Origin: Thiohalomonadaceae bacterium
GTDB taxonomy: Bacteria; Pseudomonadota; Gammaproteobacteria; Thiohalomonadales; Thiohalomonadaceae
Direction of reading: 5' to 3'
Assembly: GCA_041563315.1 (NCBI GenBank)
Contig: JBFFNE010000003.1
Location: forward strand, 6,764 to 70,763
DNA: 64,000 bases
Shown here: positions 1 to 64,000 of the stretch, piece after piece
How the letters are laid out: every line of letters starts with the position of its first letter
Numbering within the stretch: the first letter of the stretch is position 1
Program-made: the position numbers and the translations under genes
The notes under the pieces: model-generated
The model's database searches: none
Told to the model about the DNA's origin: nothing
The model's input: only the letters and a program-made list of their open reading frames with translations

Positions 1-38
1 CTTTTGATGTAAATGGATTATCGTTGTGGGAGACGTGA

Positions 39-54
39 TGGCATAGCGTTTGCT
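39..54 (+). promoter_or_regulatory. sigma-54 (-24/-12) promoter upstream of iscA-nifU-nifS
   Basis: TGGCAT-N5-TTGCT with GG-N10-GC spacing, 48 nt upstream of the ATG at 102. nif context. Confidence 0.65.
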
Positions 55-101
55 GTAAGCCTTGATAACAGGTAACTCAACCTACCCAAGGGGCGCAACA
101 G

Positions 102-425
102 ATGATCACGATAACGGATAAGGCAGCCAAGGCTGCATCACTTTTTATCAAGGGCTCCGACTCACCGACCGGTGGTTTGCGCATCGCTATCACTGGCGGT
201 GGCTGTTCCGGCTATACCTATAACCTTTCTATAGAAGCTGAGGCGAATGGTGAAGACACCGTGGTCGAGCATGGCAAAATCAAGGTGTTCCTTGACCCGG
301 CCAGTGCGCCACTGCTTGATGGGGTGACCATCGACTTCGTCGAAAGTCTCGACGGCTCCGGTTTCACTTTCATCAATCCCAATGCCTCGGCCTCCTGCGG
401 CTGCGGCAAATCTTTCTCTGCATAA
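102..425 (+). CDS. iscA: nif-associated IscA/HesB-type Fe-S cluster carrier
   Basis: 107 aa with GGGCSG and C-terminal SCGCGKSF cysteine motifs typical of A-type carriers. Sits directly upstream of nifU. Confidence 0.85.
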
Positions 426-441
426 CGGTCGGGGGTGCGGT

Positions 442-1335
442 ATGTGGGAATACTCTGAAAAGGTCAAGGAACACTTCTTTAATCCGCAAAACGCCGGTGC
501 TGTGCCAGAGGCCAACGGTATCGGTGAAGTCGGCTCCATCTCCTGTGGTGATGCGCTACGCCTGACGCTCAAGGTCGATCCTGAAACGGACGTGATCCTC
601 GAGGCGGGCTTCCAGACTTTCGGCTGCGGTTCCGCTATCGCTTCCTCCTCGGCGCTAACCGAGATGGTCAAGGGGATGACCCTGGATGAAGCGCTCAAAG
701 TGAGCAACCAGAATATCGCTGAGTTCCTCGATGGTCTGCCGCCAGAGAAGATGCACTGTTCAGTGATGGGGCGGGAGGCGCTGGAAGCCGCCATTGCCAA
801 TTATCGTGGTGAGGTGTGGAGCGATGATCACGAGGAGGGAGCGCTGATCTGCAAGTGCTTCGCGGTGGATGCGGTGATGATCGAGAAGGCAATTCGCGAG
901 AACGGTCTGACCACTGTCGAGGACGTTAGCAACTACACCAAGGCTGGAGGAGGCTGTTCCTCCTGTCATGAAGGAATAGAGGAGATCCTGGACCATGTGC
1001 TGGCTGAGGTTGCTGAGAGTGAGCCCGCTGACACTGTTGCGGCCGAACCCGTTGCCCCGGCCCCAAGCGGCGGCATGACTAACCTGCAGCGCATGCGCCG
1101 CATCGAGGAGATCCTCGAGGATATCCGGCCAATGCTGCAGCGCGACCACGGTGACGTGGAACTGGTCGACATCGACGGCAAAACGGTTTACGTCAACATG
1201 ATCGGCGCCTGCTCCGGTTGCCAGATGGCTTCGCTGACCCTCAACGGTATCCAGCAGAAGCTAATGGAGGAGCTGGGCGAGTTCATCAAGGTGGTGCCTG
1301 CCAGCCAGATGCCCAAATCCGTGATGGGAGCCTGA
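442..1335 (+). CDS. nifU: NifU Fe-S cluster scaffold
   Basis: N-terminal IscU-like domain ([18 protein letters not shown]), central Cys-rich domain, C-terminal NifU domain (GACSGCQMA). Start moved to the ATG at 442 ([12 protein letters not shown]); the tracked 382 start overlaps iscA. Confidence 0.95.
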
Positions 1336-1339
1336 GAAT

Positions 1340-2548
1340 ATGTCCGATATCTATCTCGACAATAATGCCACCACCCGTGTTGATCCAGCCGTGGTGGAGG
1401 CGATGTTGCCTTACTTCTCCGAGCAGTTTGGCAACCCCTCATCCATGCACAGCTTTGGTGATCAAGTGGGGCGCGCCATCCGCGATGCTCGTCGCCAGGT
1501 GCAGGCGCTGCTTGGCGCAGAGCACGACTCGGAGGTGGTTTTCACTTCCTGTGGTACAGAGTCTGACAGTACCGCCATTCTCTCTGCGCTGAAGGCACAG
1601 CCAAATCGCCGCGAGATTATCACTACCGTGGTCGAACATCCGGCGGTGTTGACGTTGTGTGAGTTTCTGGAGAAGGACGGCTACACCGTGCACCGCCTCA
1701 AGGTGGATGAGAAGGGACGTCTGGACCTGAACGCCTACCGTGCATTACTCTCCGACCAGGTCGCCATTGTTTCGGTGATGTGGGCCAATAACGAGACCGG
1801 GACCATGTTCCCCGTGGTGGAGATGGCCGAGATGGCGCATGCCGCGGGGGTGATGTTCCACACCGATGCGGTGCAGGCGGTAGGCAAGATCCCACTGGAT
1901 CTGAAAAGCACGAAGATTGACATGCTGTCACTCTCCGGCCACAAACTGCATGCCCCCAAGGGTATCGGCGTACTCTACTTGCGCCGCGGCACGCGCTTTC
2001 GTCCACTGTTGCGTGGCGGCCACCAGGAGCGCGGTCGACGAGCCGGCACCGAGAACAGCGCTGCCATTGTCGCCTTGGGCAAGGCGTGTGAGCAGGCACA
2101 ACAGCATATGGCGGAGGAAAATACCCGGGTCAAGGCGATGCGTGACCGCCTTGAGCAAGGGATTCTCGGCACCGTGCCCAACGCCTTTGTTACCGGTGAC
2201 TTGGATAACCGTCTGCCCAATACCGCTAACATCGCCTTCGAATATATCGAGGGGGAGGGCATTTTGTTGATGCTCAACAAGGCGGGCATCGCCGCCTCGT
2301 CAGGTTCCGCCTGCACCTCAGGATCGCTGGAGCCCTCACACGTCATGAAAGCAATGGGCATTCCTTACACCGCCGCTCATGGTACGGTGCGGTTCTCACT
2401 TTCCCGCTACAACTCGATGGATGAGATCGAGCGGGTAATTGCCGCGGTGCCACCTATCGTGGAAAAACTTCGCCGGCTCTCGCCTTACTGGGGAGAGAAC
2501 GGCCCAGTGGAGGATCCGGAGCAGGCGTTTGTGCCGAATTACGCGTGA
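1340..2548 (+). CDS. nifS: NifS cysteine desulfurase
   Basis: 402 aa with PLP-lysine motif SGHKLHAPKG and active-site SSGSACTSG. Follows nifU by 4 nt. Confidence 0.95.
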   Translation: MSDIYLDNNATTRVDPAVVEAMLPYFSEQFGNPSSMHSFGDQVGRAIRDARRQVQALLGAEHDSEVVFTSCGTESDSTAILSALKAQPNRREIITTVVEHPAVLTLCEFLEKDGYTVHRLKVDEKGRLDLNAYRALLSDQVAIVSVMWANNETGTMFPVVEMAEMAHAAGVMFHTDAVQAVGKIPLDLKSTKIDMLSLSGHKLHAPKGIGVLYLRRGTRFRPLLRGGHQERGRRAGTENSAAIVALGKACEQAQQHMAEENTRVKAMRDRLEQGILGTVPNAFVTGDLDNRLPNTANIAFEYIEGEGILLMLNKAGIAASSGSACTSGSLEPSHVMKAMGIPYTAAHGTVRFSLSRYNSMDEIERVIAAVPPIVEKLRRLSPYWGENGPVEDPEQAFVPNYA

Positions 2549-2562
2549 GGGCGTAAGGATTA

Positions 2563-2676
2563 TCGGGCTTTAGCCCGACACAACGCAGGCTCTGTTCTGC
2601 CGGATTAAAGTCCGGCCCACCCAAAGGAAAGCCGCCGGAGGCACTATCGCTTATCCGCCCTGCCAGCTTTGGGTGG
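2563..2676. repeat. REP-like cluster of short palindromes after nifS
   Basis: Hairpins TCGGGCTTTAGCCCGA and CCGGATTAAAGTCCGG, and inverted repeat CACCCAAAG/CTTTGGGTG. CGCTTATCCGCCC resembles the GGATAAGC arms of the repeat at 24127-24200. Confidence 0.5.
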
Positions 2677-2822
2677 TTGCCGCCGTGCGTAGTTTGGGGT
2701 ACTGCCAAAAAAAGTACCTCACTGTGCGGGGGGGAGGGGGCGCGAAAACCCTCGCATTAAATTCTTCCGTCGCGATAGCGACTCACCAAATAACAATGCA
2801 CCCACTCCACTCCATTCAAAAA

Positions 2823-2838
2823 TGTGCTCTTTCCGACA
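2823..2838 (+). promoter_or_regulatory. NifA-type upstream activator sequence (TGT-N10-ACA)
   Basis: TGTGCTCTTTCCGACA, about 85 bp upstream of the -24/-12 element at 2912-2927. Confidence 0.55.
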
Positions 2839-2911
2839 AACCCTCCCGCCTCTGCACCAAACACGGCATTACCTATTCCGCTAAGTCATTGAATTGTCAC
2901 GGGACTGCTCT

Positions 2912-2927
2912 TGGCATGTGCGTTGCT
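2912..2927 (+). promoter_or_regulatory. sigma-54 (-24/-12) promoter upstream of nifV
   Basis: TGGCATGTGCGTTGCT gives exact GG-N10-GC spacing, 38 nt upstream of the nifV ATG. Confidence 0.7.
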
Positions 2928-2964
2928 ATAGAGAAAGCAAGAGCGTTCTCTATAGGAATGAACG

Positions 2965-4107
2965 ATGCACAACACCAAAGTCGTTATCGATGACACCACT
3001 TTGCGCGACGGCGAACAGACCGCGGGGGTTTCTTTCACCATTGAGGAAAAGTGCGCCATTGCCAATGCTCTCGATGTGCTTGGTGTGCAGGAACTGGAGA
3101 TCGGCATTCCTGCGATGGGCGCAGAGGAGCGCGAGGATATCCGTGCACTGGTTTCACTCGAACTTCGTGCCAACCTGCTGGTGTGGTGTCGGATGCGTGA
3201 TGATGATCTCAGCGCTTGTGCCGGCCTGGGCGTCCATCGTGTGGACCTCTCGATGCCGGTCTCTGATCAGCAGTTGCAGAAAAAACTGGGCAAGAATCGT
3301 AAGTGGGCACTGGAGGCTATCCAGCGCTATGTGAGCAAAGCACGCGACATGGGCCTTGCCGTTGGTGTGGGTGGTGAGGATGCCTCCCGGGCTGAGGACG
3401 ATTTTTTGCTGCGAGTGATGGCGGTGGCGCAGGAGGCCGGAGCCGATCGTTTCCGCTTCGCTGACACCGTCGGCATTATGGAACCTTTCGGTGTGTTTGA
3501 ACGTATCAGTCGTCTGCGTGCTTCCTCGGACATGGATATCGAGATGCATGCCCATGATGACTTGGGGCTTGCCACCGCTAACACCCTGGCTGCCATCCGT
3601 GCGGGTGCCAGCCATGTGAACACTACTGTCAACGGCCTCGGTGAACGTGCTGGCAATGCGGCTCTGGAAGAGGTCGTCATGGGGTTGAAGGTACTGTACG
3701 ACACCGACTGCGGTGTTGCCCTGCACAATTACTCCGAGGTATCGCAACTGGTCGCTACCGCATCAGGAAGGCCTTTGCCCTGGCACAAGAGTATCGTCGG
3801 CGCAGGGGTGTTTACTCATGAGTCAGGTATTCATGTGGATGGTCTGCTTAAGGATCCGTTGAACTATCAGGGGGTAGATCCTGCATCGGTTGGACGAGAG
3901 CACCGCCTGGTGCTTGGTAAGCACTCGGGAGCCAGTGCTGTGCTGCGTTTTTTTTCTGACATGGGAATCAATCTGAGCCGCGAACAGGCAGAGCTCCTGC
4001 TGCCGGGTATTCGACGCTTTGCCACACAGAACAAGCGATCGCCTTCCGCACACGAGCTGGAAGCTTTTTATACCAGCTTGTTCAGCGAGCCATTCCATGT
4101 TCATTGA
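2965..4107 (+). CDS. nifV: homocitrate synthase NifV
   Basis: 380 aa with HMGL-like motifs LRDGEQ and [13 protein letters not shown]. nif cluster context. Confidence 0.9.
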
Positions 4108-4120
4108 GCAGAATGAAAAT

Positions 4121-4885
4121 ATGTCGAAAACGCTCGATACATTGGGGCTGTTTGGCCACATTACAGAAGACATTAGTTGCGTTTTCGAGCGTGATCCAGC
4201 TGCACGCTCGCGTCTTGAGGTACTAACGACCTACCCTGGTGTACACGCGATCCTTTGGCATCGCCTGGCACACCGACTTTGGCGGTGGCGTCTACGTTAT
4301 ACCGCCAGAATCGTTGCCTACGTCTCACGCCTGCTGACCAATATCGACATTCATCCGGGCGCACAGATTGGACGTCGTTTCTTCATTGATCACGGAGCAG
4401 GCGTGGTAATCGGTGAGACAGCAATGATCGGAAACGACGTCACGCTTTATCATGGCGTTACCCTTGGCGGCACCACCTGGAATAAGGGTAAACGCCACCC
4501 GACGCTCGAGGATGGAGTGATGATCGGCGCCGGTGCCAAAATTCTCGGCGCCATCACTTTGGGAAGGAATGTACGTGTTGGCGCCAACTCGGTGGTAGTG
4601 AACGATGTGCCCGCAGCGCGCTCGGTAGTCGGTATTCCCGGACGTATCGTTAAACGTGAAAACGAAAACCTTTCGGTCCTGCCAGGAATCGATTTGGATC
4701 ATCATCTGATTCCTGACCCAGTCGGCCGTGCGATTGCCTGTCTGCTACAGCGTATCGACGTTCTCGAACAACAACTAAACCAACATGAGCGCGATGAGTG
4801 CACCGCTTGTGGCGATGATCGCCTGTGCGAAGCGCCGGCTTTCGACAGCTATGGAAATCCACTCAAGCGCAGCACGGAGAGATAA
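4121..4885 (+). CDS. cysE: serine O-acetyltransferase (nif-linked CysE)
   Basis: Hexapeptide-repeat region [28 protein letters not shown]. The nifV-cysE-nifW order is known from other nif clusters. Start could be the ATG at 4097 or 4121; the tracked 4019 start overlaps nifV. Confidence 0.85.
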
Positions 4886-4888
4886 GTT

Positions 4889-5395
4889 ATGGACCTGCTC
4901 GATCTGGACGGACAGCAACTCTATTTTGAAGAGCCGATGCCAGAGAAAGTATCGCAACTGCTGATGCAGGCGGCCGCTGCCTATGGTGATGGCCAGGCAG
5001 AGGGACTGTTGTTGCGTGCCTTTCTCTATGCACCGGACAATCTTAGTGTGCTTGTCGCACTCTATCGCACCTATTACTACCAGCACCGTCTTGACGAGGC
5101 GAGCCAGGTTGCCAGACGCGCTTTGCAGGTCGTTGCTGAACGGCTCGATTTTCCTGCCGACTGGCGCCAGGTGGATGATGCCGAGCTTAGCCATGCAGTA
5201 CTCAAGTCAATGGGGCTGGTGAGGTTCTACCTGCTGACTCTCAAGGCCGAGGCCTATCTCTACCTGCGGGTAGGTCAACTGGAACAGGGAAGGGAGCGCT
5301 TGCGCAAAGTCGCGGAACTCGATCCGTCCGATCACTTCGGCGCCAGCGCACTGCTGGAGATGCTGACGCGTTGTGAGATTCCTTCACTGGTATGA
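4889..5395 (+). CDS. hypothetical helical (TPR-like) protein in the nif cluster
   Basis: 168-aa ORF starting 4 nt after cysE, on the same strand. Has a helical-repeat-like segment (AYLYLRVGQLEQGRERLRKVAELDP). I recognise no family. Confidence 0.5.
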   Translation: MDLLDLDGQQLYFEEPMPEKVSQLLMQAAAAYGDGQAEGLLLRAFLYAPDNLSVLVALYRTYYYQHRLDEASQVARRALQVVAERLDFPADWRQVDDAELSHAVLKSMGLVRFYLLTLKAEAYLYLRVGQLEQGRERLRKVAELDPSDHFGASALLEMLTRCEIPSLV

Positions 5396-5493
5396 ACAAG
5401 CGGGAGCTGTGTCCCCTTGGGCTGATGAATTAATTATAGGAGCTGAGCCCGCGCAGAGTGGGCTTCTGCAAGGTTGTTTCAACGGAGGTTACG

Positions 5494-5820
5494 ATGGATA
5501 TGAATGATTTTATCGATGAGCTTGAAGATCTGGTCTCCGCTGAGGATTTTCTCGACTATTTTGACATTCTTTACGATGAGCGTGTGGTGAAGGTTAGTCG
5601 CCTGCATATCTTGCAGCGTTTTCACAACTACCTCGCTGCTGCCAGAATGCCGCTTGAGGTTGATGCACAACGCGCCGTCTATGTTGCATCACTGACTCAG
5701 GCCTATCAGGATTTCGTCAAATCCGATGCAAGAACGGAGAAGGTGTTGAGGGTTTATCAAAAAAGCAGCGGAACGAGTTTTGTCTCAGTAGACAAGCTGC
5801 TTGGAGGTGCGCATGAGTGA
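5494..5820 (+). CDS. nifW: nitrogenase-stabilising/protective protein NifW
   Basis: MDMNDFIDELEDLVSAEDFLDYFDI...LHILQRF resembles NifW. GGAGG lies 5 nt upstream of the ATG at 5494. Confidence 0.85.
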   Translation: MDMNDFIDELEDLVSAEDFLDYFDILYDERVVKVSRLHILQRFHNYLAAARMPLEVDAQRAVYVASLTQAYQDFVKSDARTEKVLRVYQKSSGTSFVSVDKLLGGAHE

Positions 5821-6283
5821 GACTATTTTCGATTATGGTCATGAGGTCCGGGTGATTCGTAATATCCGTAACGACGGGACCTATCCCGGTGAGAAGACCG
5901 GGAATTTGCTGGTGCGCCGCGGTAGTGTTGGCTATGTGCGCAGCCGTGGCACCTTTCTGCAGGATCAGGTGATCTATGAGGTGCATTTCATGACAGAGGG
6001 AAAACTGATCGGCTGTCGTGAGGAGGAACTGATCGACGCCGAAGCTGAATGGATCCCAAGCCGTTTTGAGTTTCGCGAACAGGTCAAGAGCAAAATGCGT
6101 CTCAGTGTTCATGGTGAAATTATTGCCGAGATCGGTGATGTGGGCCAAGTCATCAAAGTGCTCCGCCACCACGAGGGTGGTGTTGCCTACCATGTCCGTT
6201 TTCCCGGACGCACATTGCTGGTGCCTGAGACTTCACTCGATAGCGTGGAGCTGCCGCAAGCTGTTGCCGAAACAATTGAATGA
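5813..6283 (+). CDS. nifZ: NifZ
   Basis: FDYGHEVRVIRNIRNDGTYPG NifZ signature. ATGA start/stop overlap with nifW. Confidence 0.85.
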   Translation: MSETIFDYGHEVRVIRNIRNDGTYPGEKTGNLLVRRGSVGYVRSRGTFLQDQVIYEVHFMTEGKLIGCREEELIDAEAEWIPSRFEFREQVKSKMRLSVHGEIIAEIGDVGQVIKVLRHHEGGVAYHVRFPGRTLLVPETSLDSVELPQAVAETIE

Positions 6284-7143
6284 TCGTTATGAGTACGATG
6301 ATGAAACCGCAGCATGAGTCAGCTGAGAACAATTACGCCATGCTGCGTGTCGCCAACGAGTTGTTCGGCAAGTCACCCGCTTCCCTTTCAGCGGATGAGC
6401 GTGACAAGGTGCAGCAGCAGGTCAATCGCGAGTTGGCCATTGGCAAACAGGTACTGGTGGCTAAAGAGACGGTGGAGATACTCGTGCCTGAGTCAGTCGT
6501 CATACAGGCTATCGACTCCCTGGAAATGCGTTACGATAGCGAGGAGGATTTTCTTCAGGTACTGGAAGACAACGGCCTTGATCGAAACCGTCTCTATCAG
6601 GCGCTGTATTACGAACTCAGGGTTGAGGCGGCGCTGGAGAGGATCATCGCTGAAAGAGCGCTGGTCAGTGATGCCGAAGCGGAAATCTACTATCTGCAGC
6701 ATTTGGATAAATTTGAACTCCCAGAAACACGCACCGCACGTCATATCCTCATCACCATCAACGACGAGTACGATGAGAATCGTCGTGAGCGGGCTATACA
6801 GCGAATGAGTGAGTTACGGGATCTGCTGCGGCAAGGGACTGGAGAATTTGCAACACTGGCAGTCCGCTACTCGGAATGTCCGACGGCATTACAGGAAGGG
6901 CTGCTTGGACGAATTAAACCTGGACAGCTTTACCCGGAACTTGATGATTACCTGTTTGCGATGGCGGAGGGGAAACTCAGTGACATCATTGAATCTCCCG
7001 TGGGTTTGCATATCTTGTTGTGCGAGCAGATCCACGCCGCGGAGCGGCGAAGTTTCGATGAAGTCAAGGACAAACTGCGCGAGCATCTGGAAGCGAAGAA
7101 GCGCAAACGGCTACTGCGTGAGTGGTTTTTGCGGAGAAGTTGA
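6280..7143 (+). CDS. nifM: NifM (PpiC-type peptidyl-prolyl isomerase for the Fe protein)
   Basis: C-terminal parvulin domain (ARHILITIN...SPVGLHILLCE). ATGA overlap with nifZ. Confidence 0.8.
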   Translation: MIVMSTMMKPQHESAENNYAMLRVANELFGKSPASLSADERDKVQQQVNRELAIGKQVLVAKETVEILVPESVVIQAIDSLEMRYDSEEDFLQVLEDNGLDRNRLYQALYYELRVEAALERIIAERALVSDAEAEIYYLQHLDKFELPETRTARHILITINDEYDENRRERAIQRMSELRDLLRQGTGEFATLAVRYSECPTALQEGLLGRIKPGQLYPELDDYLFAMAEGKLSDIIESPVGLHILLCEQIHAAERRSFDEVKDKLREHLEAKKRKRLLREWFLRRS

Positions 7144-7266
7144 ACCGTCTCTTACGGGGTGCCGCGTCCTGAAGCGCTGGCATTATCCTCGTTCAGGATG
7201 TATGGTTAGCTTAAACTCGTACGCGCGCATGCCGTAAACTTTATTTATAATAATACAGTTATAGTT

Positions 7267-10095
7267 ATGAATGGTGGCCTGCATAGCGATGGGGAAAGGA
7301 CACCCGAACTGCTATCGCTTTTCCTGAAAGATATTCCCTATGCCATTGCCGTTTTTGATACGGAAATGCGCTATGTCGCTTACAGCCAATGTTGGCTGGA
7401 TGACTATCACCTTCCCCAGCAATCCCTCATCGGGCGCACCCACTATGAGGTGTTCCCTGAAATCAACGACGAATGGAATCAGATACATCGGCGATGTCTT
7501 GCCGGTGAGATTCTGTCGCGGGTTGATGATCCTTTTGTTAGAGACGATGGACGAATCGACTATGTTACCTGGAAGATCATACCCAGAGAGGGTGACGATG
7601 GGAGTGTGGTTGGTATCGTCATGTATACCAAGGTTTCAACTCCCCAGGTCATTGCTGAGAAGACAAATAGGGAATACGAGCACGAATTACGCATCCTGCT
7701 TGAATCCACCAAAGCCGTTCCATGGCGCATGGATTACCTGAGCGGAGAATTTACCTACATGGGTTCGCAGGTCGAGGAACTGCTCGGTTATCCGGCGAAC
7801 TCATGGAAGAGCCTGGAAACCTGGGCCTCCCGCATCCACCCGGAAGATCGTGAGAGTGCTGTCGCATTGTGTCAGGAAAAAGCAGCGGAAGGGTGTGATC
7901 ACGATTTTGAGTACCGCACGATTTCCGCATCGGGTGATACCGTCTGGCTTCGTGACGTTGTTTCCGTAACCAAGGACGAGCAGGGGAGTGTTATTGCCCT
8001 GGTCGGCCTGTTTTTGGATATCAGTGGACAAAAAGCATCGGAAGAGTGCCTCCGTGCGAGCAAAACACAGTATCACTCGGTCATAGAAACTTCTGGTGAC
8101 GGGTTTTGGCTGACCGACAGCCGGGGATTCATTCTCGAAACCAATGATGCCTATTCAAGGCTTTCGGGCTATAGCAAGGAAGATCTCGTGGGTATGCATG
8201 TCAGCGACCTCGATGCGCAGGAACAGTCGGAGGAGACGGCTGAGCACATTGAAAAGATTATCCGTACAGGCAGCGATCTGTTTGAAACTACACATCGCAA
8301 GAAATCCGGCGAGATCTGGCATGTCGAAATCAGCACCAGCTTCACTTACTCATCCGGAGGTCTTTTCTTTGTCTTTTCCCGGGATATAACAGAACGCAAA
8401 CGGACACAACAGGAACTGCGCCTAATCGCTGAAATATTTGAGAATACGAGTGAAGGAATTGTGATTACTGACCCTGAGGGTGTCATCGTCAACGTCAACA
8501 ATGCCTACTGTGCAATTACTGGCTACAGTGCAGAGGAAATGATTGGCGCAATGCCTAGTAAGATAAAATCAGACAGGCATGATAAGGGCTTTTACAAGGG
8601 AATGTGGAAGAGCATCACGGAAAACGGCTTTTGGGTTGGCGAGATCTGGGACCGGCGCAAGAGTGGCGAGGTATTTCCCAAGTGGCTTAGCATTAATGCC
8701 ATTCATGACGAAAATGGTAAATTGAGCCACTATGTCGGCACCTTCTCCGATATCACTGTGTTGAAGGGGATCGAGCAAGAACTCGAGCAGATGGCCTACC
8801 ACGATCCCCTGACCAAACTGCCCAATCGCGTTTTGTTCAAGGATCGCCTTGAAACGGAAATCGCACGGTGTAAGCGGTATGGTTATCAATGTGCCCTGCT
8901 GTTCCTTGATCTTGACCAATTCAAACTGGTCAATGATACGTTGGGCCACGCGGTCGGCGATGAGCTGTTGGTTAATGTGGCACACTGTATACAGAAGATG
9001 GTACGCGCTAATGACACTGTTGCCAGGATGGGTGGCGATGAATTTACCATTTTGTTGACGAGGCTCAATAACACCGACGCGGCGGCAACTATGGCTCAAA
9101 GTGTTATTGATGAGCTGCTGAAGCCGATAAACCTTATGAATGAAGAGATTCGGGTTGGGGGAAGTATTGGGATCGCTATTTATCCCGATGATGGGAAAGA
9201 TTTCTCGACCCTGACACGCCATGCTGATGCCGCCATGTACGTGGTAAAATCAAGGGGTAGGGGACACTACCATTTTTATTCCGAGGATATGGAACGGAGT
9301 GCGCAGGAACATCTCAAGCTAAAGCGTGATCTTTACCATGCCATTGAGCAGCAGCAGTTTTTCCTTGTTTTCCAGCCGCAGGTTGATGCCAACAACGGTC
9401 GTACGGTGCGTTGTGAAGCACTTATTCGCTGGCAACACCCTGTGTGGGGCTTGGTGCCACCGGACAAGTTCATCCCTATCGCTGAAGACGGCGGCTTGAT
9501 CTTGCCTATTGGTGACTGGGTAATTCGAGAGGTGTGCAAACAACTCCAATTATGGCAGGCGAACGATGTCGAAATACCGGCTGTCGCCATTAATCTCTCA
9601 GCGCGTCAGTTCAGACAGGATGGGCTGGTTGAGCGCATTATCGCAATACTGGATGAGTATCAGGTGCCGGTCGAACTTATCGAGTTTGAGATCACCGAAA
9701 CCGTGGCTATGGAGAATGCCGAGTCCACCATGAGGCGCCTTTCAGCTCTGGCAGCACGAGGTTTTTCTATCGCCATTGATGACTTTGGTGCCGGCTATTC
9801 ATCACTAAGTTATCTCAAGACCTTTCAGGTCAACAAGCTCAAACTGGACCGCTCCTTCGTCAGGGATATTCCAGACGACGGAAATGATGCGGCGATCTCA
9901 TCGGCAGTGATTCAGATGGCCAATAGCCTCGGACTCGAGGTGGTGGCCGAGGGGGTAGAAACTGGAGAGCAGAGGGACTTTTTGCTTTCTCAGGGGTGCC
10001 GTATTATGCAGGGGTATCTTTTTAGCAAGCCGCTCTCTGCAGATGATTATACGGAACACTTTACTCGGCAATGCCGTGCGCGAGAGATTTCCTGA
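7267..10095 (+). CDS. multi-PAS GGDEF/EAL c-di-GMP turnover protein
   Basis: 942 aa with several PAS/PAC-like segments, an intact GGDEF (RMGGDEFTILL) and an EAL domain (CEALIRW, DDFGAGYSSL). Confidence 0.9.
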   Translation: MNGGLHSDGERTPELLSLFLKDIPYAIAVFDTEMRYVAYSQCWLDDYHLPQQSLIGRTHYEVFPEINDEWNQIHRRCLAGEILSRVDDPFVRDDGRIDYVTWKIIPREGDDGSVVGIVMYTKVSTPQVIAEKTNREYEHELRILLESTKAVPWRMDYLSGEFTYMGSQVEELLGYPANSWKSLETWASRIHPEDRESAVALCQEKAAEGCDHDFEYRTISASGDTVWLRDVVSVTKDEQGSVIALVGLFLDISGQKASEECLRASKTQYHSVIETSGDGFWLTDSRGFILETNDAYSRLSGYSKEDLVGMHVSDLDAQEQSEETAEHIEKIIRTGSDLFETTHRKKSGEIWHVEISTSFTYSSGGLFFVFSRDITERKRTQQELRLIAEIFENTSEGIVITDPEGVIVNVNNAYCAITGYSAEEMIGAMPSKIKSDRHDKGFYKGMWKSITENGFWVGEIWDRRKSGEVFPKWLSINAIHDENGKLSHYVGTFSDITVLKGIEQELEQMAYHDPLTKLPNRVLFKDRLETEIARCKRYGYQCALLFLDLDQFKLVNDTLGHAVGDELLVNVAHCIQKMVRANDTVARMGGDEFTILLTRLNNTDAAATMAQSVIDELLKPINLMNEEIRVGGSIGIAIYPDDGKDFSTLTRHADAAMYVVKSRGRGHYHFYSEDMERSAQEHLKLKRDLYHAIEQQQFFLVFQPQVDANNGRTVRCEALIRWQHPVWGLVPPDKFIPIAEDGGLILPIGDWVIREVCKQLQLWQANDVEIPAVAINLSARQFRQDGLVERIIAILDEYQVPVELIEFEITETVAMENAESTMRRLSALAARGFSIAIDDFGAGYSSLSYLKTFQVNKLKLDRSFVRDIPDDGNDAAISSAVIQMANSLGLEVVAEGVETGEQRDFLLSQGCRIMQGYLFSKPLSADDYTEHFTRQCRAREIS

Positions 10096-10396
10096 ACAGC
10101 CGCTGTTCGACTGACGACAGTCTGCTGGTTGGTGTCCGCTGGGAGAGATGGTCTCTTGAACCACCTTTTCCAAGGATGGAGGAATGGAAGGAGGTTGCTT
10201 CCATAATTACCTGGTTAGCCAAATTTTCCCTGCGCTAAAGTTTGACCGACGCACTTTTCCGATATGCGGGGACGGTTTAAGTGAGCTTTCTCCTCACACT
10301 GCCATCTTTCCTCGGTTCGGCATACAATGGCCTCAATCTTACTGCTCGTATTATGCAGGCGGGCAGGCCGCTAAATCTTCATCCAGTGAGTTATCC

Positions 10397-11833
10397 ATGC
10401 CAGACAATAAACAAGAGAGCATGTCCTTCCGTGAGGGTGTCGACCGGATGGTCGACCGTGCCACCATCGCTGCCGGGCTGGACCCCAATACGGCCAGTAT
10501 TATCAAGGCAAGCAGTGCGGTACTGCAGATCCGCTTTCCAGTGAAGGTGCACGGCGGTGTTGAGGTATTCACCGGTTGGTGGTCGGTGCACAGTACCCAC
10601 CGTCTGCCGGCCAAGGGGGGGCTGCGTTTCGCACCGCACGTCAATCAGGACGAGACCGAGGCGCTCTCGGCGCTGATGAGTTATAAGTGCGCACTGGCAG
10701 ATGTCCCCTTCGGCGGGGCCAAGGGCGGCCTGATGATCGAGCCGGGAAAATACAGTGTGGATGAGCTGCGTGAGATCACCCGTCACTTCGCCCAGGAGCT
10801 GGCGCGTCGCGGTTTTCTTGATCCGGCAACCAATGTACCGGCCCCGGACATGGGCACATCATCGAGGGAGATGGCTTGGATTGCCGATACGTACAAGACC
10901 CTGTACCCGGAGGATGTCAATCAGGATGCCTGTGTTACTGGGAAACCGGTGAATCGCGGTGGCATCCCAGGGCGCACCGAGGCCACTGGCAAGGGGGTAC
11001 AGTTTGCCATTCAGGAGTTCTTTCGCCATCCGGATGAACAGGAGAAAGCGGGCCTGGCCGACGGCCTGAGCGGGCAGCGGGTGGTGATCCAGGGACTGGG
11101 CAATGTCGGTTATCACAGTGCCAAGTTCCTTGCCGAGGAGGATGGTTGCAAGATCATTGCGATCATCGAGCGCGACGGGGTGGTGGTGAATGAGGAGGGA
11201 CTGAACGTCCACGATGTACGACAGTATCTGGTGGAAAACGGTTGTCTGAAAGGTTTTCCCAGTGGACACTTCAGCGATAACGGTCCTGAGGCCCTGGAGA
11301 TGGAGTGCGATATTCTCATACCCGCTGCCCTGGAGTCGCAGATCCATGCGGGTAATGCGATGCGCATTCAGGCCAAACTCATTGTCGAAGCGGCCAATGG
11401 TCCGGTCACTTATGAGGCGGATGAGATCCTGCGCCGTCGCGGCATCATCATGCTGCCCGATGTCTGGGTCAACGCCGGCGGGGTAACCGTCTCCTATTTT
11501 GAGTGGACTCGTAACCTCTCGCATATGCGTTTCGGTCGTCTGCAACGGCGTTTCGATGAACTACGTGGCATGAGTTATGCCTCCGCGCTGGAGCAGATGA
11601 CCGGCAAAGAGATGCCCGGCAAGCTGCGGTTCGACTTCGTGCGCGGCGCCACCGAACTCGACCTGGTGCGCTCGGGACTCGATGACACCATGCGTGCCGC
11701 TTTTGCTGACATTCGCGACACGATGAAGCGCAATCCCGAGATCCACGACTACCGTACGGCCGCTTTTGTCATTGCCATTCGCAAGCTTGCGCATTCCTAT
11801 TTCGATCTTGGCCTGGTCGATGCGGTGGAGTAG
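10397..11833 (+). CDS. Glu/Leu/Phe/Val-family (glutamate-type) dehydrogenase
   Basis: Catalytic-region motif PFGGAKGG and Rossmann motif IQGLGNVGYH. Start placed at the ATG at 10397 (MPDNKQES); the 5' extension of the tracked ORF is not protein-like. Confidence 0.85.
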   Translation: MPDNKQESMSFREGVDRMVDRATIAAGLDPNTASIIKASSAVLQIRFPVKVHGGVEVFTGWWSVHSTHRLPAKGGLRFAPHVNQDETEALSALMSYKCALADVPFGGAKGGLMIEPGKYSVDELREITRHFAQELARRGFLDPATNVPAPDMGTSSREMAWIADTYKTLYPEDVNQDACVTGKPVNRGGIPGRTEATGKGVQFAIQEFFRHPDEQEKAGLADGLSGQRVVIQGLGNVGYHSAKFLAEEDGCKIIAIIERDGVVVNEEGLNVHDVRQYLVENGCLKGFPSGHFSDNGPEALEMECDILIPAALESQIHAGNAMRIQAKLIVEAANGPVTYEADEILRRRGIIMLPDVWVNAGGVTVSYFEWTRNLSHMRFGRLQRRFDELRGMSYASALEQMTGKEMPGKLRFDFVRGATELDLVRSGLDDTMRAAFADIRDTMKRNPEIHDYRTAAFVIAIRKLAHSYFDLGLVDAVE

Positions 11834-11836
11834 GGC

Positions 11837-12005
11837 ATGGGCAAGCGACGCCTTGTCGGTCTGTTCCTTGGGCCGCTACTGTTCCTGCCGCTTCTGTTAC
11901 TGCCACAACCCGAGGGGATGAATCCGAGGGCACAGGCGGTCGCGGCGGCCACCTTGCTGATGGCCACCTGATGGAGCAGCGAGCGATTCCCATTGCCGTG
12001 GTTAC
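11837..12005 (+). pseudogene. 5' remnant of a DASS/SLC13-type anion transporter
   Basis: MGKRRLVGLFLGPLLFLPLLLLPQPEGMNPRAQAVAAATLLMAT then TGA where the family has Trp (WW.TEAIP). AIPIAV is only readable after a 1-nt frameshift. The rest of the protein is absent. Confidence 0.45.
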
Positions 12006-12053
12006 CAGTACCGGCGCATCGGCCAGCCATACCGCCTCCCGGCGACGATCGCC

Positions 12054-12397
12054 CTAGAGCCGTTTTGTCAACCGGTGTCCATGTGGCACGTAACGGTAGA
12101 CGCCAGGCGGCAAACCGTCGACGGTACCGACAATCACATCCACTTCCAACGGATAGAGGACACTGGCGAAGGGGGGGCGCAAACCCCGGGCGTGCGGATG
12201 CTTTCACCCGGTTCGGCGTGGCCCGCTTGAAGCCAGAGAAAGGAGGTTATCAGCAAGGGTACCTCTCGTCTTATGCCATGGCGTAGAGCCTGATGCAGGG
12301 AGTGAAGGATGTTCATTGCCGCTGCTCCAGGACATGTTCTCTTTCCATCTCCAAGAATATAATACGCAGGTTCGTTTTGGCGCTGCCAAAGCAACAT
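12054..12397 (-). pseudogene. disrupted SagB/nitroreductase-family gene
   Basis: Frame A reads ...SFLWLQAGHAEPGESIRTPGVCAPP. Frame B reads FASVLYPLEVDVIVGTVDGLPPGVYRYVPHGHRLTKRL then stop. One extra C in the C7 run (G7 at 12171-12177 on +) would join the two frames. A premature stop follows at 12054-12056. Confidence 0.4.
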
Positions 12398-12421
12398 TGT
12401 GTCGTGGATTCCCGGATGGCT

Positions 12422-14317
12422 TTATCCTCTGTCAGACGGAGGGCTTATCTCGGGCTTGGGGGAGAGGCAGGCTTCGATCTGCTCGCGGTGCAAAGTCTCC
12501 TTCTCCTCCAGAGTGGTGATCAGCCGTCCCATTGCCTCGCCCCGTTGGTCGATGATCTTGCTGGCGCGTTCTTCGGCGTAGGTCAGCAGGGTACGGACGG
12601 CCTTGTCGACGGCTCGGGCGGAACTTTCACTGAAATGGCGCGGCTGGGCGATCTCCCTGCCAAGAAAGGGGTGTTCCTCGCTCTGGCGCAGGTCTACCGG
12701 CCCGATCGCCGCAGACATCCCCCAGCGGGCCACCATGGCGCGGGCCAAGTTGGTGGCCTGGCGAATATCGTCATCGGCCCCGGAGCTGACAGTGCCGAGC
12801 AGGTGCTTTTCAGCAGCCCGCCCGCCCAGCATCACCGCAAGGCGATCGCGCAGATACTCCTCGGGCAAGGTATGACGTTCCTCTTCGGGCAATTGCTGGG
12901 TACCACCCAGACTGTGCCCACGGGGAATGATGGTGACCTTGTAGAGTGGGTCGGTGTGGGGCAGAAAATAGGCCACGAGGGTATGGCCAGCCTCGTGGAC
13001 GGCGAGGCGATGGCGTTCCTCGGGCTGGATCGCCAGACTGCGTACGCCGCCAAGAAGAAGTTTGTCACGGGCTTCTTCGAAATGCTTCATCATCACCTGT
13101 TCATGGTTTTCCCGGGCGGCGATCATCGCTGCTTCGTTGACCAGGTTTTTCAGGTCCGCCCCGGAGAAGCCCGGTGTGCCGCCGGCTAGCTGTTCCAGAA
13201 CCACATCGGAGGCCATCGGGACTTTACGCGTATGGACCTGAAGGATCGCCGCGCGGTCTTTGCGATCGGGCAGGTCGAGGGTGACATGGCGGTCGAAGCG
13301 TCCGGGACGCAGCAGTGCCGGATCCAGCACATCGGGACGGTTGGTGGCGGCGAGCACGAGCACCGCCTCATGGCCGACAAAGCCGTCCATCTCCGCCAGG
13401 ATCTGGTTGAGGGTCTGTTCACGCTCATCGTGTCCCCCGCCCAATCCAGTCCCACGAGTACGGCCGACACTATCCAGTTCGTCGATAAAGATAATACTTG
13501 GCGCCTGTGTCTTGGCGGACTCAAACAGATGGCGTACCCGCGCGGCGCCGACGCCAACAAATACCTCGATAAATTCCGAACCGGAGATACTGAAAAAAGG
13601 CACGCCAGCCTCACCGGCCAGTGCCTTGGCCATCAAGGTTTTGCCGGTTCCAGGCGGCCCCATTAGCAGCACCCCCTTGGGCGGCTCTGCACCGAGGCGC
13701 CTATAGAACTCAGGGCGGCGCAGGTAATCGACCAGCTCCGCGACTTCTCGTTTGGCATTTTCCTGTCCCGCGACATCGTCAAAAGTCTGCTTTGGGATCC
13801 GTACGGGTTTTCGCTCTGGCTGCAGAAAGCGCCTTAACTCCCCTTGTCCACCCATCCCGCCGCCTAGTCCTCCACCCAGAGACCTGGAAGCACGACTCAT
13901 CACCCAGAAATAAAACAGCAGCAGGAGCAGCCAGGGCACGCTCAATAGTAATAGTGGCCACCAGGTTGCGTTTTTTGTGTCCTTGATATCGAGACGAACC
14001 TTGTGCCGTTCCAGCAGCGGCAACAGGTCGTCATCACCGAACAGTGGTACTGTTGTGTGGAAACGTTTGCCTAGCTCACCCTGCGGACCGACCTCCTGTT
14101 GATGATGGAACTCGCCACTGACGGCGTAGCTCTCCAGCACAACATGGGCGACTTGCTCTGCAACGATCCGTTCCTTGAACTCGCTGTAGGGTATTGCATA
14201 AGACACCTCTTTTGGTGTCGTGAGGGAAAACACAAGGTACAGCAAGGCAAAAAACAGAAGAAAAATGATGATGCGCCACCATTGCTGAAGTGGCTTGTCT
14301 GTGGGCTGAAGATCCAT
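12422..14317 (-). CDS. ftsH: FtsH-family ATP-dependent zinc metalloprotease (accessory paralog)
   Basis: 631 aa with two TM segments, Walker A GPPGTGKT, an AAA domain, and the HEAGH zinc site. It is not in the usual ftsJ-ftsH-folP context. Confidence 0.9.
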
Positions 14318-14594
14318 GTATGTCCCTCTGGCGTGCTCCTGCCAAAATTAAGTGTTTTTAAATCACGAGACACTTAGTTGCTATCGCCTGGGCAATTATT
14401 GAGTCACTCTTCCCCTTAGATGGCGGAGAGTTTAAGGGAGTACACCATCCTCCATTCAGCCCTGGCCGTATGACGGCCTGTCGGCGATATCCCTATAACC
14501 GAGACTCCCACGGCTCAATGAGTGATGGCTAACCTTCATCTTCTTTGCAAAGGTCTATACTGGTATTTGTTAATTGTCAAAGAGATACGTGCCG

Positions 14595-15317
14595 ATGATC
14601 CCGTTGACTCCCGTAGAAATACTTGAACAGGTGCAAACCGCCCTGCAGAAAGAAACGCGTTATGGGATTGGTCGCGTTCCGGTGCAGGTGGCACTGCACG
14701 AGGGGAAACTGGTGCTTCGTGGCACCTTCCCGGATATTCGCGCCAAGCGACACGCGGTATATATTGCCCGCTTAATTGCACCGGGAATGGAAGTCCTCGA
14801 TCAGTTGAATGTCGCCGCCGCCATACATGAAGAAGGGACGTTGAGAAGTGAGGTGATCCGGGCGCTTTCAACAGAACCCGTGTTCAGGGAAGTCACATTG
14901 CGGTTACGTATGGATGGTAACGTCGAGGTAATTCGCGATGGAGGGAGCGAGGCATATATCGAGGTCCAGGTCTCGGGAGGAACCGTGCAAATCAATGGGC
15001 AGGTTGACAGCCTCAGCCACCGGCGGCTCGCCGAGGTGTTGTGCTGGTGGAGTCTCGGCTGTGAGCGGGTGGATAATCTCATTGAGGTCATTCCCGCCGA
15101 AGCTGACAACGATGATGAGGTCAGTGATGCACTGCGCATGACAATGGAAAAAGATCCGTTGGTCCATGCCGAACAGATTTCTATTGAAGTCCATAATGGT
15201 AGCGTCACTCTCCATGGTTATGTTCCCAGTCAGGAAGAGAAGCGCTTGGCAGAGCTTGATGCGTGGTATATCCCGGGTGTTTATGAGGTGGTCAATGATG
15301 TTCAGACACAGGTCTAG
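14595..15317 (+). CDS. BON-domain protein (three BON-like repeats)
   Basis: Repeated pattern ...V.V...G.V.L.G.V.S...... as in OsmY/BON. Start is uncertain (TTG at 14574 or ATG at 14595). Confidence 0.65.
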   Translation: MIPLTPVEILEQVQTALQKETRYGIGRVPVQVALHEGKLVLRGTFPDIRAKRHAVYIARLIAPGMEVLDQLNVAAAIHEEGTLRSEVIRALSTEPVFREVTLRLRMDGNVEVIRDGGSEAYIEVQVSGGTVQINGQVDSLSHRRLAEVLCWWSLGCERVDNLIEVIPAEADNDDEVSDALRMTMEKDPLVHAEQISIEVHNGSVTLHGYVPSQEEKRLAELDAWYIPGVYEVVNDVQTQV

Positions 15318-15401
15318 CTTTAACGCCATGTTCGCAAAATTACCATCCTGTGCTACACATATGGGATAGTTTTAAACCGCATTTTTTAGAGGTGTTTACC
15401 G

Positions 15402-15914
15402 ATGGCTAAAGAGAGTAAAAAACAAGGCGAAGGCAAGGAGATACAATCCTCAACAGTGGTCACTCCGACACGGTCCATGAGTCCTTTCGAGGAGATGGAT
15501 CGGTTGATGGAGAGCTTCTTTCCCCGTCAGTGGTTGCGACCATTCCGCTGGGACACGCCTAGCTGGTCAGAGCTTGGCGCCCCCCTGGAGATGCGGACGC
15601 CGCGTGTCGACATTATCGACCGTGACAACGACATTGTCGTCAAAGCGGAGGTCCCAGGCGTAAAGAAAGAGGACCTGGATGTTTCCATCACCGATACCAC
15701 GGTCACCATCAAGGGGAGCAGCAGCCACGAGGAGAAGGAGGAAAAGGGTAATTACTACCGTTGCGAGATCTCCCGCGGCACTTTCAGTCGTACCGTGGCG
15801 CTGCCCTCCAATGTTGATACCGAAAAGGCCAAAGCCGTTTTTAATGATGGTATTCTTGAACTGACGATTCCCAAGGTGGAAAAAGCCAAGCGAAAAAGCA
15901 TCACGGTACAATAG
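15402..15914 (+). CDS. Hsp20/alpha-crystallin small heat-shock protein
   Basis: 170 aa with an alpha-crystallin domain (DIIDRDNDIVVKAEVPGVKKEDLDVSI...FNDGILELTIPK). Confidence 0.9.
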   Translation: MAKESKKQGEGKEIQSSTVVTPTRSMSPFEEMDRLMESFFPRQWLRPFRWDTPSWSELGAPLEMRTPRVDIIDRDNDIVVKAEVPGVKKEDLDVSITDTTVTIKGSSSHEEKEEKGNYYRCEISRGTFSRTVALPSNVDTEKAKAVFNDGILELTIPKVEKAKRKSITVQ

Positions 15915-16152
15915 CCACTCTCAGCCCCCCCCGTATCTGCCGCATAACGTTCTGTTAAGTGGTCCGGTTTTTTGGCAGGTGTCCTACCCTGGCAATAGTC
16001 GCCTGGCGGACTCGACTCCTGTCACTTTTCTTCTGCTCCCCAGAGCGCGGAAAAGAATGTTGCCCGGATTATCTCACCCCACCGCTCGAAGTTTTAATTT
16101 CACGACTCAGATTTGCCTTTTTAGATAATGAAATTCGCGCTACGCTTGGCTA

Positions 16153-18822
16153 ATGAGCGAAGCGAAAAATAACAATAACTCCACTTCCCCCCCTGAATGG
16201 CAGACCCTCACTGCCGAGCAGACGGTTGCGCACTGGAAAAGCGACGTCGGTCAGGGCCTGGATAGGGCGGAAATTAATCGCCGCAAAGAGCTCTACGGCA
16301 GCAACGACATCCCGGAAAAGGCAAAGCGCGGTCTGGCCAGGATCATCCTCACACAGTTCAGTGATCTGATGATCCTGATCCTGCTCGGGGCAGCGATTAT
16401 CTCCGGTATTGTGGGCGATGTGGAGGATACGATTGCGATCCTTGTCATTGTCATCCTCAATGCTGTGATCGGAGCGGTACAGGAGTATCGGGCGCAGCGT
16501 GCACTCGCAGCGCTGCGCATGATGGCAGCTCCTGAGGCCAAGGTGATGCGCAATGCTCAGGTGCAGGTAGTGCCGGCCAGTGAGCTGGTGCCTGGCGATA
16601 TAGCCTTGCTGGAAGCCGGACTCGTGGTGCCTGCGGATTTGCGCCTGATCGAGTCAAGCGATCTGCAGGCTGATGAGGCGGTTCTCACCGGCGAGTCGGT
16701 TACGGTGGACAAGCAGGTGGTACCGATCCCGCAGACATCACTGTCCCCGGGTGAAAAGATCAATATGATGTTCAAGGGGACACAGGTTACGCGTGGACGT
16801 GGCAACGGCATCGTGGTCGCCACCGGGCTGGACACTGAACTCGGACATATCGCCCGCCTGTTGCGCGAGGAAAGCACCGGGAAAACACCCTTGCAGCAAC
16901 GTCTGGCTGCCTTCGGCAGTCGCCTTTCTCTGTTTGTCCTTGCTATTTGCGTGCTGATCTTTGTTGCAGGTCTCCTGCGCGGAGAACCGTTGGTGCTGAT
17001 GTTCCTTACCGCGGTGAGCCTGGCGGTTGCTGCCATCCCCGAGGCGTTGCCTGCGGTCGTCACTATTTCCCTAGCCTTCGGTGCACGCAAACTGAGCCGT
17101 CACAAGGCGCTGATCAGACATCTACCGTCGGTGGAAACCCTCGGCTCGGTTACGGTTATCTGTAGCGACAAGACGGGCACGTTGACCGAAAACCGAATGC
17201 AACTGGAAAAGTTGTATGTCGATGGCAAACTGCTGGACGCCTCCTTTTCCCGGGACGAAAAAACAACAGCGCAGGAAATGCTCTGGCAGGCACTGTCAAT
17301 AAGTAACGATGTGGAGGCAGCACAGGGGCACGAGCCTATTGGTGAGCCGACCGAGATTGCACTATTCAACGGAGCAGGCAAGGCAGGTTTCGACAAGAGT
17401 ACACTGCTGCAGAACCTGCCACGTGTTGCTGAATTGCCTTTTGATTCCGAGCGAAAACGGATGACGACGGTACACCAGCGCGACGAGGATCTGATTGCTT
17501 TCACCAAGGGCGCACCTGAACAGGTGCTACCTCAATGCCACCTTCAGCTGATGACGGGGGGGGAGGTCGAAATTGATCGAAAGGCGCTGCTGTCCCAGGC
17601 AGACAGGCTTGCAGAAGAGGGTTTCCGCGTGCTGGCTGTTGCTTTTCGTGTGTGGCCACAGCTGCCCGAACTGCGTGTGGATGAGCTTGAAAATAGGCTG
17701 GTTTTTCTCGGTCTGGTCGCACTTATCGATCCGCCAAGGGAGGAGGCCTATGGGGCGGTAGAAGAGTGCCTTACCGCAGGTATTACGCCGATGATGATTA
17801 CCGGCGACCACCCGGCAACCGCCCGCGCCATTGCTGCCAGGCTAGGGATCGCCAACACGGATGATCTGGTTATCACCGGCAGCGAGCTTGAAGGGATGTC
17901 AGCGGAAACACTGGCCAGCCGTCTTGAGCATATCCGGGTGTTCGCCCGTGTCAGCCCCAAACAAAAAATCCTTCTGGTTCAAGCGCTGCAGAACAAAGGA
18001 GATTTTGTCGCCATGACCGGCGATGGGGTAAATGATGCTCCGGCGCTTAAACACGCTGATATCGGTGTCGCCATGGGGCAGAAGGGCACTGACGTGGCAC
18101 GCGAGGCTGCCGATATGGTGCTGCTCGATGACAATTTTGCCACCATCGTCACCGCGGTGCGTGAGGGGCGGCGCATCTTCGACAACATCCGCAAGTTCAT
18201 CAAGGACACCATGAGCTCCAACTCGGGGGAAATCTGGTCCCTGCTGCTTGCGCCGTTTCTCGGCCTGCCGATCCCGCTGCTACCGATCCATATCCTCTGG
18301 ATCAATCTTGTCACCGATGGTTTGCCTGGCCTGGCCTTTACCGCTGAACCGGCAGAGCGGGGTGTGATGAATCGCCCGCCGCGCCCGCCGAAGGAGAGTA
18401 TCTTCGCCCACGGCATGTGGCAACACATCATCTGGACTGGGCTGTTTGTTGGTGGTATCACTATCGCTTCACAAGCATGGGCATTGGCTCGTGGCGTAGA
18501 GTACTGGCAGACCATCGCTTTTACCGTATTGACCGTTTCGCAATTGTTCCACTCCCTGGCTGTACGCAGTGAACGCCAATCCATCTTCACCTTGGGCCTG
18601 CTGAGCAACCCCTACATGCTCGGTGCCGTCTTGCTCACTGTGGTCCTGCAGTTGATGGTGATCTATGTCCCTGCCTTTAATTCCGTGTTCAACACCCAGC
18701 CACTCCCCCTGTTCGATCTTGGCATCTGTTTTGCCCTGTCGTCACTGGTGTTGTTTGCCGTGGAGATTGAAAAGTGGATGATCCGAAGAGGGTGGTTGTA
18801 TCAGGAGGGGGTAGGCCGCTAA
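16153..18822 (+). CDS. P-type (type II-like) cation-transporting ATPase
   Basis: 889 aa with CSDKTGTLT phosphorylation site, TGDGVNDAPAL hinge and about 10 TM segments. Confidence 0.9.
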   Translation: MSEAKNNNNSTSPPEWQTLTAEQTVAHWKSDVGQGLDRAEINRRKELYGSNDIPEKAKRGLARIILTQFSDLMILILLGAAIISGIVGDVEDTIAILVIVILNAVIGAVQEYRAQRALAALRMMAAPEAKVMRNAQVQVVPASELVPGDIALLEAGLVVPADLRLIESSDLQADEAVLTGESVTVDKQVVPIPQTSLSPGEKINMMFKGTQVTRGRGNGIVVATGLDTELGHIARLLREESTGKTPLQQRLAAFGSRLSLFVLAICVLIFVAGLLRGEPLVLMFLTAVSLAVAAIPEALPAVVTISLAFGARKLSRHKALIRHLPSVETLGSVTVICSDKTGTLTENRMQLEKLYVDGKLLDASFSRDEKTTAQEMLWQALSISNDVEAAQGHEPIGEPTEIALFNGAGKAGFDKSTLLQNLPRVAELPFDSERKRMTTVHQRDEDLIAFTKGAPEQVLPQCHLQLMTGGEVEIDRKALLSQADRLAEEGFRVLAVAFRVWPQLPELRVDELENRLVFLGLVALIDPPREEAYGAVEECLTAGITPMMITGDHPATARAIAARLGIANTDDLVITGSELEGMSAETLASRLEHIRVFARVSPKQKILLVQALQNKGDFVAMTGDGVNDAPALKHADIGVAMGQKGTDVAREAADMVLLDDNFATIVTAVREGRRIFDNIRKFIKDTMSSNSGEIWSLLLAPFLGLPIPLLPIHILWINLVTDGLPGLAFTAEPAERGVMNRPPRPPKESIFAHGMWQHIIWTGLFVGGITIASQAWALARGVEYWQTIAFTVLTVSQLFHSLAVRSERQSIFTLGLLSNPYMLGAVLLTVVLQLMVIYVPAFNSVFNTQPLPLFDLGICFALSSLVLFAVEIEKWMIRRGWLYQEGVGR

Positions 18823-18940
18823 ACTCGATAGCCCCGAGCTTCCGCCGGAGCCGGAGTGTAGCGTGTGGTGGTCAGATTTCAGTCCGACATCACGGGCTAA
18901 GGAAGCCACTGCTTTATGGGTTGAAGTTTAGCTGCACTGG

Positions 18941-19198
18941 TCACCTGACCGGCTGCCGGGACTCATCAATCTCAAACTCATTCTCTTCATATTCGTTGAA
19001 ATCGACGCCCATCTCCTCAGCATGCTCGCGCCAGTAAGGCTCTGCCTCACAGGAGCAGCAATCGGCCCAGGCACCGATACCTTCATGCATGCTGATGTGT
19101 TTTTTCTTGCCTTTGCGGCTAGCTTGTGTCGGTGACTGTGTAGAAGAGTCGAGTAACTCCTCATCGCGAATCGGTGGATCCCGCGTGGTGTCAGTCAT
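18941..19198 (-). CDS. small acidic Cys-containing hypothetical protein
   Basis: 85-aa ORF with AGGAGG 7 nt upstream of the ATG. Contains a DCCSC motif and an acidic C-terminus. Lies downstream of the nifJ operon on the same strand. Confidence 0.5.
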   Translation of the reverse strand: MTDTTRDPPIRDEELLDSSTQSPTQASRKGKKKHISMHEGIGAWADCCSCEAEPYWREHAEEMGVDFNEYEENEFEIDESRQPVR

Positions 19199-19357
19199 GG
19201 CTGTACCTCCTGAAGTCTCTGATACAACAAAAGATATAGATAAACTATAGAGTGTTCATGTCGCGATTTCATCGGTGAAAAGTTCGAGCTAGGGACTACA
19301 ATCTTGCGAATCGACTTGCACGCAATTGGTGGGATGTCTGCGCAGTTGTGATCGTAC

Positions 19358-20371
19358 TCAGTCCCACGCCGTCCGGTTGACCTTGTAGCTGTCAAGCATC
19401 CTCACATAACTGGCCCGTTCATAATCGGCCGGATCCTTGGCGTGATGCTGTGAAAGGACGCCTTTAATCTGTTCCAGCGAGTCGTAGGGGCTCTCTTCCA
19501 GCCAGGCGCTGATACCGTTAAGTATCTCCCGTAACCGTTTCGGGCCGTGCAGTAGCAGGGCGCTGCAGAGATGGGTGATGTCGGCGCCGGCGAGCAGCAT
19601 TTTGATGGCGTCCTCCGCCCGGTGGATGCCGCCGGTGGCGGCCATGGAGAGGCTAACCCGACCACTCAACAGACCCAGCCAGCGCATCGCAAGCAGATTA
19701 TCGCCCGGGTGAGATAGATGCAGGGTGGGTGCGACACGCAGGCTGTCGATGTCGATATCCGGCTGGTAGAAGCGGTTGAACAGGGAGATGCCATTGGCGC
19801 CCGCTGATTCCAGTTGGGAGACGAAATGGCCGAGGGCACTGAAGAAGGGTGAGAGCTTGACGGTGATCGGAATCGACACAACGCCGCGCAGCTCAGACAG
19901 CAGGGTGATGTAGCGCTGCTCAATCTCGCCGGCGCTGATGGAGGGGTCGGCAGCAACGTAATAGGCATTGAGTTCCAGCGCATCGGCGCCGGCCTCAGCG
20001 AGTAGCTTGCCGTTCTCCACCCAGCCATCGAGCGAGACACCGTTGAGGCTGGCGATCACCGGGATCGAGAGGGTCTCCTTTAGGCGCCGTAGCTGTTCCA
20101 GGTAGGCATCCAGTCCGCTGCCCGGTTCGGCGTGTACCGGCAAAAAGCTCTCCGCCTCACTGTAGCCGACCTCCTGCTGCTCGAGAAAGGCGGCCTGTTG
20201 CATCTGTTCGCGCAGCTCCTCCTCGAACAGGGAGTACATCACCAGGGCGGCGGCTCCCGCATCCTCCAAGGCGCGTGCGCTGTCAAGACTGCGGCTGAGC
20301 GGGGAGGCCGAGGGGACGAGCGGATTCTTCAGTTCCAGGCCGAGATAACGAGTGCGCAGGTCCACGGTCAT
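19358..20371 (-). CDS. dihydroorotate dehydrogenase-like (TIM-barrel flavoprotein) protein
   Basis: 337 aa, PyrD-family-like (LGLELKNPLVPSASPLS...ATGGI). 4-nt overlap with the nifJ stop. Confidence 0.8.
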   Translation of the reverse strand: MTVDLRTRYLGLELKNPLVPSASPLSRSLDSARALEDAGAAALVMYSLFEEELREQMQQAAFLEQQEVGYSEAESFLPVHAEPGSGLDAYLEQLRRLKETLSIPVIASLNGVSLDGWVENGKLLAEAGADALELNAYYVAADPSISAGEIEQRYITLLSELRGVVSIPITVKLSPFFSALGHFVSQLESAGANGISLFNRFYQPDIDIDSLRVAPTLHLSHPGDNLLAMRWLGLLSGRVSLSMAATGGIHRAEDAIKMLLAGADITHLCSALLLHGPKRLREILNGISAWLEESPYDSLEQIKGVLSQHHAKDPADYERASYVRMLDSYKVNRTAWD

Positions 20372-23300
20372 TTCTCCTTGTCCTCTCCGGTGTCGGATTT
20401 TTGGAAACTCAGGGCAGCCAGCTGCTCGTAATGGTGGAAATGGGCCTGGGCTTCCTCCTGGGATTCATGCAGGAATTGCTCGGCGCTCTCTGGATGGCTG
20501 CGCCACAGCATGTTGAAGCGGGTCTCGTTGGCGACGAAGTCACGGTAGCCGATGGAGGGGGCCTTGGAGTCGAGCTGCAGCGGGTTTTCTCCCAGCTCAA
20601 GACGGCGCGGGTCGTAACGAAGCAGGGGCCAGTGGCCGCTGCGCACCGCCAGGTCCTGCATTTCGTGGTTGTGGGCCAGATCGTTGCCCCAGGCGATACA
20701 GGGAGAGTAGGCGATGATAATCGAGGGGCCGTCCCAGGACTCGGCCTCGAGGAAGGCGCGCAGGGTCTGGATGTCTTTGGCGCCATAGGCCACCTGGGCG
20801 ACGTAGACGTTCTCGTAGCTCATGGCGATCATCGCCAGGTCCTTCTTCGCCGTGGGCTTGCCACCAGCTGAGAACTTGGCCACCGCACCGCGTGGCGTGG
20901 CCTTGGAGGTCTGGCCGCCGGTGTTGGAGTATACCTCGGTGTCGAGCACCAGGATGTTGACGTTGCGGCTGGAGGCGAGCACATGGTCTAGGCCGCCGAA
21001 GCCGATATCGTAGGCCCAGCCGTCTCCGCCGATGATCCAGACACTCTTTTTCATCAATTGGTCGGCGACCGTCTCCAGTTGCCGTGCCTCGGGTTTGTCG
21101 ATGCCTTTGAGGATTTTTCTTAACTCGGCAACACGCTCGCGCTGGTCGTAAATCCCGGGCTCACTGTTCTGTTCGGCATGGAGTAGCGCCTCGACCTGCT
21201 CTTCGCCGATCTCGGCGCGTAGCTTCTGCAACAGTTCGCGGGCCAGCTCGGCCTGCTTGTCCACCGCCAGCCGCATGCCGAGACCGAATTCCGCGTTGTC
21301 CTCGAACAGCGAATTATTCCAGGCCGGGCCGCGTCCCTCGGCATTGTGCGCCCAGGGCGTGGTGGGCAGGTTGCCGCCGTAGATGGAGGAGCAGCCGGTG
21401 GCGTTGGCCACCATCATGCGATCGCCAAATAGCTGGCTGGCAAGCTTGAGGTAGGGGGTTTCGCCGCAGCCGGCGCAGGCGCCGGAGAACTCGAACAGCG
21501 GTTGCGTCACCATCGCTTCCTTGATCACATTCGGTCGCAGCTTGCGCCGGTCGAACTCGGGTAGGCTGAGGAAGAACTCCCAGTTGCACCGCTCCTGCTC
21601 GCGCACGGGTGGTTGCGGCACCATGTTCAGGGCGCGCCGTCCCGGGTTCTGTTTGTCCTTGGCCGGGCAGATATCGACGCAGAGGGTGCAGCCGGTGCAG
21701 TCCTCGGGTGAGACCTGGTAGCTGATGTGCCAGCCCTCGGGGAACTCCTTGCCCTTGACCGGCACGTGCTTGAAGGTTTCCGGCGCCTTTTTCGCCAGTG
21801 TCGGGTCGAACACTTTGCTGCGGATCACCCCGTGGGGACAGACGAAGGGGCACTTGCCGCAGTGGATACAGAGCTCCTCATCCCACTCGGGGATCTCCAG
21901 GGCGAGATTGCGCTTTTCCCACTGGCTGGTGCCGGTGGGCCAGGTACCGTCGGCAGGCAGCTGGCTGACCGCAAGGGTGTCCCCTCGGCCGGCAATGATC
22001 TTCGCGGTGACCTCCTGCACGAAGCGGGGGGTGTTTTCCGGCACCACCGAGGGGCGCTCGAAGGCGCTGTCGGCCACGGCCGGGACGGTAACCTGATGGA
22101 GATTGGCGAGCGAGGTGTCGATTGCGCGGAAGTTCATTTCCACCAGTTGCTTGCCCTTTTTACCGTAAGTCTTTTCCACTGCCTGTTTGATCGCATCGAT
22201 GGCCTGGCCCTGCGGCAGGATGTCGGAGATGGCGAAAAAGCAGGTCTGCATCACGGTATTGATGCGCTGGCCCATGCCGCTCTCGTCGGCTACGCGGTAG
22301 GCATCGATGACAAAGAACTTGAGTCCCTTGTCGATGATCTGCTGCTGCATCTTACGGGGCAAGGTATCCCAGGCCTTGTCAGGTGGCGCGGTGGTATTGA
22401 GCAGAAACACACCGCCGACCTCGGCCTTGTCGAGCATGTCGTAGCGTTCGAGAAACACGCTCTGGTGACAGGCGACGAAGTGGGCCTCGTCATCGCTGAT
22501 GAGATAGGTGGAACGGATCGGCTCAGGGCCGAAGCGCAGGTGCGAGACGGTGACTGCCCCCGATTTTTTCGAGTCGTAGACGAAATAGCCCTGGGCGTGG
22601 AGATCGGTGCACTCGCCAATGATCTTGATTGAGTTTTTGTTGGCGCTCACGGTGCCGTCGGAGCCGAGGCCGTAGAATAGGGCGCTGACCGCCTTGTGTG
22701 AGGCGTCAGTGCGGAAGGTCTCGTCCCAGGGCAGGCTGGTGTGGCTGAGGTCGTCGTGGATGCCGATGGTAAAGCCGTTCTTCGGTCTGTCGCGCTTCAG
22801 CTCACCGAACACAGCCTTGACCATCCCTGGGGTGAGCTCCTTGGAGGAGAGGCCGTAGCGGCCACCGATGACCCGCGGTAGGGTGCTGCACGGCGCCTCA
22901 CCCGAGGCGACACCCTGTGCCAGGGCACTCAGCACATCCTTGTACAGCGGCTCGCCGTCACCACCAGGCTCCTTGGTGCGGTCCAGCACCGCCACGGCGC
23001 TCACCGTGGCGGGCAGGGCGGCGATGAGGGTCGCCGCGTCGAAGGGGCGGTAGAGCCGCACCTTGAGCAGACCGAGCTTCTCGCCCTGGGCATTGAGATG
23101 GTCGACTGTCTCCTGCGCGGTTTCAGCACCGGAGCCCATCAGGATGAGCACACGATCGGCATCCTCGACACCGTAGTAGTCGTACAGGCGGTAGTGGCGG
23201 CCAGTCAGCTCGGCGAAGCGGTCCATGCACTGCTGGACGATGGCAGGCATCGCCTGATAGAAGGGATTGACGCTCTCGCGCGCCTGGAAGTAGACGTCCG

Positions 23301-23964
23301 GGTTCTGTGAGGTGCCGCGGATCACCGGGTGTTCCGGGTTGAGGGCGCGGGCACGGTGGGCGGCGACCAGCCCGTCATCGATCATCGCCCGCACGGTCTC
23401 GTCGCTAACCGCCTCGATCTTGCCGATTTCGTGGGAGGTGCGAAAGCCGTCGAAGACATGCAGCAGGGGGATGCGCCCCTGCAGGGTCGCGGCCTGTGCG
23501 ATGAGTGCCATGTCCATCACCTCCTGCACCGAGTTGGAGAAGAGTATGCCAAAGCCGGTGGTGCGGGCCGCCATCACATCGCTGTGATCGCCGAAGATGG
23601 AGAGAGCCTGGGCAGCCAGTGAGCGGGCGGCGATATGAAACACTGTGGGAGAGAGTTCGCCGGCGATTTTATACATATTGGGCAGCATCAGCAGCAGCCC
23701 CTGAGAGGCGGTAAAGGTGGTGGAGAGGGCACCGCTCTGCAGTGCGCCGTGGATCGCCCCCGCGGCGCCGCCCTCACTCTGCATCTCCACGATCTGCGGC
23801 ACGCTACCCCAAAGGTTCCGTTGACTCTGCGCCGACCAGGCATCGGCATGTTCGCCCATGGGTGAGGCGGGCGTGATCGGGTAGATGGCGATGACCTCGT
23901 TGCACAGAAAGGCGATGCGCGCGGCAGCTTCGTTGCCGTCAAGGGTGATCATCCGGCGTTTCAT
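20368..23964 (-). CDS. nifJ: pyruvate:ferredoxin (flavodoxin) oxidoreductase
   Basis: 1198-aa single-chain PFOR with 2x[4Fe-4S] ferredoxin domain (CIHCGKCPFVCP, CTGCTLCVDICP) and TPP motif GGDGWAYDIG. Confidence 0.95.
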   Translation of the reverse strand: MKRRMITLDGNEAAARIAFLCNEVIAIYPITPASPMGEHADAWSAQSQRNLWGSVPQIVEMQSEGGAAGAIHGALQSGALSTTFTASQGLLLMLPNMYKIAGELSPTVFHIAARSLAAQALSIFGDHSDVMAARTTGFGILFSNSVQEVMDMALIAQAATLQGRIPLLHVFDGFRTSHEIGKIEAVSDETVRAMIDDGLVAAHRARALNPEHPVIRGTSQNPDVYFQARESVNPFYQAMPAIVQQCMDRFAELTGRHYRLYDYYGVEDADRVLILMGSGAETAQETVDHLNAQGEKLGLLKVRLYRPFDAATLIAALPATVSAVAVLDRTKEPGGDGEPLYKDVLSALAQGVASGEAPCSTLPRVIGGRYGLSSKELTPGMVKAVFGELKRDRPKNGFTIGIHDDLSHTSLPWDETFRTDASHKAVSALFYGLGSDGTVSANKNSIKIIGECTDLHAQGYFVYDSKKSGAVTVSHLRFGPEPIRSTYLISDDEAHFVACHQSVFLERYDMLDKAEVGGVFLLNTTAPPDKAWDTLPRKMQQQIIDKGLKFFVIDAYRVADESGMGQRINTVMQTCFFAISDILPQGQAIDAIKQAVEKTYGKKGKQLVEMNFRAIDTSLANLHQVTVPAVADSAFERPSVVPENTPRFVQEVTAKIIAGRGDTLAVSQLPADGTWPTGTSQWEKRNLALEIPEWDEELCIHCGKCPFVCPHGVIRSKVFDPTLAKKAPETFKHVPVKGKEFPEGWHISYQVSPEDCTGCTLCVDICPAKDKQNPGRRALNMVPQPPVREQERCNWEFFLSLPEFDRRKLRPNVIKEAMVTQPLFEFSGACAGCGETPYLKLASQLFGDRMMVANATGCSSIYGGNLPTTPWAHNAEGRGPAWNNSLFEDNAEFGLGMRLAVDKQAELARELLQKLRAEIGEEQVEALLHAEQNSEPGIYDQRERVAELRKILKGIDKPEARQLETVADQLMKKSVWIIGGDGWAYDIGFGGLDHVLASSRNVNILVLDTEVYSNTGGQTSKATPRGAVAKFSAGGKPTAKKDLAMIAMSYENVYVAQVAYGAKDIQTLRAFLEAESWDGPSIIIAYSPCIAWGNDLAHNHEMQDLAVRSGHWPLLRYDPRRLELGENPLQLDSKAPSIGYRDFVANETRFNMLWRSHPESAEQFLHESQEEAQAHFHHYEQLAALSFQKSDTGEDKEK

Positions 23965-24055
23965 ACGGGCTCTCCGTTAAGAACGGGCGTGTTTTTCTTC
24001 TTCACACACCATAGCGCCCGGGGGAGGGGGAGACAAGCGGGGAGGTAAGAACGGT

Positions 24056-24212
24056 GGTTCAAGGTTCAAAGTCCAAGGTTCAAAGAAGCGCATTCAACTA
24101 CATTTTGAACTGAAGATTCGAAGTCGGTAGGGGCCGGATAAGCGGTAGCGAATCCGCGATTTTCACGGGGTTTGCCGGACGCTTGGCTTATCGGGCCTAC
24201 TGGCCTTGAACC
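24056..24212. repeat. nested palindromic REP/MITE-like element
   Basis: Outer inverted repeat GGTTCAAGG (24056-24064) / CCTTGAACC (24204-24212). Inner inverted repeat GTAGGGGCCGGATAAGC (24127-24143) / GCTTATCGGGCCTAC (24186-24200). CAAGGTTCAAAG is duplicated. A related copy is at 62620-62703. Confidence 0.7.
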
Positions 24213-24303
24213 TGTATCTCCATTCACTTCAGCGAGACGCCGCTACACTCTGTGGTAGGATGCGGGCATACAACGAACCCACGCCGAGGCTGCCCTTTTC
24301 AGG

Positions 24304-25581
24304 ATGAATGTCGTCTTCTTTGCCATTGTGTTAAGTGCCTTTGTCGTGGCAGCGTGGAAACAGCTTGGCGGTGCAGTGGGTGAGCCGTCGCCGATGAGTG
24401 CGCTCTCTGCGGCGATGGTAGAGTCGGCCAGCGGTGCGGTGGAGCTGGCCATCGGTCTGGTGGGGGTGATGACCCTGTTCCTTGGCCTGATGAAGGTGGC
24501 CGAGGCGGGCGGCATGCTGACCATCCTGGCGCGCCTGATCCGGCCGCTGATGGTGCGCCTTTTTCCCGATGTCCCGCCGGAACATCCGGCGATGGGAGCG
24601 ATGATCCTCAATATCTCCGCCAACGCCCTGGGTCTCGGCAATGCCGCCACCCCGTTCGGTATCCGCGCGATGCAGGAACTCAACAAGCTCAACACCCATC
24701 CCGGCACCGCCAGTAACGCGATGGTGCTGTTTCTGGCCATCAACACCTCCAGTGTGACTCTGTTGCCAACCGGGGTCATTGCCCTGCGTGCCTCGGCCGG
24801 TTCCCTCGACCCGGCGGCGATCCTGCCGACCACCCTGTTTGCCACGGCCTGTTCCACCCTCTTCGCGATTGTCGCGGCGCTTTTCTACCGCCGTTTTTTT
24901 CCGCTCGGTCAGCCTTCGACAGTACCTGTGGTTGCCGCGGATGGGGAGGATGAGGCGACGCCCGTGGAAACGCCGGGCGCCTATCCGCTGTGGGTCTCCT
25001 TTTTCGCCCTCGGGCTGTTGGCGGCGCTGATCCCGGTTACTGTCCTCTATGGCAAGGTGATCGCCCCCTGGATCCTGCCCGGCCTGATGGTCGGCTTCCT
25101 CGCCTTTGGCATGTGGCGGCGGGTGCCCATCTACGAGAGCTTCATCGAGGGGGCAAAGGACGGTTTTCAGGTGGCCCTGCGTATCATCCCTTACCTGGTG
25201 GCGATCCTGGTGGCGGTGGGGATGTTCCGCGCCAGCGGCGCCCTGGACCTGCTGGTTCGTGCTCTGGGCCAGTGGACCACTCCGCTCGGGATGCCTCCCG
25301 AGGCGTTGCCGATGGCCCTGCTGCGCCCACTCTCCGGCTCCGGTGCCTACGGGGTGATGGCGTCGATCATTAACGACCCAGCGGTTGGTCCTGACAGTTA
25401 CACAGGATATCTGGTCTCGACACTGCAGGGCTCCACCGAGACGACTTTTTACGTGCTGGCGGTCTATTTCGGTGCGGTGCAGATCAAACGTATCCGTCAT
25501 GCCTTGTGGACGGCGCTAAGTGCCGATCTGGTGGCCATTATTGCCGCTGTCGTTGCCGTTTCTTTCCTGTTTAGTCTTTGA
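24304..25581 (+). CDS. nucleoside-recognition (Gate) domain membrane protein, fused SpmA/SpmB-like
   Basis: 425-aa polytopic membrane protein that resembles fused spore-maturation A/B-type proteins. Confidence 0.7.
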   Translation: MNVVFFAIVLSAFVVAAWKQLGGAVGEPSPMSALSAAMVESASGAVELAIGLVGVMTLFLGLMKVAEAGGMLTILARLIRPLMVRLFPDVPPEHPAMGAMILNISANALGLGNAATPFGIRAMQELNKLNTHPGTASNAMVLFLAINTSSVTLLPTGVIALRASAGSLDPAAILPTTLFATACSTLFAIVAALFYRRFFPLGQPSTVPVVAADGEDEATPVETPGAYPLWVSFFALGLLAALIPVTVLYGKVIAPWILPGLMVGFLAFGMWRRVPIYESFIEGAKDGFQVALRIIPYLVAILVAVGMFRASGALDLLVRALGQWTTPLGMPPEALPMALLRPLSGSGAYGVMASIINDPAVGPDSYTGYLVSTLQGSTETTFYVLAVYFGAVQIKRIRHALWTALSADLVAIIAAVVAVSFLFSL

Positions 25582-26403
25582 ATGGTAAGCGGCATGAATG
25601 ACGCTCAGCAGCAATCCGTACCGGTGGTTCCGGCGACACCAGCGCTTGCCGAGGCCGCGCAAAGGATCGCCAGCCACTGGGGCCTGACCTATGCTGAAAG
25701 CTCCCCAGCTTTATTTCAGCTTCAACTGACCGATAAGCGACTCGAATTGATCCAGAGCGGCGAGGATGCACCCGGTGCCGTTTATGTCGATTTTGTCACG
25801 GGAGCCGTGGCCCATCGACGACGTTTTGGTGGTGGGCGCGGCCAGAGTATTGCCAAGGCGGTGGGGCTCAAGGGCGGGGCGAACCCGACAGTGCTCGATG
25901 CCACCGGTGGCTTGGGACGTGATGCCTTTGTATTAGCCTCCCTGGGTTGCCGCGTGACCCTGTTGGAGCGCTCACCGGTGGTGGCGGCATTACTGGAGGA
26001 CGGCGTTAGGCGTGCTATGGCCGATACCGAGATCGGCAGCTGGGTTGCCGAGCGTCTGCTGCTTATCCATACCGATGCGGTGGTATGGATGGAGGGGCTT
26101 GCCGAGGAGGAGTTCCCGGATGTGGTCTATCTCGACCCGATGTTTCCGCACCGGCGCAAAAACGCCCAGGTGAAAAAGGAGATGGCGCTTTTCCAGCAGT
26201 TGGTGGGCAGCGACGAGGATGCGGATCGCCTGTTGCCCGCAGCGCTACGAGTGGCGCGAAAGCGGGTGGTAGTCAAAAGGCCCGATTATGCACCGGTGCT
26301 GGGGGGGGTGAAACCGACAATGGCGATCACCAGCAAGAAGCACCGTTTTGATGTTTACGTTAAATCAGAGGCGAGATTTGAGGGGATGGGGGAGAGGGCT
26401 TGA
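25582..26403 (+). CDS. rsmJ: 16S rRNA (guanine1516-N2)-methyltransferase RsmJ
   Basis: [32 protein letters not shown]-binding motif, typical of YhiQ/RsmJ. Confidence 0.85.
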
Positions 26404-26946
26404 GGGCGCTGCGCGCATGCAACGTCAGACTCTCGCCAAGCTGCAAAGAAAATAGAACAAAAAGTGTGGTTAGAGCCACCTGGCAGGGTGTACCTGCCCT
26501 CAATTTAACGAATACTGTCTGTCTGTCTGGCGGGGGAGGGGGGAAGTGGTGTTTCGGCTAAAGATAGTGGCGTAGTGGCTATTAATCCAAAGCGGCCGAT
26601 CAGTCTGTTGCCTCTGGTTGTTGGGGAAATGGCCCGTAACGCGGATCCACTTTCCTTCTGCTACAGTTGAGGTGAAGCGTGTATCAGCGTCCCAGAACGC
26701 GACAATGTTTCTACCGGGGCATCGCGAACGAAACGGCGATGGTGGCAAGGGGCCCGGTTTGTGCCTGGGAACGACTGCTGGTTGCCGGTTTAGACACGGA
26801 TGCATTGGCAAGCAGTGTCCGCAGGGTCAACAGTAATCAGTAAAGGGCGTACGCATTCCATTGACTTGATGGTGTTTCATTTAATGAAGTGATCCTAGTC
26901 CAACAAGCTGAGACTCATATTTAAAATCGGTAGGGTAGGAGGAACC

Positions 26947-27996
26947 ATGGGTGATATTGCCACGTTACTGGCCGAAGAGGCCGAGGACCTGCTTGGTCAT
27001 AGCTGCAAGGGTATCCCAAAATCGATGCTGCATCTTCCCGGAGAGGACTATGTCAGCCGGGTAATGGCGGAAAAGGACCGCAGCCCGGCCGTGTTGCGTA
27101 ACATGCAGCTGTTGTTCAATACCGGACGTCTGTCCGGTACAGGGTACCTTTCTATTTTGCCGGTGGACCAGGGGGTGGAGCACTCGGCGGGAGCCTCCTT
27201 TGCCCCCAACCCGGCCTTCTTCGACCCGGGCAGTATCTGCGAGCTGGCCATGGAGGGAGGCTGCAATGCGGTCGCCTCAACCCTCGGTGTGCTCGGCTCG
27301 GTGGCCCGAAGTTATGCCCACCGTATCCCTTTCATTGCCAAGATCAACCACAACGAGTTGCTCACCTATCCCAATATCTACGACCAGACCCTGTTTGGCT
27401 CGGTCGATCAGGCCTTCGAACTGGGGGCTGTTGCCGTGGGGGCAACCATCTATTTTGGTTCCCAGGAGTCGCGGCGGCAGATACAGGAGGTCAGCGCAGC
27501 CTTTGCTCACGCCCATGAGCTGGGCATGGTCACTGTACTGTGGGCCTATTTGCGCAATAGCAGCTTCAAGCATGAAGGGGTCGATTATCACACCAGTGCC
27601 GATCTCACCGGCCAGGGTAATCACCTGGCGGCGACGTTAAATGCAGACATCATCAAACAGAAGCAGGCGACGAACAATGGTGGCTACAATGCCATCGGTT
27701 TCGGTAAGACCCACCCCAAGGTCTATGACACACTGACCAGTGATCACCCTATCGACCTGGTACGCTACCAGGTAGCAAACTGTTATATGGGGCGGGTGGG
27801 GATGATTAACTCGGGCGGCCCCTCTGGCAAGGATGACCTGCACCAGGCGGTTCGTACCGCCGTGATCAACAAGCGTGCTGGGGGGATGGGGTTGATTTCC
27901 GGACGCAAGGCCTTTCAGAAACCGATGAAGGAAGGGGTGGCGTTACTCAATGCGATCCAGGATGTTTATGCAGACAAAAGCATCGATATTGCTTGA
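26947..27996 (+). CDS. fbaB: class I fructose-bisphosphate aldolase (FbaB/DhnA type)
   Basis: 349 aa; [15 protein letters not shown]...IAKINHN...ADIIKQK matches the FbaB family. GGAGG lies before the ATG. Confidence 0.85.
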
Positions 27997-28124
27997 GAAA
28001 GGCAGGACCGAGATATGAATTACAGTTACAAGATGGAGCGGCGCCCCTGCTACGATTAGCTTAAGTTATCCCCTGTGAGACTTCAGTATCGCGGGGTGGG
28101 AGGCAACAATCCTCGTCCCTGAAC

Positions 28125-28469
28125 TTAGAGATGAAGCGTAGGGGTCTCCAGCACTCGCTGGATCTCATCCAGGACCTTCGTCAACTTTTCTGCGTAGCTC
28201 TCTTTCTCGCCCCGATTAAGGCACGACTCCATGGCCTCGGCCGCTGTCTTGAGAGCCGGTACCCCACAGTAGGTCGCAGAGCCATTGAGTTTGTGGACCG
28301 CTTCCAGCAGCGAATACAGATCGCCTTCACCGTAGAGACTGGGTAGCTGAATCTGGTACTCGGAAAGCTCATTTTGCAGTAATTGATAGAGATCGCGGGC
28401 CAGTTCAACATTCCCGCCTGCCCGCTTCAGTGCCAACTGTTCATCAATAGCACAGGGTGCAGAACTCAT
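28125..28469 (-). CDS. stand-alone Hpt (histidine phosphotransfer) domain protein
   Basis: AVHKLNGSATYCGVPAL Hpt signature. GGAGG lies 9 nt upstream of the ATG at 28469. Confidence 0.7.
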   Translation of the reverse strand: MSSAPCAIDEQLALKRAGGNVELARDLYQLLQNELSEYQIQLPSLYGEGDLYSLLEAVHKLNGSATYCGVPALKTAAEAMESCLNRGEKESYAEKLTKVLDEIQRVLETPTLHL

Positions 28470-28588
28470 CCGTGTGTTCCTCCATAACGAAATATTATCC
28501 ATAAACTCTACTTGCAATCGTCATTGTTGACAAGCCCGTTTATAATCAGGGTTCGCGTAACGAGATATTGGCGATTATAGGCATCCTC

Positions 28589-29482
28589 ATGACATTTCCC
28601 ACCATCGAATCATTCGTCGGCAACACGCCTCTAGTGCGCCTGCAGCGTCTGCCTGGCGAAACCTCCAACACCCTTCTGGTGAAGCTGGAAGGCAACAATC
28701 CAGCCGGTTCAGTCAAGGACCGCCCGGCTCTGTCGATGATCCAGCACGCCGAGGCGCGGGGCGAGATCAAGCCGGGTGACACCCTTATTGAAGCCACCTC
28801 TGGCAATACCGGTATCGCCCTCGCCATGGCCGCGGCGATCAAGGGGTACAACATGGTGCTGATCATGCCGGATAATATGAGCGTCGAGCGCCGCGCCTCG
28901 ATGCGTGCCTACGGCGCTGAGATTATCCTGGTGACCCGCGAGCAGAGCATGGAGGGGGCTCGCGACTTGGCTCTGCAGATGCAGGCCGAGGGCAAGGGTA
29001 AGGTGCTCGACCAGTTCTCAAACCCGGACAATCCGCTAGCGCACTATGAAACCACCGGCCCCGAGATCTGGCGCGACAGCGAGCGCAAGGTGACCCATTT
29101 CGTCAGCGCCATGGGCACTACCGGCACCATCATGGGCACCTCACGTTATCTCAAGGAGGTGAATCCTGCGATCCAGATCGTTGGCGTTCAGCCGGAAGAA
29201 GGCGCCAGTATCCCCGGCATCCGCCGCTGGCCGAAGGAGTACCTGCCGAGTATTTTTGAGGCGAGCCGTGTGGATCGCACTATCGATATTAGCCAGCAGG
29301 CGGCGGAGGAGACCACCCGTCGGCTTGCGGCCGAGGAGGGGATCTTTTGCGGCATCTCTTCTGGCGGTGCCGTTGCCGCCGCGCTGAAGCTTTCCAGTGA
29401 GGTTGAAAACGCCGTGATAGTCGCCATCATCTGCGACCGTGGCGACCGCTACCTCTCTACCGGGGTGTTTCCCGTCGAATAA
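28589..29482 (+). CDS. cysM: cysteine synthase B
   Basis: NPAGSVKDRPA PLP-lysine motif and TSGNTGIALA. About 297 aa starting at MTFPTIESFVGNTPLV. Confidence 0.9.
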   Translation: MTFPTIESFVGNTPLVRLQRLPGETSNTLLVKLEGNNPAGSVKDRPALSMIQHAEARGEIKPGDTLIEATSGNTGIALAMAAAIKGYNMVLIMPDNMSVERRASMRAYGAEIILVTREQSMEGARDLALQMQAEGKGKVLDQFSNPDNPLAHYETTGPEIWRDSERKVTHFVSAMGTTGTIMGTSRYLKEVNPAIQIVGVQPEEGASIPGIRRWPKEYLPSIFEASRVDRTIDISQQAAEETTRRLAAEEGIFCGISSGGAVAAALKLSSEVENAVIVAIICDRGDRYLSTGVFPVE

Positions 29483-29571
29483 TGGACTTTAGCTCATGAG
29501 GAAGTGCACGCAGGAAATAACAGGGAACAGAGTGGAGTGGCACTGACTTAACCAATCAGTAAACCGATGCT

Positions 29572-29652
29572 GTCATTCCGGCGTGCCTTTGGCGGGAATG
29601 ACGAAGTAATATGGCGGGTTTTCTTAAGTGAGTGTCATTCGGAACAGAGTGC
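29572..29652. repeat. REP-like palindrome (GTCATTCC..GGAATGAC type) with partial second copy
   Basis: GTCATTCCGGCG-N9-CGGGAATGAC hairpin. GTCATTCGGAACAGAGTG is a partial repeat, and GGAACAGAGTG also occurs at 29524-29534. Confidence 0.55.
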
Positions 29653-29767
29653 TTTATGTTCTCTGGGGCACGCGTGATTTCACACTCCACCATTGCCTCT
29701 GAACTGAAGTTTGTGGAAACAGGCGGGCTCGAATCCCGCCATTTGCTGTAAAAGGTTATCACTAAGC

Positions 29768-31099
29768 ATGTCAAAACGACGCAGACGTCCAAAACTGCCC
29801 ACCGAACTGGTCAGGGCAGTCATAGAAGACCTTTCCCATGATGGCAGGGGTGTCACCCACATCGACGGCAAGACGGTGTTTGTCGAGGGTGCTCTGAAGG
29901 GGGAAGAGGTCAGTTTTCTCTATGCGGAAAAAAAACGCAGCTATGATGTCGGCGTAGCACAGGATATCCACACGGCTGCACCGGAGCGGGTCGAGCCGAA
30001 ATGCACTGTCTTTGGTGTGTGTGGTGGCTGTGCCCTGCAGCACATGGAGGCAGGTGCGCAGATCCACGCCAAGCAGGAAGTGCTGCTGGAGAACTTCGAG
30101 CGCATCGGCAAGGTCACCCCGAAGGAGGTCCTGCCGCCCCTGACCGGTTCCCATTGGGGTTACCGGCGCAAGGCACGCATGGGCGTGCGTTTTGTAGAGA
30201 AGAAGGGAAGGGTGTTGATTGGTTTTCGAGAAAAGCGCAAGCCCTATATCTGCGATATGCACCGCTGTGAGGTGCTGCACCCTTCCGTCGGGGAGCATCT
30301 GGATGAACTCAGTGAACTCATCGGCAGTCTTGAGGCCCGAGACCGCATTGCCCAGATCGAGGTCGCCGTGGATGACACGCAGACCGCCCTGGTGTTTCGC
30401 AATCTCAAGCCGCTCACCGGCGGCGACAAGGAAAAACTGATCGTCTTTGCCAAGGCCAATGGCTATTGCTTCTTTCTCCAACCGGCCGGCCCGGACAGCG
30501 TAGAACCGTTATGGCCGGAGCAGATTCAGCTCAGCTACGCGCTGCCGGAGTTTGAGGTCCATTTCAATTTCACCCCCACCGGCTTTACCCAGGTCAACAC
30601 CGACATTAACCGCAAGATGGTGCCCTATGCCATCGACATGCTCGAGGTGAGGCCGGATGAGCGGGTGCTCGATCTTTTCTGCGGCATCGGCAACTTCACC
30701 CTGCCGCTGGCGCGCCGCGCCAGGGAGGTGGTCGGGGTGGAAGGACTTGAGGAGCTGGTCCAACGGGCGCGGCAAAATGCCGCGCTGAACGGGATCGGGA
30801 ACGTCGAGTTTCACACCGCCGATCTCGCCAAAGAGGTGGAGCTGCTACCGTGGTGGTCCCAGGGCTTCGACAAGGTGCTGCTCGATCCGGCACGCGACGG
30901 CGCCATGGAAGCGATCCCGCATATTGCCAAACTGGGCGTGAAGCGCATCGTTTACGTCTCCTGCAGCCCGGCCACCCTGGCGCGCGATGCCGGCTTGCTG
31001 GTCAATGAATACGGCTACACCCTGGAGAAGGCGGGGGTGATGGATATGTTTCCGCATACGGTGCATGTGGAGTCGATTGCGTTGTTTACGAAGAAATAA
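29768..31099 (+). CDS. rlmD: 23S rRNA (uracil1939-C5)-methyltransferase RlmD
   Basis: TRAM domain, Fe-S cysteines (CTVFGVCGGCALQH) and a SAM methyltransferase domain (LDLFCGIGNFTLPLA). Start at MSKRRRRPK. Confidence 0.9.
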   Translation: MSKRRRRPKLPTELVRAVIEDLSHDGRGVTHIDGKTVFVEGALKGEEVSFLYAEKKRSYDVGVAQDIHTAAPERVEPKCTVFGVCGGCALQHMEAGAQIHAKQEVLLENFERIGKVTPKEVLPPLTGSHWGYRRKARMGVRFVEKKGRVLIGFREKRKPYICDMHRCEVLHPSVGEHLDELSELIGSLEARDRIAQIEVAVDDTQTALVFRNLKPLTGGDKEKLIVFAKANGYCFFLQPAGPDSVEPLWPEQIQLSYALPEFEVHFNFTPTGFTQVNTDINRKMVPYAIDMLEVRPDERVLDLFCGIGNFTLPLARRAREVVGVEGLEELVQRARQNAALNGIGNVEFHTADLAKEVELLPWWSQGFDKVLLDPARDGAMEAIPHIAKLGVKRIVYVSCSPATLARDAGLLVNEYGYTLEKAGVMDMFPHTVHVESIALFTKK

Positions 31100-31139
31100 C
31101 GCTGTACGTATTGTTTGTGTCGCTATCGCGACGGGTTGA

Positions 31140-31278
31140 TTGGATGCGGGGGGGTCCCCCGTGCGCAGGTCACTTCCTCTTGTGCGGCCAAAAGAAAGTA
31201 ACCAAAGAGAAGGCCGCCCTTATGCATCGCCCTGCGGGTCCCCTGTGCTTCTCGCTCCGGGAGGGTCCGCCAGACGGG
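31140..31278. repeat. GC-rich repeat-like segment abutting a gene fragment
   Basis: CGGGGGGGTCCCCCG palindrome plus a stretch that translates as the non-protein-like string QKKVTKEKAALMHRPAGPLCFSLREGPPDG. I associate this kind of string with intergenic repeat elements; the copy number is unknown. Confidence 0.35.
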
Positions 31279-31470
31279 CCTTCCGTGCCGGTGCTTTATC
31301 TCAAAGCAAGCAGGGACAGGTTAATTCCAGTGGATACTGCTGAACAGGTGATGCATTTTGTTAAAAACGGGCAAATCATCGAACTGGATGGGCCTCATCT
31401 GTTGCTCCAGGAGAATTCTGATTCTGCAGCCAGGATTGTGGCTTCATTCATTGAAGAATTGAAATGTTGA
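31279..31470 (+). pseudogene. C-terminal fragment of an alpha/beta-fold hydrolase
   Basis: PVLYLKASRDRLIPVD...IELDGPHLLLQENSDSAARIVASFI matches the Asp and His regions of the catalytic triad at the C-terminus. No nucleophile-elbow region lies upstream. Confidence 0.45.
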
Positions 31471-31480
31471 GCGTTAATTT

Positions 31481-31861
31481 ATGTCTACTCCCGTACTTTT
31501 TTCACTCATCGAATCCCCCCACCACCCGAACCTCTCGGCCCTGTTTGCGCGCCTCGGTTTCGAAGAGGTGCAGTTGACCTCCACCCGTAAGGCGGTAAGT
31601 CAGCTGAAAAAACAGGTGCCGGATGTGGTGGTGGCCGATTTTGTCTACGGTTACAGCAACAATTACAGTGGAGTTCACATCAGCAATCTGGATGTATTCT
31701 TGATGAGCATGCCGAAATTTTCGCCTCAGGCCAGTGTCATCGTGCTGGCCGCTCCGGTTGAGATGGAGTATGCGCAAAAAATGCAGGATATTTTTCCCAT
31801 AAAGGCAATTCTGCCATTTACGGTTGCCGAACAGGAACTGGAGTCCTTGCTGTCGAGCTAA
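31481..31861 (+). CDS. hypothetical receiver-like (CheY-fold?) protein
   Basis: 126 aa with alternating beta/alpha pattern and DVVVADF, but without the N-terminal acidic pair. Weak SD. Confidence 0.4.
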   Translation: MSTPVLFSLIESPHHPNLSALFARLGFEEVQLTSTRKAVSQLKKQVPDVVVADFVYGYSNNYSGVHISNLDVFLMSMPKFSPQASVIVLAAPVEMEYAQKMQDIFPIKAILPFTVAEQELESLLSS

Positions 31862-31925
31862 TAAAGCAGAGGAATGCGGCTGTGGTTTTCACTCACCAAA
31901 TAATACAGGCAAGAGAACGTATGTA

Positions 31926-32633
31926 ATGGGTGTCCAGAACATCCGGGAACGGCTCAATCAACTGGCTGACCCGCAGCAAGCCGTAAACTTGCAGCGTTTT
32001 TTTAAAACCGGTTCCGGTGATTACGGTGAAGGGGACCGGTTCCTTGGTCTGCGGGTACCGCAGATACGCAAGCTGGTAAAGGATTTTGCCACGATGCAGC
32101 TCAAGGATATCCAGCGGTTGCTGCGTTCCGAGTTTCATGAGGAGCGCCTGCTGGCCCTGTTACTCATGGTGCAGCGCTTTCAGCACGGTGATACGCAAGA
32201 AAGGGAGAGCCTGTACCGCCGTTACCTCGCCTCGACCCGCTATATCAACAACTGGGATCTGGTCGATGCCTCGGCGGAACACATCGTCGGCGCCTGGCTA
32301 TTTGATAAGTCCCGGGAGCCCCTCTATAGCTTGGCCCGCTCTGCCTTTCTGTGGGAGCGGCGTATCGCCATCATCGCGACCTTTCATTTCATCAAACAGG
32401 GAGAGTTTGGCGAATCCCTGCAGCTTGCAGAGCATCTGCTGCAGGACAGCCATGACCTGATCCACAAGGCGGTGGGCTGGATGTTGCGTGAGGTGGGAAA
32501 GCGTGACCGGGATGCGGAGGAGGCTTTTCTGCGCAAGCACTATCGGCAAATGCCACGCACCATGTTGCGCTATGCCATAGAGCGCTTTCCTGAGAACCTG
32601 CGCCAGGCCTACCTCAAGGGGAGAATCGATTAA
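31926..32633 (+). CDS. DNA alkylation repair protein (AlkD-like HEAT repeat)
   Basis: LQRFFKTGSGDYGEGDRFLGLRVPQIRKL and WDLVD motifs typical of the family. Start at MGVQNIRERL. Confidence 0.8.
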   Translation: MGVQNIRERLNQLADPQQAVNLQRFFKTGSGDYGEGDRFLGLRVPQIRKLVKDFATMQLKDIQRLLRSEFHEERLLALLLMVQRFQHGDTQERESLYRRYLASTRYINNWDLVDASAEHIVGAWLFDKSREPLYSLARSAFLWERRIAIIATFHFIKQGEFGESLQLAEHLLQDSHDLIHKAVGWMLREVGKRDRDAEEAFLRKHYRQMPRTMLRYAIERFPENLRQAYLKGRID

Positions 32634-32635
32634 TG

Positions 32636-33001
32636 CTACAACGACACCAGCTCGGTGTCCTCGTGGGAGTAGGGCGGTGTGCAGCAGCAGAGGATCTTCA
32701 GAGGCTCCTTTCCGTAGTTCTCTACCGCGTGCGGCATACCTGGAGGAATGGCGATGGTATCGCCGGGACGGATCTCAAACTTTTTTTCGCCCAGCTGCAT
32801 CACTCCGTGCCCTGAGGTGATGTGGTAGATTTCTTCGCTGCTGTGATGCCGATGCAGTATGCTCTGTTTTCCTGCCGGCACGATGGCTTCAGCCAGACTC
32901 TGGTTCTGGTTGCCGTGAATGGATGGGTGAAGGAGTTCCCTGATCTCCGAACCGTCTTTAGTGATGTAGGGAGATATTTCCTGGTAACGGCTTTTTATCA
33001 T
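32636..33001 (-). CDS. cupin domain protein
   Basis: 121 aa with cupin motifs (HRHHSSEEIYHITSGHG ... GDTIAIPPGMPH). Confidence 0.8.
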   Translation of the reverse strand: MIKSRYQEISPYITKDGSEIRELLHPSIHGNQNQSLAEAIVPAGKQSILHRHHSSEEIYHITSGHGVMQLGEKKFEIRPGDTIAIPPGMPHAVENYGKEPLKILCCCTPPYSHEDTELVSL

Positions 33002-33277
33002 TATGGCCTCGCTGGCTAAGTGGGGCAGCTTAGCGTGAAATAATGGCGATTGGCAATGTATTGCCAGGTCAGAACAAATTTTTCCGCTAATCCCACTGCT
33101 TGATAAGGGTATGGGAGAAATCTGCAGTACTTGCAGGCACCGCTCTGTTGCTTGATGAGTGCTTTCTTTGCCTTGACCTCTCAGGGGTCGCTATTGTTGT
33201 GCCGGAGATTTTATAATTGTCGCAGACTTCGAGACAATGCTGGTCTATATACAAGGCCCTCAAGGTAAAGGATATCC

Positions 33278-33763
33278 ATGGCAACAGAGATTGAACGAAA
33301 ATTCCTGGTCACTTCCGATGCCTGGTACAAGGTGGCCGATGAAGGCACCTTTTTTCGTCAAGGCTACCTTATCGGTGCAGAGAAGGCCTCAGTGCGGGTG
33401 CGTATCGAGGGACGCAAGGCCAACCTCAATATCAAGAGCGCAACCTTGGGTGTGCGGCGACAGGAGTTTGAGTACGACATTCCCCTAACGGAGGCGGAAG
33501 AGATGCTCGATACCCTGTGCGAGCAACCGCAGATCGAGAAGATTCGCTATCACGTGCCGGTGGGAGCGCATATTTGGGAGGTGGATGTCTTTGCTGGTGA
33601 CAATGAGGGGCTTATCGTGGCAGAGATCGAACTGACTGATGAGAATGAGCCCTTCGAACGACCAGCCTGGATCGGCAAAGAGGTCTCGGACGATACCCGT
33701 TATTACAATGTCTGTCTCACTCGATATCCCTATAAAGACTGGAACCATGGGCAAGATGATTAA
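33278..33763 (+). CDS. CYTH domain protein (triphosphatase / CyaB-like)
   Basis: Starts with the EIERKFLV signature; 161 aa. Confidence 0.85.
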   Translation: MATEIERKFLVTSDAWYKVADEGTFFRQGYLIGAEKASVRVRIEGRKANLNIKSATLGVRRQEFEYDIPLTEAEEMLDTLCEQPQIEKIRYHVPVGAHIWEVDVFAGDNEGLIVAEIELTDENEPFERPAWIGKEVSDDTRYYNVCLTRYPYKDWNHGQDD

Positions 33764-34229
33764 GATTAATCTCGGCCGCCAGCGACTTCAGTTGCTCGTT
33801 GATGAGCATGTGGTGATGGACGTCGCCGTCTCAACCGCTGCCAATGGACCGGGGGAGGCGAATAATAGCGGCTGCACACCGCGGGGATGGCATATTGTAC
33901 GGGCGATGATTGGGGCAGGTTGTATGGAAAATACCGTGTTCTGTGGGCGGCGTCCGACGGGCGAGCTCTACTCGCCGGCATTGCGCCTTGCCGAGCCGGG
34001 GCGCGACTGGATCTTGACTCGTATCCTCTGGTTAAGCGGACTGGAGCCCGGCCGCAACCGCTTTGGCAAGGTAGATACGATGCGTCGCTATATATACATT
34101 CACGGCACGCCTGACGAGGAGCCGATGGGCGTGGCCCTATCACACGGCTGTGTCCGCATGCGTAATCGCGATATCATTAAGCTTTTCGAGCAGGTGGAGA
34201 TCGGTACACGCGTATTGATTGAGGGGTGA
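33747..34229 (+). CDS. L,D-transpeptidase (YkuD) family protein
   Basis: Catalytic motif HGTPDEEPMGVALSHGCVRM. Start at MGKMIKINLG, overlapping the CYTH gene end by 17 nt. Confidence 0.85.
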   Translation: MGKMIKINLGRQRLQLLVDEHVVMDVAVSTAANGPGEANNSGCTPRGWHIVRAMIGAGCMENTVFCGRRPTGELYSPALRLAEPGRDWILTRILWLSGLEPGRNRFGKVDTMRRYIYIHGTPDEEPMGVALSHGCVRMRNRDIIKLFEQVEIGTRVLIEG

Positions 34230-34290
34230 AGCGTTTAGCCGCTACCTCCACGCCGTTTGCTCGACAACCCTACCGATAAGGAATCGATGA

Positions 34291-35337
34291 ATGTCTTTAG
34301 GTCCGGTGATGCTGGATCTTCTGGGGACTACCCTGGATGAGCAGGAACGGGAGATGCTTCAACACCCGCTTGTGGGAGGGGTGATCCTGTTTACGCGCAA
34401 CTATGAAAACCCTGCACAGCTGAGTGAGCTGATCGCCGAGGTCCACGCCTTGCGCAGTCCGTCTTTGCTTATCGCCGTCGATCATGAGGGGGGGAGGGTG
34501 CAACGTTTTCGGCAGGGTTTTACCCGTCTGCCGGCGATGCGCCGTTTTGGTGAGATTCACGGGCGGGACAAGCGCCGTGCCCGCCAGCTGGCGGAACTGG
34601 CCGGTTGGGTGATGGCCTCGGAGCTGCGAGCCGTAGGTGTCGATTTCAGCTTCGCGCCGGTGCTGGACCTGGACTACGGCGCCAGCACGGTTATTGGCGA
34701 CCGCTCCTTCCATCGCCAGCCCCAGGTGGTGGCGGAGCTGGCCAACGCCCTGATGCAGGGGATGCACAGGGCGGGGATGGCCGCTACCGGCAAGCATTTT
34801 CCCGGACACGGTGCGGTACAGGCCGACTCTCACGAGGCGATCCCGGTCGACAGCCGTCGTTACGAGGATATTGCCGCTGAGGATATGAAGCCTTATGAGT
34901 TGATGATTAGCAACGGGATGGCCGCGGTGATGCCAGCCCATGTGATCTACGCCAACGTCGATCCGCAACCGGCCGGCTTTTCGCCATTCTGGCTCAAGGA
35001 GGTCCTGCGTCGTCGAATGAATTTTCAGGGCGTGATTTTCAGTGATGATCTCAATATGGAAGGGGCTAGCGTTGCCGGTGATTATGTCTCACGAGCCAAA
35101 GCAGCGCTGGCGGCAGGATGTGACGTCGCCTTGATTTGCAATAACCGCGAGGGGGCGATGCAAATCCTGCACGGACTTGAACTGGAGCCCAATCCGGTTT
35201 TGCACACCCGGTTGGCGAGGCTGCATGGGCGTCATCCGCTGACACTCGATGCCTTGCACAGTGCTCCGGCCTGGCGTCAGGCGGTAAGTGCGATGCGCGA
35301 GCTGGAAGAGAATCCGACCCTCGCTATGGAAATCTGA
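34291..35337 (+). CDS. nagZ: beta-N-acetylhexosaminidase NagZ
   Basis: GH3 motifs VDHEGGRVQRF and KHFPGHG; 348 aa. Confidence 0.9.
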   Translation: MSLGPVMLDLLGTTLDEQEREMLQHPLVGGVILFTRNYENPAQLSELIAEVHALRSPSLLIAVDHEGGRVQRFRQGFTRLPAMRRFGEIHGRDKRRARQLAELAGWVMASELRAVGVDFSFAPVLDLDYGASTVIGDRSFHRQPQVVAELANALMQGMHRAGMAATGKHFPGHGAVQADSHEAIPVDSRRYEDIAAEDMKPYELMISNGMAAVMPAHVIYANVDPQPAGFSPFWLKEVLRRRMNFQGVIFSDDLNMEGASVAGDYVSRAKAALAAGCDVALICNNREGAMQILHGLELEPNPVLHTRLARLHGRHPLTLDALHSAPAWRQAVSAMRELEENPTLAMEI

Positions 35338-35351
35338 TTTGGAGACAGTTG

Positions 35352-36473
35352 ATGGAATTTGAGCAGTTGTTGAACGATATCAGTCAGGGTGACGGGACTA
35401 CACTGTTGGTGATCCAGATTTTCGTGGTGGTGTTTTCCGCGCTAATGCTGGACTTTTTGCAGAAACGACTCCTTAATCGCCTCTCCTCTCGGATCGAGAG
35501 CAGCAAATCCCTGTGGGATGACGCCCTGTTCAATGCCTTGCGCCGGCCGCTGAGCCTGCTGATTTGGGTGCTCGGTATCAGCTTTGCGGCCGATATTGTC
35601 GGCAGACAGACCGAAACCGCAATTTTCTCAGCTGTTACGCCGATACGCGATGTCGGCGTCATCGCCATTATTGCCTGGTTTCTTTTCCGCCTTATCAGCG
35701 AGGTGGAAAACACTATCGTCGATGCCAAGGCACACGAAGGTAAAGTCGTTGATCGCACCACGGTTGACGCCATCGGTAAATTGGTGCGCCTGTCAGTGAT
35801 CATCACCGCTTCGTTGGTAGCGCTACAGACCCTGGGTATCAGTGTCTCGGGGATTCTGGCATTTGGCGGTGTCGGCGGTCTCGCCATCGGTTTTGCCGCC
35901 AAGGATCTGCTGGCCAATTTTTTCGGTGGCCTGATGATCTATCTTGACCGTCCTTTTGCCGTTGGCGACTGGATCCGCTCGCCGGATCGCAGCATTGAGG
36001 GAACCGTTGAGCGTATTGGCTGGCGACTGACGGTGATCCGCACCTTCGATAAACGTCCCCTCTACGTCCCCAATGCCACCTTTACCAGTATCGCCGTAGA
36101 GAACCCGTCGCGTATGAGCCATCGGCGCATCTACGAGACCGTGGGGATTCGTTATGATGACGCACTGAAGATGACTCCCATTATCGAGAAGGTGAAGGTC
36201 ATGTTGATCGGTCACTCTGAAATCGACGAGAGCCAGACCCTGATCGTCAACTTCAACAGCTTTGCCCCCTCGTCGCTGGACTTTTTCATCTACACCTTCA
36301 CCCATACGACCAACTGGGTGAAGTTTCATGAGGTCAAGCAGGATGTCTTGTTGAAGGTGGTGGAGATCATCGAGTCTGAGGGTGCTGAAATTGCCTTTCC
36401 CACCTCAACGATTCACTTGGCAGGGCAGTCCGGACCGGAGCTTCCTCTGCAGGCTTCCGCAGCATCCCGTTAA
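35352..36473 (+). CDS. mechanosensitive ion channel (MscS family)
   Basis: TM helices followed by the conserved pore/beta-domain region (FGGLMIYLDRPFAVGDWI). Confidence 0.85.
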   Translation: MEFEQLLNDISQGDGTTLLVIQIFVVVFSALMLDFLQKRLLNRLSSRIESSKSLWDDALFNALRRPLSLLIWVLGISFAADIVGRQTETAIFSAVTPIRDVGVIAIIAWFLFRLISEVENTIVDAKAHEGKVVDRTTVDAIGKLVRLSVIITASLVALQTLGISVSGILAFGGVGGLAIGFAAKDLLANFFGGLMIYLDRPFAVGDWIRSPDRSIEGTVERIGWRLTVIRTFDKRPLYVPNATFTSIAVENPSRMSHRRIYETVGIRYDDALKMTPIIEKVKVMLIGHSEIDESQTLIVNFNSFAPSSLDFFIYTFTHTTNWVKFHEVKQDVLLKVVEIIESEGAEIAFPTSTIHLAGQSGPELPLQASAASR

Positions 36474-36492
36474 TAACAAGAGCGAACAGAGA

Positions 36493-37044
36493 ATGAGTGT
36501 AAGCCCGCAACAGGCACAATGTGTCTATGAGGAGGCCGATTGCCTGTTTACCCGTGAACAGGTCGAAGCTGCGCTCCTCAGGATGGCCGAAGAAATTAGC
36601 GCCGAGCTGGCCGGCAAAAATCCGCTGGTGCTGGCGGTGATGAGTGGAGCCATGATCCCGGCGGGAATTTTGCTAAGTCACCTGGATTTTCCGCTGCAAA
36701 TTGATTACATACACGCCAGCCGTTACCGCGGCAAAACTGCCGGGGGGGAACTTCAATGGCGCGTGCCACCACGCTTTGAATTAAAGGATAGGGCGGTGCT
36801 GGTGGTGGACGATATTCTTGACGAGGGTCTAACCTTGCAAGCAATCCTCGAATCCTGCCTTGAGGCCGGTGCCAGTGAAGTGCACAGTGCGGTACTGGTG
36901 AAGAAACTCCATGAGCGCAACGTCGGTATCGAAGCCGATTATGTCGGGCTTGAAGTGGAAGACCGTTACGTCTTCGGCTACGGCATGGACTACCAGGAGT
37001 ACCTGCGCAACGCGCCGGGCATATTTGCCGTCAAAGGCAGTTAA
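36493..37044 (+). CDS. hpt: hypoxanthine(-guanine) phosphoribosyltransferase
   Basis: PRPP-binding motif VLVVDDILDEGLT. Start at MSVSPQQ; the tracked 36382 start overlaps the mscS end. Confidence 0.85.
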   Translation: MSVSPQQAQCVYEEADCLFTREQVEAALLRMAEEISAELAGKNPLVLAVMSGAMIPAGILLSHLDFPLQIDYIHASRYRGKTAGGELQWRVPPRFELKDRAVLVVDDILDEGLTLQAILESCLEAGASEVHSAVLVKKLHERNVGIEADYVGLEVEDRYVFGYGMDYQEYLRNAPGIFAVKGS

Positions 37045-37052
37045 GTGAAAAG

Positions 37053-37234
37053 AATTCAACGCAAAGGACGCAAAGAAAGTCAGGGATTATAGATCAATGC
37101 TCCTAACCCGTATTTGTAGGGAACGACTGTATCGTGGGAGCCCAGTCCCCTGGCGAATTATTCGCCGAGAGGACTCGGCTCCTACAGCTTTTTCATACCT
37201 TTGCGCTTCTTTGCGTTAAAAATGTTTTGAATTT
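37053..37234. repeat. nested palindromic REP/MITE-like element (AACGCAAAG type)
   Basis: Outer arms AACGCAAAGGACGCAAAG (37058-37075) / CTTTGCGCTTCTTTGCGTT (37199-37217), flanked by GAATTCAA / TTGAATT. Inner inverted repeat GGAGCCCAGTCC / GGACTCGGCTCC around the hairpin CTGGCGAATTATTCGCCGAG. Confidence 0.65.
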
Positions 37235-37252
37235 TTTTGAGGAATTTTGACT

Positions 37253-38002
37253 ATGGCAAAACTGGCCATTATCGGCGGTACGGGACTGACCTCGCTCAAG
37301 GGGCTGGAGATCACGCGTCGTGAGGTGATGCATACACCCTATGGCGAGCCTTCGGCACCACTGATGTTCGGGGAGATGGCGGGCAATGAAGTGTTGTTTC
37401 TGCCGCGCCACGGGGCCGGGCATACCATTCCACCGCATAAAATCAATTACCGTGCCAATATCTGGGCGCTGAAGGAGAGCGAGGTGGAGCAGGTGATCGC
37501 GGTGAATGCGGTCGGTGGTATTCGTGCAGATATGACTCCTGGACGCCTGGTGGTGCCGGATCAAATCGTCGATTATACCTGGTCACGTATCAATACCTAT
37601 TTTGAAGAGGGATTGAGTCAGGTTGTCCATATCGATTTTACTGATCCTTATTGTGAAATGTTGCGACAGATGCTGCTTACCTGTGCCAGTGAGGTAGGGC
37701 TTAATGTGATTGGCGAGGGGACCTATGCGGCAACCCAGGGACCGAGGCTGGAAACGACTGCAGAAATCAATCGACTCGAACGTGACGGCTGTGACTTGGT
37801 TGGAATGACCGGTATGCCGGAAGCAGCATTGGCTCGTGAACTGGGGTTGTGTTACAGCTGTCTCGCTGTGGTCGCCAACATGGGAGCAGGTCGGGGGGAT
37901 GGAGAGATCACCATGGAGATCATCGAGTACCACCTGAACAATGGTATGGCCGATGTGAGACGTCTGCTTGAACATATTGTCCCACGGCTGAGCCAGTGCT
38001 GA
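37253..38002 (+). CDS. mtnP: S-methyl-5'-thioadenosine (purine nucleoside) phosphorylase
   Basis: AIIGGTG...FLPRHG...GMTGMPEA motifs of the MTAP/PNP family. Confidence 0.85.
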   Translation: MAKLAIIGGTGLTSLKGLEITRREVMHTPYGEPSAPLMFGEMAGNEVLFLPRHGAGHTIPPHKINYRANIWALKESEVEQVIAVNAVGGIRADMTPGRLVVPDQIVDYTWSRINTYFEEGLSQVVHIDFTDPYCEMLRQMLLTCASEVGLNVIGEGTYAATQGPRLETTAEINRLERDGCDLVGMTGMPEAALARELGLCYSCLAVVANMGAGRGDGEITMEIIEYHLNNGMADVRRLLEHIVPRLSQC

Positions 38003-38147
38003 GAGCGTAAACCGGAACCAACAGTCGAATAACCTGTGCTACCGTCCGCCTTCCGGTTTGAACTAGAATTTGTTGCTGCCGGGACGGCTTCCCCCTAAAC
38101 ATTCCCTGAATCAGTACAACACCCGCTCCCGCACAGTGCGATGAGAC

Positions 38148-38813
38148 TTAGTTTTCCTCGTAGGGTGTGACCAGGATGGCCATGCCGAAGAGCGGATGAT
38201 CGAGGTAATGCAGTTCACGACTGCGCATGCGTCGGGATTGTTTCAGGTGATAGGCCTGATAACGCGGTTGAAGCGAGAGGACGGAGGGATCATCGGAGGG
38301 GTAGTAAAGAGATATCTCATCTTGTTGCGTTGCAGAGTCGGACTGCGCCTCGCGATAGATCAGGTCAGTATTGATATGCAGATAGCGTGACAGTACCAGC
38401 TTGAGTGTGCCGCTCAATCGGTCGGAGTCTTCCTCATCGACACGTACGGCCACGGCCTGGTCTTCGGCCAGACCTGGCTGCCTCCAGCCCAGATGAAGCA
38501 GCAACTCCATGTCCGCCGCGGACTTGATGCGCTCGGCTTCGGTGCTCAGTTGCAGTGAATCCGGAGCGAGCCGTGTAAACGCGACAGGTGTGTTACCACC
38601 GGATTGCGCCGGAAGGAGGGTCTGTGTCACCTCCGTTTGCGGCAGCTCATAGTCGACAGGCCACAGCTCGGAGCTGCGGTATTGTTCGCTGTTATGGCTG
38701 AAGATGATGACTTCAACATCATACCAGCGGGTTTCGGCAGCAATGGTAACTTGCGGCATGCCGGCCGATAGCACAGCCAAGCCAAGGAGTAGGGATGTGA
38801 ATAGAGTTTTCAT
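38148..38813 (-). CDS. CsiV/DUF2803-like periplasmic protein
   Basis: Signal peptide followed by RWYDVEVIIFSH, which I associate with the CsiV family. Assigned from memory only. Confidence 0.55.
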   Translation of the reverse strand: MKTLFTSLLLGLAVLSAGMPQVTIAAETRWYDVEVIIFSHNSEQYRSSELWPVDYELPQTEVTQTLLPAQSGGNTPVAFTRLAPDSLQLSTEAERIKSAADMELLLHLGWRQPGLAEDQAVAVRVDEEDSDRLSGTLKLVLSRYLHINTDLIYREAQSDSATQQDEISLYYPSDDPSVLSLQPRYQAYHLKQSRRMRSRELHYLDHPLFGMAILVTPYEEN

Positions 38814-38846
38814 GCGCATGCGGACAAATAATTCAGACAACACAGC

Positions 38847-39497
38847 TTAATCCTTTTGACAGAAATTTTGTTCGACCGCCATCACGGCGGCCTCAACTCG
38901 TGAATGCACGTCAAGTTTACGCAGTATGGCTTTGACGTGGAGTTTAACCGTTCCATCAGAGATGCCGAGATTTCGGGCAATGACTTTGTTGCTTTGTCCC
39001 TCGGCCAGCAGACAGAGGATCTCCAGCTCGCGCGGGGTCAATTCGGCGAAAGGTGAGATTGGCTCCTTCTCGTCATCTGCCGCCTCACCCTGAACTACGC
39101 GGGCCAGTACCGTCGCCAGTTCCGGAGCCACAATGGTTTTGCCAGCGACAATCTCGCGCAATGCCGCCACCAGTTCGCTGGGCTCCATATCCTTTAGCAG
39201 GTAGCCTGAGGCGCCGTTTCGCAGGCATTCCACCAAGTCCTGCTCCTCATTGCTGGTGGTCAGCATTACGATGGGATTGCGAAATCCCACTGCACGCAAT
39301 CCAGAGAGCACTTCCAGTCCGCTCATCTCCGGCATGCGCATATCCAGTAATACCACCTCCGGGTGCAATTCGCGCGCCATGAGAAAGCCTTCACGACCAT
39401 TGCCGGCTGTGGCAATAACCTCGATACCGTGGCGTTCGAGCAGGGTTTCGAGTCCGCTGCGAAACAGGGTGTGATCATCGACCAGGAGTACGCGCAT
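38847..39497 (-). CDS. NarL/FixJ-family response regulator
   Basis: Receiver domain (VLLVDDH..., DMRMP) plus LuxR HTH (LTPRELEILCLLAEGQSNKVIARNLGISDGTVKLHV). Confidence 0.9.
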   Translation of the reverse strand: MRVLLVDDHTLFRSGLETLLERHGIEVIATAGNGREGFLMARELHPEVVLLDMRMPEMSGLEVLSGLRAVGFRNPIVMLTTSNEEQDLVECLRNGASGYLLKDMEPSELVAALREIVAGKTIVAPELATVLARVVQGEAADDEKEPISPFAELTPRELEILCLLAEGQSNKVIARNLGISDGTVKLHVKAILRKLDVHSRVEAAVMAVEQNFCQKD

Positions 39498-39510
39498 AAG
39501 TGTGTATAAT

Positions 39511-41160
39511 TCAGATAAGGGCGAAGTGTTGCGGTTCTTTTTCTTTGGCTTCAGCCGAGTTCGGGTTGCTGAAGGTCAATTGTACCCGTGTTCCTTCCCC
39601 GGTTTCACTCTCGATGCGCAGATCGCCGCCAAGATAGCGTGCGCGTTCCTTCATGATCGACATGCCGAGATGTTCGCCTGGATGACCGCTAAAGGCCGGT
39701 TTATCCATGCCGATACCATCATCTTCGACAAGGATGTGATAGTGATCATCCTTGTCGCAACGCAGCAGCACGCGCACCGTATGGGCTTGGCTATGCTTGC
39801 GCACATTGGCCAGTGCCTCCTGGATGATGCGCAACACCTGCATTTCGCTGTTGGCGGAGAGGCGAGTGGAGTCCCACTCCTTCTGCAACAATACGTGCAT
39901 GCCGGTCTGCTTGCGGAAGTTGCTGATCAGATCTTCCAGCGCCGGCAGCAGGCCTCGGGAGTTAATGGGCGCACGGAAGTGCGCCAGCAGTTCGCGAAGT
40001 TCGGTGTAGGCATCGTTCAGGCCGCTCTTGATCTGCTGGATGTCCTCATGAGTGACATCAGCCCCCTGACGGTCGATGGCCTCATCGAGCATGCTCACCT
40101 GGAAGCGTAAACTGGCCAGGGTCTGGGCCAGGGAGTCGTGCAGCTCGTGGGCAATCGCATTACGCTCCTTGATGATCGAGAGGCGCTTGGCCTCATCGTC
40201 AAGGTGCGCCTTTTCAATAGCCATGCCAAGGTGCCGGCCGATACTGGTGAACAGCGCCTTGACCTCCTCGTGAGAATCGATATCAGCCTTGTCCACAAAC
40301 AGGTTGTAGACTCCAAGGTTTTTGCCATGGTATTGCAGGGGGACAGCGATCATTTCCAGATCGGGATTGCCGAGCATAGGGCGCCCGACCCACTGGTTGC
40401 AGGCATTGAGATCCTGCTGGAAAAGCACCTCGCCCTCGGTGACGGCAGTACCACAGAGGCAGCGCTGTACCGGGACCATCCGCTCCTCCTCGACCACTGT
40501 CTCATCCAGCCCGATACTGGCCACCAGCTCCATCTGGTTATTGTCGGTGAGCAGACGCACGGTACCTGCCTTGGCGTTGACGATGTCACGCATGGTGTGA
40601 AGGAAGCGGGTCAGCAGATCTTTTAAGTCGCGTGAAGCGTTCAGGCTGGCGGCCACGTCATAGAGCACCTGCAACGAATTGGCCTTCTGCTCGAAACGCT
40701 TTGTCTGGCGCTTGATTTCGTCATCCATGTGCCTGGAAAGGCTCTGCAGGTAATCGAGCAGGTTATTGATGTCCTTGGAAACCTCTTTGAGTTCCCCCAT
40801 TTCGCCAGGGAACAGGCGAACCGTCAGATTTCCCTCACGAATTTCGTCAGACCAGTGTTTAAGCTCCTCACTGGGGTGCAGCAGATATCGACGGAAGGCA
40901 AGTGAGATCGCGACAAGCAAACCAATGCCGGCGAGGATAAATACGCCAAAGAGTAACAGGAGGATTTCTGTATGCTCGGGGAAATTGAGCATCAAAACCA
41001 AATTCACGCCAAGCAGGGCAAAGGTATTGCCGACGCCGATCAGCAGGAAACGGAGGCGTTTACCCGGTAGACCATCACCGCTGAGGAGGAACAGCGCAGT
41101 CAGCGACTCAAGGGCTGCCATGAGCCGGTTCAGTATAACTGGTTTCTGTCTAGTGCCCAT
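39511..41160 (-). CDS. NarX/NarQ-class sensor histidine kinase (TM-HAMP-GAF-HisKA_3-HATPase)
   Basis: H-box HELHDSLAQTL, N-box EALANVRKHS and G-box DDGIG. GAF-like segment with CLCG. The periplasmic loop is very short. Confidence 0.85.
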   Translation of the reverse strand: MGTRQKPVILNRLMAALESLTALFLLSGDGLPGKRLRFLLIGVGNTFALLGVNLVLMLNFPEHTEILLLLFGVFILAGIGLLVAISLAFRRYLLHPSEELKHWSDEIREGNLTVRLFPGEMGELKEVSKDINNLLDYLQSLSRHMDDEIKRQTKRFEQKANSLQVLYDVAASLNASRDLKDLLTRFLHTMRDIVNAKAGTVRLLTDNNQMELVASIGLDETVVEEERMVPVQRCLCGTAVTEGEVLFQQDLNACNQWVGRPMLGNPDLEMIAVPLQYHGKNLGVYNLFVDKADIDSHEEVKALFTSIGRHLGMAIEKAHLDDEAKRLSIIKERNAIAHELHDSLAQTLASLRFQVSMLDEAIDRQGADVTHEDIQQIKSGLNDAYTELRELLAHFRAPINSRGLLPALEDLISNFRKQTGMHVLLQKEWDSTRLSANSEMQVLRIIQEALANVRKHSQAHTVRVLLRCDKDDHYHILVEDDGIGMDKPAFSGHPGEHLGMSIMKERARYLGGDLRIESETGEGTRVQLTFSNPNSAEAKEKEPQHFALI

Positions 41161-41400
41161 TTCGGTACAGGCCCTGGAGGCCCGCTTGATTGAGGGGTCG
41201 GCAAGGCCGTCACCCTGTGATGAAAGACGTATAGTATCACAAGATAGAAGATGCGAGAGAAAAGGGGCGAGTGCCGAAGAGTATCTACGAGAGGCGAGGG
41301 GATAATGGTGAGGGTGGATGTATCAGCTGCGCAGCTGACGGGCTGCGCGCAAGGCGCGCTCCCCCCCTCGCTTCTCGTCGCTTTGTCCTCGTATCTGCTT

Positions 41401-41757
41401 TTAGTTGCAGGAACTGCAGCCACCGCTGCCGCAACTACCGCCATTGGTCTCGCCCTGGGGCTGGTAATTGGCATCATTGGGATTCATGAAGATGAAGTGA
41501 AACTGGCCTGGTTCGATTTCGACGTAGTCGATGGTCGTGCCGCTGAACAGCGGGCCAAACTCACCGCCCATCACTATCTCTACATCGCCGAATTTGAATG
41601 CCAGATCATCGTCACCGGGTTCATCGAAGCCCATGCCGTACTCCATAGTACCGTCGGCGTTTTTACGTGCGGCCAGGCGCAAGGCCAAACCCTCGGCACC
41701 GCTCTGTGCAGCGGCGTTTTTTACCTGTTCAATGGCGGCGGATGTCAGTGTAATCAT
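41401..41757 (-). CDS. dsrR: DsrR (IscA-like protein of the dsr operon)
   Basis: A-type-carrier fold without the internal Cys. Position after dsrN matches the Allochromatium dsr operon. Has an unusual C-terminal tail GGSCGSGGCSSCN. Confidence 0.7.
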   Translation of the reverse strand: MITLTSAAIEQVKNAAAQSGAEGLALRLAARKNADGTMEYGMGFDEPGDDDLAFKFGDVEIVMGGEFGPLFSGTTIDYVEIEPGQFHFIFMNPNDANYQPQGETNGGSCGSGGCSSCN

Positions 41758-41773
41758 GCTGTTGCCTTTCTGT

Positions 41774-43213
41774 TTACATAAACGGGGGCAGAAACGCAGT
41801 ACTACCCGTGATCGATTGAGTGTTCTTTACCGTGGTGCTGTCGCGCACAACCCTCACAAAGTCGAGAAAACGCTGTGTCCAGTGGTTAGCGTCCACATCA
41901 CGCAAGTGGACGTAGTTGGCGATCAGATTTTTATGGAGGAAACCGTCGTGCTGCCGGTCAATACCATGACCGCGTTCCAGTGTATAAGCATACTGTAGTC
42001 CCGCGGGCAGGTTTTCAAGGCTGGAGTAGTGGAACTCATGGACATGGTAGCAGCGGTCTGGCTCACTGCCAGGCCAGGGAGCGGCGTCCGTTTCAATGAT
42101 TCTGGCATAGCCCCGCCCGATGGGCTTGTCATGCATCACCGTATCCCCGGGTATGATGCCGACCATTTCGCAGTGGTGTTTTTTCCAGCGCAGTGAGCGG
42201 CTCAGGTACATCAGCCCGCCACATTCGGCATAGGCGGGAAGTCCATCCTCAATGGCCTGATGGATGCTGTGTCGCATTGCGGCATTGGCCTCCAGTGCCT
42301 CCATCTGGGTCTCGGGAAAGCCGCCGCCAATGAACAGGCCGTCGATATTCTCAGGAAGTGCTGTATCGTGCAGGGTATCAAAGGGCACCAGCTCGGCCCC
42401 GCCGGCTTTCAGCTGTTCCAGATCGTCCGGGTAGTAGAAGCCAAAGGCGGCGTCGTGGGCGATGGCGATCCTTACATCCACCGGCCCCGGTGGCGACAGC
42501 TTGACGATGACTTCCCCTAAGACTGGCAGGGAGGCGCTAGCGGCGATCTGTTGCAAGCCTTCAAGATCGACCTGGGATGCTATGATATCGGCGATTTCCG
42601 CTAATTTAGCCTCCACATTCGAGGCCTCATTGCTTGGAATGAGCCCGAGATGGCGCTCGTCGAGGACGAGGCGCTCGTCACGATGGATAGCGCCCAGTAC
42701 CGGAATGTCGCTGTAATGGGCGATTGCCTCACGCAGGCGCTGCTCGTGACGTTTACCGGCGACCTTGTTGAGAATCACCCCGGCGATATTGAGCTGTGGG
42801 TCGAACTGGCGGAAGCCGAGGATGACGGGGACGATGCTGCGGGTGGCGCCCTTGACATCCAGCACCAGCACCACGGGCGCACCGAGCAGCTTGGCCATCT
42901 CGGCATTGCTGCCCTGGCCCTCCACATCGAGGCTGTCGAACAGCCCCATATTCCCTTCAATCAGTGTAATGTCGCTGTCGTTGCTATGATGTACGAAGAA
43001 GCGGCGCAGCTCCTCGTGCGACATGGTGTGAAAGTCGAGGTTATAGCAGGGGCGTCCTGCGGCACGCCCCAGCCACATTGGATCAATGTAGTCTGGGCCC
43101 TTTTTGAATGGCTGTACATGCCGTCCCAGGCGGGTCAACGCGGCACACAGCCCGAGGGTGATGGTGGTCTTGCCAGAGGACTTGTGTGCGGCGCTGAGCA
43201 GCAGCTGGGGCAT
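41774..43213 (-). CDS. dsrN: DsrN (cobyrinic acid a,c-diamide synthase-like siroheme amidase)
   Basis: 479 aa, CobB/CbiA-like, with an ATP-binding N-terminus (AHKSSGKTT) and a glutamine amidotransferase C-domain. dsr context. Confidence 0.85.
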   Translation of the reverse strand: MPQLLLSAAHKSSGKTTITLGLCAALTRLGRHVQPFKKGPDYIDPMWLGRAAGRPCYNLDFHTMSHEELRRFFVHHSNDSDITLIEGNMGLFDSLDVEGQGSNAEMAKLLGAPVVLVLDVKGATRSIVPVILGFRQFDPQLNIAGVILNKVAGKRHEQRLREAIAHYSDIPVLGAIHRDERLVLDERHLGLIPSNEASNVEAKLAEIADIIASQVDLEGLQQIAASASLPVLGEVIVKLSPPGPVDVRIAIAHDAAFGFYYPDDLEQLKAGGAELVPFDTLHDTALPENIDGLFIGGGFPETQMEALEANAAMRHSIHQAIEDGLPAYAECGGLMYLSRSLRWKKHHCEMVGIIPGDTVMHDKPIGRGYARIIETDAAPWPGSEPDRCYHVHEFHYSSLENLPAGLQYAYTLERGHGIDRQHDGFLHKNLIANYVHLRDVDANHWTQRFLDFVRVVRDSTTVKNTQSITGSTAFLPPFM

Positions 43214-43215
43214 AA

Positions 43216-44217
43216 TCAGGCAGCGTTCCGGAAGCGGGATTTATTGCGTGTTTCCCACATGGTTCGGGCCTGTTCCTCGGCCTCTTCACGATCCTTAGCC
43301 TTGCCCATGGTATAGAGGGCGATGGCGATGGTGCCGATCACTGCCGCTTCGCCATATTCATCCTCCTTTTCTCCACGCCACACGGCAGCCAAGTCGGCCA
43401 CATTCATTTCATCAGGGCGAACGTGCCGTTTGGCGAACATGGCAGGCCACTCCTCATCCTGCATCTTGCCCTCGTGGACGCACTGCAGCAGAACCTCTTG
43501 ATCAGGGTTGCGTTCGATCTCGCCGCCTTCTCCCTTAATTACCGTCATGTGAGGTATGCCCAGCAGCATGCCCGCCTCCTGGTGAGTCGGGCGGTAACCG
43601 GGATGAAAGATACCCTGTATCACATTGGGTGCATTGAACGGGTTAAGCATACGGGCGATGGTGTGGACCGGAGAGCGCAGGCCGAGCAGGGGGCGCAGCT
43701 CGATGATTTGGTGCAGCTTGGGGCTCAGGTATTCCAGGTCGATGTAGCTGAAGTTACTCTCTTTAATCTGACGAGCTGCCTCTTCCAGGTTCTTGGCCAC
43801 GGGCACGCCCAACTGCGGGAGCACATCCTTGGTGTAGAGCCTGCCTGCCGTGTGCCCGCTGGCGCCGTGCATGAAGATGCGAATACCGTTTTCGGCCATT
43901 AGCAGGGTTGCGAGAAGATACCATGGGAGGATGCGCTTTTTGCCGGCATAGGAGGACCAGTCGAGATCGACCGTCGGCAGGTTGGCGGGCAAGTCGAGGT
44001 GCTCGCGAATGGCGCGGACTGCTGCGGCGACCTCTTCCGGCGTCTCCTCCTTGACACGCATCAGCATCAGGTAGGCCCCCAACTGGATAGGCTCAACCTC
44101 GTCGCTCATGATCATGCGCATGGATTCATAGGCCTCATCGGCGGTAAGTCCACGGGAGCCGTTGCGACCCTTGCCGAGAATGCGTACATACTGTGCGAAA
44201 GCGTGTTCCTGGCTCAT
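43216..44217 (-). CDS. TrpD2/YbiB-like (glycosyl transferase family 3 fold) protein
   Basis: LGKGRNGSRGL, SYAGKKRILPWYLLATLL...IFMHG, LRSPVHTIARMLNPF and IKGEGGEIERNP align by eye with E. coli YbiB. The TrpD GTGGD motif is absent. Stop codon is 2 nt from the dsrN ATG. Confidence 0.7.
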   Translation of the reverse strand: MSQEHAFAQYVRILGKGRNGSRGLTADEAYESMRMIMSDEVEPIQLGAYLMLMRVKEETPEEVAAAVRAIREHLDLPANLPTVDLDWSSYAGKKRILPWYLLATLLMAENGIRIFMHGASGHTAGRLYTKDVLPQLGVPVAKNLEEAARQIKESNFSYIDLEYLSPKLHQIIELRPLLGLRSPVHTIARMLNPFNAPNVIQGIFHPGYRPTHQEAGMLLGIPHMTVIKGEGGEIERNPDQEVLLQCVHEGKMQDEEWPAMFAKRHVRPDEMNVADLAAVWRGEKEDEYGEAAVIGTIAIALYTMGKAKDREEAEEQARTMWETRNKSRFRNAA

Positions 44218-44383
44218 GCCATTACCTCTGGAATCTGTGGGGGCACCCGGCAGGTTAATCTGCCGGCTAAACCCCATGTATAAGGCCGAATCAGGCTATT
44301 TTAAAGCGTTTGGGCTGTTTTCCATAGCCTGCAACGCAAAACACCAATGCCCCTTGCGGTGACATCGGTGTTTGCGTGTCGAT

Positions 44384-44414
44384 AAATCTAAAAGGACAGG
44401 ACTGTAACCCTGTC
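44384..44414 (-). terminator. stem-loop plus U-run immediately after dsrP
   Basis: Minus-strand transcript reads GACAGG-GUUACAGU-CCUGUC followed by CUUUUAGAUUU, starting 3 nt after the dsrP stop. A second hairpin lies at 44338-44373. Confidence 0.45.
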
Positions 44415-44417
44415 TCC

Positions 44418-45623
44418 TTAGTGCGGATCGACGTCTGCGTCAGCCAGGCTCTCTGGCAGGAAACGCAGGTTTTTCACAGCGACGGTGGTCATGAGGAGGG
44501 TGATAGCCACACCGCCGAGACCGAGCAGCACTTCAGCCAAAGTCGGGCTGTAGTCGTAGAAGGCCGAATTCACTGCGCCTTCGAAGGTGCTGGTCACCTC
44601 GTAGCCTGGGAACAACTGCATCGGATAGGCCTGTCCACCGATAACGATGACATAGACCAGGGCGAAACCACCAAGGACAACGAGGGTGGAGGCTAAACCA
44701 ATCATGCCGCGGCTCTTGCCGGTGGCAGGGTGATACAGCAGTGCAAGCGGTGCCAGGGTGCCGAGCACGAAGTAGCCGAACCAGAACAGCGTGGTGTAGA
44801 TACCGCCATCCATCAGGATGAAGCGTTCAACACCGTGATGCTCAGTGGCATACAGATTGGACACGTGCATGGTGACGACGAAGTAGAGTGTGCCGGCGAC
44901 AAATACACCCAGCAGGTTCTTCAAGCGCTTCACCATGGCATCACCCAGCGGACGTTGAGTCCACTTGTAGGTGGTCATCAGTACCAGCAGGAAGATGGCC
45001 AAACCGAAGGAGAAGGACATGACGATGAACATCGGCGCCATGATCGCGGCATCATAACCCTGACGGGCAACCAGGAAACCGAAGATGGAGCCGGTACCAG
45101 TGGTCAGAATGAGACGCCAGATGAACGCAAAGAAGCCGGCTGCAGGGGTGTAGCGGTTCATGCGCTTCTCCATCATCGTCCACAGGTAGACTATAACAAT
45201 GGCCAGAAAGCCGTTGTAGAGGATGATGTTCCAGGCGAAGATGGATTTGAAGTTGTAGTGGGTCATCGCCACGATGAGACGGTCAGGACGACCCAGGTCG
45301 AGGACCAGGATAGTCAGACCACCGAGCAGCAGGGTGATGGCCAACAGGCCGGAGAGGGGGGCCAGCGGTTTGTACATCTTTTTGCCGAACACGGAGCCGA
45401 TGGAGGCGACGTTGAGCGCCCCTGAGGCTGCCACGATCAGGAAGATGGCAAACACGTGTGGCATGCCCCAGACGATCTGGTTGGTCATACCGGTTACCCA
45501 GTGGCCGTTGTGCTCCATGTGGTACCACGCGAGAGCGCCAATCAGGATAACCGCACCGAGAGCAGCAAGCAGACCATAAAATCCCTTGCCAGCCTCAATT
45601 TGCGTAAATAGCGTTTTTTTCAT
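44418..45623 (-). CDS. dsrP: DsrP (NrfD/PsrC-like integral membrane subunit)
   Basis: 401-aa polytopic membrane protein in the dsrMKJOP position. Confidence 0.9.
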   Translation of the reverse strand: MKKTLFTQIEAGKGFYGLLAALGAVILIGALAWYHMEHNGHWVTGMTNQIVWGMPHVFAIFLIVAASGALNVASIGSVFGKKMYKPLAPLSGLLAITLLLGGLTILVLDLGRPDRLIVAMTHYNFKSIFAWNIILYNGFLAIVIVYLWTMMEKRMNRYTPAAGFFAFIWRLILTTGTGSIFGFLVARQGYDAAIMAPMFIVMSFSFGLAIFLLVLMTTYKWTQRPLGDAMVKRLKNLLGVFVAGTLYFVVTMHVSNLYATEHHGVERFILMDGGIYTTLFWFGYFVLGTLAPLALLYHPATGKSRGMIGLASTLVVLGGFALVYVIVIGGQAYPMQLFPGYEVTSTFEGAVNSAFYDYSPTLAEVLLGLGGVAITLLMTTVAVKNLRFLPESLADADVDPH

Positions 45624-45649
45624 GCCTATCTATCCGTTTTATGTCTGTT

Positions 45650-46417
45650 TTAGATTCCGCGATAACGCATGCCGGTGTTCAAGCCAAGATCAGCGCGGAC
45701 CTGAGTCGTTGCGTGCTCGGCGACAGCCTGGGCGATTTCGCTATTGGGGTCTTTCAGATCACCAACGATGATAGCTTTGTGACCTTCCGTATTGCACGCC
45801 TCAGCACAGGCGGTAGTGCCTTCACCGGCATCCAGCTTGTGGACACAGAAGGTGCAGGACTCAACTGTGCCCTTGCCACGAGGTGCGTATGCACGCTGAT
45901 CTTCAAGTGCCTCATGGATGAAAGAGCGCGCCTTGTACGGACAGGCCATCATGCAGTAACGGCAACCGATACAGATGTGCTTGTCGACCAGTACGATACC
46001 GTCGGCACGCTTCATGGAGGCGCCGGTGGGGCAGACATCAACACAGGGTGGAGTCTCACAGTGTTGACACATCATCGGCAGGGACTGCACATGATCTGTC
46101 GCGGTGTTGCGTAACTCGACCTTGCGGATCCACTGTGCCTTCTGTTTGGCATTGGAATTCTGCTCGTCGCTGCTGCCTTCACCCCAGCCGTTCTCATTCA
46201 TGCAGCCGGTGACGCAGGCATCGCAGCCCTTGGCACATTTATTAGTGTCCACCAGCATACCCCAGCGGACTTCACTGGTGGCTGGTTGGTCTGCAGGACG
46301 AGCATGTGCTACGCCGTACAGCATGACGCCAGGAGCCAGAGTGACACCGGCGGCGAGTTTGGCACTATTGTTCAAAAAATCACGACGTGCCTGATCCGTA
46401 TGCTTGGTATCGCTCAT
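45650..46417 (-). CDS. dsrO: DsrO (periplasmic 4Fe-4S ferredoxin subunit)
   Basis: Tat signal RRDFL plus multiple CxxCxxCxxxCP clusters. 4-nt overlap with dsrJ. Confidence 0.9.
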   Translation of the reverse strand: MSDTKHTDQARRDFLNNSAKLAAGVTLAPGVMLYGVAHARPADQPATSEVRWGMLVDTNKCAKGCDACVTGCMNENGWGEGSSDEQNSNAKQKAQWIRKVELRNTATDHVQSLPMMCQHCETPPCVDVCPTGASMKRADGIVLVDKHICIGCRYCMMACPYKARSFIHEALEDQRAYAPRGKGTVESCTFCVHKLDAGEGTTACAEACNTEGHKAIIVGDLKDPNSEIAQAVAEHATTQVRADLGLNTGMRYRGI

Positions 46418-46920
46418 TGGATAGCACCTGTGTTGTTCTGGTTCTCAGCAAAATTATTCAGTAGCGCAGCCGAGTCGGGCTGATGAACATCTTTCAATGC
46501 CTCCATACCCGGGGTAACCAGTGGGTGGAACATCGCTGATTTTTCCGGGCGAGTCGCATGACACTCGAAGCAGTCAACGCGAACAGCGGCATACTGGTGA
46601 CAGCTCTTGCAGAAATGTTCACCCTCAGTCTGGCTAGCCTGTGCCTCTTCCTTTGGCGGAACGTGGCACTCGAGACACGCTTTCAGACTGTACTGCTTGG
46701 TGCGAATTCCTTCACGTAGTGCTTCGTCGCGATGTCCCTTCAGATACTTCATGTGGTTCTTGCGCATCTCATCGGTATCTGCGACACACTGCTCACCCTT
46801 GACGGGGGCGGGGATGTTAGGCCCCACGCCGTCTTCCTGATTGGCAGCACCTGCTGGCGCTGACAAAGTCAGCGCCAGCAGGGCCGGCAGTACGCTGAGA
46901 AGCTTGGTTATACGCTTCAT
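46414..46920 (-). CDS. dsrJ: DsrJ (periplasmic triheme cytochrome c)
   Basis: Signal peptide and three CxxCH motifs (CLECH, CKSCH, CFECH). Confidence 0.85.
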   Translation of the reverse strand: MKRITKLLSVLPALLALTLSAPAGAANQEDGVGPNIPAPVKGEQCVADTDEMRKNHMKYLKGHRDEALREGIRTKQYSLKACLECHVPPKEEAQASQTEGEHFCKSCHQYAAVRVDCFECHATRPEKSAMFHPLVTPGMEALKDVHQPDSAALLNNFAENQNNTGAIQ

Positions 46921-46929
46921 GACGTCCCC

Positions 46930-48918
46930 TTATTCACCCATACCCATATCAATGTACCCGGTCGGGCAGACATCGGCGCAGATGTGGCAACCGATGCACT
47001 TGGAGTAATCGGTGTACACGTAACGGCCGGTGGTAGCCTCAGCCTTCGGAGTTTTCTTGACAGCCTCTTGCGGGCAGAAGATGACGCAGTTATCGCACTC
47101 GAAGCACATGCCGCAGCTCATGCAACGTTTGGCTTCGGCGATGACCTCTTCCTCACCCAGCGGAACCAGACGCTCCTGGAAGTTACCGATAACGTCATCC
47201 GAGCTAACCGCTATGTGCTGGCGCTTGTGACGCGGCTCATCCTTGAAGTGGCCAAGGAACAGTTCGTCAGCGGAGATGATTTCACTGTGTGAACGGTCTT
47301 CGTAGTTGTGTACGGCAAAGTCAGCCTCCGAGGTACCGCGAAGACCCAGGTCGATCTCCTTGGCGAAGCCCTCTTCCTTGATGATCTCCTCTTTGGTCAT
47401 CGTGTGGAACTCGGAGGGCGTGTGCTCGGTTTCACGCAACTTGGTCAGCAGGTCCCAGTGGTGTACATCGACCTTCGGACGGTTCTTCAGCTCTTCATTA
47501 TTCAGGTAATGGTCGATGCTGTCAGCGGCGATAGAGGCTTGACCAATGGCGGTGGTCAGCAGGTGCGGACGCACGATGTCGCCGATGGCAAAGTAGCCAG
47601 GCTTACCGGGAACCTGAAAGTTCTTGTCGGCATCGATAAGGCTACGCTCGTTGGCGAAACCTTCCATGCCGGCCCAGTCACCGGTTTGGCCGATGGCGGC
47701 AACGATGAGCTCAGCATCGACCACGAATTCGGAACCTTCAATCGGGGTAGAGCCATCCTCTTCAAGACGGACAACTTTCAGGCCGGTAGCGCGACCGTCT
47801 GCACCCTTGATGACTTCAACCGGGCTCAGCTGACCGACGATCTCGACACCTTCGCTGGTGGCATCTTCAATTTCGTGCTGGGCGGCAGGCATTTTCTCGA
47901 CAGGAGAGCGGGAGATCAGCATGACCTCGGCGCCTTCACGAATCGCCGTAGCAGCAACGTCGTGAGCGGTCTGGTTGATGATGATGTGCTCAGGACGATC
48001 CTTCTCGTTTTCAACGGTGATATGACCCAGGCGGCGGGCAACGGAGGCAACGTCGATAGAGGTATCACCACCACCGATGACCACAACCTTACCGGTAACG
48101 TGCTTCAGGCGACCTTCGTTGAAGGCGGCGAGGAACGCAACACCGCTGATGCAGTTCATGGCATCAGCACCCGGAACGGGTAGAGCACGACCGGACCAGG
48201 CGCCAATGGCGAAGACGACGGCATCGTAGTCCTTCTCCAGTTGATCCATGGAGACATCGACACCGACTTTGGTTTTGGTGCGAACTTCAACGCCCATATC
48301 GGTGATGCGCTTGATTTCGCCGTCGAGGACATCACGCGGCATACGGTAGCCAGGAATGCCGTAACGCATCATACCACCGAGCTCTTCCTGGGTATCGAAC
48401 AGGGTAACGCCATGACCCTTGCGACGCAGCTGGTAGGCCGCCGCCATACCGCCAGGACCACCACCAATGATGGCAACTTTCTTGCCGGTATCGGCACCGA
48501 CTTCATAGGTGTAGTTGTTGGCCAGGGCCTGGTCACCGATGTACTGCTCAACGGAATTGATCCCGACGTGGTCTTCGACCATGTTGCGATTACAACCGTC
48601 TTCACAGGGAGCCGGGCAAACACGGCCCATGACTGACGGGAAGGGGTTGGAGTCGGTGGCGCGACGGAATGCGTATTCCTGCATGGTCATGTCGCCGGTG
48701 GGCTTTTCGATACCACGAACGATGTCCAGCCAGCCGCGAATGTCGTGACCGGAAGGGCAGCTGCCCTGGCAAGGGGGAGTACGGTGTACATAGGTAGGAC
48801 ACTTGTGGGACCAGCTTGACTGGAAGATGTTGTCAGTCAGGCTACCCCACTCACTGTCGCCGTCTTTAAAAATTCGGAAAGTATGATCTTTCTTCATATC
48901 GTCGCTAGAAGTTGCCAT
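46930..48918 (-). CDS. dsrL: DsrL (NAD(P)H:acceptor oxidoreductase, GltD-like with ferredoxin domain)
   Basis: 662 aa with dinucleotide motif IIGGGPGGMAAAY and C-terminal 2x[4Fe-4S] (CMSCGMCFECDNCVIFCP, CIGCHICADVCP). Confidence 0.9.
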   Translation of the reverse strand: MATSSDDMKKDHTFRIFKDGDSEWGSLTDNIFQSSWSHKCPTYVHRTPPCQGSCPSGHDIRGWLDIVRGIEKPTGDMTMQEYAFRRATDSNPFPSVMGRVCPAPCEDGCNRNMVEDHVGINSVEQYIGDQALANNYTYEVGADTGKKVAIIGGGPGGMAAAYQLRRKGHGVTLFDTQEELGGMMRYGIPGYRMPRDVLDGEIKRITDMGVEVRTKTKVGVDVSMDQLEKDYDAVVFAIGAWSGRALPVPGADAMNCISGVAFLAAFNEGRLKHVTGKVVVIGGGDTSIDVASVARRLGHITVENEKDRPEHIIINQTAHDVAATAIREGAEVMLISRSPVEKMPAAQHEIEDATSEGVEIVGQLSPVEVIKGADGRATGLKVVRLEEDGSTPIEGSEFVVDAELIVAAIGQTGDWAGMEGFANERSLIDADKNFQVPGKPGYFAIGDIVRPHLLTTAIGQASIAADSIDHYLNNEELKNRPKVDVHHWDLLTKLRETEHTPSEFHTMTKEEIIKEEGFAKEIDLGLRGTSEADFAVHNYEDRSHSEIISADELFLGHFKDEPRHKRQHIAVSSDDVIGNFQERLVPLGEEEVIAEAKRCMSCGMCFECDNCVIFCPQEAVKKTPKAEATTGRYVYTDYSKCIGCHICADVCPTGYIDMGMGE

Positions 48919-49003
48919 TTTTCAGTCTCCTATGCCATTAATCTTTAAGTTATCGGTGGGGCACTGCTTGAAGCCGCCAACCTGTGTGTGTGTTCGGAAG
49001 TAC

Positions 49004-50596
49004 TTATTCCTGCTCAGCAGCTTCGGGTTCAGGTTCATTTTGAGCCTGAAGCGCCTTTTCCTGATTTGAACCGGTCATGACCAGGGATTCACCTACCAGC
49101 TGATGGGTACTTACCAGCATGTGCATGGGGAAGTTGTAGTAGGGAAGTACCTTGGCAAACTGTGCCTTACAGATAGCGCAGATCGCAGCCAGCGTGTTGA
49201 CGCCGCGATTGTCGACTACCTCTTTGAGTGCCTCCATACGGGGTAGCGCACCCTTGACGCGGATCTCCATCAAGTCATCGGTCAGCAGACCGCCGCCACC
49301 GCCGCAGCAGTAGGTCTTTTCCTTGATGCTGTCGGGATCCATGTCGACATAGTTATTGCAGCATGCCTTGATCACCTCACGCGGGATCTCGAACTGGCCG
49401 CCGGGCCTCGTGCCCATGCGGCTGGCACGGGCCACGTTGCACGAGTCGTGGAAGGTGACAGTGCGATGATCATTGGCAGACTTGTCGAACTTGAGTTCGC
49501 CCTTTTGAATGAGGTCGTGGGTAAACTCGCAGATGTGCATCGGCTGTGGCACGTTCGGGTCCAGCTGCTTTTGCAGTTTCTGCGCGTACTCATCGCTCGG
49601 ATCCGCGCCGGCACCAACACCGGTGAGGGTGTTCCAGAAGGAGTAGGCGACACGCCAGGCGTGACCACACTCACCGACGATCACGCGTTTGACACCCAGC
49701 TCCAGGGCCGCTTCACGGATGCGCTCGGCAACGACCTTCATGTTGCTGTAGGAACCGATGAACATGGAGAAGTTGGCGGCTTCGGCAGCGTGGGAGCTGA
49801 GGGTCCAGCTCACGCCCGCCTCATGGAACACCTTGGCGTAACCCATCAGGCCATCGATGTGTGGCTCGGCAAAGAAGTCGGCTGACGGGGTGATCAACAG
49901 GACATCAGCGCCCTTGACATCCAGCGGAATCTCTACCGGCAGACCAGTATCCTCCTGGATCTCTTCGGCGAACTCTGCCAGGGTCGCTATCAGTGCCGGG
50001 CCGGGCAGGCCGAGGTTGTTGCCCACTGTCTGGACTTTACCCAGAATCTCGTTGCAGTACTTCTGGCCGTGACCGACATGATCCATGATCTCACGGGCGG
50101 CCATGGAGATCTCGGCGGTGTCGATACCGTAGGGGCAGAACACGGAGCAGCGACGGCATTGCGAGCACTGGTGGAAGTAGCTGTACCACTCGTCGAGTAC
50201 TTCGCGGGTCATATCGCGAGCACCAACCAGCTTCGGGAAGTACTTGCCGGCAAAGGTGAAATAGCGGCGATAGACACTGCGCAGCAGGTCCTGACGGGCC
50301 ACCGGCATGTTCTTCGGATCCGAGGTGCCCTGGAAATAGTGGCACTTGTCAGTACAGGAGCCGCACTTGACGCAGCTGTCCAGGTACACGCGCAAACCGC
50401 GGTACTTGCTCAGCAGGTCCCCCATCTTATCGATGGCTTTCTCTTCCCAGTTATCGACCAGCTCACCAGGGAAGCCCAGTTGCTCCTGGTGGTTCGGCTT
50501 GGCGATAAAGGGGCTCAGATGCGCAGTCGCATCGGGTATTAGCTTGTTGGGAACAGCTGGGTATTCCCTAAATTCTGGTGTCTGAAAATCGGCCAC
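49004..50596 (-). CDS. dsrK: DsrK (HdrD-like catalytic subunit)
   Basis: CVKCGSCTDKCH and CSQCRRCSVFCP clusters, and a CCG domain (YCCGGGGG). Confidence 0.9.
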   Translation of the reverse strand: MADFQTPEFREYPAVPNKLIPDATAHLSPFIAKPNHQEQLGFPGELVDNWEEKAIDKMGDLLSKYRGLRVYLDSCVKCGSCTDKCHYFQGTSDPKNMPVARQDLLRSVYRRYFTFAGKYFPKLVGARDMTREVLDEWYSYFHQCSQCRRCSVFCPYGIDTAEISMAAREIMDHVGHGQKYCNEILGKVQTVGNNLGLPGPALIATLAEFAEEIQEDTGLPVEIPLDVKGADVLLITPSADFFAEPHIDGLMGYAKVFHEAGVSWTLSSHAAEAANFSMFIGSYSNMKVVAERIREAALELGVKRVIVGECGHAWRVAYSFWNTLTGVGAGADPSDEYAQKLQKQLDPNVPQPMHICEFTHDLIQKGELKFDKSANDHRTVTFHDSCNVARASRMGTRPGGQFEIPREVIKACCNNYVDMDPDSIKEKTYCCGGGGGLLTDDLMEIRVKGALPRMEALKEVVDNRGVNTLAAICAICKAQFAKVLPYYNFPMHMLVSTHQLVGESLVMTGSNQEKALQAQNEPEPEAAEQE

Positions 50597-50632
50597 GCGA
50601 TTACCCTCAGTCTTTGTCCTAGTTCGCCTTAA

Positions 50633-51352
50633 TTACTTATCGAGCTCAGCGGCCCACGGTGCCAGGTGGCGCTTTTCGCGCGGATTATCGACCTGGTTGC
50701 GGCTCGGGCTGAAGAATACGCCGGGCGCATGCAGCAGCTTGCTGATTGGGAAAATGATCATCAGCACAGCAACCAGTGCCAGGTGCAACAGCAGAACCGG
50801 GTCTGTAGGCAACGGCTGGATATTGAACTGCAGCAGGCCAATGAAGAAACTCTTCACAGCAACAATGTCGGTGTGTGCCACAAACTTCATCATCAAGCCA
50901 CTAGCACCGATACCGACGAGCAGGGCAAGAATCAGGTGATCGGAAGGGTTGGTGATGTAGCGGATACGCTCGACGAAAATGCGGCGTGCCCACAGTCCCA
51001 GCAGACCAGCGACCATGGCAAAACCGGCATACATGCCGAACGGCTGAATCAGTACTACCCATCCCCATACCGGTTCGATGAAATACCGCAGGTGGCGGAG
51101 CAGTACCAGGGCCAGGCCGATGTGGAACATGTAACCAAACAGCCAAAGCCACTTGTTGCCTTTAAACAGACTTTCAAACAGCGCGACCTCACGGGCCATG
51201 CGAAACACCACGCCGCCACGGGTCGTTGGAGCGGGTGTTGTAGGAATCTTAAGCGGTGCAGGCGTGGTCCAGTATTGGCGAATCTTATAACCAAGACCGG
51301 CAATCAGCAGCACAGTCGCTACGTAAAAAAGGAGTGCATACAGCACTGACAT
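50633..51352 (-). CDS. dsrM: DsrM (NarI-like dihaem cytochrome b)
   Basis: 239-aa membrane protein with conserved His residues in TM helices. Sits between dsrC and dsrK. Confidence 0.9.
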   Translation of the reverse strand: MSVLYALLFYVATVLLIAGLGYKIRQYWTTPAPLKIPTTPAPTTRGGVVFRMAREVALFESLFKGNKWLWLFGYMFHIGLALVLLRHLRYFIEPVWGWVVLIQPFGMYAGFAMVAGLLGLWARRIFVERIRYITNPSDHLILALLVGIGASGLMMKFVAHTDIVAVKSFFIGLLQFNIQPLPTDPVLLLHLALVAVLMIIFPISKLLHAPGVFFSPSRNQVDNPREKRHLAPWAAELDK

Positions 51353-51387
51353 TTATCGACCCTCCGAACTACGGAATTTATCAAGAA

Positions 51388-51408
51388 GGGGGGAGCAGGG
51401 CTCCCCCC
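51388..51408 (-). terminator. GC-rich stem-loop between dsrC and dsrM (possible attenuator or RNA stabiliser)
   Basis: GGGGGGAGC-AGG-GCTCCCCCC, 11 nt after the dsrC stop. The downstream tract is only moderately U-rich. Confidence 0.4.
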
Positions 51409-51419
51409 AACACAACGGC

Positions 51420-51755
51420 TTAGATACAGCCGGTCGGCTTGGGCAGACCAGCAATCTTACAAGCCTGCTTGGCAGGACCGTAGGGGAACAGTTCGTACAG
51501 GTACTTGCTGTTGCCCTTTTCTGGCCCAAGCTTCTTGCCGATAGCTTTGGTCAGAACGCGCACTGCAGGGGCGATCTGATACTCGTCGTAGTACTCACGC
51601 AGAAAGTCGATAACTTCCCAGTGTGAATCGGTCATTTCGACGTTTTCAGACTTGGCAAGCTCAACGCCCACGTCCTTGTCCCACTGGCTCAGATCAACCA
51701 GGTAGCCTTCCTCATCAACTTCCAGCTCGCGGCCGGCAACATTCATAGTAGCCAT
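51420..51755 (-). CDS. dsrC: DsrC
   Basis: 111 aa ending ...PAKQACKIAGLPKPTGCI, with both conserved C-terminal-arm cysteines. Confidence 0.95.
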   Translation of the reverse strand: MATMNVAGRELEVDEEGYLVDLSQWDKDVGVELAKSENVEMTDSHWEVIDFLREYYDEYQIAPAVRVLTKAIGKKLGPEKGNSKYLYELFPYGPAKQACKIAGLPKPTGCI

Positions 51756-51793
51756 ATCAATATCTCCTCGTAGAGTTTTACAATCGGCTAGAT

Positions 51794-52093
51794 TTACAAC
51801 CAGGCTTGAACCTTGTCGTTTTCACAAGCAAGGTCAACAAAGCCGGCATAATCAATCACCTTTACGCCATCCAGCACTTTGTCGGCAATGCCTCGGGCCT
51901 TCAAATCAGAACCCAGGGCATATAAGGTGAACTTACCCATAGCGTCTTTCATTGCTGCGGCAAAAGCACCACCATTAAGAGCGCCATAGACACCATCTTC
52001 GATCAGCAGAATTGCACTACCTTCGGCAGCATGTGCCAGGCAGGCCTCAAGGCTGTTCTTCTCGAAGGGTGATTTGTTTACGGTATGCAACAT
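51794..52093 (-). CDS. dsrH: DsrH
   Basis: 99 aa, DsrH/TusB-like, with an N-terminal Cys (SLEACLA). Position after dsrF. Confidence 0.85.
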   Translation of the reverse strand: MLHTVNKSPFEKNSLEACLAHAAEGSAILLIEDGVYGALNGGAFAAAMKDAMGKFTLYALGSDLKARGIADKVLDGVKVIDYAGFVDLACENDKVQAWL

Positions 52094-52107
52094 CTCTATT
52101 CCCTCCG

Positions 52108-52494
52108 TTAGAAGCTCAGGATCACGTCTTGCTCTTCCATCAGAGCAGCGATCTCAGCGGCAGTCTTTACTTCAACATCAACGATAAGATCGTCTTCTGT
52201 CAGGCCACGCTGTTCCAGAGATTCCTTGGCAACGTACAGTTTTTCAACATCGTACATCTCAAGGGCCTTATAAGTATTGGAGAAGTTCTTCGTCTCGATA
52301 CCGGTGGTGTCCTGACCCTTAAGGATCTCGAAAACACCATCGTCCATAAAGACGAGAGTTACATCCTGTTCAAATGCAGCACCAATCAGTACTACTTCCA
52401 GGGACTCCAGTGCGTAAACGGTTCCGTGCGGAGCCTTGCGGTTCACGTACAGGAACTTCTTTACCTCACCGCCCATCATTTCGTCGCTCATCAT
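52108..52494 (-). CDS. dsrF: DsrF
   Basis: 128 aa, DsrF/TusC-like, between dsrE and dsrH. Confidence 0.85.
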   Translation of the reverse strand: MMSDEMMGGEVKKFLYVNRKAPHGTVYALESLEVVLIGAAFEQDVTLVFMDDGVFEILKGQDTTGIETKNFSNTYKALEMYDVEKLYVAKESLEQRGLTEDDLIVDVEVKTAAEIAALMEEQDVILSF

Positions 52495-52503
52495 AACCCC
52501 CGA

Positions 52504-52896
52504 TTAATCGCCGAATACAACCAGTCGGTCAGACTGGATGCCACCTTCGATCAACTGCCCCAGACCGGAAATACGGAAGCCGGGTGCGATGTTGTCGGCG
52601 TCTTTACCGTTACGCTTTGCCTCGTCGGCGTCGGCGATGCCGCGGCGCTGGGCCGCGGCGACGCATACAACCAAGTCGACGTTGTGCTTCTCGGCAAGCT
52701 CACTCCAGCGGTTGACCACATTACGGTCATCCTGTGGAGGGGTGGTCAGACGCGTCGCGTTGTTCACCCCGTCGTGGTAGAAGAAGACACGAAAAATCTC
52801 GTGTCCCTTCTCCAGCGCGGCTTTGGCGAACTGGTAGGCGCTGTCTGAAGCCTGATGAGTGTAAGGACCTTCGCTAACCTGAATTGTAAACTTCAT
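52504..52896 (-). CDS. dsrE: DsrE
   Basis: 130 aa, DsrE/TusD-like, with the active-site region VVCVAAAQRRG. Confidence 0.9.
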   Translation of the reverse strand: MKFTIQVSEGPYTHQASDSAYQFAKAALEKGHEIFRVFFYHDGVNNATRLTTPPQDDRNVVNRWSELAEKHNVDLVVCVAAAQRRGIADADEAKRNGKDADNIAPGFRISGLGQLIEGGIQSDRLVVFGD

Positions 52897-52914
52897 AATT
52901 CTCCTATCCTTTTC

Positions 52915-53985
52915 TTAGAAGCGGATGTGAGCAGAAGCGTTCAGGTTCACACGACCACCACGCCAGTTATCGATGTGGTACTTGGTGAACGGCAGACCGG
53001 TCTTCTCGAAGAACTGCGGCCAACCAATACGCTCAACCCAATCACCCATACGTTCCCAATCTTTCGCATCTTCCTTGTAGACAGCCAGGATCTTCTTGAC
53101 GATCTCGGCAGCTTCAGGCCAACGCGGTGGATTGTTCGGGATACCGGCAGCAACCAGCTTGTGGAACATCGGCTTGGAACGGGCATTGGAGTGCTTACCA
53201 CCCACCCAGATAGCCAGCTTGGAGTGCTCGGGATCGTTGATCTGCATCGGCGGGCAGGGCGGGAAGCAGGCACCACAGCAGATGCACTTTTTCTCGTCGA
53301 CCTCGAGGGTCGGCTTGCCGTTAACCATCGCAGGACGGATAGCCGCTACCGGGCAACGCGCCACAACGGTGGGACGCTCACAAGCGTTGGCAACCAGGTC
53401 GTGGTTGATCTTCGGCGGCTTGGTGTGCTGGATGTTGATCGCGATATCACCCTGGCCACCGCAGTTGATCTGGCAGCAGGAGGTGGTCATGTGAACACGG
53501 TTCGGCATGTCTTCCTTAATGAACTCTTCGTGCAGCTCATCCATCAGCGCCTTAACAACACCGGAAGCGTCAGTACCGGGGATGTCGCAGTGCAGCCAGC
53601 CCTGGGTGTGAGAGATCATGGTAACGGAAGGACCGGTACCACCGACAGGGAAACCTTCAGCAGTCAGCTTGTCGACCAGCGGAGCCACTTTGGACTCATC
53701 ACTAACCATGAACTCAATATTGGAGCGCATGGTGAAACGAACGTGACCTTCAGCCAACTCGTCAGCGATATCACACAGCTTGCGAATGGTGTAGACGTCC
53801 ATCTGACGCTGGGTACCGGCACGAACGGTCCAGACCTGATCTCCGCTCTTGGCGACGTGGCGCAGGACACCGGGACGCGGGCGATCATGATAGCTCCACG
53901 CACCAAAGTTTTTCTTCAGTACGGGGTGCATGAACGGGAACGGATCTGGTACACCGCTCTCGATAGGCATACGAGGTGCAGACAT
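52915..53985 (-). CDS. dsrB: dissimilatory (reverse-type) sulfite reductase beta subunit
   Basis: 356 aa with sirohaem/Fe-S cysteine motifs and a ferredoxin insert (CICCGACFPPCP). Follows dsrA. Confidence 0.95.
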   Translation of the reverse strand: MSAPRMPIESGVPDPFPFMHPVLKKNFGAWSYHDRPRPGVLRHVAKSGDQVWTVRAGTQRQMDVYTIRKLCDIADELAEGHVRFTMRSNIEFMVSDESKVAPLVDKLTAEGFPVGGTGPSVTMISHTQGWLHCDIPGTDASGVVKALMDELHEEFIKEDMPNRVHMTTSCCQINCGGQGDIAINIQHTKPPKINHDLVANACERPTVVARCPVAAIRPAMVNGKPTLEVDEKKCICCGACFPPCPPMQINDPEHSKLAIWVGGKHSNARSKPMFHKLVAAGIPNNPPRWPEAAEIVKKILAVYKEDAKDWERMGDWVERIGWPQFFEKTGLPFTKYHIDNWRGGRVNLNASAHIRF

Positions 53986-54058
53986 AATTACCTCCGACTC
54001 ATGGTTAAATGGTTAATGAGGGACTGCCACAGTGTAGCTGTCCCACACATAAATATGT

Positions 54059-55303
54059 TTAGGCCTGGGCTTTACGCTCGAACCACTTCTGTGCTTCCTC
54101 GTCCCAGCCGTCCATGCGAACGTAGGAGTTAGAGCGCGGGTCACCGATCATGTTCGGGTCAACATCGAGGCCGAGACCTTCGAGGAAGTTGACCAGACCG
54201 ATACGCTCGATCATCTCACCGGTACGCTCGTGCTCGAGGGCGTTTTCGGCGAAGAAATCGATGACGTTGCCGGCCAGCTCTTCGATGGCTTCGAAGTCTT
54301 CGTCGCTGTCCATCTTCATGAACGGAACGATTACGGTACCCATCAGGTCACCGATCTTCAGGGTACGCTTACCGCCGATGAGGACGGAAACACCCTTGTC
54401 GTTACCGGGGCTCAGCGCCTTGTTCATGACGTTGAGGCAGTGCATGCAGCGCACGCAGCCCTTGTTGTCAACGTCGAGGGTGTCGTCGTCGTTCAGGCTC
54501 AGGGCGTTGGTGGGGCAGCGGCTGATGACATTGTCAACAACGTACTTGCGGCCCTTGTCGGCAACGAAAGCTTTGACTTCGTCCTGGTCGACGATCATCT
54601 CGTCGCGCCAGGTGCCGATAACAGAGAAGTCGGCACGGTGGATGGAGTTCATGCAGTCGTTGGCGCAGCCGGAGACCTTGAACTTCATCTTGTAGGGCAG
54701 CGCCGGGCGGTGCATGTCGTCGAGGAAGGCATTAACCAGGGTGCGGTGAATGCGCTGCTCATCGGCACAGGACTGCTCACAACGAGCGGCACCAACACAG
54801 GACATACCGGTACGGACAGCCGGGCCGGCGCCGCCGAGGTCAAAGCCCATCTCGTTCATTTCGTCGAAAGCGGGCTGAACGTTAGCGGTGGTGCAGCCCT
54901 GGAACATGATGTCACCGGACTGACCGTGGAAGGCGATGAGGCCTGAGCCGTACTTTTCCCAGATATCGCAGAACTTGCGCAGGGTAGCGGTATCGTAGTG
55001 CATACCGGCCGGGGGCATGATACGCAGGGTGTGGAACTCGGCAGCAGCAGGGAACAGGGGTTGCTTGTTCTCGTCGTGCAGCTCAGTGAAGCGGGGGATA
55101 ACGCCGCCGCCGTAACCGACAACGCCGACGGTACCGCCCTTCCAGTAACCTTTTTTGGTCTGGTAGGAGGTTTCCAGCTGACCCATCAGGTCAACCATCA
55201 TGTCGTTGTCGTTAGCCAGACGCTTGAGGCCGGTAACAAAGCTCGGCCATGGGCCGCTTTCCAGCTGGTCAAGGTTCGGTGTGTCGTGCATTTTCTTAGC
55301 CAT
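54059..55303 (-). CDS. dsrA: dissimilatory (reverse-type) sulfite reductase alpha subunit
   Basis: 414 aa with motifs CVGAARCEQSC and SGCANDCMNS. First gene of the operon. The linked dsrEFH and dsrL indicate an oxidative rDsr. Confidence 0.95.
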   Translation of the reverse strand: MAKKMHDTPNLDQLESGPWPSFVTGLKRLANDNDMMVDLMGQLETSYQTKKGYWKGGTVGVVGYGGGVIPRFTELHDENKQPLFPAAAEFHTLRIMPPAGMHYDTATLRKFCDIWEKYGSGLIAFHGQSGDIMFQGCTTANVQPAFDEMNEMGFDLGGAGPAVRTGMSCVGAARCEQSCADEQRIHRTLVNAFLDDMHRPALPYKMKFKVSGCANDCMNSIHRADFSVIGTWRDEMIVDQDEVKAFVADKGRKYVVDNVISRCPTNALSLNDDDTLDVDNKGCVRCMHCLNVMNKALSPGNDKGVSVLIGGKRTLKIGDLMGTVIVPFMKMDSDEDFEAIEELAGNVIDFFAENALEHERTGEMIERIGLVNFLEGLGLDVDPNMIGDPRSNSYVRMDGWDEEAQKWFERKAQA

Positions 55304-55849
55304 CTAATATTTACTCCCGTCAGACTTATGGGCAATGGGCCGACCTGACCAATTCAGGTGCGGCTTACCAAAGGCTACAGGTACTACATACAAATCCTGC
55401 ATGGATTGAAGAACTCCACTTAGGGGGCTCCCAATATGGGACGAATTTTAGAAGTTACTTATGGGGCAATAAAACCTGTCTGATGGGGGGGGGAAGGGGA
55501 GGCGGCATATCCCAAAAGGGATATATGAAAAGGGGCCGCATATAAGTTTATAGGCCAATTAATTTTACTTAATTCTAATAAAATCAGTGTGTTGTGGCGC
55601 AGTCTTTGTGTGAATTGTAACTATTGGGCAAGTTTTATGGTGAAGATAAAAATAAAGAAACTTCCAATGAACTCAGGGTTATTATTCGCCTTAACCTATC
55701 GGTTGCCCGATTATGGGGGGAAAGCCCGCGCTATGCAAAAGCGTATGATATTATCCAGCGCAAATTTTAACGCGACATGAAATGCTTGAGATGCGGCTAC
55801 TGTGGACACATATAACAAGCAGTAGCAACACTGTTAATGGAGGCTCCCC

Positions 55850-56026
55850 ATGCTGTACCTGAGTGAAATCCTGATCCAGAACCCACAGTTGGAGAACTTT
55901 GATCAACTATTAGCGGTGGTAAAAGAACGCTCCAAAAGCGAGATGTTCTTTCGTATCGATGTCAAACCCCCGTATCCGGACACCCCCGAAAACTGGGAGG
56001 ACCGGCTCGAAGCGAGCTTCACCTAA
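55850..56026 (+). CDS. 58-codon hypothetical ORF (not in the supplied track)
   Basis: ATG at 55850 with GGAGG 6 nt upstream. Translation is MLYLSEILIQNPQLENFDQLLAVVKERSKSEMFFRIDVKPPYPDTPENWEDRLEASFT, with TAA at 56024-56026. Confidence 0.35.
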   Translation: MLYLSEILIQNPQLENFDQLLAVVKERSKSEMFFRIDVKPPYPDTPENWEDRLEASFT

Positions 56027-56080
56027 TATAGTAGGTGTCTTTCGGGACGCAAGTACACATCAAGAAAACGGATACCTTTT

Positions 56081-56788
56081 GTGAAATATCTCAATCTAAA
56101 CGATCACCATAGCGAAGCCGAGTGCTCTAACGATGCGATCAAGTCCAGTGAACTGCTGGTAAACCGCCTGACAGAGCTGGAACAGGAGCTGCAGACCGCC
56201 ACGGGCGTTGATCGCCTTAAGCCCCTGCTCGACAGCGGATACATTCTGCTGGATCTGGTTGATCGCGACAAGGATGCCTGGAAGGCGGGCAAAGAGGCCT
56301 TTGATATCGCCATTGCCAATGAACAATGGCTGCAGGCGGTCGAGGCCTGCGACATCATCTATCAGGCGGATCAGGACGATGCGGTGAAAGCCCTGGCTCA
56401 TGGGATCTGGCTGGGGGTCACCTATCCCATCGATCCGGAACTCAGCGTCGCGATGCTTCAACACTTGGTCGAAGAGACCCCGGACAATTCCGACGGTGCC
56501 GGTGTGGCTGCCGCCACGGCCTGTTACCTCGTGGATATGCGCGCCCAGGGTAAGCAGTGTGATGATCTGCAGTTCTTTACCGGCCAGCTGCTCGGCCAGG
56601 TGGCCCGCCGCCATACCAACGGCGCCTGCGACACCCAGGAGCTGTTCGATATCTGGATGGATCGCCTTGAGCTGAAAGAGCCGGACAAGTTCCTGCCGCG
56701 CCTGGCGGCCATCGTTGACGTTCTGGTGCCCGCTGGCGAGTGGTGGTATGACCGGGACGTATTGCGTGAAAAAATTCCGGCGGAGTAA
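56081..56788 (+). CDS. hypothetical acidic helical protein
   Basis: 235-aa ORF with a GTG start and no obvious SD. Composition is protein-like. The next gene starts 5 nt downstream. I recognise no family. Confidence 0.6.
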   Translation: MKYLNLNDHHSEAECSNDAIKSSELLVNRLTELEQELQTATGVDRLKPLLDSGYILLDLVDRDKDAWKAGKEAFDIAIANEQWLQAVEACDIIYQADQDDAVKALAHGIWLGVTYPIDPELSVAMLQHLVEETPDNSDGAGVAAATACYLVDMRAQGKQCDDLQFFTGQLLGQVARRHTNGACDTQELFDIWMDRLELKEPDKFLPRLAAIVDVLVPAGEWWYDRDVLREKIPAE

Positions 56789-56793
56789 GTCGT

Positions 56794-57462
56794 ATGTATT
56801 GGCAAGAGGAAGAAGACGACGGTAGTCAGTTTGTTGTCCCAGAGGATGTCGTTGACGTCCAGTTCTCCATCACCTGCAAGAGCCTGCCGGTAGATCATGC
56901 GCACGCGCTATCCACTGCCGTAAAGGAGGCACTGCCCTGGTTTGCCGAGGAGGTTCAGGCCGGACTGCACCTAATCCATGTCGCCGAGTCGGGCAATGGC
57001 TGGGAGCGCCCCCAGGGAGAGGATGAATTGCTTTATCTTTCTCGCCGGACCAAGCTTACCCTGCGTGTGCCACATCATCGGCTCGAGGATACTAAACAGC
57101 TGACCGGCCAGATCCTTGATGTCGCGGGTAACGCCATGGAGATAGGTAAGAGCAATGTTCGCCTGCTCAGTATCTCCACAACCCTCTATGCTCGCTACGT
57201 TGCCAGCGAAACGGGGCAGAGTGAGGATGATTTTCTGGCTGCACTGATCACTGAACTCAAGAGTGCTGGTCTGCGATTCAAGAAGGTGCTTTGTGGTAAA
57301 GAGAACCTGATGGATACTCCGGATGGCTCAATTATCACGCGCAGTCTGTTGGTTGCGGACATGGGATTCGATGATGCAGTTAAGCTGCAGGAGACCGGTG
57401 TTGGCCCACATGCCTACAAGAAACTTGGTTGTGGCTTGTTCATTGCCCATAAGACCGTTTAA
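56794..57462 (+). CDS. Cas6/Cmx6-like RAMP-family protein (orphan)
   Basis: N-terminus MYWQEEEDD..VVDVQFSITCKSLPVDHAHAL and the C-terminal glycine-rich loop GVGPHAYKKLGCGLF match my recollection of the subtype-MYXAN Cas6 (Cmx6) family. This needs a profile search. Confidence 0.55.
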   Translation: MYWQEEEDDGSQFVVPEDVVDVQFSITCKSLPVDHAHALSTAVKEALPWFAEEVQAGLHLIHVAESGNGWERPQGEDELLYLSRRTKLTLRVPHHRLEDTKQLTGQILDVAGNAMEIGKSNVRLLSISTTLYARYVASETGQSEDDFLAALITELKSAGLRFKKVLCGKENLMDTPDGSIITRSLLVADMGFDDAVKLQETGVGPHAYKKLGCGLFIAHKTV

Positions 57463-57523
57463 AATGGCGTGATTTGATTTTTTTGGCTTAGTAATAACAG
57501 CGTTAATGAGATAGGAGAAAACG

Positions 57524-57862
57524 ATGGGTTACGAAGTGAACGGCAAGACCATTGAAGCCAATGACAACGGCTACCTGATTAATATTGAGGACTGGAATGA
57601 GGACGTGGCTGCTGTTATTGCCGCTGCCGAGGGTATTGCCCTGACCGAAAAGTCCTGGGACCTGATCAACTTCTTGCGTGACGAGTACATCAACAATAAC
57701 GGCAACCAGCCCAATGACCGTAATATCGTCAAGGCCATGTCCGATAAGTGGGGCGAGAAGTTGCAGGCCAAAGACCTATACACTTTGTTCCCTATGCAGC
57801 CCTCCAAGCAAGCCGCTAAAATCGGTGGTCTGCCGGAGAGCCGTCGTAAGGGTGGTTACTAA
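57524..57862 (+). CDS. DsrC/TusE-family paralog lacking both conserved cysteines
   Basis: Aligns with DsrC throughout (NGYLINIEDWNEDVA..., WDLINFLRDEY...) but ends KQAAKIGGLPESRRKGGY. AGGAG SD. Confidence 0.85.
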   Translation: MGYEVNGKTIEANDNGYLINIEDWNEDVAAVIAAAEGIALTEKSWDLINFLRDEYINNNGNQPNDRNIVKAMSDKWGEKLQAKDLYTLFPMQPSKQAAKIGGLPESRRKGGY

Positions 57863-57891
57863 TCGGTAGCTAAGCCTTTACGGCCCAAGAA

Positions 57892-57918
57892 AGCCCGCCG
57901 TTGTTGCGGGCTTTTTTA
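57892..57918. terminator. bidirectional rho-independent terminator
   Basis: AGCCCGC-CGTTGTT-GCGGGCT followed by TTTTTT, with an A-rich 5' flank. Lies between convergent genes. Confidence 0.8.
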
Positions 57919-57968
57919 TGGAAAAGATCTAACCGCTCACAAGTCAGTCTGGGCAATTTTGCCCAGAA

Positions 57969-59054
57969 TTAGAGTTTGACGCATTCATCCAACCTTGCGA
58001 GCGCCTTCATCAGTTCCTTGCTGTCGTCGCTCTCACGCTGACGGTAAATATCGAGCGCCTTTTCTGCCTGCTCCTGCCAGTGTTCGGCACCGCGCTTGAC
58101 CGTCTCGCGCAGGGCCTTGCCGCCATCACCTTCGAGCCACTTGTCGTAGGCTGTGCTGAGGGAAGGGAAGATCTCCTTGCGCAGGGTGGTGAAATTGGCC
58201 ATGTAGAAGTGGAGGGCGGCATCACGCCCCTGTTCCAGCAGCCAGGGGAGGGTGCGGCGGCAATCGACCAGATGGTCGCGGATGGCGCGTAGCTGGTATT
58301 CGGCGCGGGAGCGGGGCAGGCTCGCGAGAATGCTCTCCCAGTCTGAGCCGAGTTCCTGGCCGATCCGCACTTCTCCCAATTCATGCTCCAGCAGGGTATC
58401 GATCTCGTCGCTGGTCATGGCTTCCAGAGCAAGATAGAGCTCGGTATTGAAGGGGTAATAGCTACAGGCGCGGGCGATCGCCCGCTCCTTGTCCTGCCAG
58501 CCCCACTCCTCGAGTTTCTCCCAGACCATACGGCGCAGGGACTCTCGACGCAGAAAGATTGTGTTGCCGAGACTCAGTGCTGGTGGTGCGGTGATCTCCC
58601 GCGCCAGCTCTTTGCCGGCAACGAAAATCGTGGCCCCCTCCTGCGTGATATTGCGCTCCAGCTCGGCGAGAAAAAAGTGGGGCTTGGCGCCACAGTAACC
58701 TCCGCTGTAGACCAGACCTTGAGATGCCAGAAGGTCATTGACAGACTGACTGTCGAAGGGTTGATACTGCCCGCTGGTAAGTGCGAGCGGACTGTACTCT
58801 TGGTCTTCAAGTTCTACCCATAGCTGTTCACGGGCACTGAGCCACTCACCAAGAGGACCTTTGGCTAGGCTTTCTCCAAAGGCAAATCCTTGCTCCCAGC
58901 GGTAAAATTCGCGCATCTTGAGCAGGTAGATGCAGAGGGAGTAGTTTCGGGCATGAAGGGCATCGGAGATATGGCAGTTGTGTTGTACCGTCTCGACCAG
59001 TTGCTGCACCTGTACGTTACTTGCATTTGCCATAACCGGGCCCCATGGTAGCAT
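57969..59054 (-). CDS. conserved-looking hypothetical protein
   Basis: 361-aa ORF with protein-like composition. Start is ambiguous (59054 or 59033). I cannot confidently name a family. Confidence 0.65.
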   Translation of the reverse strand: MLPWGPVMANASNVQVQQLVETVQHNCHISDALHARNYSLCIYLLKMREFYRWEQGFAFGESLAKGPLGEWLSAREQLWVELEDQEYSPLALTSGQYQPFDSQSVNDLLASQGLVYSGGYCGAKPHFFLAELERNITQEGATIFVAGKELAREITAPPALSLGNTIFLRRESLRRMVWEKLEEWGWQDKERAIARACSYYPFNTELYLALEAMTSDEIDTLLEHELGEVRIGQELGSDWESILASLPRSRAEYQLRAIRDHLVDCRRTLPWLLEQGRDAALHFYMANFTTLRKEIFPSLSTAYDKWLEGDGGKALRETVKRGAEHWQEQAEKALDIYRQRESDDSKELMKALARLDECVKL

Positions 59055-59174
59055 TTGGGTGACAAGATAAAGTTGAGTTATTTACTCTGATTTTGTCTAG
59101 GCTAGCATGCTGAATTAACTCCTGCCAAGCAGGAAAGACCGTCCCGTGACGGTAGTAGATTGTAGAGGAGTACT

Positions 59175-59765
59175 ATGGCGCGTATCAGAACCCGTTGGCA
59201 CAACAAGTCCAAGCCAAAATCCATTGAAACCATTGCCGGTGCCGTGGGCATGAATATTTGGAAGATGGCCTCGGGCACTGCCAACAAGATGTATAACGAA
59301 GGATTTAACTTTAAAAGTAACGCGCAACTACTTGAATTGATTGGTGAGTTTTCTATTTTCCTTATTCAGCTTTCCGATCGTATCGCCTATGACGCGCTTG
59401 AAGCGGAGCAGCGCCAGCGTTTCACCCAAGCGCTTGCCGGCCATATTATCGGAACCATGGTGGAGAATCAGAACGAGGAGCTCGGTCTGGATGAGCGCTA
59501 TGCAGCGGCCTTTATCGAAAAGCTAAACCACCATCTCGATGGTTACTCTGAATTTGCTGTGAGTAACGGTGACCCCAGTTATCAGATGCTGCGCTATTTC
59601 GGCACCCTGGCTGACAAAGTCATGGGCGGTAGTGATAATAAGTGGGTGATTGAGCACGTAATGGAGGTGGAGGCGCCGGTATTGGTTAAGCAGCTTAAGG
59701 AGAGCCTGGAAAAGTTGCTGCCGCAGGCACAGTCAGGGGATGAGGAAGCTGAGGAGGTCTCCTGA
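59175..59765 (+). CDS. hypothetical protein
   Basis: 196-aa ORF with GAGGAG before the ATG, a basic N-terminus and an acidic C-terminus. I recognise no family. Confidence 0.6.
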   Translation: MARIRTRWHNKSKPKSIETIAGAVGMNIWKMASGTANKMYNEGFNFKSNAQLLELIGEFSIFLIQLSDRIAYDALEAEQRQRFTQALAGHIIGTMVENQNEELGLDERYAAAFIEKLNHHLDGYSEFAVSNGDPSYQMLRYFGTLADKVMGGSDNKWVIEHVMEVEAPVLVKQLKESLEKLLPQAQSGDEEAEEVS

Positions 59766-60165
59766 CTTCGGGTCTACGACCTTAAAGGGGGGCCGATAAA
59801 ATCATAGGGTGCGGTGAGATACGAACCGAAGAGCGCCACGGCAGCGAAGTGGAACAGGGGGCACAGCCCCCGAAAAAGCCCAGGGGTGGACTTCTTGCTG
59901 GGCACTCCGCATTAGACCGCCGAAATAGCGATACAAATGCTAAAGATTTTTCGTATCTACTTGCCCCCTTATGCGAGTGCCAAGCAGGCCAGGTTGCCCC
60001 CTCCGGGGTCTCGAACCTCAATGCCACGGCGCCGCTTGCCGAAAGCGCCATGCCCACGCTCCCTGGCTACCTGGCACTTCTCTTTTAGCCTTTGCAATAA
60101 GAGCATTGTCAGGTGGGGGAGCCGTTAACGATTTTTCTTTTGCCCGTCCGCCGCGGGACGGGTAG

Positions 60166-61835
<1,670 letters not shown>

Positions 61836-61910
61836 AGTTACCGGGATAGCTCATGCCTGTGCCGGTGCAAGAAAAGAAAAATTCAGGCATGAGTGTGGGA
61901 GTTACCTGTT

Positions 61911-62261
61911 ATGAATGCTCCGAATCCAAGACAAGGCATCCTGTCTTTGACCATCAAGGACAAAGGCGCGCTTTACGCGGCCTATATGCCCTACGTCAAA
62001 AATGGGGGGTTGTTTATCCCCACCAGCAAACCGTATCAGCTAGGGGCTGAGGTATTCATGCTGCTGACACTGATGGAGGATAGCGAAAAGATGCCTGTTG
62101 CAGGCAAGATTGTCTGGATCACTCCGACGGGCGCCCAGGGGAACCGTTCTTCGGGTATCGGTGTGCAGTTCAGCGACCAGGACGGTGGGGCCACACGCAG
62201 CAAGATCGAAACCTACCTGGCCGGGACATTGAATTCCGATCACCAGACACACACGATGTAA
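61911..62261 (+). CDS. pilZ: PilZ domain protein
   Basis: About 116 aa starting MNAPNPRQGILSLTIKDK.... The tmk-holB-pilZ order is conserved in gammaproteobacteria. Confidence 0.8.
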   Translation: MNAPNPRQGILSLTIKDKGALYAAYMPYVKNGGLFIPTSKPYQLGAEVFMLLTLMEDSEKMPVAGKIVWITPTGAQGNRSSGIGVQFSDQDGGATRSKIETYLAGTLNSDHQTHTM

Positions 62262-62264
62262 ATT

Positions 62265-62399
62265 CAGATACGAGATTCGAGGGGAAAGATACGAGGTGTT
62301 GCGTACGCTTCGCGTACAATGTCTGTATCATTAAGCGCGAGCGCAGCGAGCACTTTCCCTCGTATCTTTAATATCTCGTAACTTTTTATCTCGTATCTG
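62265..62399. repeat. nested inverted-repeat element built from GATACGAG motifs
   Basis: Outer inverted repeat CAGATACGAGAT (62265-62276) / ATCTCGTATCTG (62388-62399). Inner inverted repeat GAAAGATACGAGG / CCTCGTATCTTTA. Confidence 0.65.
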
Positions 62400-62473
62400 A
62401 CTACTCCCCGCTCGCATCAGGACGGGCATCCCTGCACGTGCTTTGGCCGGGGAAAAAACGGACGAATACTCTC

Positions 62474-62497
62474 GCCAAGGCGCCAAGGCGCCAAGCG
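62474..62497. repeat. short tandem repeat (GCCAAGGC)x2.5
   Basis: The sequence GCCAAGGCGCCAAGGCGCCAAGCG is directly visible. Confidence 0.7.
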
Positions 62498-62619
62498 AAG
62501 GGGAGGCTGTGATGCGGACAGCAGTCACATCGTCAAGCGTCATGATTGGAGAAGGGTGATTTCCTGGCGTGCTTGACGGACCTGGCGAGCGAAATTTATT
62601 CTCGAGGCGGGTCGTTGCG

Positions 62620-62703
62620 TTCAAGGTTCAAAGTGTAGGAGCGGCATCTTGCCGCGACTGTCTGATGCGCCTCCGTTCGATCGCGGCTGGAAGCCGCTCC
62701 TAC
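62620..62703. repeat. REP-like palindrome related to the 24056-24212 element
   Basis: TTCAAGGTTCAAAGT leader, then inverted repeats GTAGGAGCGGC (62635-62645) / GCCGCTCCTAC (62693-62703) and GCCGCGA / TCGCGGC. Confidence 0.65.
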
Positions 62704-62728
62704 ATAATCCAAACCCAGCGAGAGTGTC

Positions 62729-63502
62729 ATGTTAGTAGATTCCCATTGCCACCTGGATCGCCTCGATCTGGAACCCTTCAACGGCGATCTTGCTAACGCG
62801 TTGAACCAGGCCAGAGAAAACGGTGTCGACCGTTTTCTCTGTGTTGCCATCGATCGCAGCAACATCCCCGATGTGATTGCCATCGCCGAGCGTTTCGACA
62901 ACGTCTACGCCTCCGTCGGCGTGCACCCAAATGAAGAGGACGACGGCGAGGTCACTGCCGAGGAGCTGATCGCACTGGCTAATCATCCCAAGGTGATCGC
63001 CATCGGTGAGACAGGGTTGGACTATTTCCGCAGCGAAGGTGAACTGGAGTGGCAGAAGCAGCGCTTTCGTAACCACATCACGGCTGCCAAGGCGTGCAAC
63101 AAGCCACTGATCATTCACTCACGGGAAGCCCGAGAGGATACCCTTCGCCTGATGCGGGAGGAGGGGGCTGAGGTGGCCGGCGGTATCATGCACTGCTTTG
63201 TTGAGGATTGGGAAACCGCACGCCAGGCCATGGAGATGGGGTTTTATATCTCCTTCTCCGGTATCGTTACCTTCAAAAATGCCGAGGAGCTGCGTGAGGT
63301 AGCACGTCAGGTACCCATCGACCGACTTCTGGTAGAGACCGACTCGCCCTACCTGGCACCGGTGCCACACCGGGGTAAAAGCAATCAACCCGCCTATGTG
63401 CGGCACGTTGCAGAGTTTCTGGCAGAGCTTCGCGGCGTCTCGTTTGAAGAGCTGAGCGCCCGGACAACGGACAATTTCAATCAGTTGTTTGATCTGCAGT
63501 AA
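62729..63502 (+). CDS. tatD: TatD-family metal-dependent hydrolase (YcfH-like)
   Basis: Motifs DSHCHLD, GEIGLD-like GETGLDY and ETDSPYLAP. Confidence 0.9.
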   Translation: MLVDSHCHLDRLDLEPFNGDLANALNQARENGVDRFLCVAIDRSNIPDVIAIAERFDNVYASVGVHPNEEDDGEVTAEELIALANHPKVIAIGETGLDYFRSEGELEWQKQRFRNHITAAKACNKPLIIHSREAREDTLRLMREEGAEVAGGIMHCFVEDWETARQAMEMGFYISFSGIVTFKNAEELREVARQVPIDRLLVETDSPYLAPVPHRGKSNQPAYVRHVAEFLAELRGVSFEELSARTTDNFNQLFDLQ

Positions 63503-63526
63503 ACCCAGGCAATCTCGGGTAGCAGC

Positions 63527-64000
63527 TTAGGTACTGCTTCCCGCCGGATCCAGAACATCCCCGGCGAGGCCACGTAGCCCTTGTTCCAGGTAACATCCAT
63601 CGTAACCGCGTTCGTTCAGCAGGAACGCGGCCGATGAACTGCGACGACCCGTATCACAGCAAACGATATAACGTTTGTCCCTGTCTAGCTCTCGGGTTTT
63701 GAGACGAAGTAGGTAGAGTGGTATATTGAGGCTATCCGGCAGGTGGTTATTCCTGTACTCACTCTCCAGCCGCACATCCAGTAGCAAGGCGCCTTCATTC
63801 ATCATTTGTTGCATCATCTCATAGTCGACACTGCGCACCACAGGGGCCTTGAGCAGCTCGACAAAATCCGGCTTGCTCAAACGCATCAGTACTCCATCGG
63901 TTAGCATGGTGACATCGGCATTGCGCTTGCCATCGGAGATCAGGGCCTCCTCGCCAAAGCCGCTACCAGCCTCCAGTTCAGCCAGTTTGACCGTTTTGCC
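63527..64000 (-). CDS. cyclic-nucleotide-binding plus rhodanese domain protein (5' end outside the window)
   Basis: Rhodanese domain with active-site loop CCDTGRRS. Upstream in frame to the window edge is GFGEEALISDGKRNADV, a cNMP-binding signature. Confidence 0.7.
   Translation of the reverse strand, partial: GKTVKLAELEAGSGFGEEALISDGKRNADVTMLTDGVLMRLSKPDFVELLKAPVVRSVDYEMMQQMMNEGALLLDVRLESEYRNNHLPDSLNIPLYLLRLKTRELDRDKRYIVCCDTGRRSSSAAFLLNERGYDGCYLEQGLRGLAGDVLDPAGSST

Follow-up and report, generated by a model that had tools for sequence, protein, structure and literature searches.

The 222-aa protein encoded at 56794-57462 on the plus strand, here referred to as Cas6L, is a descendant of the Cas6/Cmx6 CRISPR endoribonucleases that now stands outside CRISPR-Cas. 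Its gene belongs to a small module that lies divergent from dsrA, and this module is almost certainly neither an immunity system nor a stray cas6. A functional tie between the module and dsr is probable. Our leading explanation overall, held tentatively, is a dsr accessory or regulatory module that would act via RNA. All positions below refer to the window, i.e. the whole stretch of 64,000 nucleotides that was analysed.

The gene module and its conserved neighbourhood

The four co-oriented ORFs listed in the initial annotation were each found exactly where it had placed them. The first (55850-56026, plus strand) encodes a 58-aa acidic protein (pI 4.4) and carries GGAGG 6-7 nt before its ATG. 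The second (56081-56788, plus strand), which starts with GTG, encodes a repeat protein of 235 aa that is all-helical and very acidic (charge -23). Its stop codon is separated by 5 nt from the start codon of the Cas6L gene, which has GGAG upstream, and the two genes overlap in a related locus (L008). The fourth (57524-57862, plus strand), with AGGAG upstream, encodes a 112-aa paralogue of the DsrC/TusE fold without arm cysteines, which ends in RKGGY. Since the position and sequence of each are kept in dozens of genomes, all four can be taken as real genes and not chance ORFs.

The module and a convergent gene share an intrinsic terminator hairpin at 57890-57917. This hairpin escaped a simple terminator scanner. 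Its folding energy is -19.5 kcal/mol (z = -2.9) on the plus strand, followed by U6, and -18.2 kcal/mol on the minus strand, followed by UUUCUU. The terminator thus lies where the initial annotation had put it; in the plus direction it is clean, but in the minus direction it is weaker. The convergent gene (57969-59054, minus strand) belongs to the DUF6866/Sfum_1244 family (PF21739 and PF21740; NF045620, 436 bits). It is followed at 59175-59765 on the plus strand by the gene of a 196-aa module-linked protein, which has no Pfam or NCBIfam family.

On the other side, a control region of 546 bp (55304-55849) separates the module from the divergent dsrA (54059-55303, minus strand). This spacer is indeed AT-rich, as had been noted, with a G+C content of 43.6% vs 56.1% for the 64-kb window. 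Together with dsrB (52915-53985, minus strand), dsrA heads a dsr operon that also contains dsrEFH, dsrC, dsrM, dsrK and dsrL-, dsrO-, dsrP- and dsrN-like genes, and a GAF-HisKA_3 kinase with a NarL/LuxR-type response regulator lies at the operon end (38847-41160). The gene order NIR_SIR / DsrE / DsrH / DsrC / Nitrate_red_gam is repeated in related loci.

At least 585 genomes hold a relative. Synteny was counted in 79 species-level genomes of several orders, with denominators that differ by gene: the 58-aa gene stands directly upstream of Cas6L in 76 of 79 species-level loci, the cysteine-less DsrC paralogue follows downstream in 66 of 72, and dsrA is divergent from the module in 51 of 57. These comparisons bear out the proposed coupling of Cas6L to a DsrC paralogue without cysteines, and also the proposed synteny with dsrAB, which is conserved across several gammaproteobacterial orders. 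The 235-aa gene is present in 55 of 79 loci and missing from the Thiogranum/Thiohalobacter group. The four genes originally proposed are therefore all part of the module, but the module is larger, is centred on the 58-aa protein and Cas6L, which form its core pair, and includes the 235-aa protein as an optional member. Moreover, two further genes co-travel with it. The DUF6866 gene was found at most 8 kb downstream of Cas6L in 35 of 55 loci, always paired with the 196-aa gene, and the latter within the same distance in 34 of 55. In Alkalilimnicola ehrlichii, whose module has no DsrC paralogue, a homologue of the 196-aa protein (BLASTP 3e-23) is encoded directly downstream of Cas6L. A TauD-family dioxygenase gene leads the operon in 43 of 69 loci, and PKHD-type and 2OG-FeII_Oxy_3 oxygenases and a GNAT acetyltransferase are encoded nearby in other lineages. 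Neither the TauD-family dioxygenase nor the other oxygenases are present in the 64-kb window, so they are not essential to the core function.

It is conceivable that the module serves some other process, for instance RNA metabolism at large or a pathway that involves oxygen or sulfonates, and lies next to dsr merely by inherited gene order. In fact, the 58-aa/Cas6L pair is not always linked to dsr: in Thiotrichaceae and Parabeggiatoa it is located away from the dsr genes, one distant Cas6L member stands alone beside rnc-era, and the genes downstream of the module differ between lineages. However, the divergent dsrA is retained in several orders in spite of rearrangements on the other flank, a DsrC paralogue is itself among the module members, and all named carriers among the best 80 loci are sulfur oxidisers. 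Beggiatoaceae genomes, furthermore, are known to have a scattered gene order. We regard such a neighbourhood without a functional link as unlikely.

Cas6L compared with known Cas6 proteins

The assignment of the 222-aa protein to Cas6/Cmx6, first suggested from its termini, was upheld by significant profile and structure matches. It matches Pfam PF09559 (Cas6) with 4e-57 and 193.7 bits (gathering score 26.7) and NCBIfam TIGR02807 (cas6_cmx6) with 106.5 bits, narrowly above the cutoff of 98.85. A sequence match in PDB is 8fcj_B, a type I-B Cas6 (5.6e-7). The AlphaFold model (pLDDT 87.4) contains a two-RRM (ferredoxin-like) architecture and a C-terminal glycine-rich loop. In Foldseek it matched the same chain, the Cas6 of a type I-B CAST (PDB 8FCJ chain B) with the same two-RRM fold, at E = 3e-16 and TM 0.77/0.79, and the list also includes the Cas6 structures 5yi6, 3pkm and 3ufc (E = 4e-7). 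Automatic annotation names Cas6L a type I-MYXAN Cas6/Cmx6 and thus assigns it to CRISPR.

We aligned Cas6L with genuine Cmx6 proteins of type I-MYXAN (e.g. WP_012599599 of Gloeothece citriformis PCC 7424), which have PF09559 in common with it. The RNA-site residues shared by both are D34-H35, R91 and Q199-x2-G202-x-G204...G212-C213-x2-F216, corresponding to an Asp-His pair before helix 1 (aligned with the ADH motif of Cmx6), an Arg in the last strand of the first domain and the glycine-rich loop LQxxGxG...GCGxF. Four glycines of Cas6L (G202, G204, G212 and G214) are conserved, and R85, R91, G204, G212, F216 and K220 are invariant among 30 diverse members of the subfamily. About 5 of these 30 have Tyr instead of the catalytic-type His at the beginning of helix 1. 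In the Cmx6 alignment, the two dsr-linked members that diverge most carry Y in place of H35.

Cas6L nevertheless differs from genuine Cmx6 in many respects. It is only 22-25% identical to Cmx6 from cas6-cas3-cas8-cas7-cas5-cas4/1-cas2 operons, and on TIGR02807 genuine Cmx6 proteins score 217-255 bits, whereas Cas6L obtains 106 bits and the dsr-linked members 90-121 bits. Four genuine Cmx6 proteins are basic (pI 9.3-9.6, charge +6 to +10), as is the 8fcj_B fragment (pI 9.2), while Cas6L is acidic, with a pI of 5.16 and a net charge of -11 here and a median pI of 5.9 for the subfamily. The Lys/Arg-rich beta-hairpin of Cmx6 is absent from Cas6L in the alignment. Cas6L instead carries an M[YF]W-acidic N-terminal tail (MYWQEE... 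here), a 10-residue SGNGWxRP loop, which is probably flexible given its low confidence in the model, and a C-terminal PHK motif. Cas6L thus belongs to a large subfamily separate from genuine Cmx6. The genomic context differs as well: Cas6L was never seen beside cas genes or CRISPR arrays, but is found with the 58-aa acidic protein and usually with the DsrC paralogue near dsrAB. The Cas6-related protein of Pyrococcus furiosus (3UFC) is comparable in having a Cas6 fold that departs from canonical crRNA cleavage. Stand-alone or non-catalytic Cas6 paralogues of this type still bind CRISPR repeat RNA, and their hosts have arrays; unlike them, the Cas6L subfamily as a whole occurs in hundreds of species in a constant gene neighbourhood that has nothing of CRISPR.

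No CRISPR array was detected in 89 Cas6L-bearing loci and the 64-kb window (90 sequences, 1.2 Mb), while the same script recovered the array that adjoins a genuine cmx6 gene in a control locus (L097). The window contains no tandem or spaced repeats, and an Rfam scan of it gave no match at the gathering threshold. Among its 36 proteins, a Pfam scan found no Cas protein besides Cas6L, and the annotated neighbourhoods of related Cas6L loci include no cas genes. In PADLOC, the 222-aa protein is matched by Cas6 models only, and the other five module or neighbour proteins have no match. The absence of CRISPR-Cas claimed for the 64 kb therefore holds, both within the window and in the 89 related loci. 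A displaced cas6, i.e. a working crRNA-processing gene for a CRISPR-Cas system elsewhere in the genome, would agree with the narrowly passed TIGR02807 cutoff and with the automatic annotation, and the CRISPR/cas survey of this genome covered the 64-kb window. Against it stand the repetition of the non-CRISPR context in 79 species-level genomes, the array-free loci, a score about half that of genuine Cmx6 on the equivalog model, the acidic rather than basic character of Cas6L and the tight spacing of its gene with non-cas genes. Since the synteny without CRISPR is fixed and the insertions and deletions are peculiar to the subfamily, this explanation is very unlikely, indeed close to negligible.

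The partner proteins of Cas6L

The 58-aa protein contains the conserved motif EMFFRIDVKPPYPDTPENWEDRLE and is 84-98% identical where Cas6L of the same genomes is 60-86% identical. It is the core partner of Cas6L, and no gene of the module is better conserved than its own. It has no family in Pfam, NCBIfam or PADLOC and no similarity to DsrC. The NCBI label "sulfur relay protein DsrC" is carried by a homologue in its 90%-identity cluster. The 235-aa protein has 1031 homologues, none of them named and none assigned to a family, and has itself no Pfam or NCBIfam match. Its AlphaFold model (pLDDT 89.8) consists of 11 helices and gave weak TPR-like or helical-repeat matches in PDB, the best with E = 0.04.

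The 112-aa paralogue matches PF04358 (DsrC) with 1.4e-32 and 112.7 bits and TIGR03342 with 97 bits, and its closest solved structure is the DsrC of Allochromatium vinosum (1yx3, 1.2e-20). Both proteins conserve FPxxPSKQAxKIxGLP before the C-terminal arm. The reported replacement of both DsrC cysteines is correct: the paralogue has KQAAKIGGLPESRRKGGY, whereas the true DsrC of the window (51420-51755) has the C-terminus KQACKIAGLPKPTGCI. The two cysteines of DsrC (motif ...C-x10-C-x) and the single one of TusE are both absent, and the arm is 2 residues longer than that of DsrC, ending in basic R-K-G-G-Y. None of 74 orthologues has an arm Cys, and RKGGY-stop is found in all 74 complete ones. Without these redox-active or sulfur-carrying cysteines the paralogue cannot serve as a trisulfide or persulfide carrier, in line with its description as a redox-dead DsrC. 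However, this description falls short, because the invariance of RKGGY indicates an arm with a function of its own. An identity as TusE was rejected, as the conserved penultimate-region cysteine that accepts sulfur from TusBCD is absent and the TusE equivalog NF008562 gave 91.9 bits, below its cutoff of 191. The paralogue has the DsrC fold without arm cysteines, the property of RspA-type proteins, and it fits this cysteine-less "RspA" group, whose definition in the literature is loose. The literature search revealed neither an account of the RKGGY type nor one of its link to Cas6.

These partners could also mean that the module works at the protein level. Cas6L would then have lost RNA binding and would use the former RNA cleft to accommodate an acidic partner, which could be the 58-aa protein, the 235-aa protein or the acidic N-terminal tail of Cas6L itself, and the module would serve rDsrAB/DsrC maturation, as a chaperone or in an allosteric complex. 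The RKGGY arm might insert into a DsrC-binding site (on DsrAB, DsrEFH or DsrMK) and act there as an unreactive decoy or as a regulator, and the 2-oxoglutarate oxygenases of other lineages might modify a module protein or sense O2. In accordance with this, Cas6L is about 15-20 charge units more acidic than true Cmx6, has lost the basic beta-hairpin and has gained new elements. Every partner is acidic and encoded by genes tightly spaced with that of Cas6L, TPR-like helical repeats are typical protein-binding scaffolds, the arm is invariant, and oxygenase and acetyltransferase genes occur in or near the operon. There is also a precedent in DsrD, a small, non-enzymatic allosteric activator of DsrAB in sulfate reducers. 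The analogy is functional only: DsrD is likewise encoded next to dsrAB and modulates the enzyme, but it shares neither sequence nor fold with any module member and lies downstream of dsrB in reducers, whereas the Cas6L module is divergent from dsrA in oxidisers. The strong selection on the glycine-rich loop, the Asp-His pair and the Arg/Lys residues argues against a loss of RNA binding, and the oxygenases, absent from the window, cannot be essential to the core function. On balance we find a protein-level role rather doubtful, and prefer to it a control of dsr expression at the RNA level, which is possible but uncertain.

The control region and a possible RNA-level function

In an alignment of the spacer from 8 genomes, long invariant blocks extend over 55304-55526, and the dsrA-proximal ~225 nt, containing the dsrA promoter and leader, are highly conserved. 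On the module-proximal side there is a conserved TGnTATTAT -10-like box (55744-55754), and TATTAT, CTTGAG and CACATAT blocks are conserved near the 58-aa gene. The conservation of the dsrA leader is far above that expected from the divergence of the proteins. Three hairpins are predicted in it, together with base pairing over a long range between AACUCC and the dsrA Shine-Dalgarno GGGAGU, which presumes that the AACUCC box is transcribed. Compensatory changes are few, found in 4 of 34 hairpin pairs among 10 fairly close genomes, and the leader differs between lineages. The dsrA leader thus offers weak evidence for the RNA reading.

The control region also contains a perfect 7+7 palindrome, ATATCCC-N4-GGGATAT (55507-55524), which is present in 41 of 67 loci. 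In nearly all of these 41 it precedes the dsrA ATG by 200-240 bp (up to 280). The cysteine-less DsrC paralogue might bind DNA of the control region, for instance this palindrome, and switch dsrAB, with Cas6L and the small proteins as its cofactors. The divergent placement across a shared control region would suit such a transcriptional regulator; binding of A. vinosum DsrC to dsr promoter DNA has been reported, and a role as regulators has been proposed for cysteine-less members of the DsrC family. But the palindrome is absent from 26 of the 67 loci, all of which retain the module, its single match in the window is by itself not above chance, and the kinase and NarL/LuxR-type regulator at the operon end provide a conventional candidate for it. 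Moreover, the A. ehrlichii module persists without the DsrC paralogue, and the conservation of the Cas6 fold would be left unexplained. We therefore consider this explanation distinctly unlikely.

According to the preferred RNA-level reading, the module would be an accessory or regulatory unit of dsr sulfur oxidation. Cas6L retains the double-RRM fold, the Asp-His pair at helix 1 and the glycine-rich loop, which suggests that it still recognises one specific RNA stem-loop and not a repeat array; the candidate target is the ~200-nt, highly conserved, hairpin-rich dsrA leader. By binding or cutting this leader, Cas6L may determine how stable dsr mRNA is or how well it is translated. The small acidic partners, in fixed proportion to Cas6L, would gate its RNA cleft, and the DsrC paralogue, which is unable to carry sulfur but has kept the body of DsrC along with a conserved arm, would link the module to the DsrC binders (DsrEFH, DsrAB and DsrMK) and hence to the state of the sulfur relay. 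The acidity of Cas6L and the missing basic hairpin weaken a simple RNA-binder reading, the Tyr found in some members at the catalytic-type His position also counts against it, and the prediction that Cas6L acts on RNA is accordingly made with reserve.

A full-text literature search found no description of this gene set, in agreement with the initial annotation. The Cas6L module is thus a conserved, unnamed and apparently undescribed gene set tied to the reverse-Dsr pathway of sulfur-oxidising Gammaproteobacteria.

A Cas6-like gene cluster divergent from dsrA

The four co-oriented ORFs described in the initial annotation were all present on the plus strand of the window, each with a plausible ribosome-binding site. 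They comprise a 58-aa ORF (55850-56026), a 235-aa ORF with a GTG start (56081-56788), a 222-aa ORF for the Cas6-like protein, here referred to as Cas6L (56794-57462), and a 112-aa ORF for a DsrC paralogue (57524-57862), and merely 5 nt separate the 235-aa and 222-aa genes. The first two have no family match in Pfam or NCBIfam, the third is assigned to Pfam PF09559 and NCBIfam TIGR02807, and the fourth belongs to PF04358. This module is divergent from dsrA (54059-55303, minus strand), and the 546-bp spacer between them is AT-rich as proposed, with a G+C content of 43.6% versus 56.1% window-wide. A terminator had also been suggested, and a hairpin at 57890-57917 (-19.5 kcal/mol) followed by U6 was found there; the opposite strand also folds, before the convergent gene. 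The remaining window content consists of nifU/S/V, PFOR, housekeeping genes and the dsr operon, which includes dsrABEFHC, dsrM and dsrK together with dsrL-, dsrO-, dsrP- and dsrN-like genes. Within this operon, a glycosyl-transferase family 3 (TrpD-like) gene lies at 43216-44277 between the dsrP-like and dsrN-like genes, and a gene of the same family occurs near the module at 14783-15913 of L093, a locus fetched from another genome for comparison. Moreover, NifU-, NifS- and homocitrate-synthase (NifV)-like genes and a pyruvate:ferredoxin/flavodoxin oxidoreductase gene (382-4107 and 20368-23964) suggest that the host organism is a diazotrophic sulfur oxidiser.

The 222-aa protein is a Cas6-fold homologue of a distinct subfamily without CRISPR association. 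The Cas6 assignment, originally made by eye, was upheld by both profile and structure: the protein matches PF09559 at 4e-57 and TIGR02807 (Cas6/Cmx6) with 106.5 bits, narrowly over the cutoff of 98.85, and its sole solved relative by sequence is 8fcj_B, the type I-B Cas6 of a CRISPR-associated transposon (5.6e-7, full length). The AlphaFold model (pLDDT 87.4) matches 8fcj_B as well, with a TM score of 0.77-0.79, and further Cas6 structures follow as the next matches. For comparison we took genuine Cmx6 proteins encoded on cyanobacterial plasmids within cas6-cas3-cas8-cas7-cas5-cas4/cas1-cas2 operons, whose identity to the window Cas6L is only 22-25%. They score 217-255 bits against TIGR02807, whereas the dsr-linked proteins score 90-121 bits; their pI is 9.3-9.6 with a charge of +6 to +10, in contrast to a pI of 5.16 and a charge of -11 for the window Cas6L. 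The median pI of dsr-linked Cas6L proteins is 5.9 (72 orthologues). In the alignment, both kinds have the Asp-His pair before helix 1, Arg91 and the glycine-rich loop LQxxGxG...GCGxF. Cas6L has gained a conserved N-terminal tail (M-Y/F-W, then acidic residues), a 10-residue SGNGWxRP insertion and a C-terminal PHK motif, and has lost the Lys/Arg-rich beta-hairpin insertion of genuine Cmx6. Residues R85, R91, G204, G212, F216 and K220 are invariant in 30 diverse members of the subfamily, and His35 is changed to Tyr in about five of these 30. The subfamily contains 3211 proteins after 90% clustering, or 159 clusters at 50% identity (E <= 1e-30), and a genome scan built on a 10-sequence alignment placed relatives in at least 585 species-level genomes.

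As the initial annotation held, the window has no CRISPR array, and among its 36 proteins scanned against Pfam the 222-aa protein is the only Cas protein. CRISPR-like arrays were likewise absent from 89 related loci plus the window (1.2 Mb in total), and the detection script recovered the array beside a genuine cmx6 as its positive control. The chance that Cas6L is a displaced cas6 serving a CRISPR-Cas system elsewhere is accordingly rated as negligible. A defence system was rejected because the partner proteins had zero matches in PADLOC. Two further members of the family stand apart from the module. One is a distant subfamily member at 9001-9666 of the comparison locus L094, which is 35% identical, has KAHGW replacing SGNGW, and stands alone and divergent from rnc (RNase III)-era with no adjoining 58-aa gene called. 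The other is a Cas6/Cmx6-family gene outside cas operons at 8974-9765 of L096, the Gloeobacter morelensis plasmid pGMOR1 (TIGR02807 160.8 bits, basic pI). Its neighbours are hypothetical genes, two PAPS-reductase-family genes, a cupin gene and DNA methyltransferase genes. Here Cas6 may have been recruited independently, into an island for DNA modification or defence.

Conservation of the module beside dsrAB

Cas6L and the 58-aa protein, usually together with the DsrC paralogue ending in RKGGY, form a conserved module tightly linked to dsrAB. We mapped the window proteins onto the top 80 loci (46-86% identity) of the at least 585 species-level genomes. These loci come from Thiohalomonadaceae (the closest relatives, and probably the family of the window itself), Sedimenticolaceae, Ca. 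Thiodiazotropha, Lamellibrachia endosymbionts, Sulfuricaulis, Acidiferrobacterales, Thiogranum, Thiohalobacter, Ectothiorhodospiraceae and Thiotrichaceae/Parabeggiatoa. Synteny with dsr genes is conserved across related genomes, and the context is fixed and non-CRISPR. The 58-aa gene lies directly upstream of the Cas6-like gene in 76 of 79 loci, the 235-aa gene is present in 55 of 79, the DsrC paralogue follows downstream in 66 of 72, and dsrA is divergent and upstream in 51 of 57. A TauD/TfdA-family Fe(II)/2-oxoglutarate dioxygenase gene (PF02668) heads the operon directly before the small-protein gene in 43 of 69 loci (for example L026 5861-6841, L048 6710-7744 and L092 7890-8759); it was looked for in the window and is absent.

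Within 8 kb downstream, a DUF6866 gene was found in 35 of 55 loci and a 196-aa gene in 34 of 55. In about 35 of 55 genomes these two genes stay together, divergently arranged within 8 kb of the module, and in the window they correspond to a DUF6866/Sfum_1244-family gene (57969-59054, minus strand) and a family-less 196-aa gene (59175-59765, plus strand). In other lineages, 2-oxoglutarate/Fe(II) oxygenases and a GNAT acetyltransferase sit between the module and this pair. Several lineages have an oxygenase-rich neighbourhood, with PKHD-type and 2OG-FeII_Oxy_3 oxygenases, a GNAT acetyltransferase and a rhodanese just 3' of the module. In Thiohalomonadaceae, Sedimenticolaceae, Ca. Thiodiazotropha, tubeworm symbionts, Acidiferrobacterales, Thiogranum, Sulfuricaulis and Alkalilimnicola, dsrAB is nearly always accompanied by four to seven further genes. 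Thiotrichaceae/Parabeggiatoa carry the 58-aa/Cas6L pair on its own. In the complete genome of Alkalilimnicola ehrlichii the order is dsrAB <-> TauD - DUF6967 - Cas6L - 196-aa homologue - HamA_HO-like. The 196-aa homologue there directly follows the Cas6-like gene (BLASTP 3e-23 to the window protein), and the DsrC paralogue is absent from this locus.

Judged from sequence and gene context only, the module probably serves the reverse-Dsr (rDsr) sulfur-oxidation pathway, because synteny extends across orders, one member is a DsrC paralogue and the hosts are sulfur oxidisers. Set against this breadth of synteny, mere neighbourhood of the module and dsrAB is a decidedly unlikely account.

Partner proteins and the dsrA leader

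The 58-aa protein is the best-conserved member of the module, with 84-98% identity where Cas6L has 60-86%. It is acidic, carries the motif EMFFRIDVKPPYPDTPENWEDRLE, and has no similarity to DsrC despite the database name of a homologue. The 235-aa protein is very acidic (charge -23), and its AlphaFold model, at pLDDT 89.8, consists of 11 helices in a repeat arrangement, with weak TPR-like matches only; a structure search with it gave no significant match, and PDB profile and sequence searches with the 235-aa, DUF6866 and 196-aa proteins gave nothing. The DsrC/TusE fold proposed for the 112-aa protein is supported by its match to DsrC PF04358 at 1.4e-32, and both DsrC cysteines are indeed replaced. 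The paralogue aligns to A. vinosum DsrC as far as the arm, and an RKGGY terminus is present in 74 of 74 complete orthologues, which argues that the arm is re-purposed rather than merely degraded. A purely transcriptional role of this DsrC-fold protein is a very unlikely mechanism for the module.

The dsrA-proximal ~225 nt of the spacer (55304-55526; the minus strand is the dsrA sense) are conserved far above the prediction from protein divergence. They have no family match in Rfam and may act as a so far undescribed cis-regulatory leader in rDsr operons. The 67 dsrA leaders are too divergent for joint alignment, and the informative alignments are lineage-level only. When ten related leaders are folded to a consensus, three hairpins are predicted, and an AACUCC box lying upstream is predicted to pair at long range with GGGAGU, the dsrA Shine-Dalgarno sequence. 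Compensatory changes in this fold are few (4 of 34 pairs), and one variable stem at about 55336-55365 differs in sequence between genomes with its pairing kept. The conserved stretch starts at a perfect palindrome, ATATCCC-AAAA-GGGATAT (55507-55524), whose motif occurs in 41 of 67 loci, almost always 200-240 bp (up to 280) upstream of dsrA. A G-rich run, GGGGGGGGGAAGGGGAGG on the plus strand and C-rich in the dsrA sense, occupies 55483-55500 between palindrome and leader, and most of 24 aligned loci keep it as a C-run CCCCCCATC.

The palindrome folds well, and it was considered as a repeat-like RNA hairpin target of Cas6L and rejected as the main model. Its sole Rfam match is CRISPR-DR17, at 19.4 bits versus a gathering score of 42 (E = 3.4, chance level), and the one match to the palindrome pattern in the window is within chance expectation. 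It is missing from 26 of 67 loci that retain Cas6L or the module, and a substitute hairpin is absent there too. The dsr operon is closed by a GAF-HisKA_3 histidine kinase (39511-41160) and a NarL/LuxR-type response regulator (38847-39497). The regulator is the simplest candidate binder of the palindrome, and the two proteins are an obvious candidate sensor-regulator pair for this operator.

For Cas6L itself we slightly and tentatively favour a role at the RNA level, because the Cas6 RNA-site signature is under strong selection and the long structured dsrA leader adjoins the module. A protein-level role as accessory or decoy, unlikely taken singly, is nearly as likely as the RNA-level one because Cas6L has undergone an acid shift, lost the basic hairpin and acquired new loops, and its partners are acidic and tightly linked. 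In a more specific form of the RNA-level role, Cas6L would be a domesticated CRISPR endoribonuclease governing central energy metabolism through the dsrA leader, gated by its module partners. Its target would be one hairpin of the long conserved leader, and by cutting or clamping this hairpin it would release the dsrA ribosome-binding site from the AACUCC anti-Shine-Dalgarno box upstream. Gating of this activity would fall to the two acidic proteins of 58 and 235 aa and to the sulfur-blind DsrC paralogue, which would report the occupancy of the Dsr sulfur relay. We regard this full scheme as rather unlikely.

Annotation and significance of the module

The initial annotation knew of no description of the Cas6/DsrC/dsr association, and none was found in the full-text literature searched; two papers on dsr synteny or sulfur genes do not mention the module genes. 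The module is an apparently undescribed one combining known kinds, namely a Cas6 that has been exapted and a DsrC paralogue put to a new use. NCBI labels the Cas6-like proteins "type I-MYXAN CRISPR-associated protein Cas6/Cmx6" and JGI "CRISPR-associated protein Cas6". The dsr-linked scores straddle the TIGR02807 "equivalog" cutoff, and therefore some of these proteins receive the type I-MYXAN name from NCBI. Such labels inflate CRISPR-Cas counts in sulfur oxidisers. In addition, at least one 58-aa homologue (WP_428623941.1, same 90%-identity cluster) is named "sulfur relay protein DsrC" by NCBI.

Sulfur oxidation based on dsrAB drives much of marine and symbiotic sulfur cycling, and the gene set dsrABEFHCMKLJOPNRS is regarded as well catalogued. 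The module is widespread and lies beside a key biogeochemical enzyme, and its genes are concrete new candidates for rDsr regulation or maturation. It would be a clear, widespread and rare case of Cas6 recruited to a non-defence role. If the leader-control reading is true, Cas6 would here for the first time have been exapted for dedicated post-transcriptional control of a housekeeping pathway, and hundreds of sulfur oxidisers and symbionts of environmental importance would carry such a regulator.
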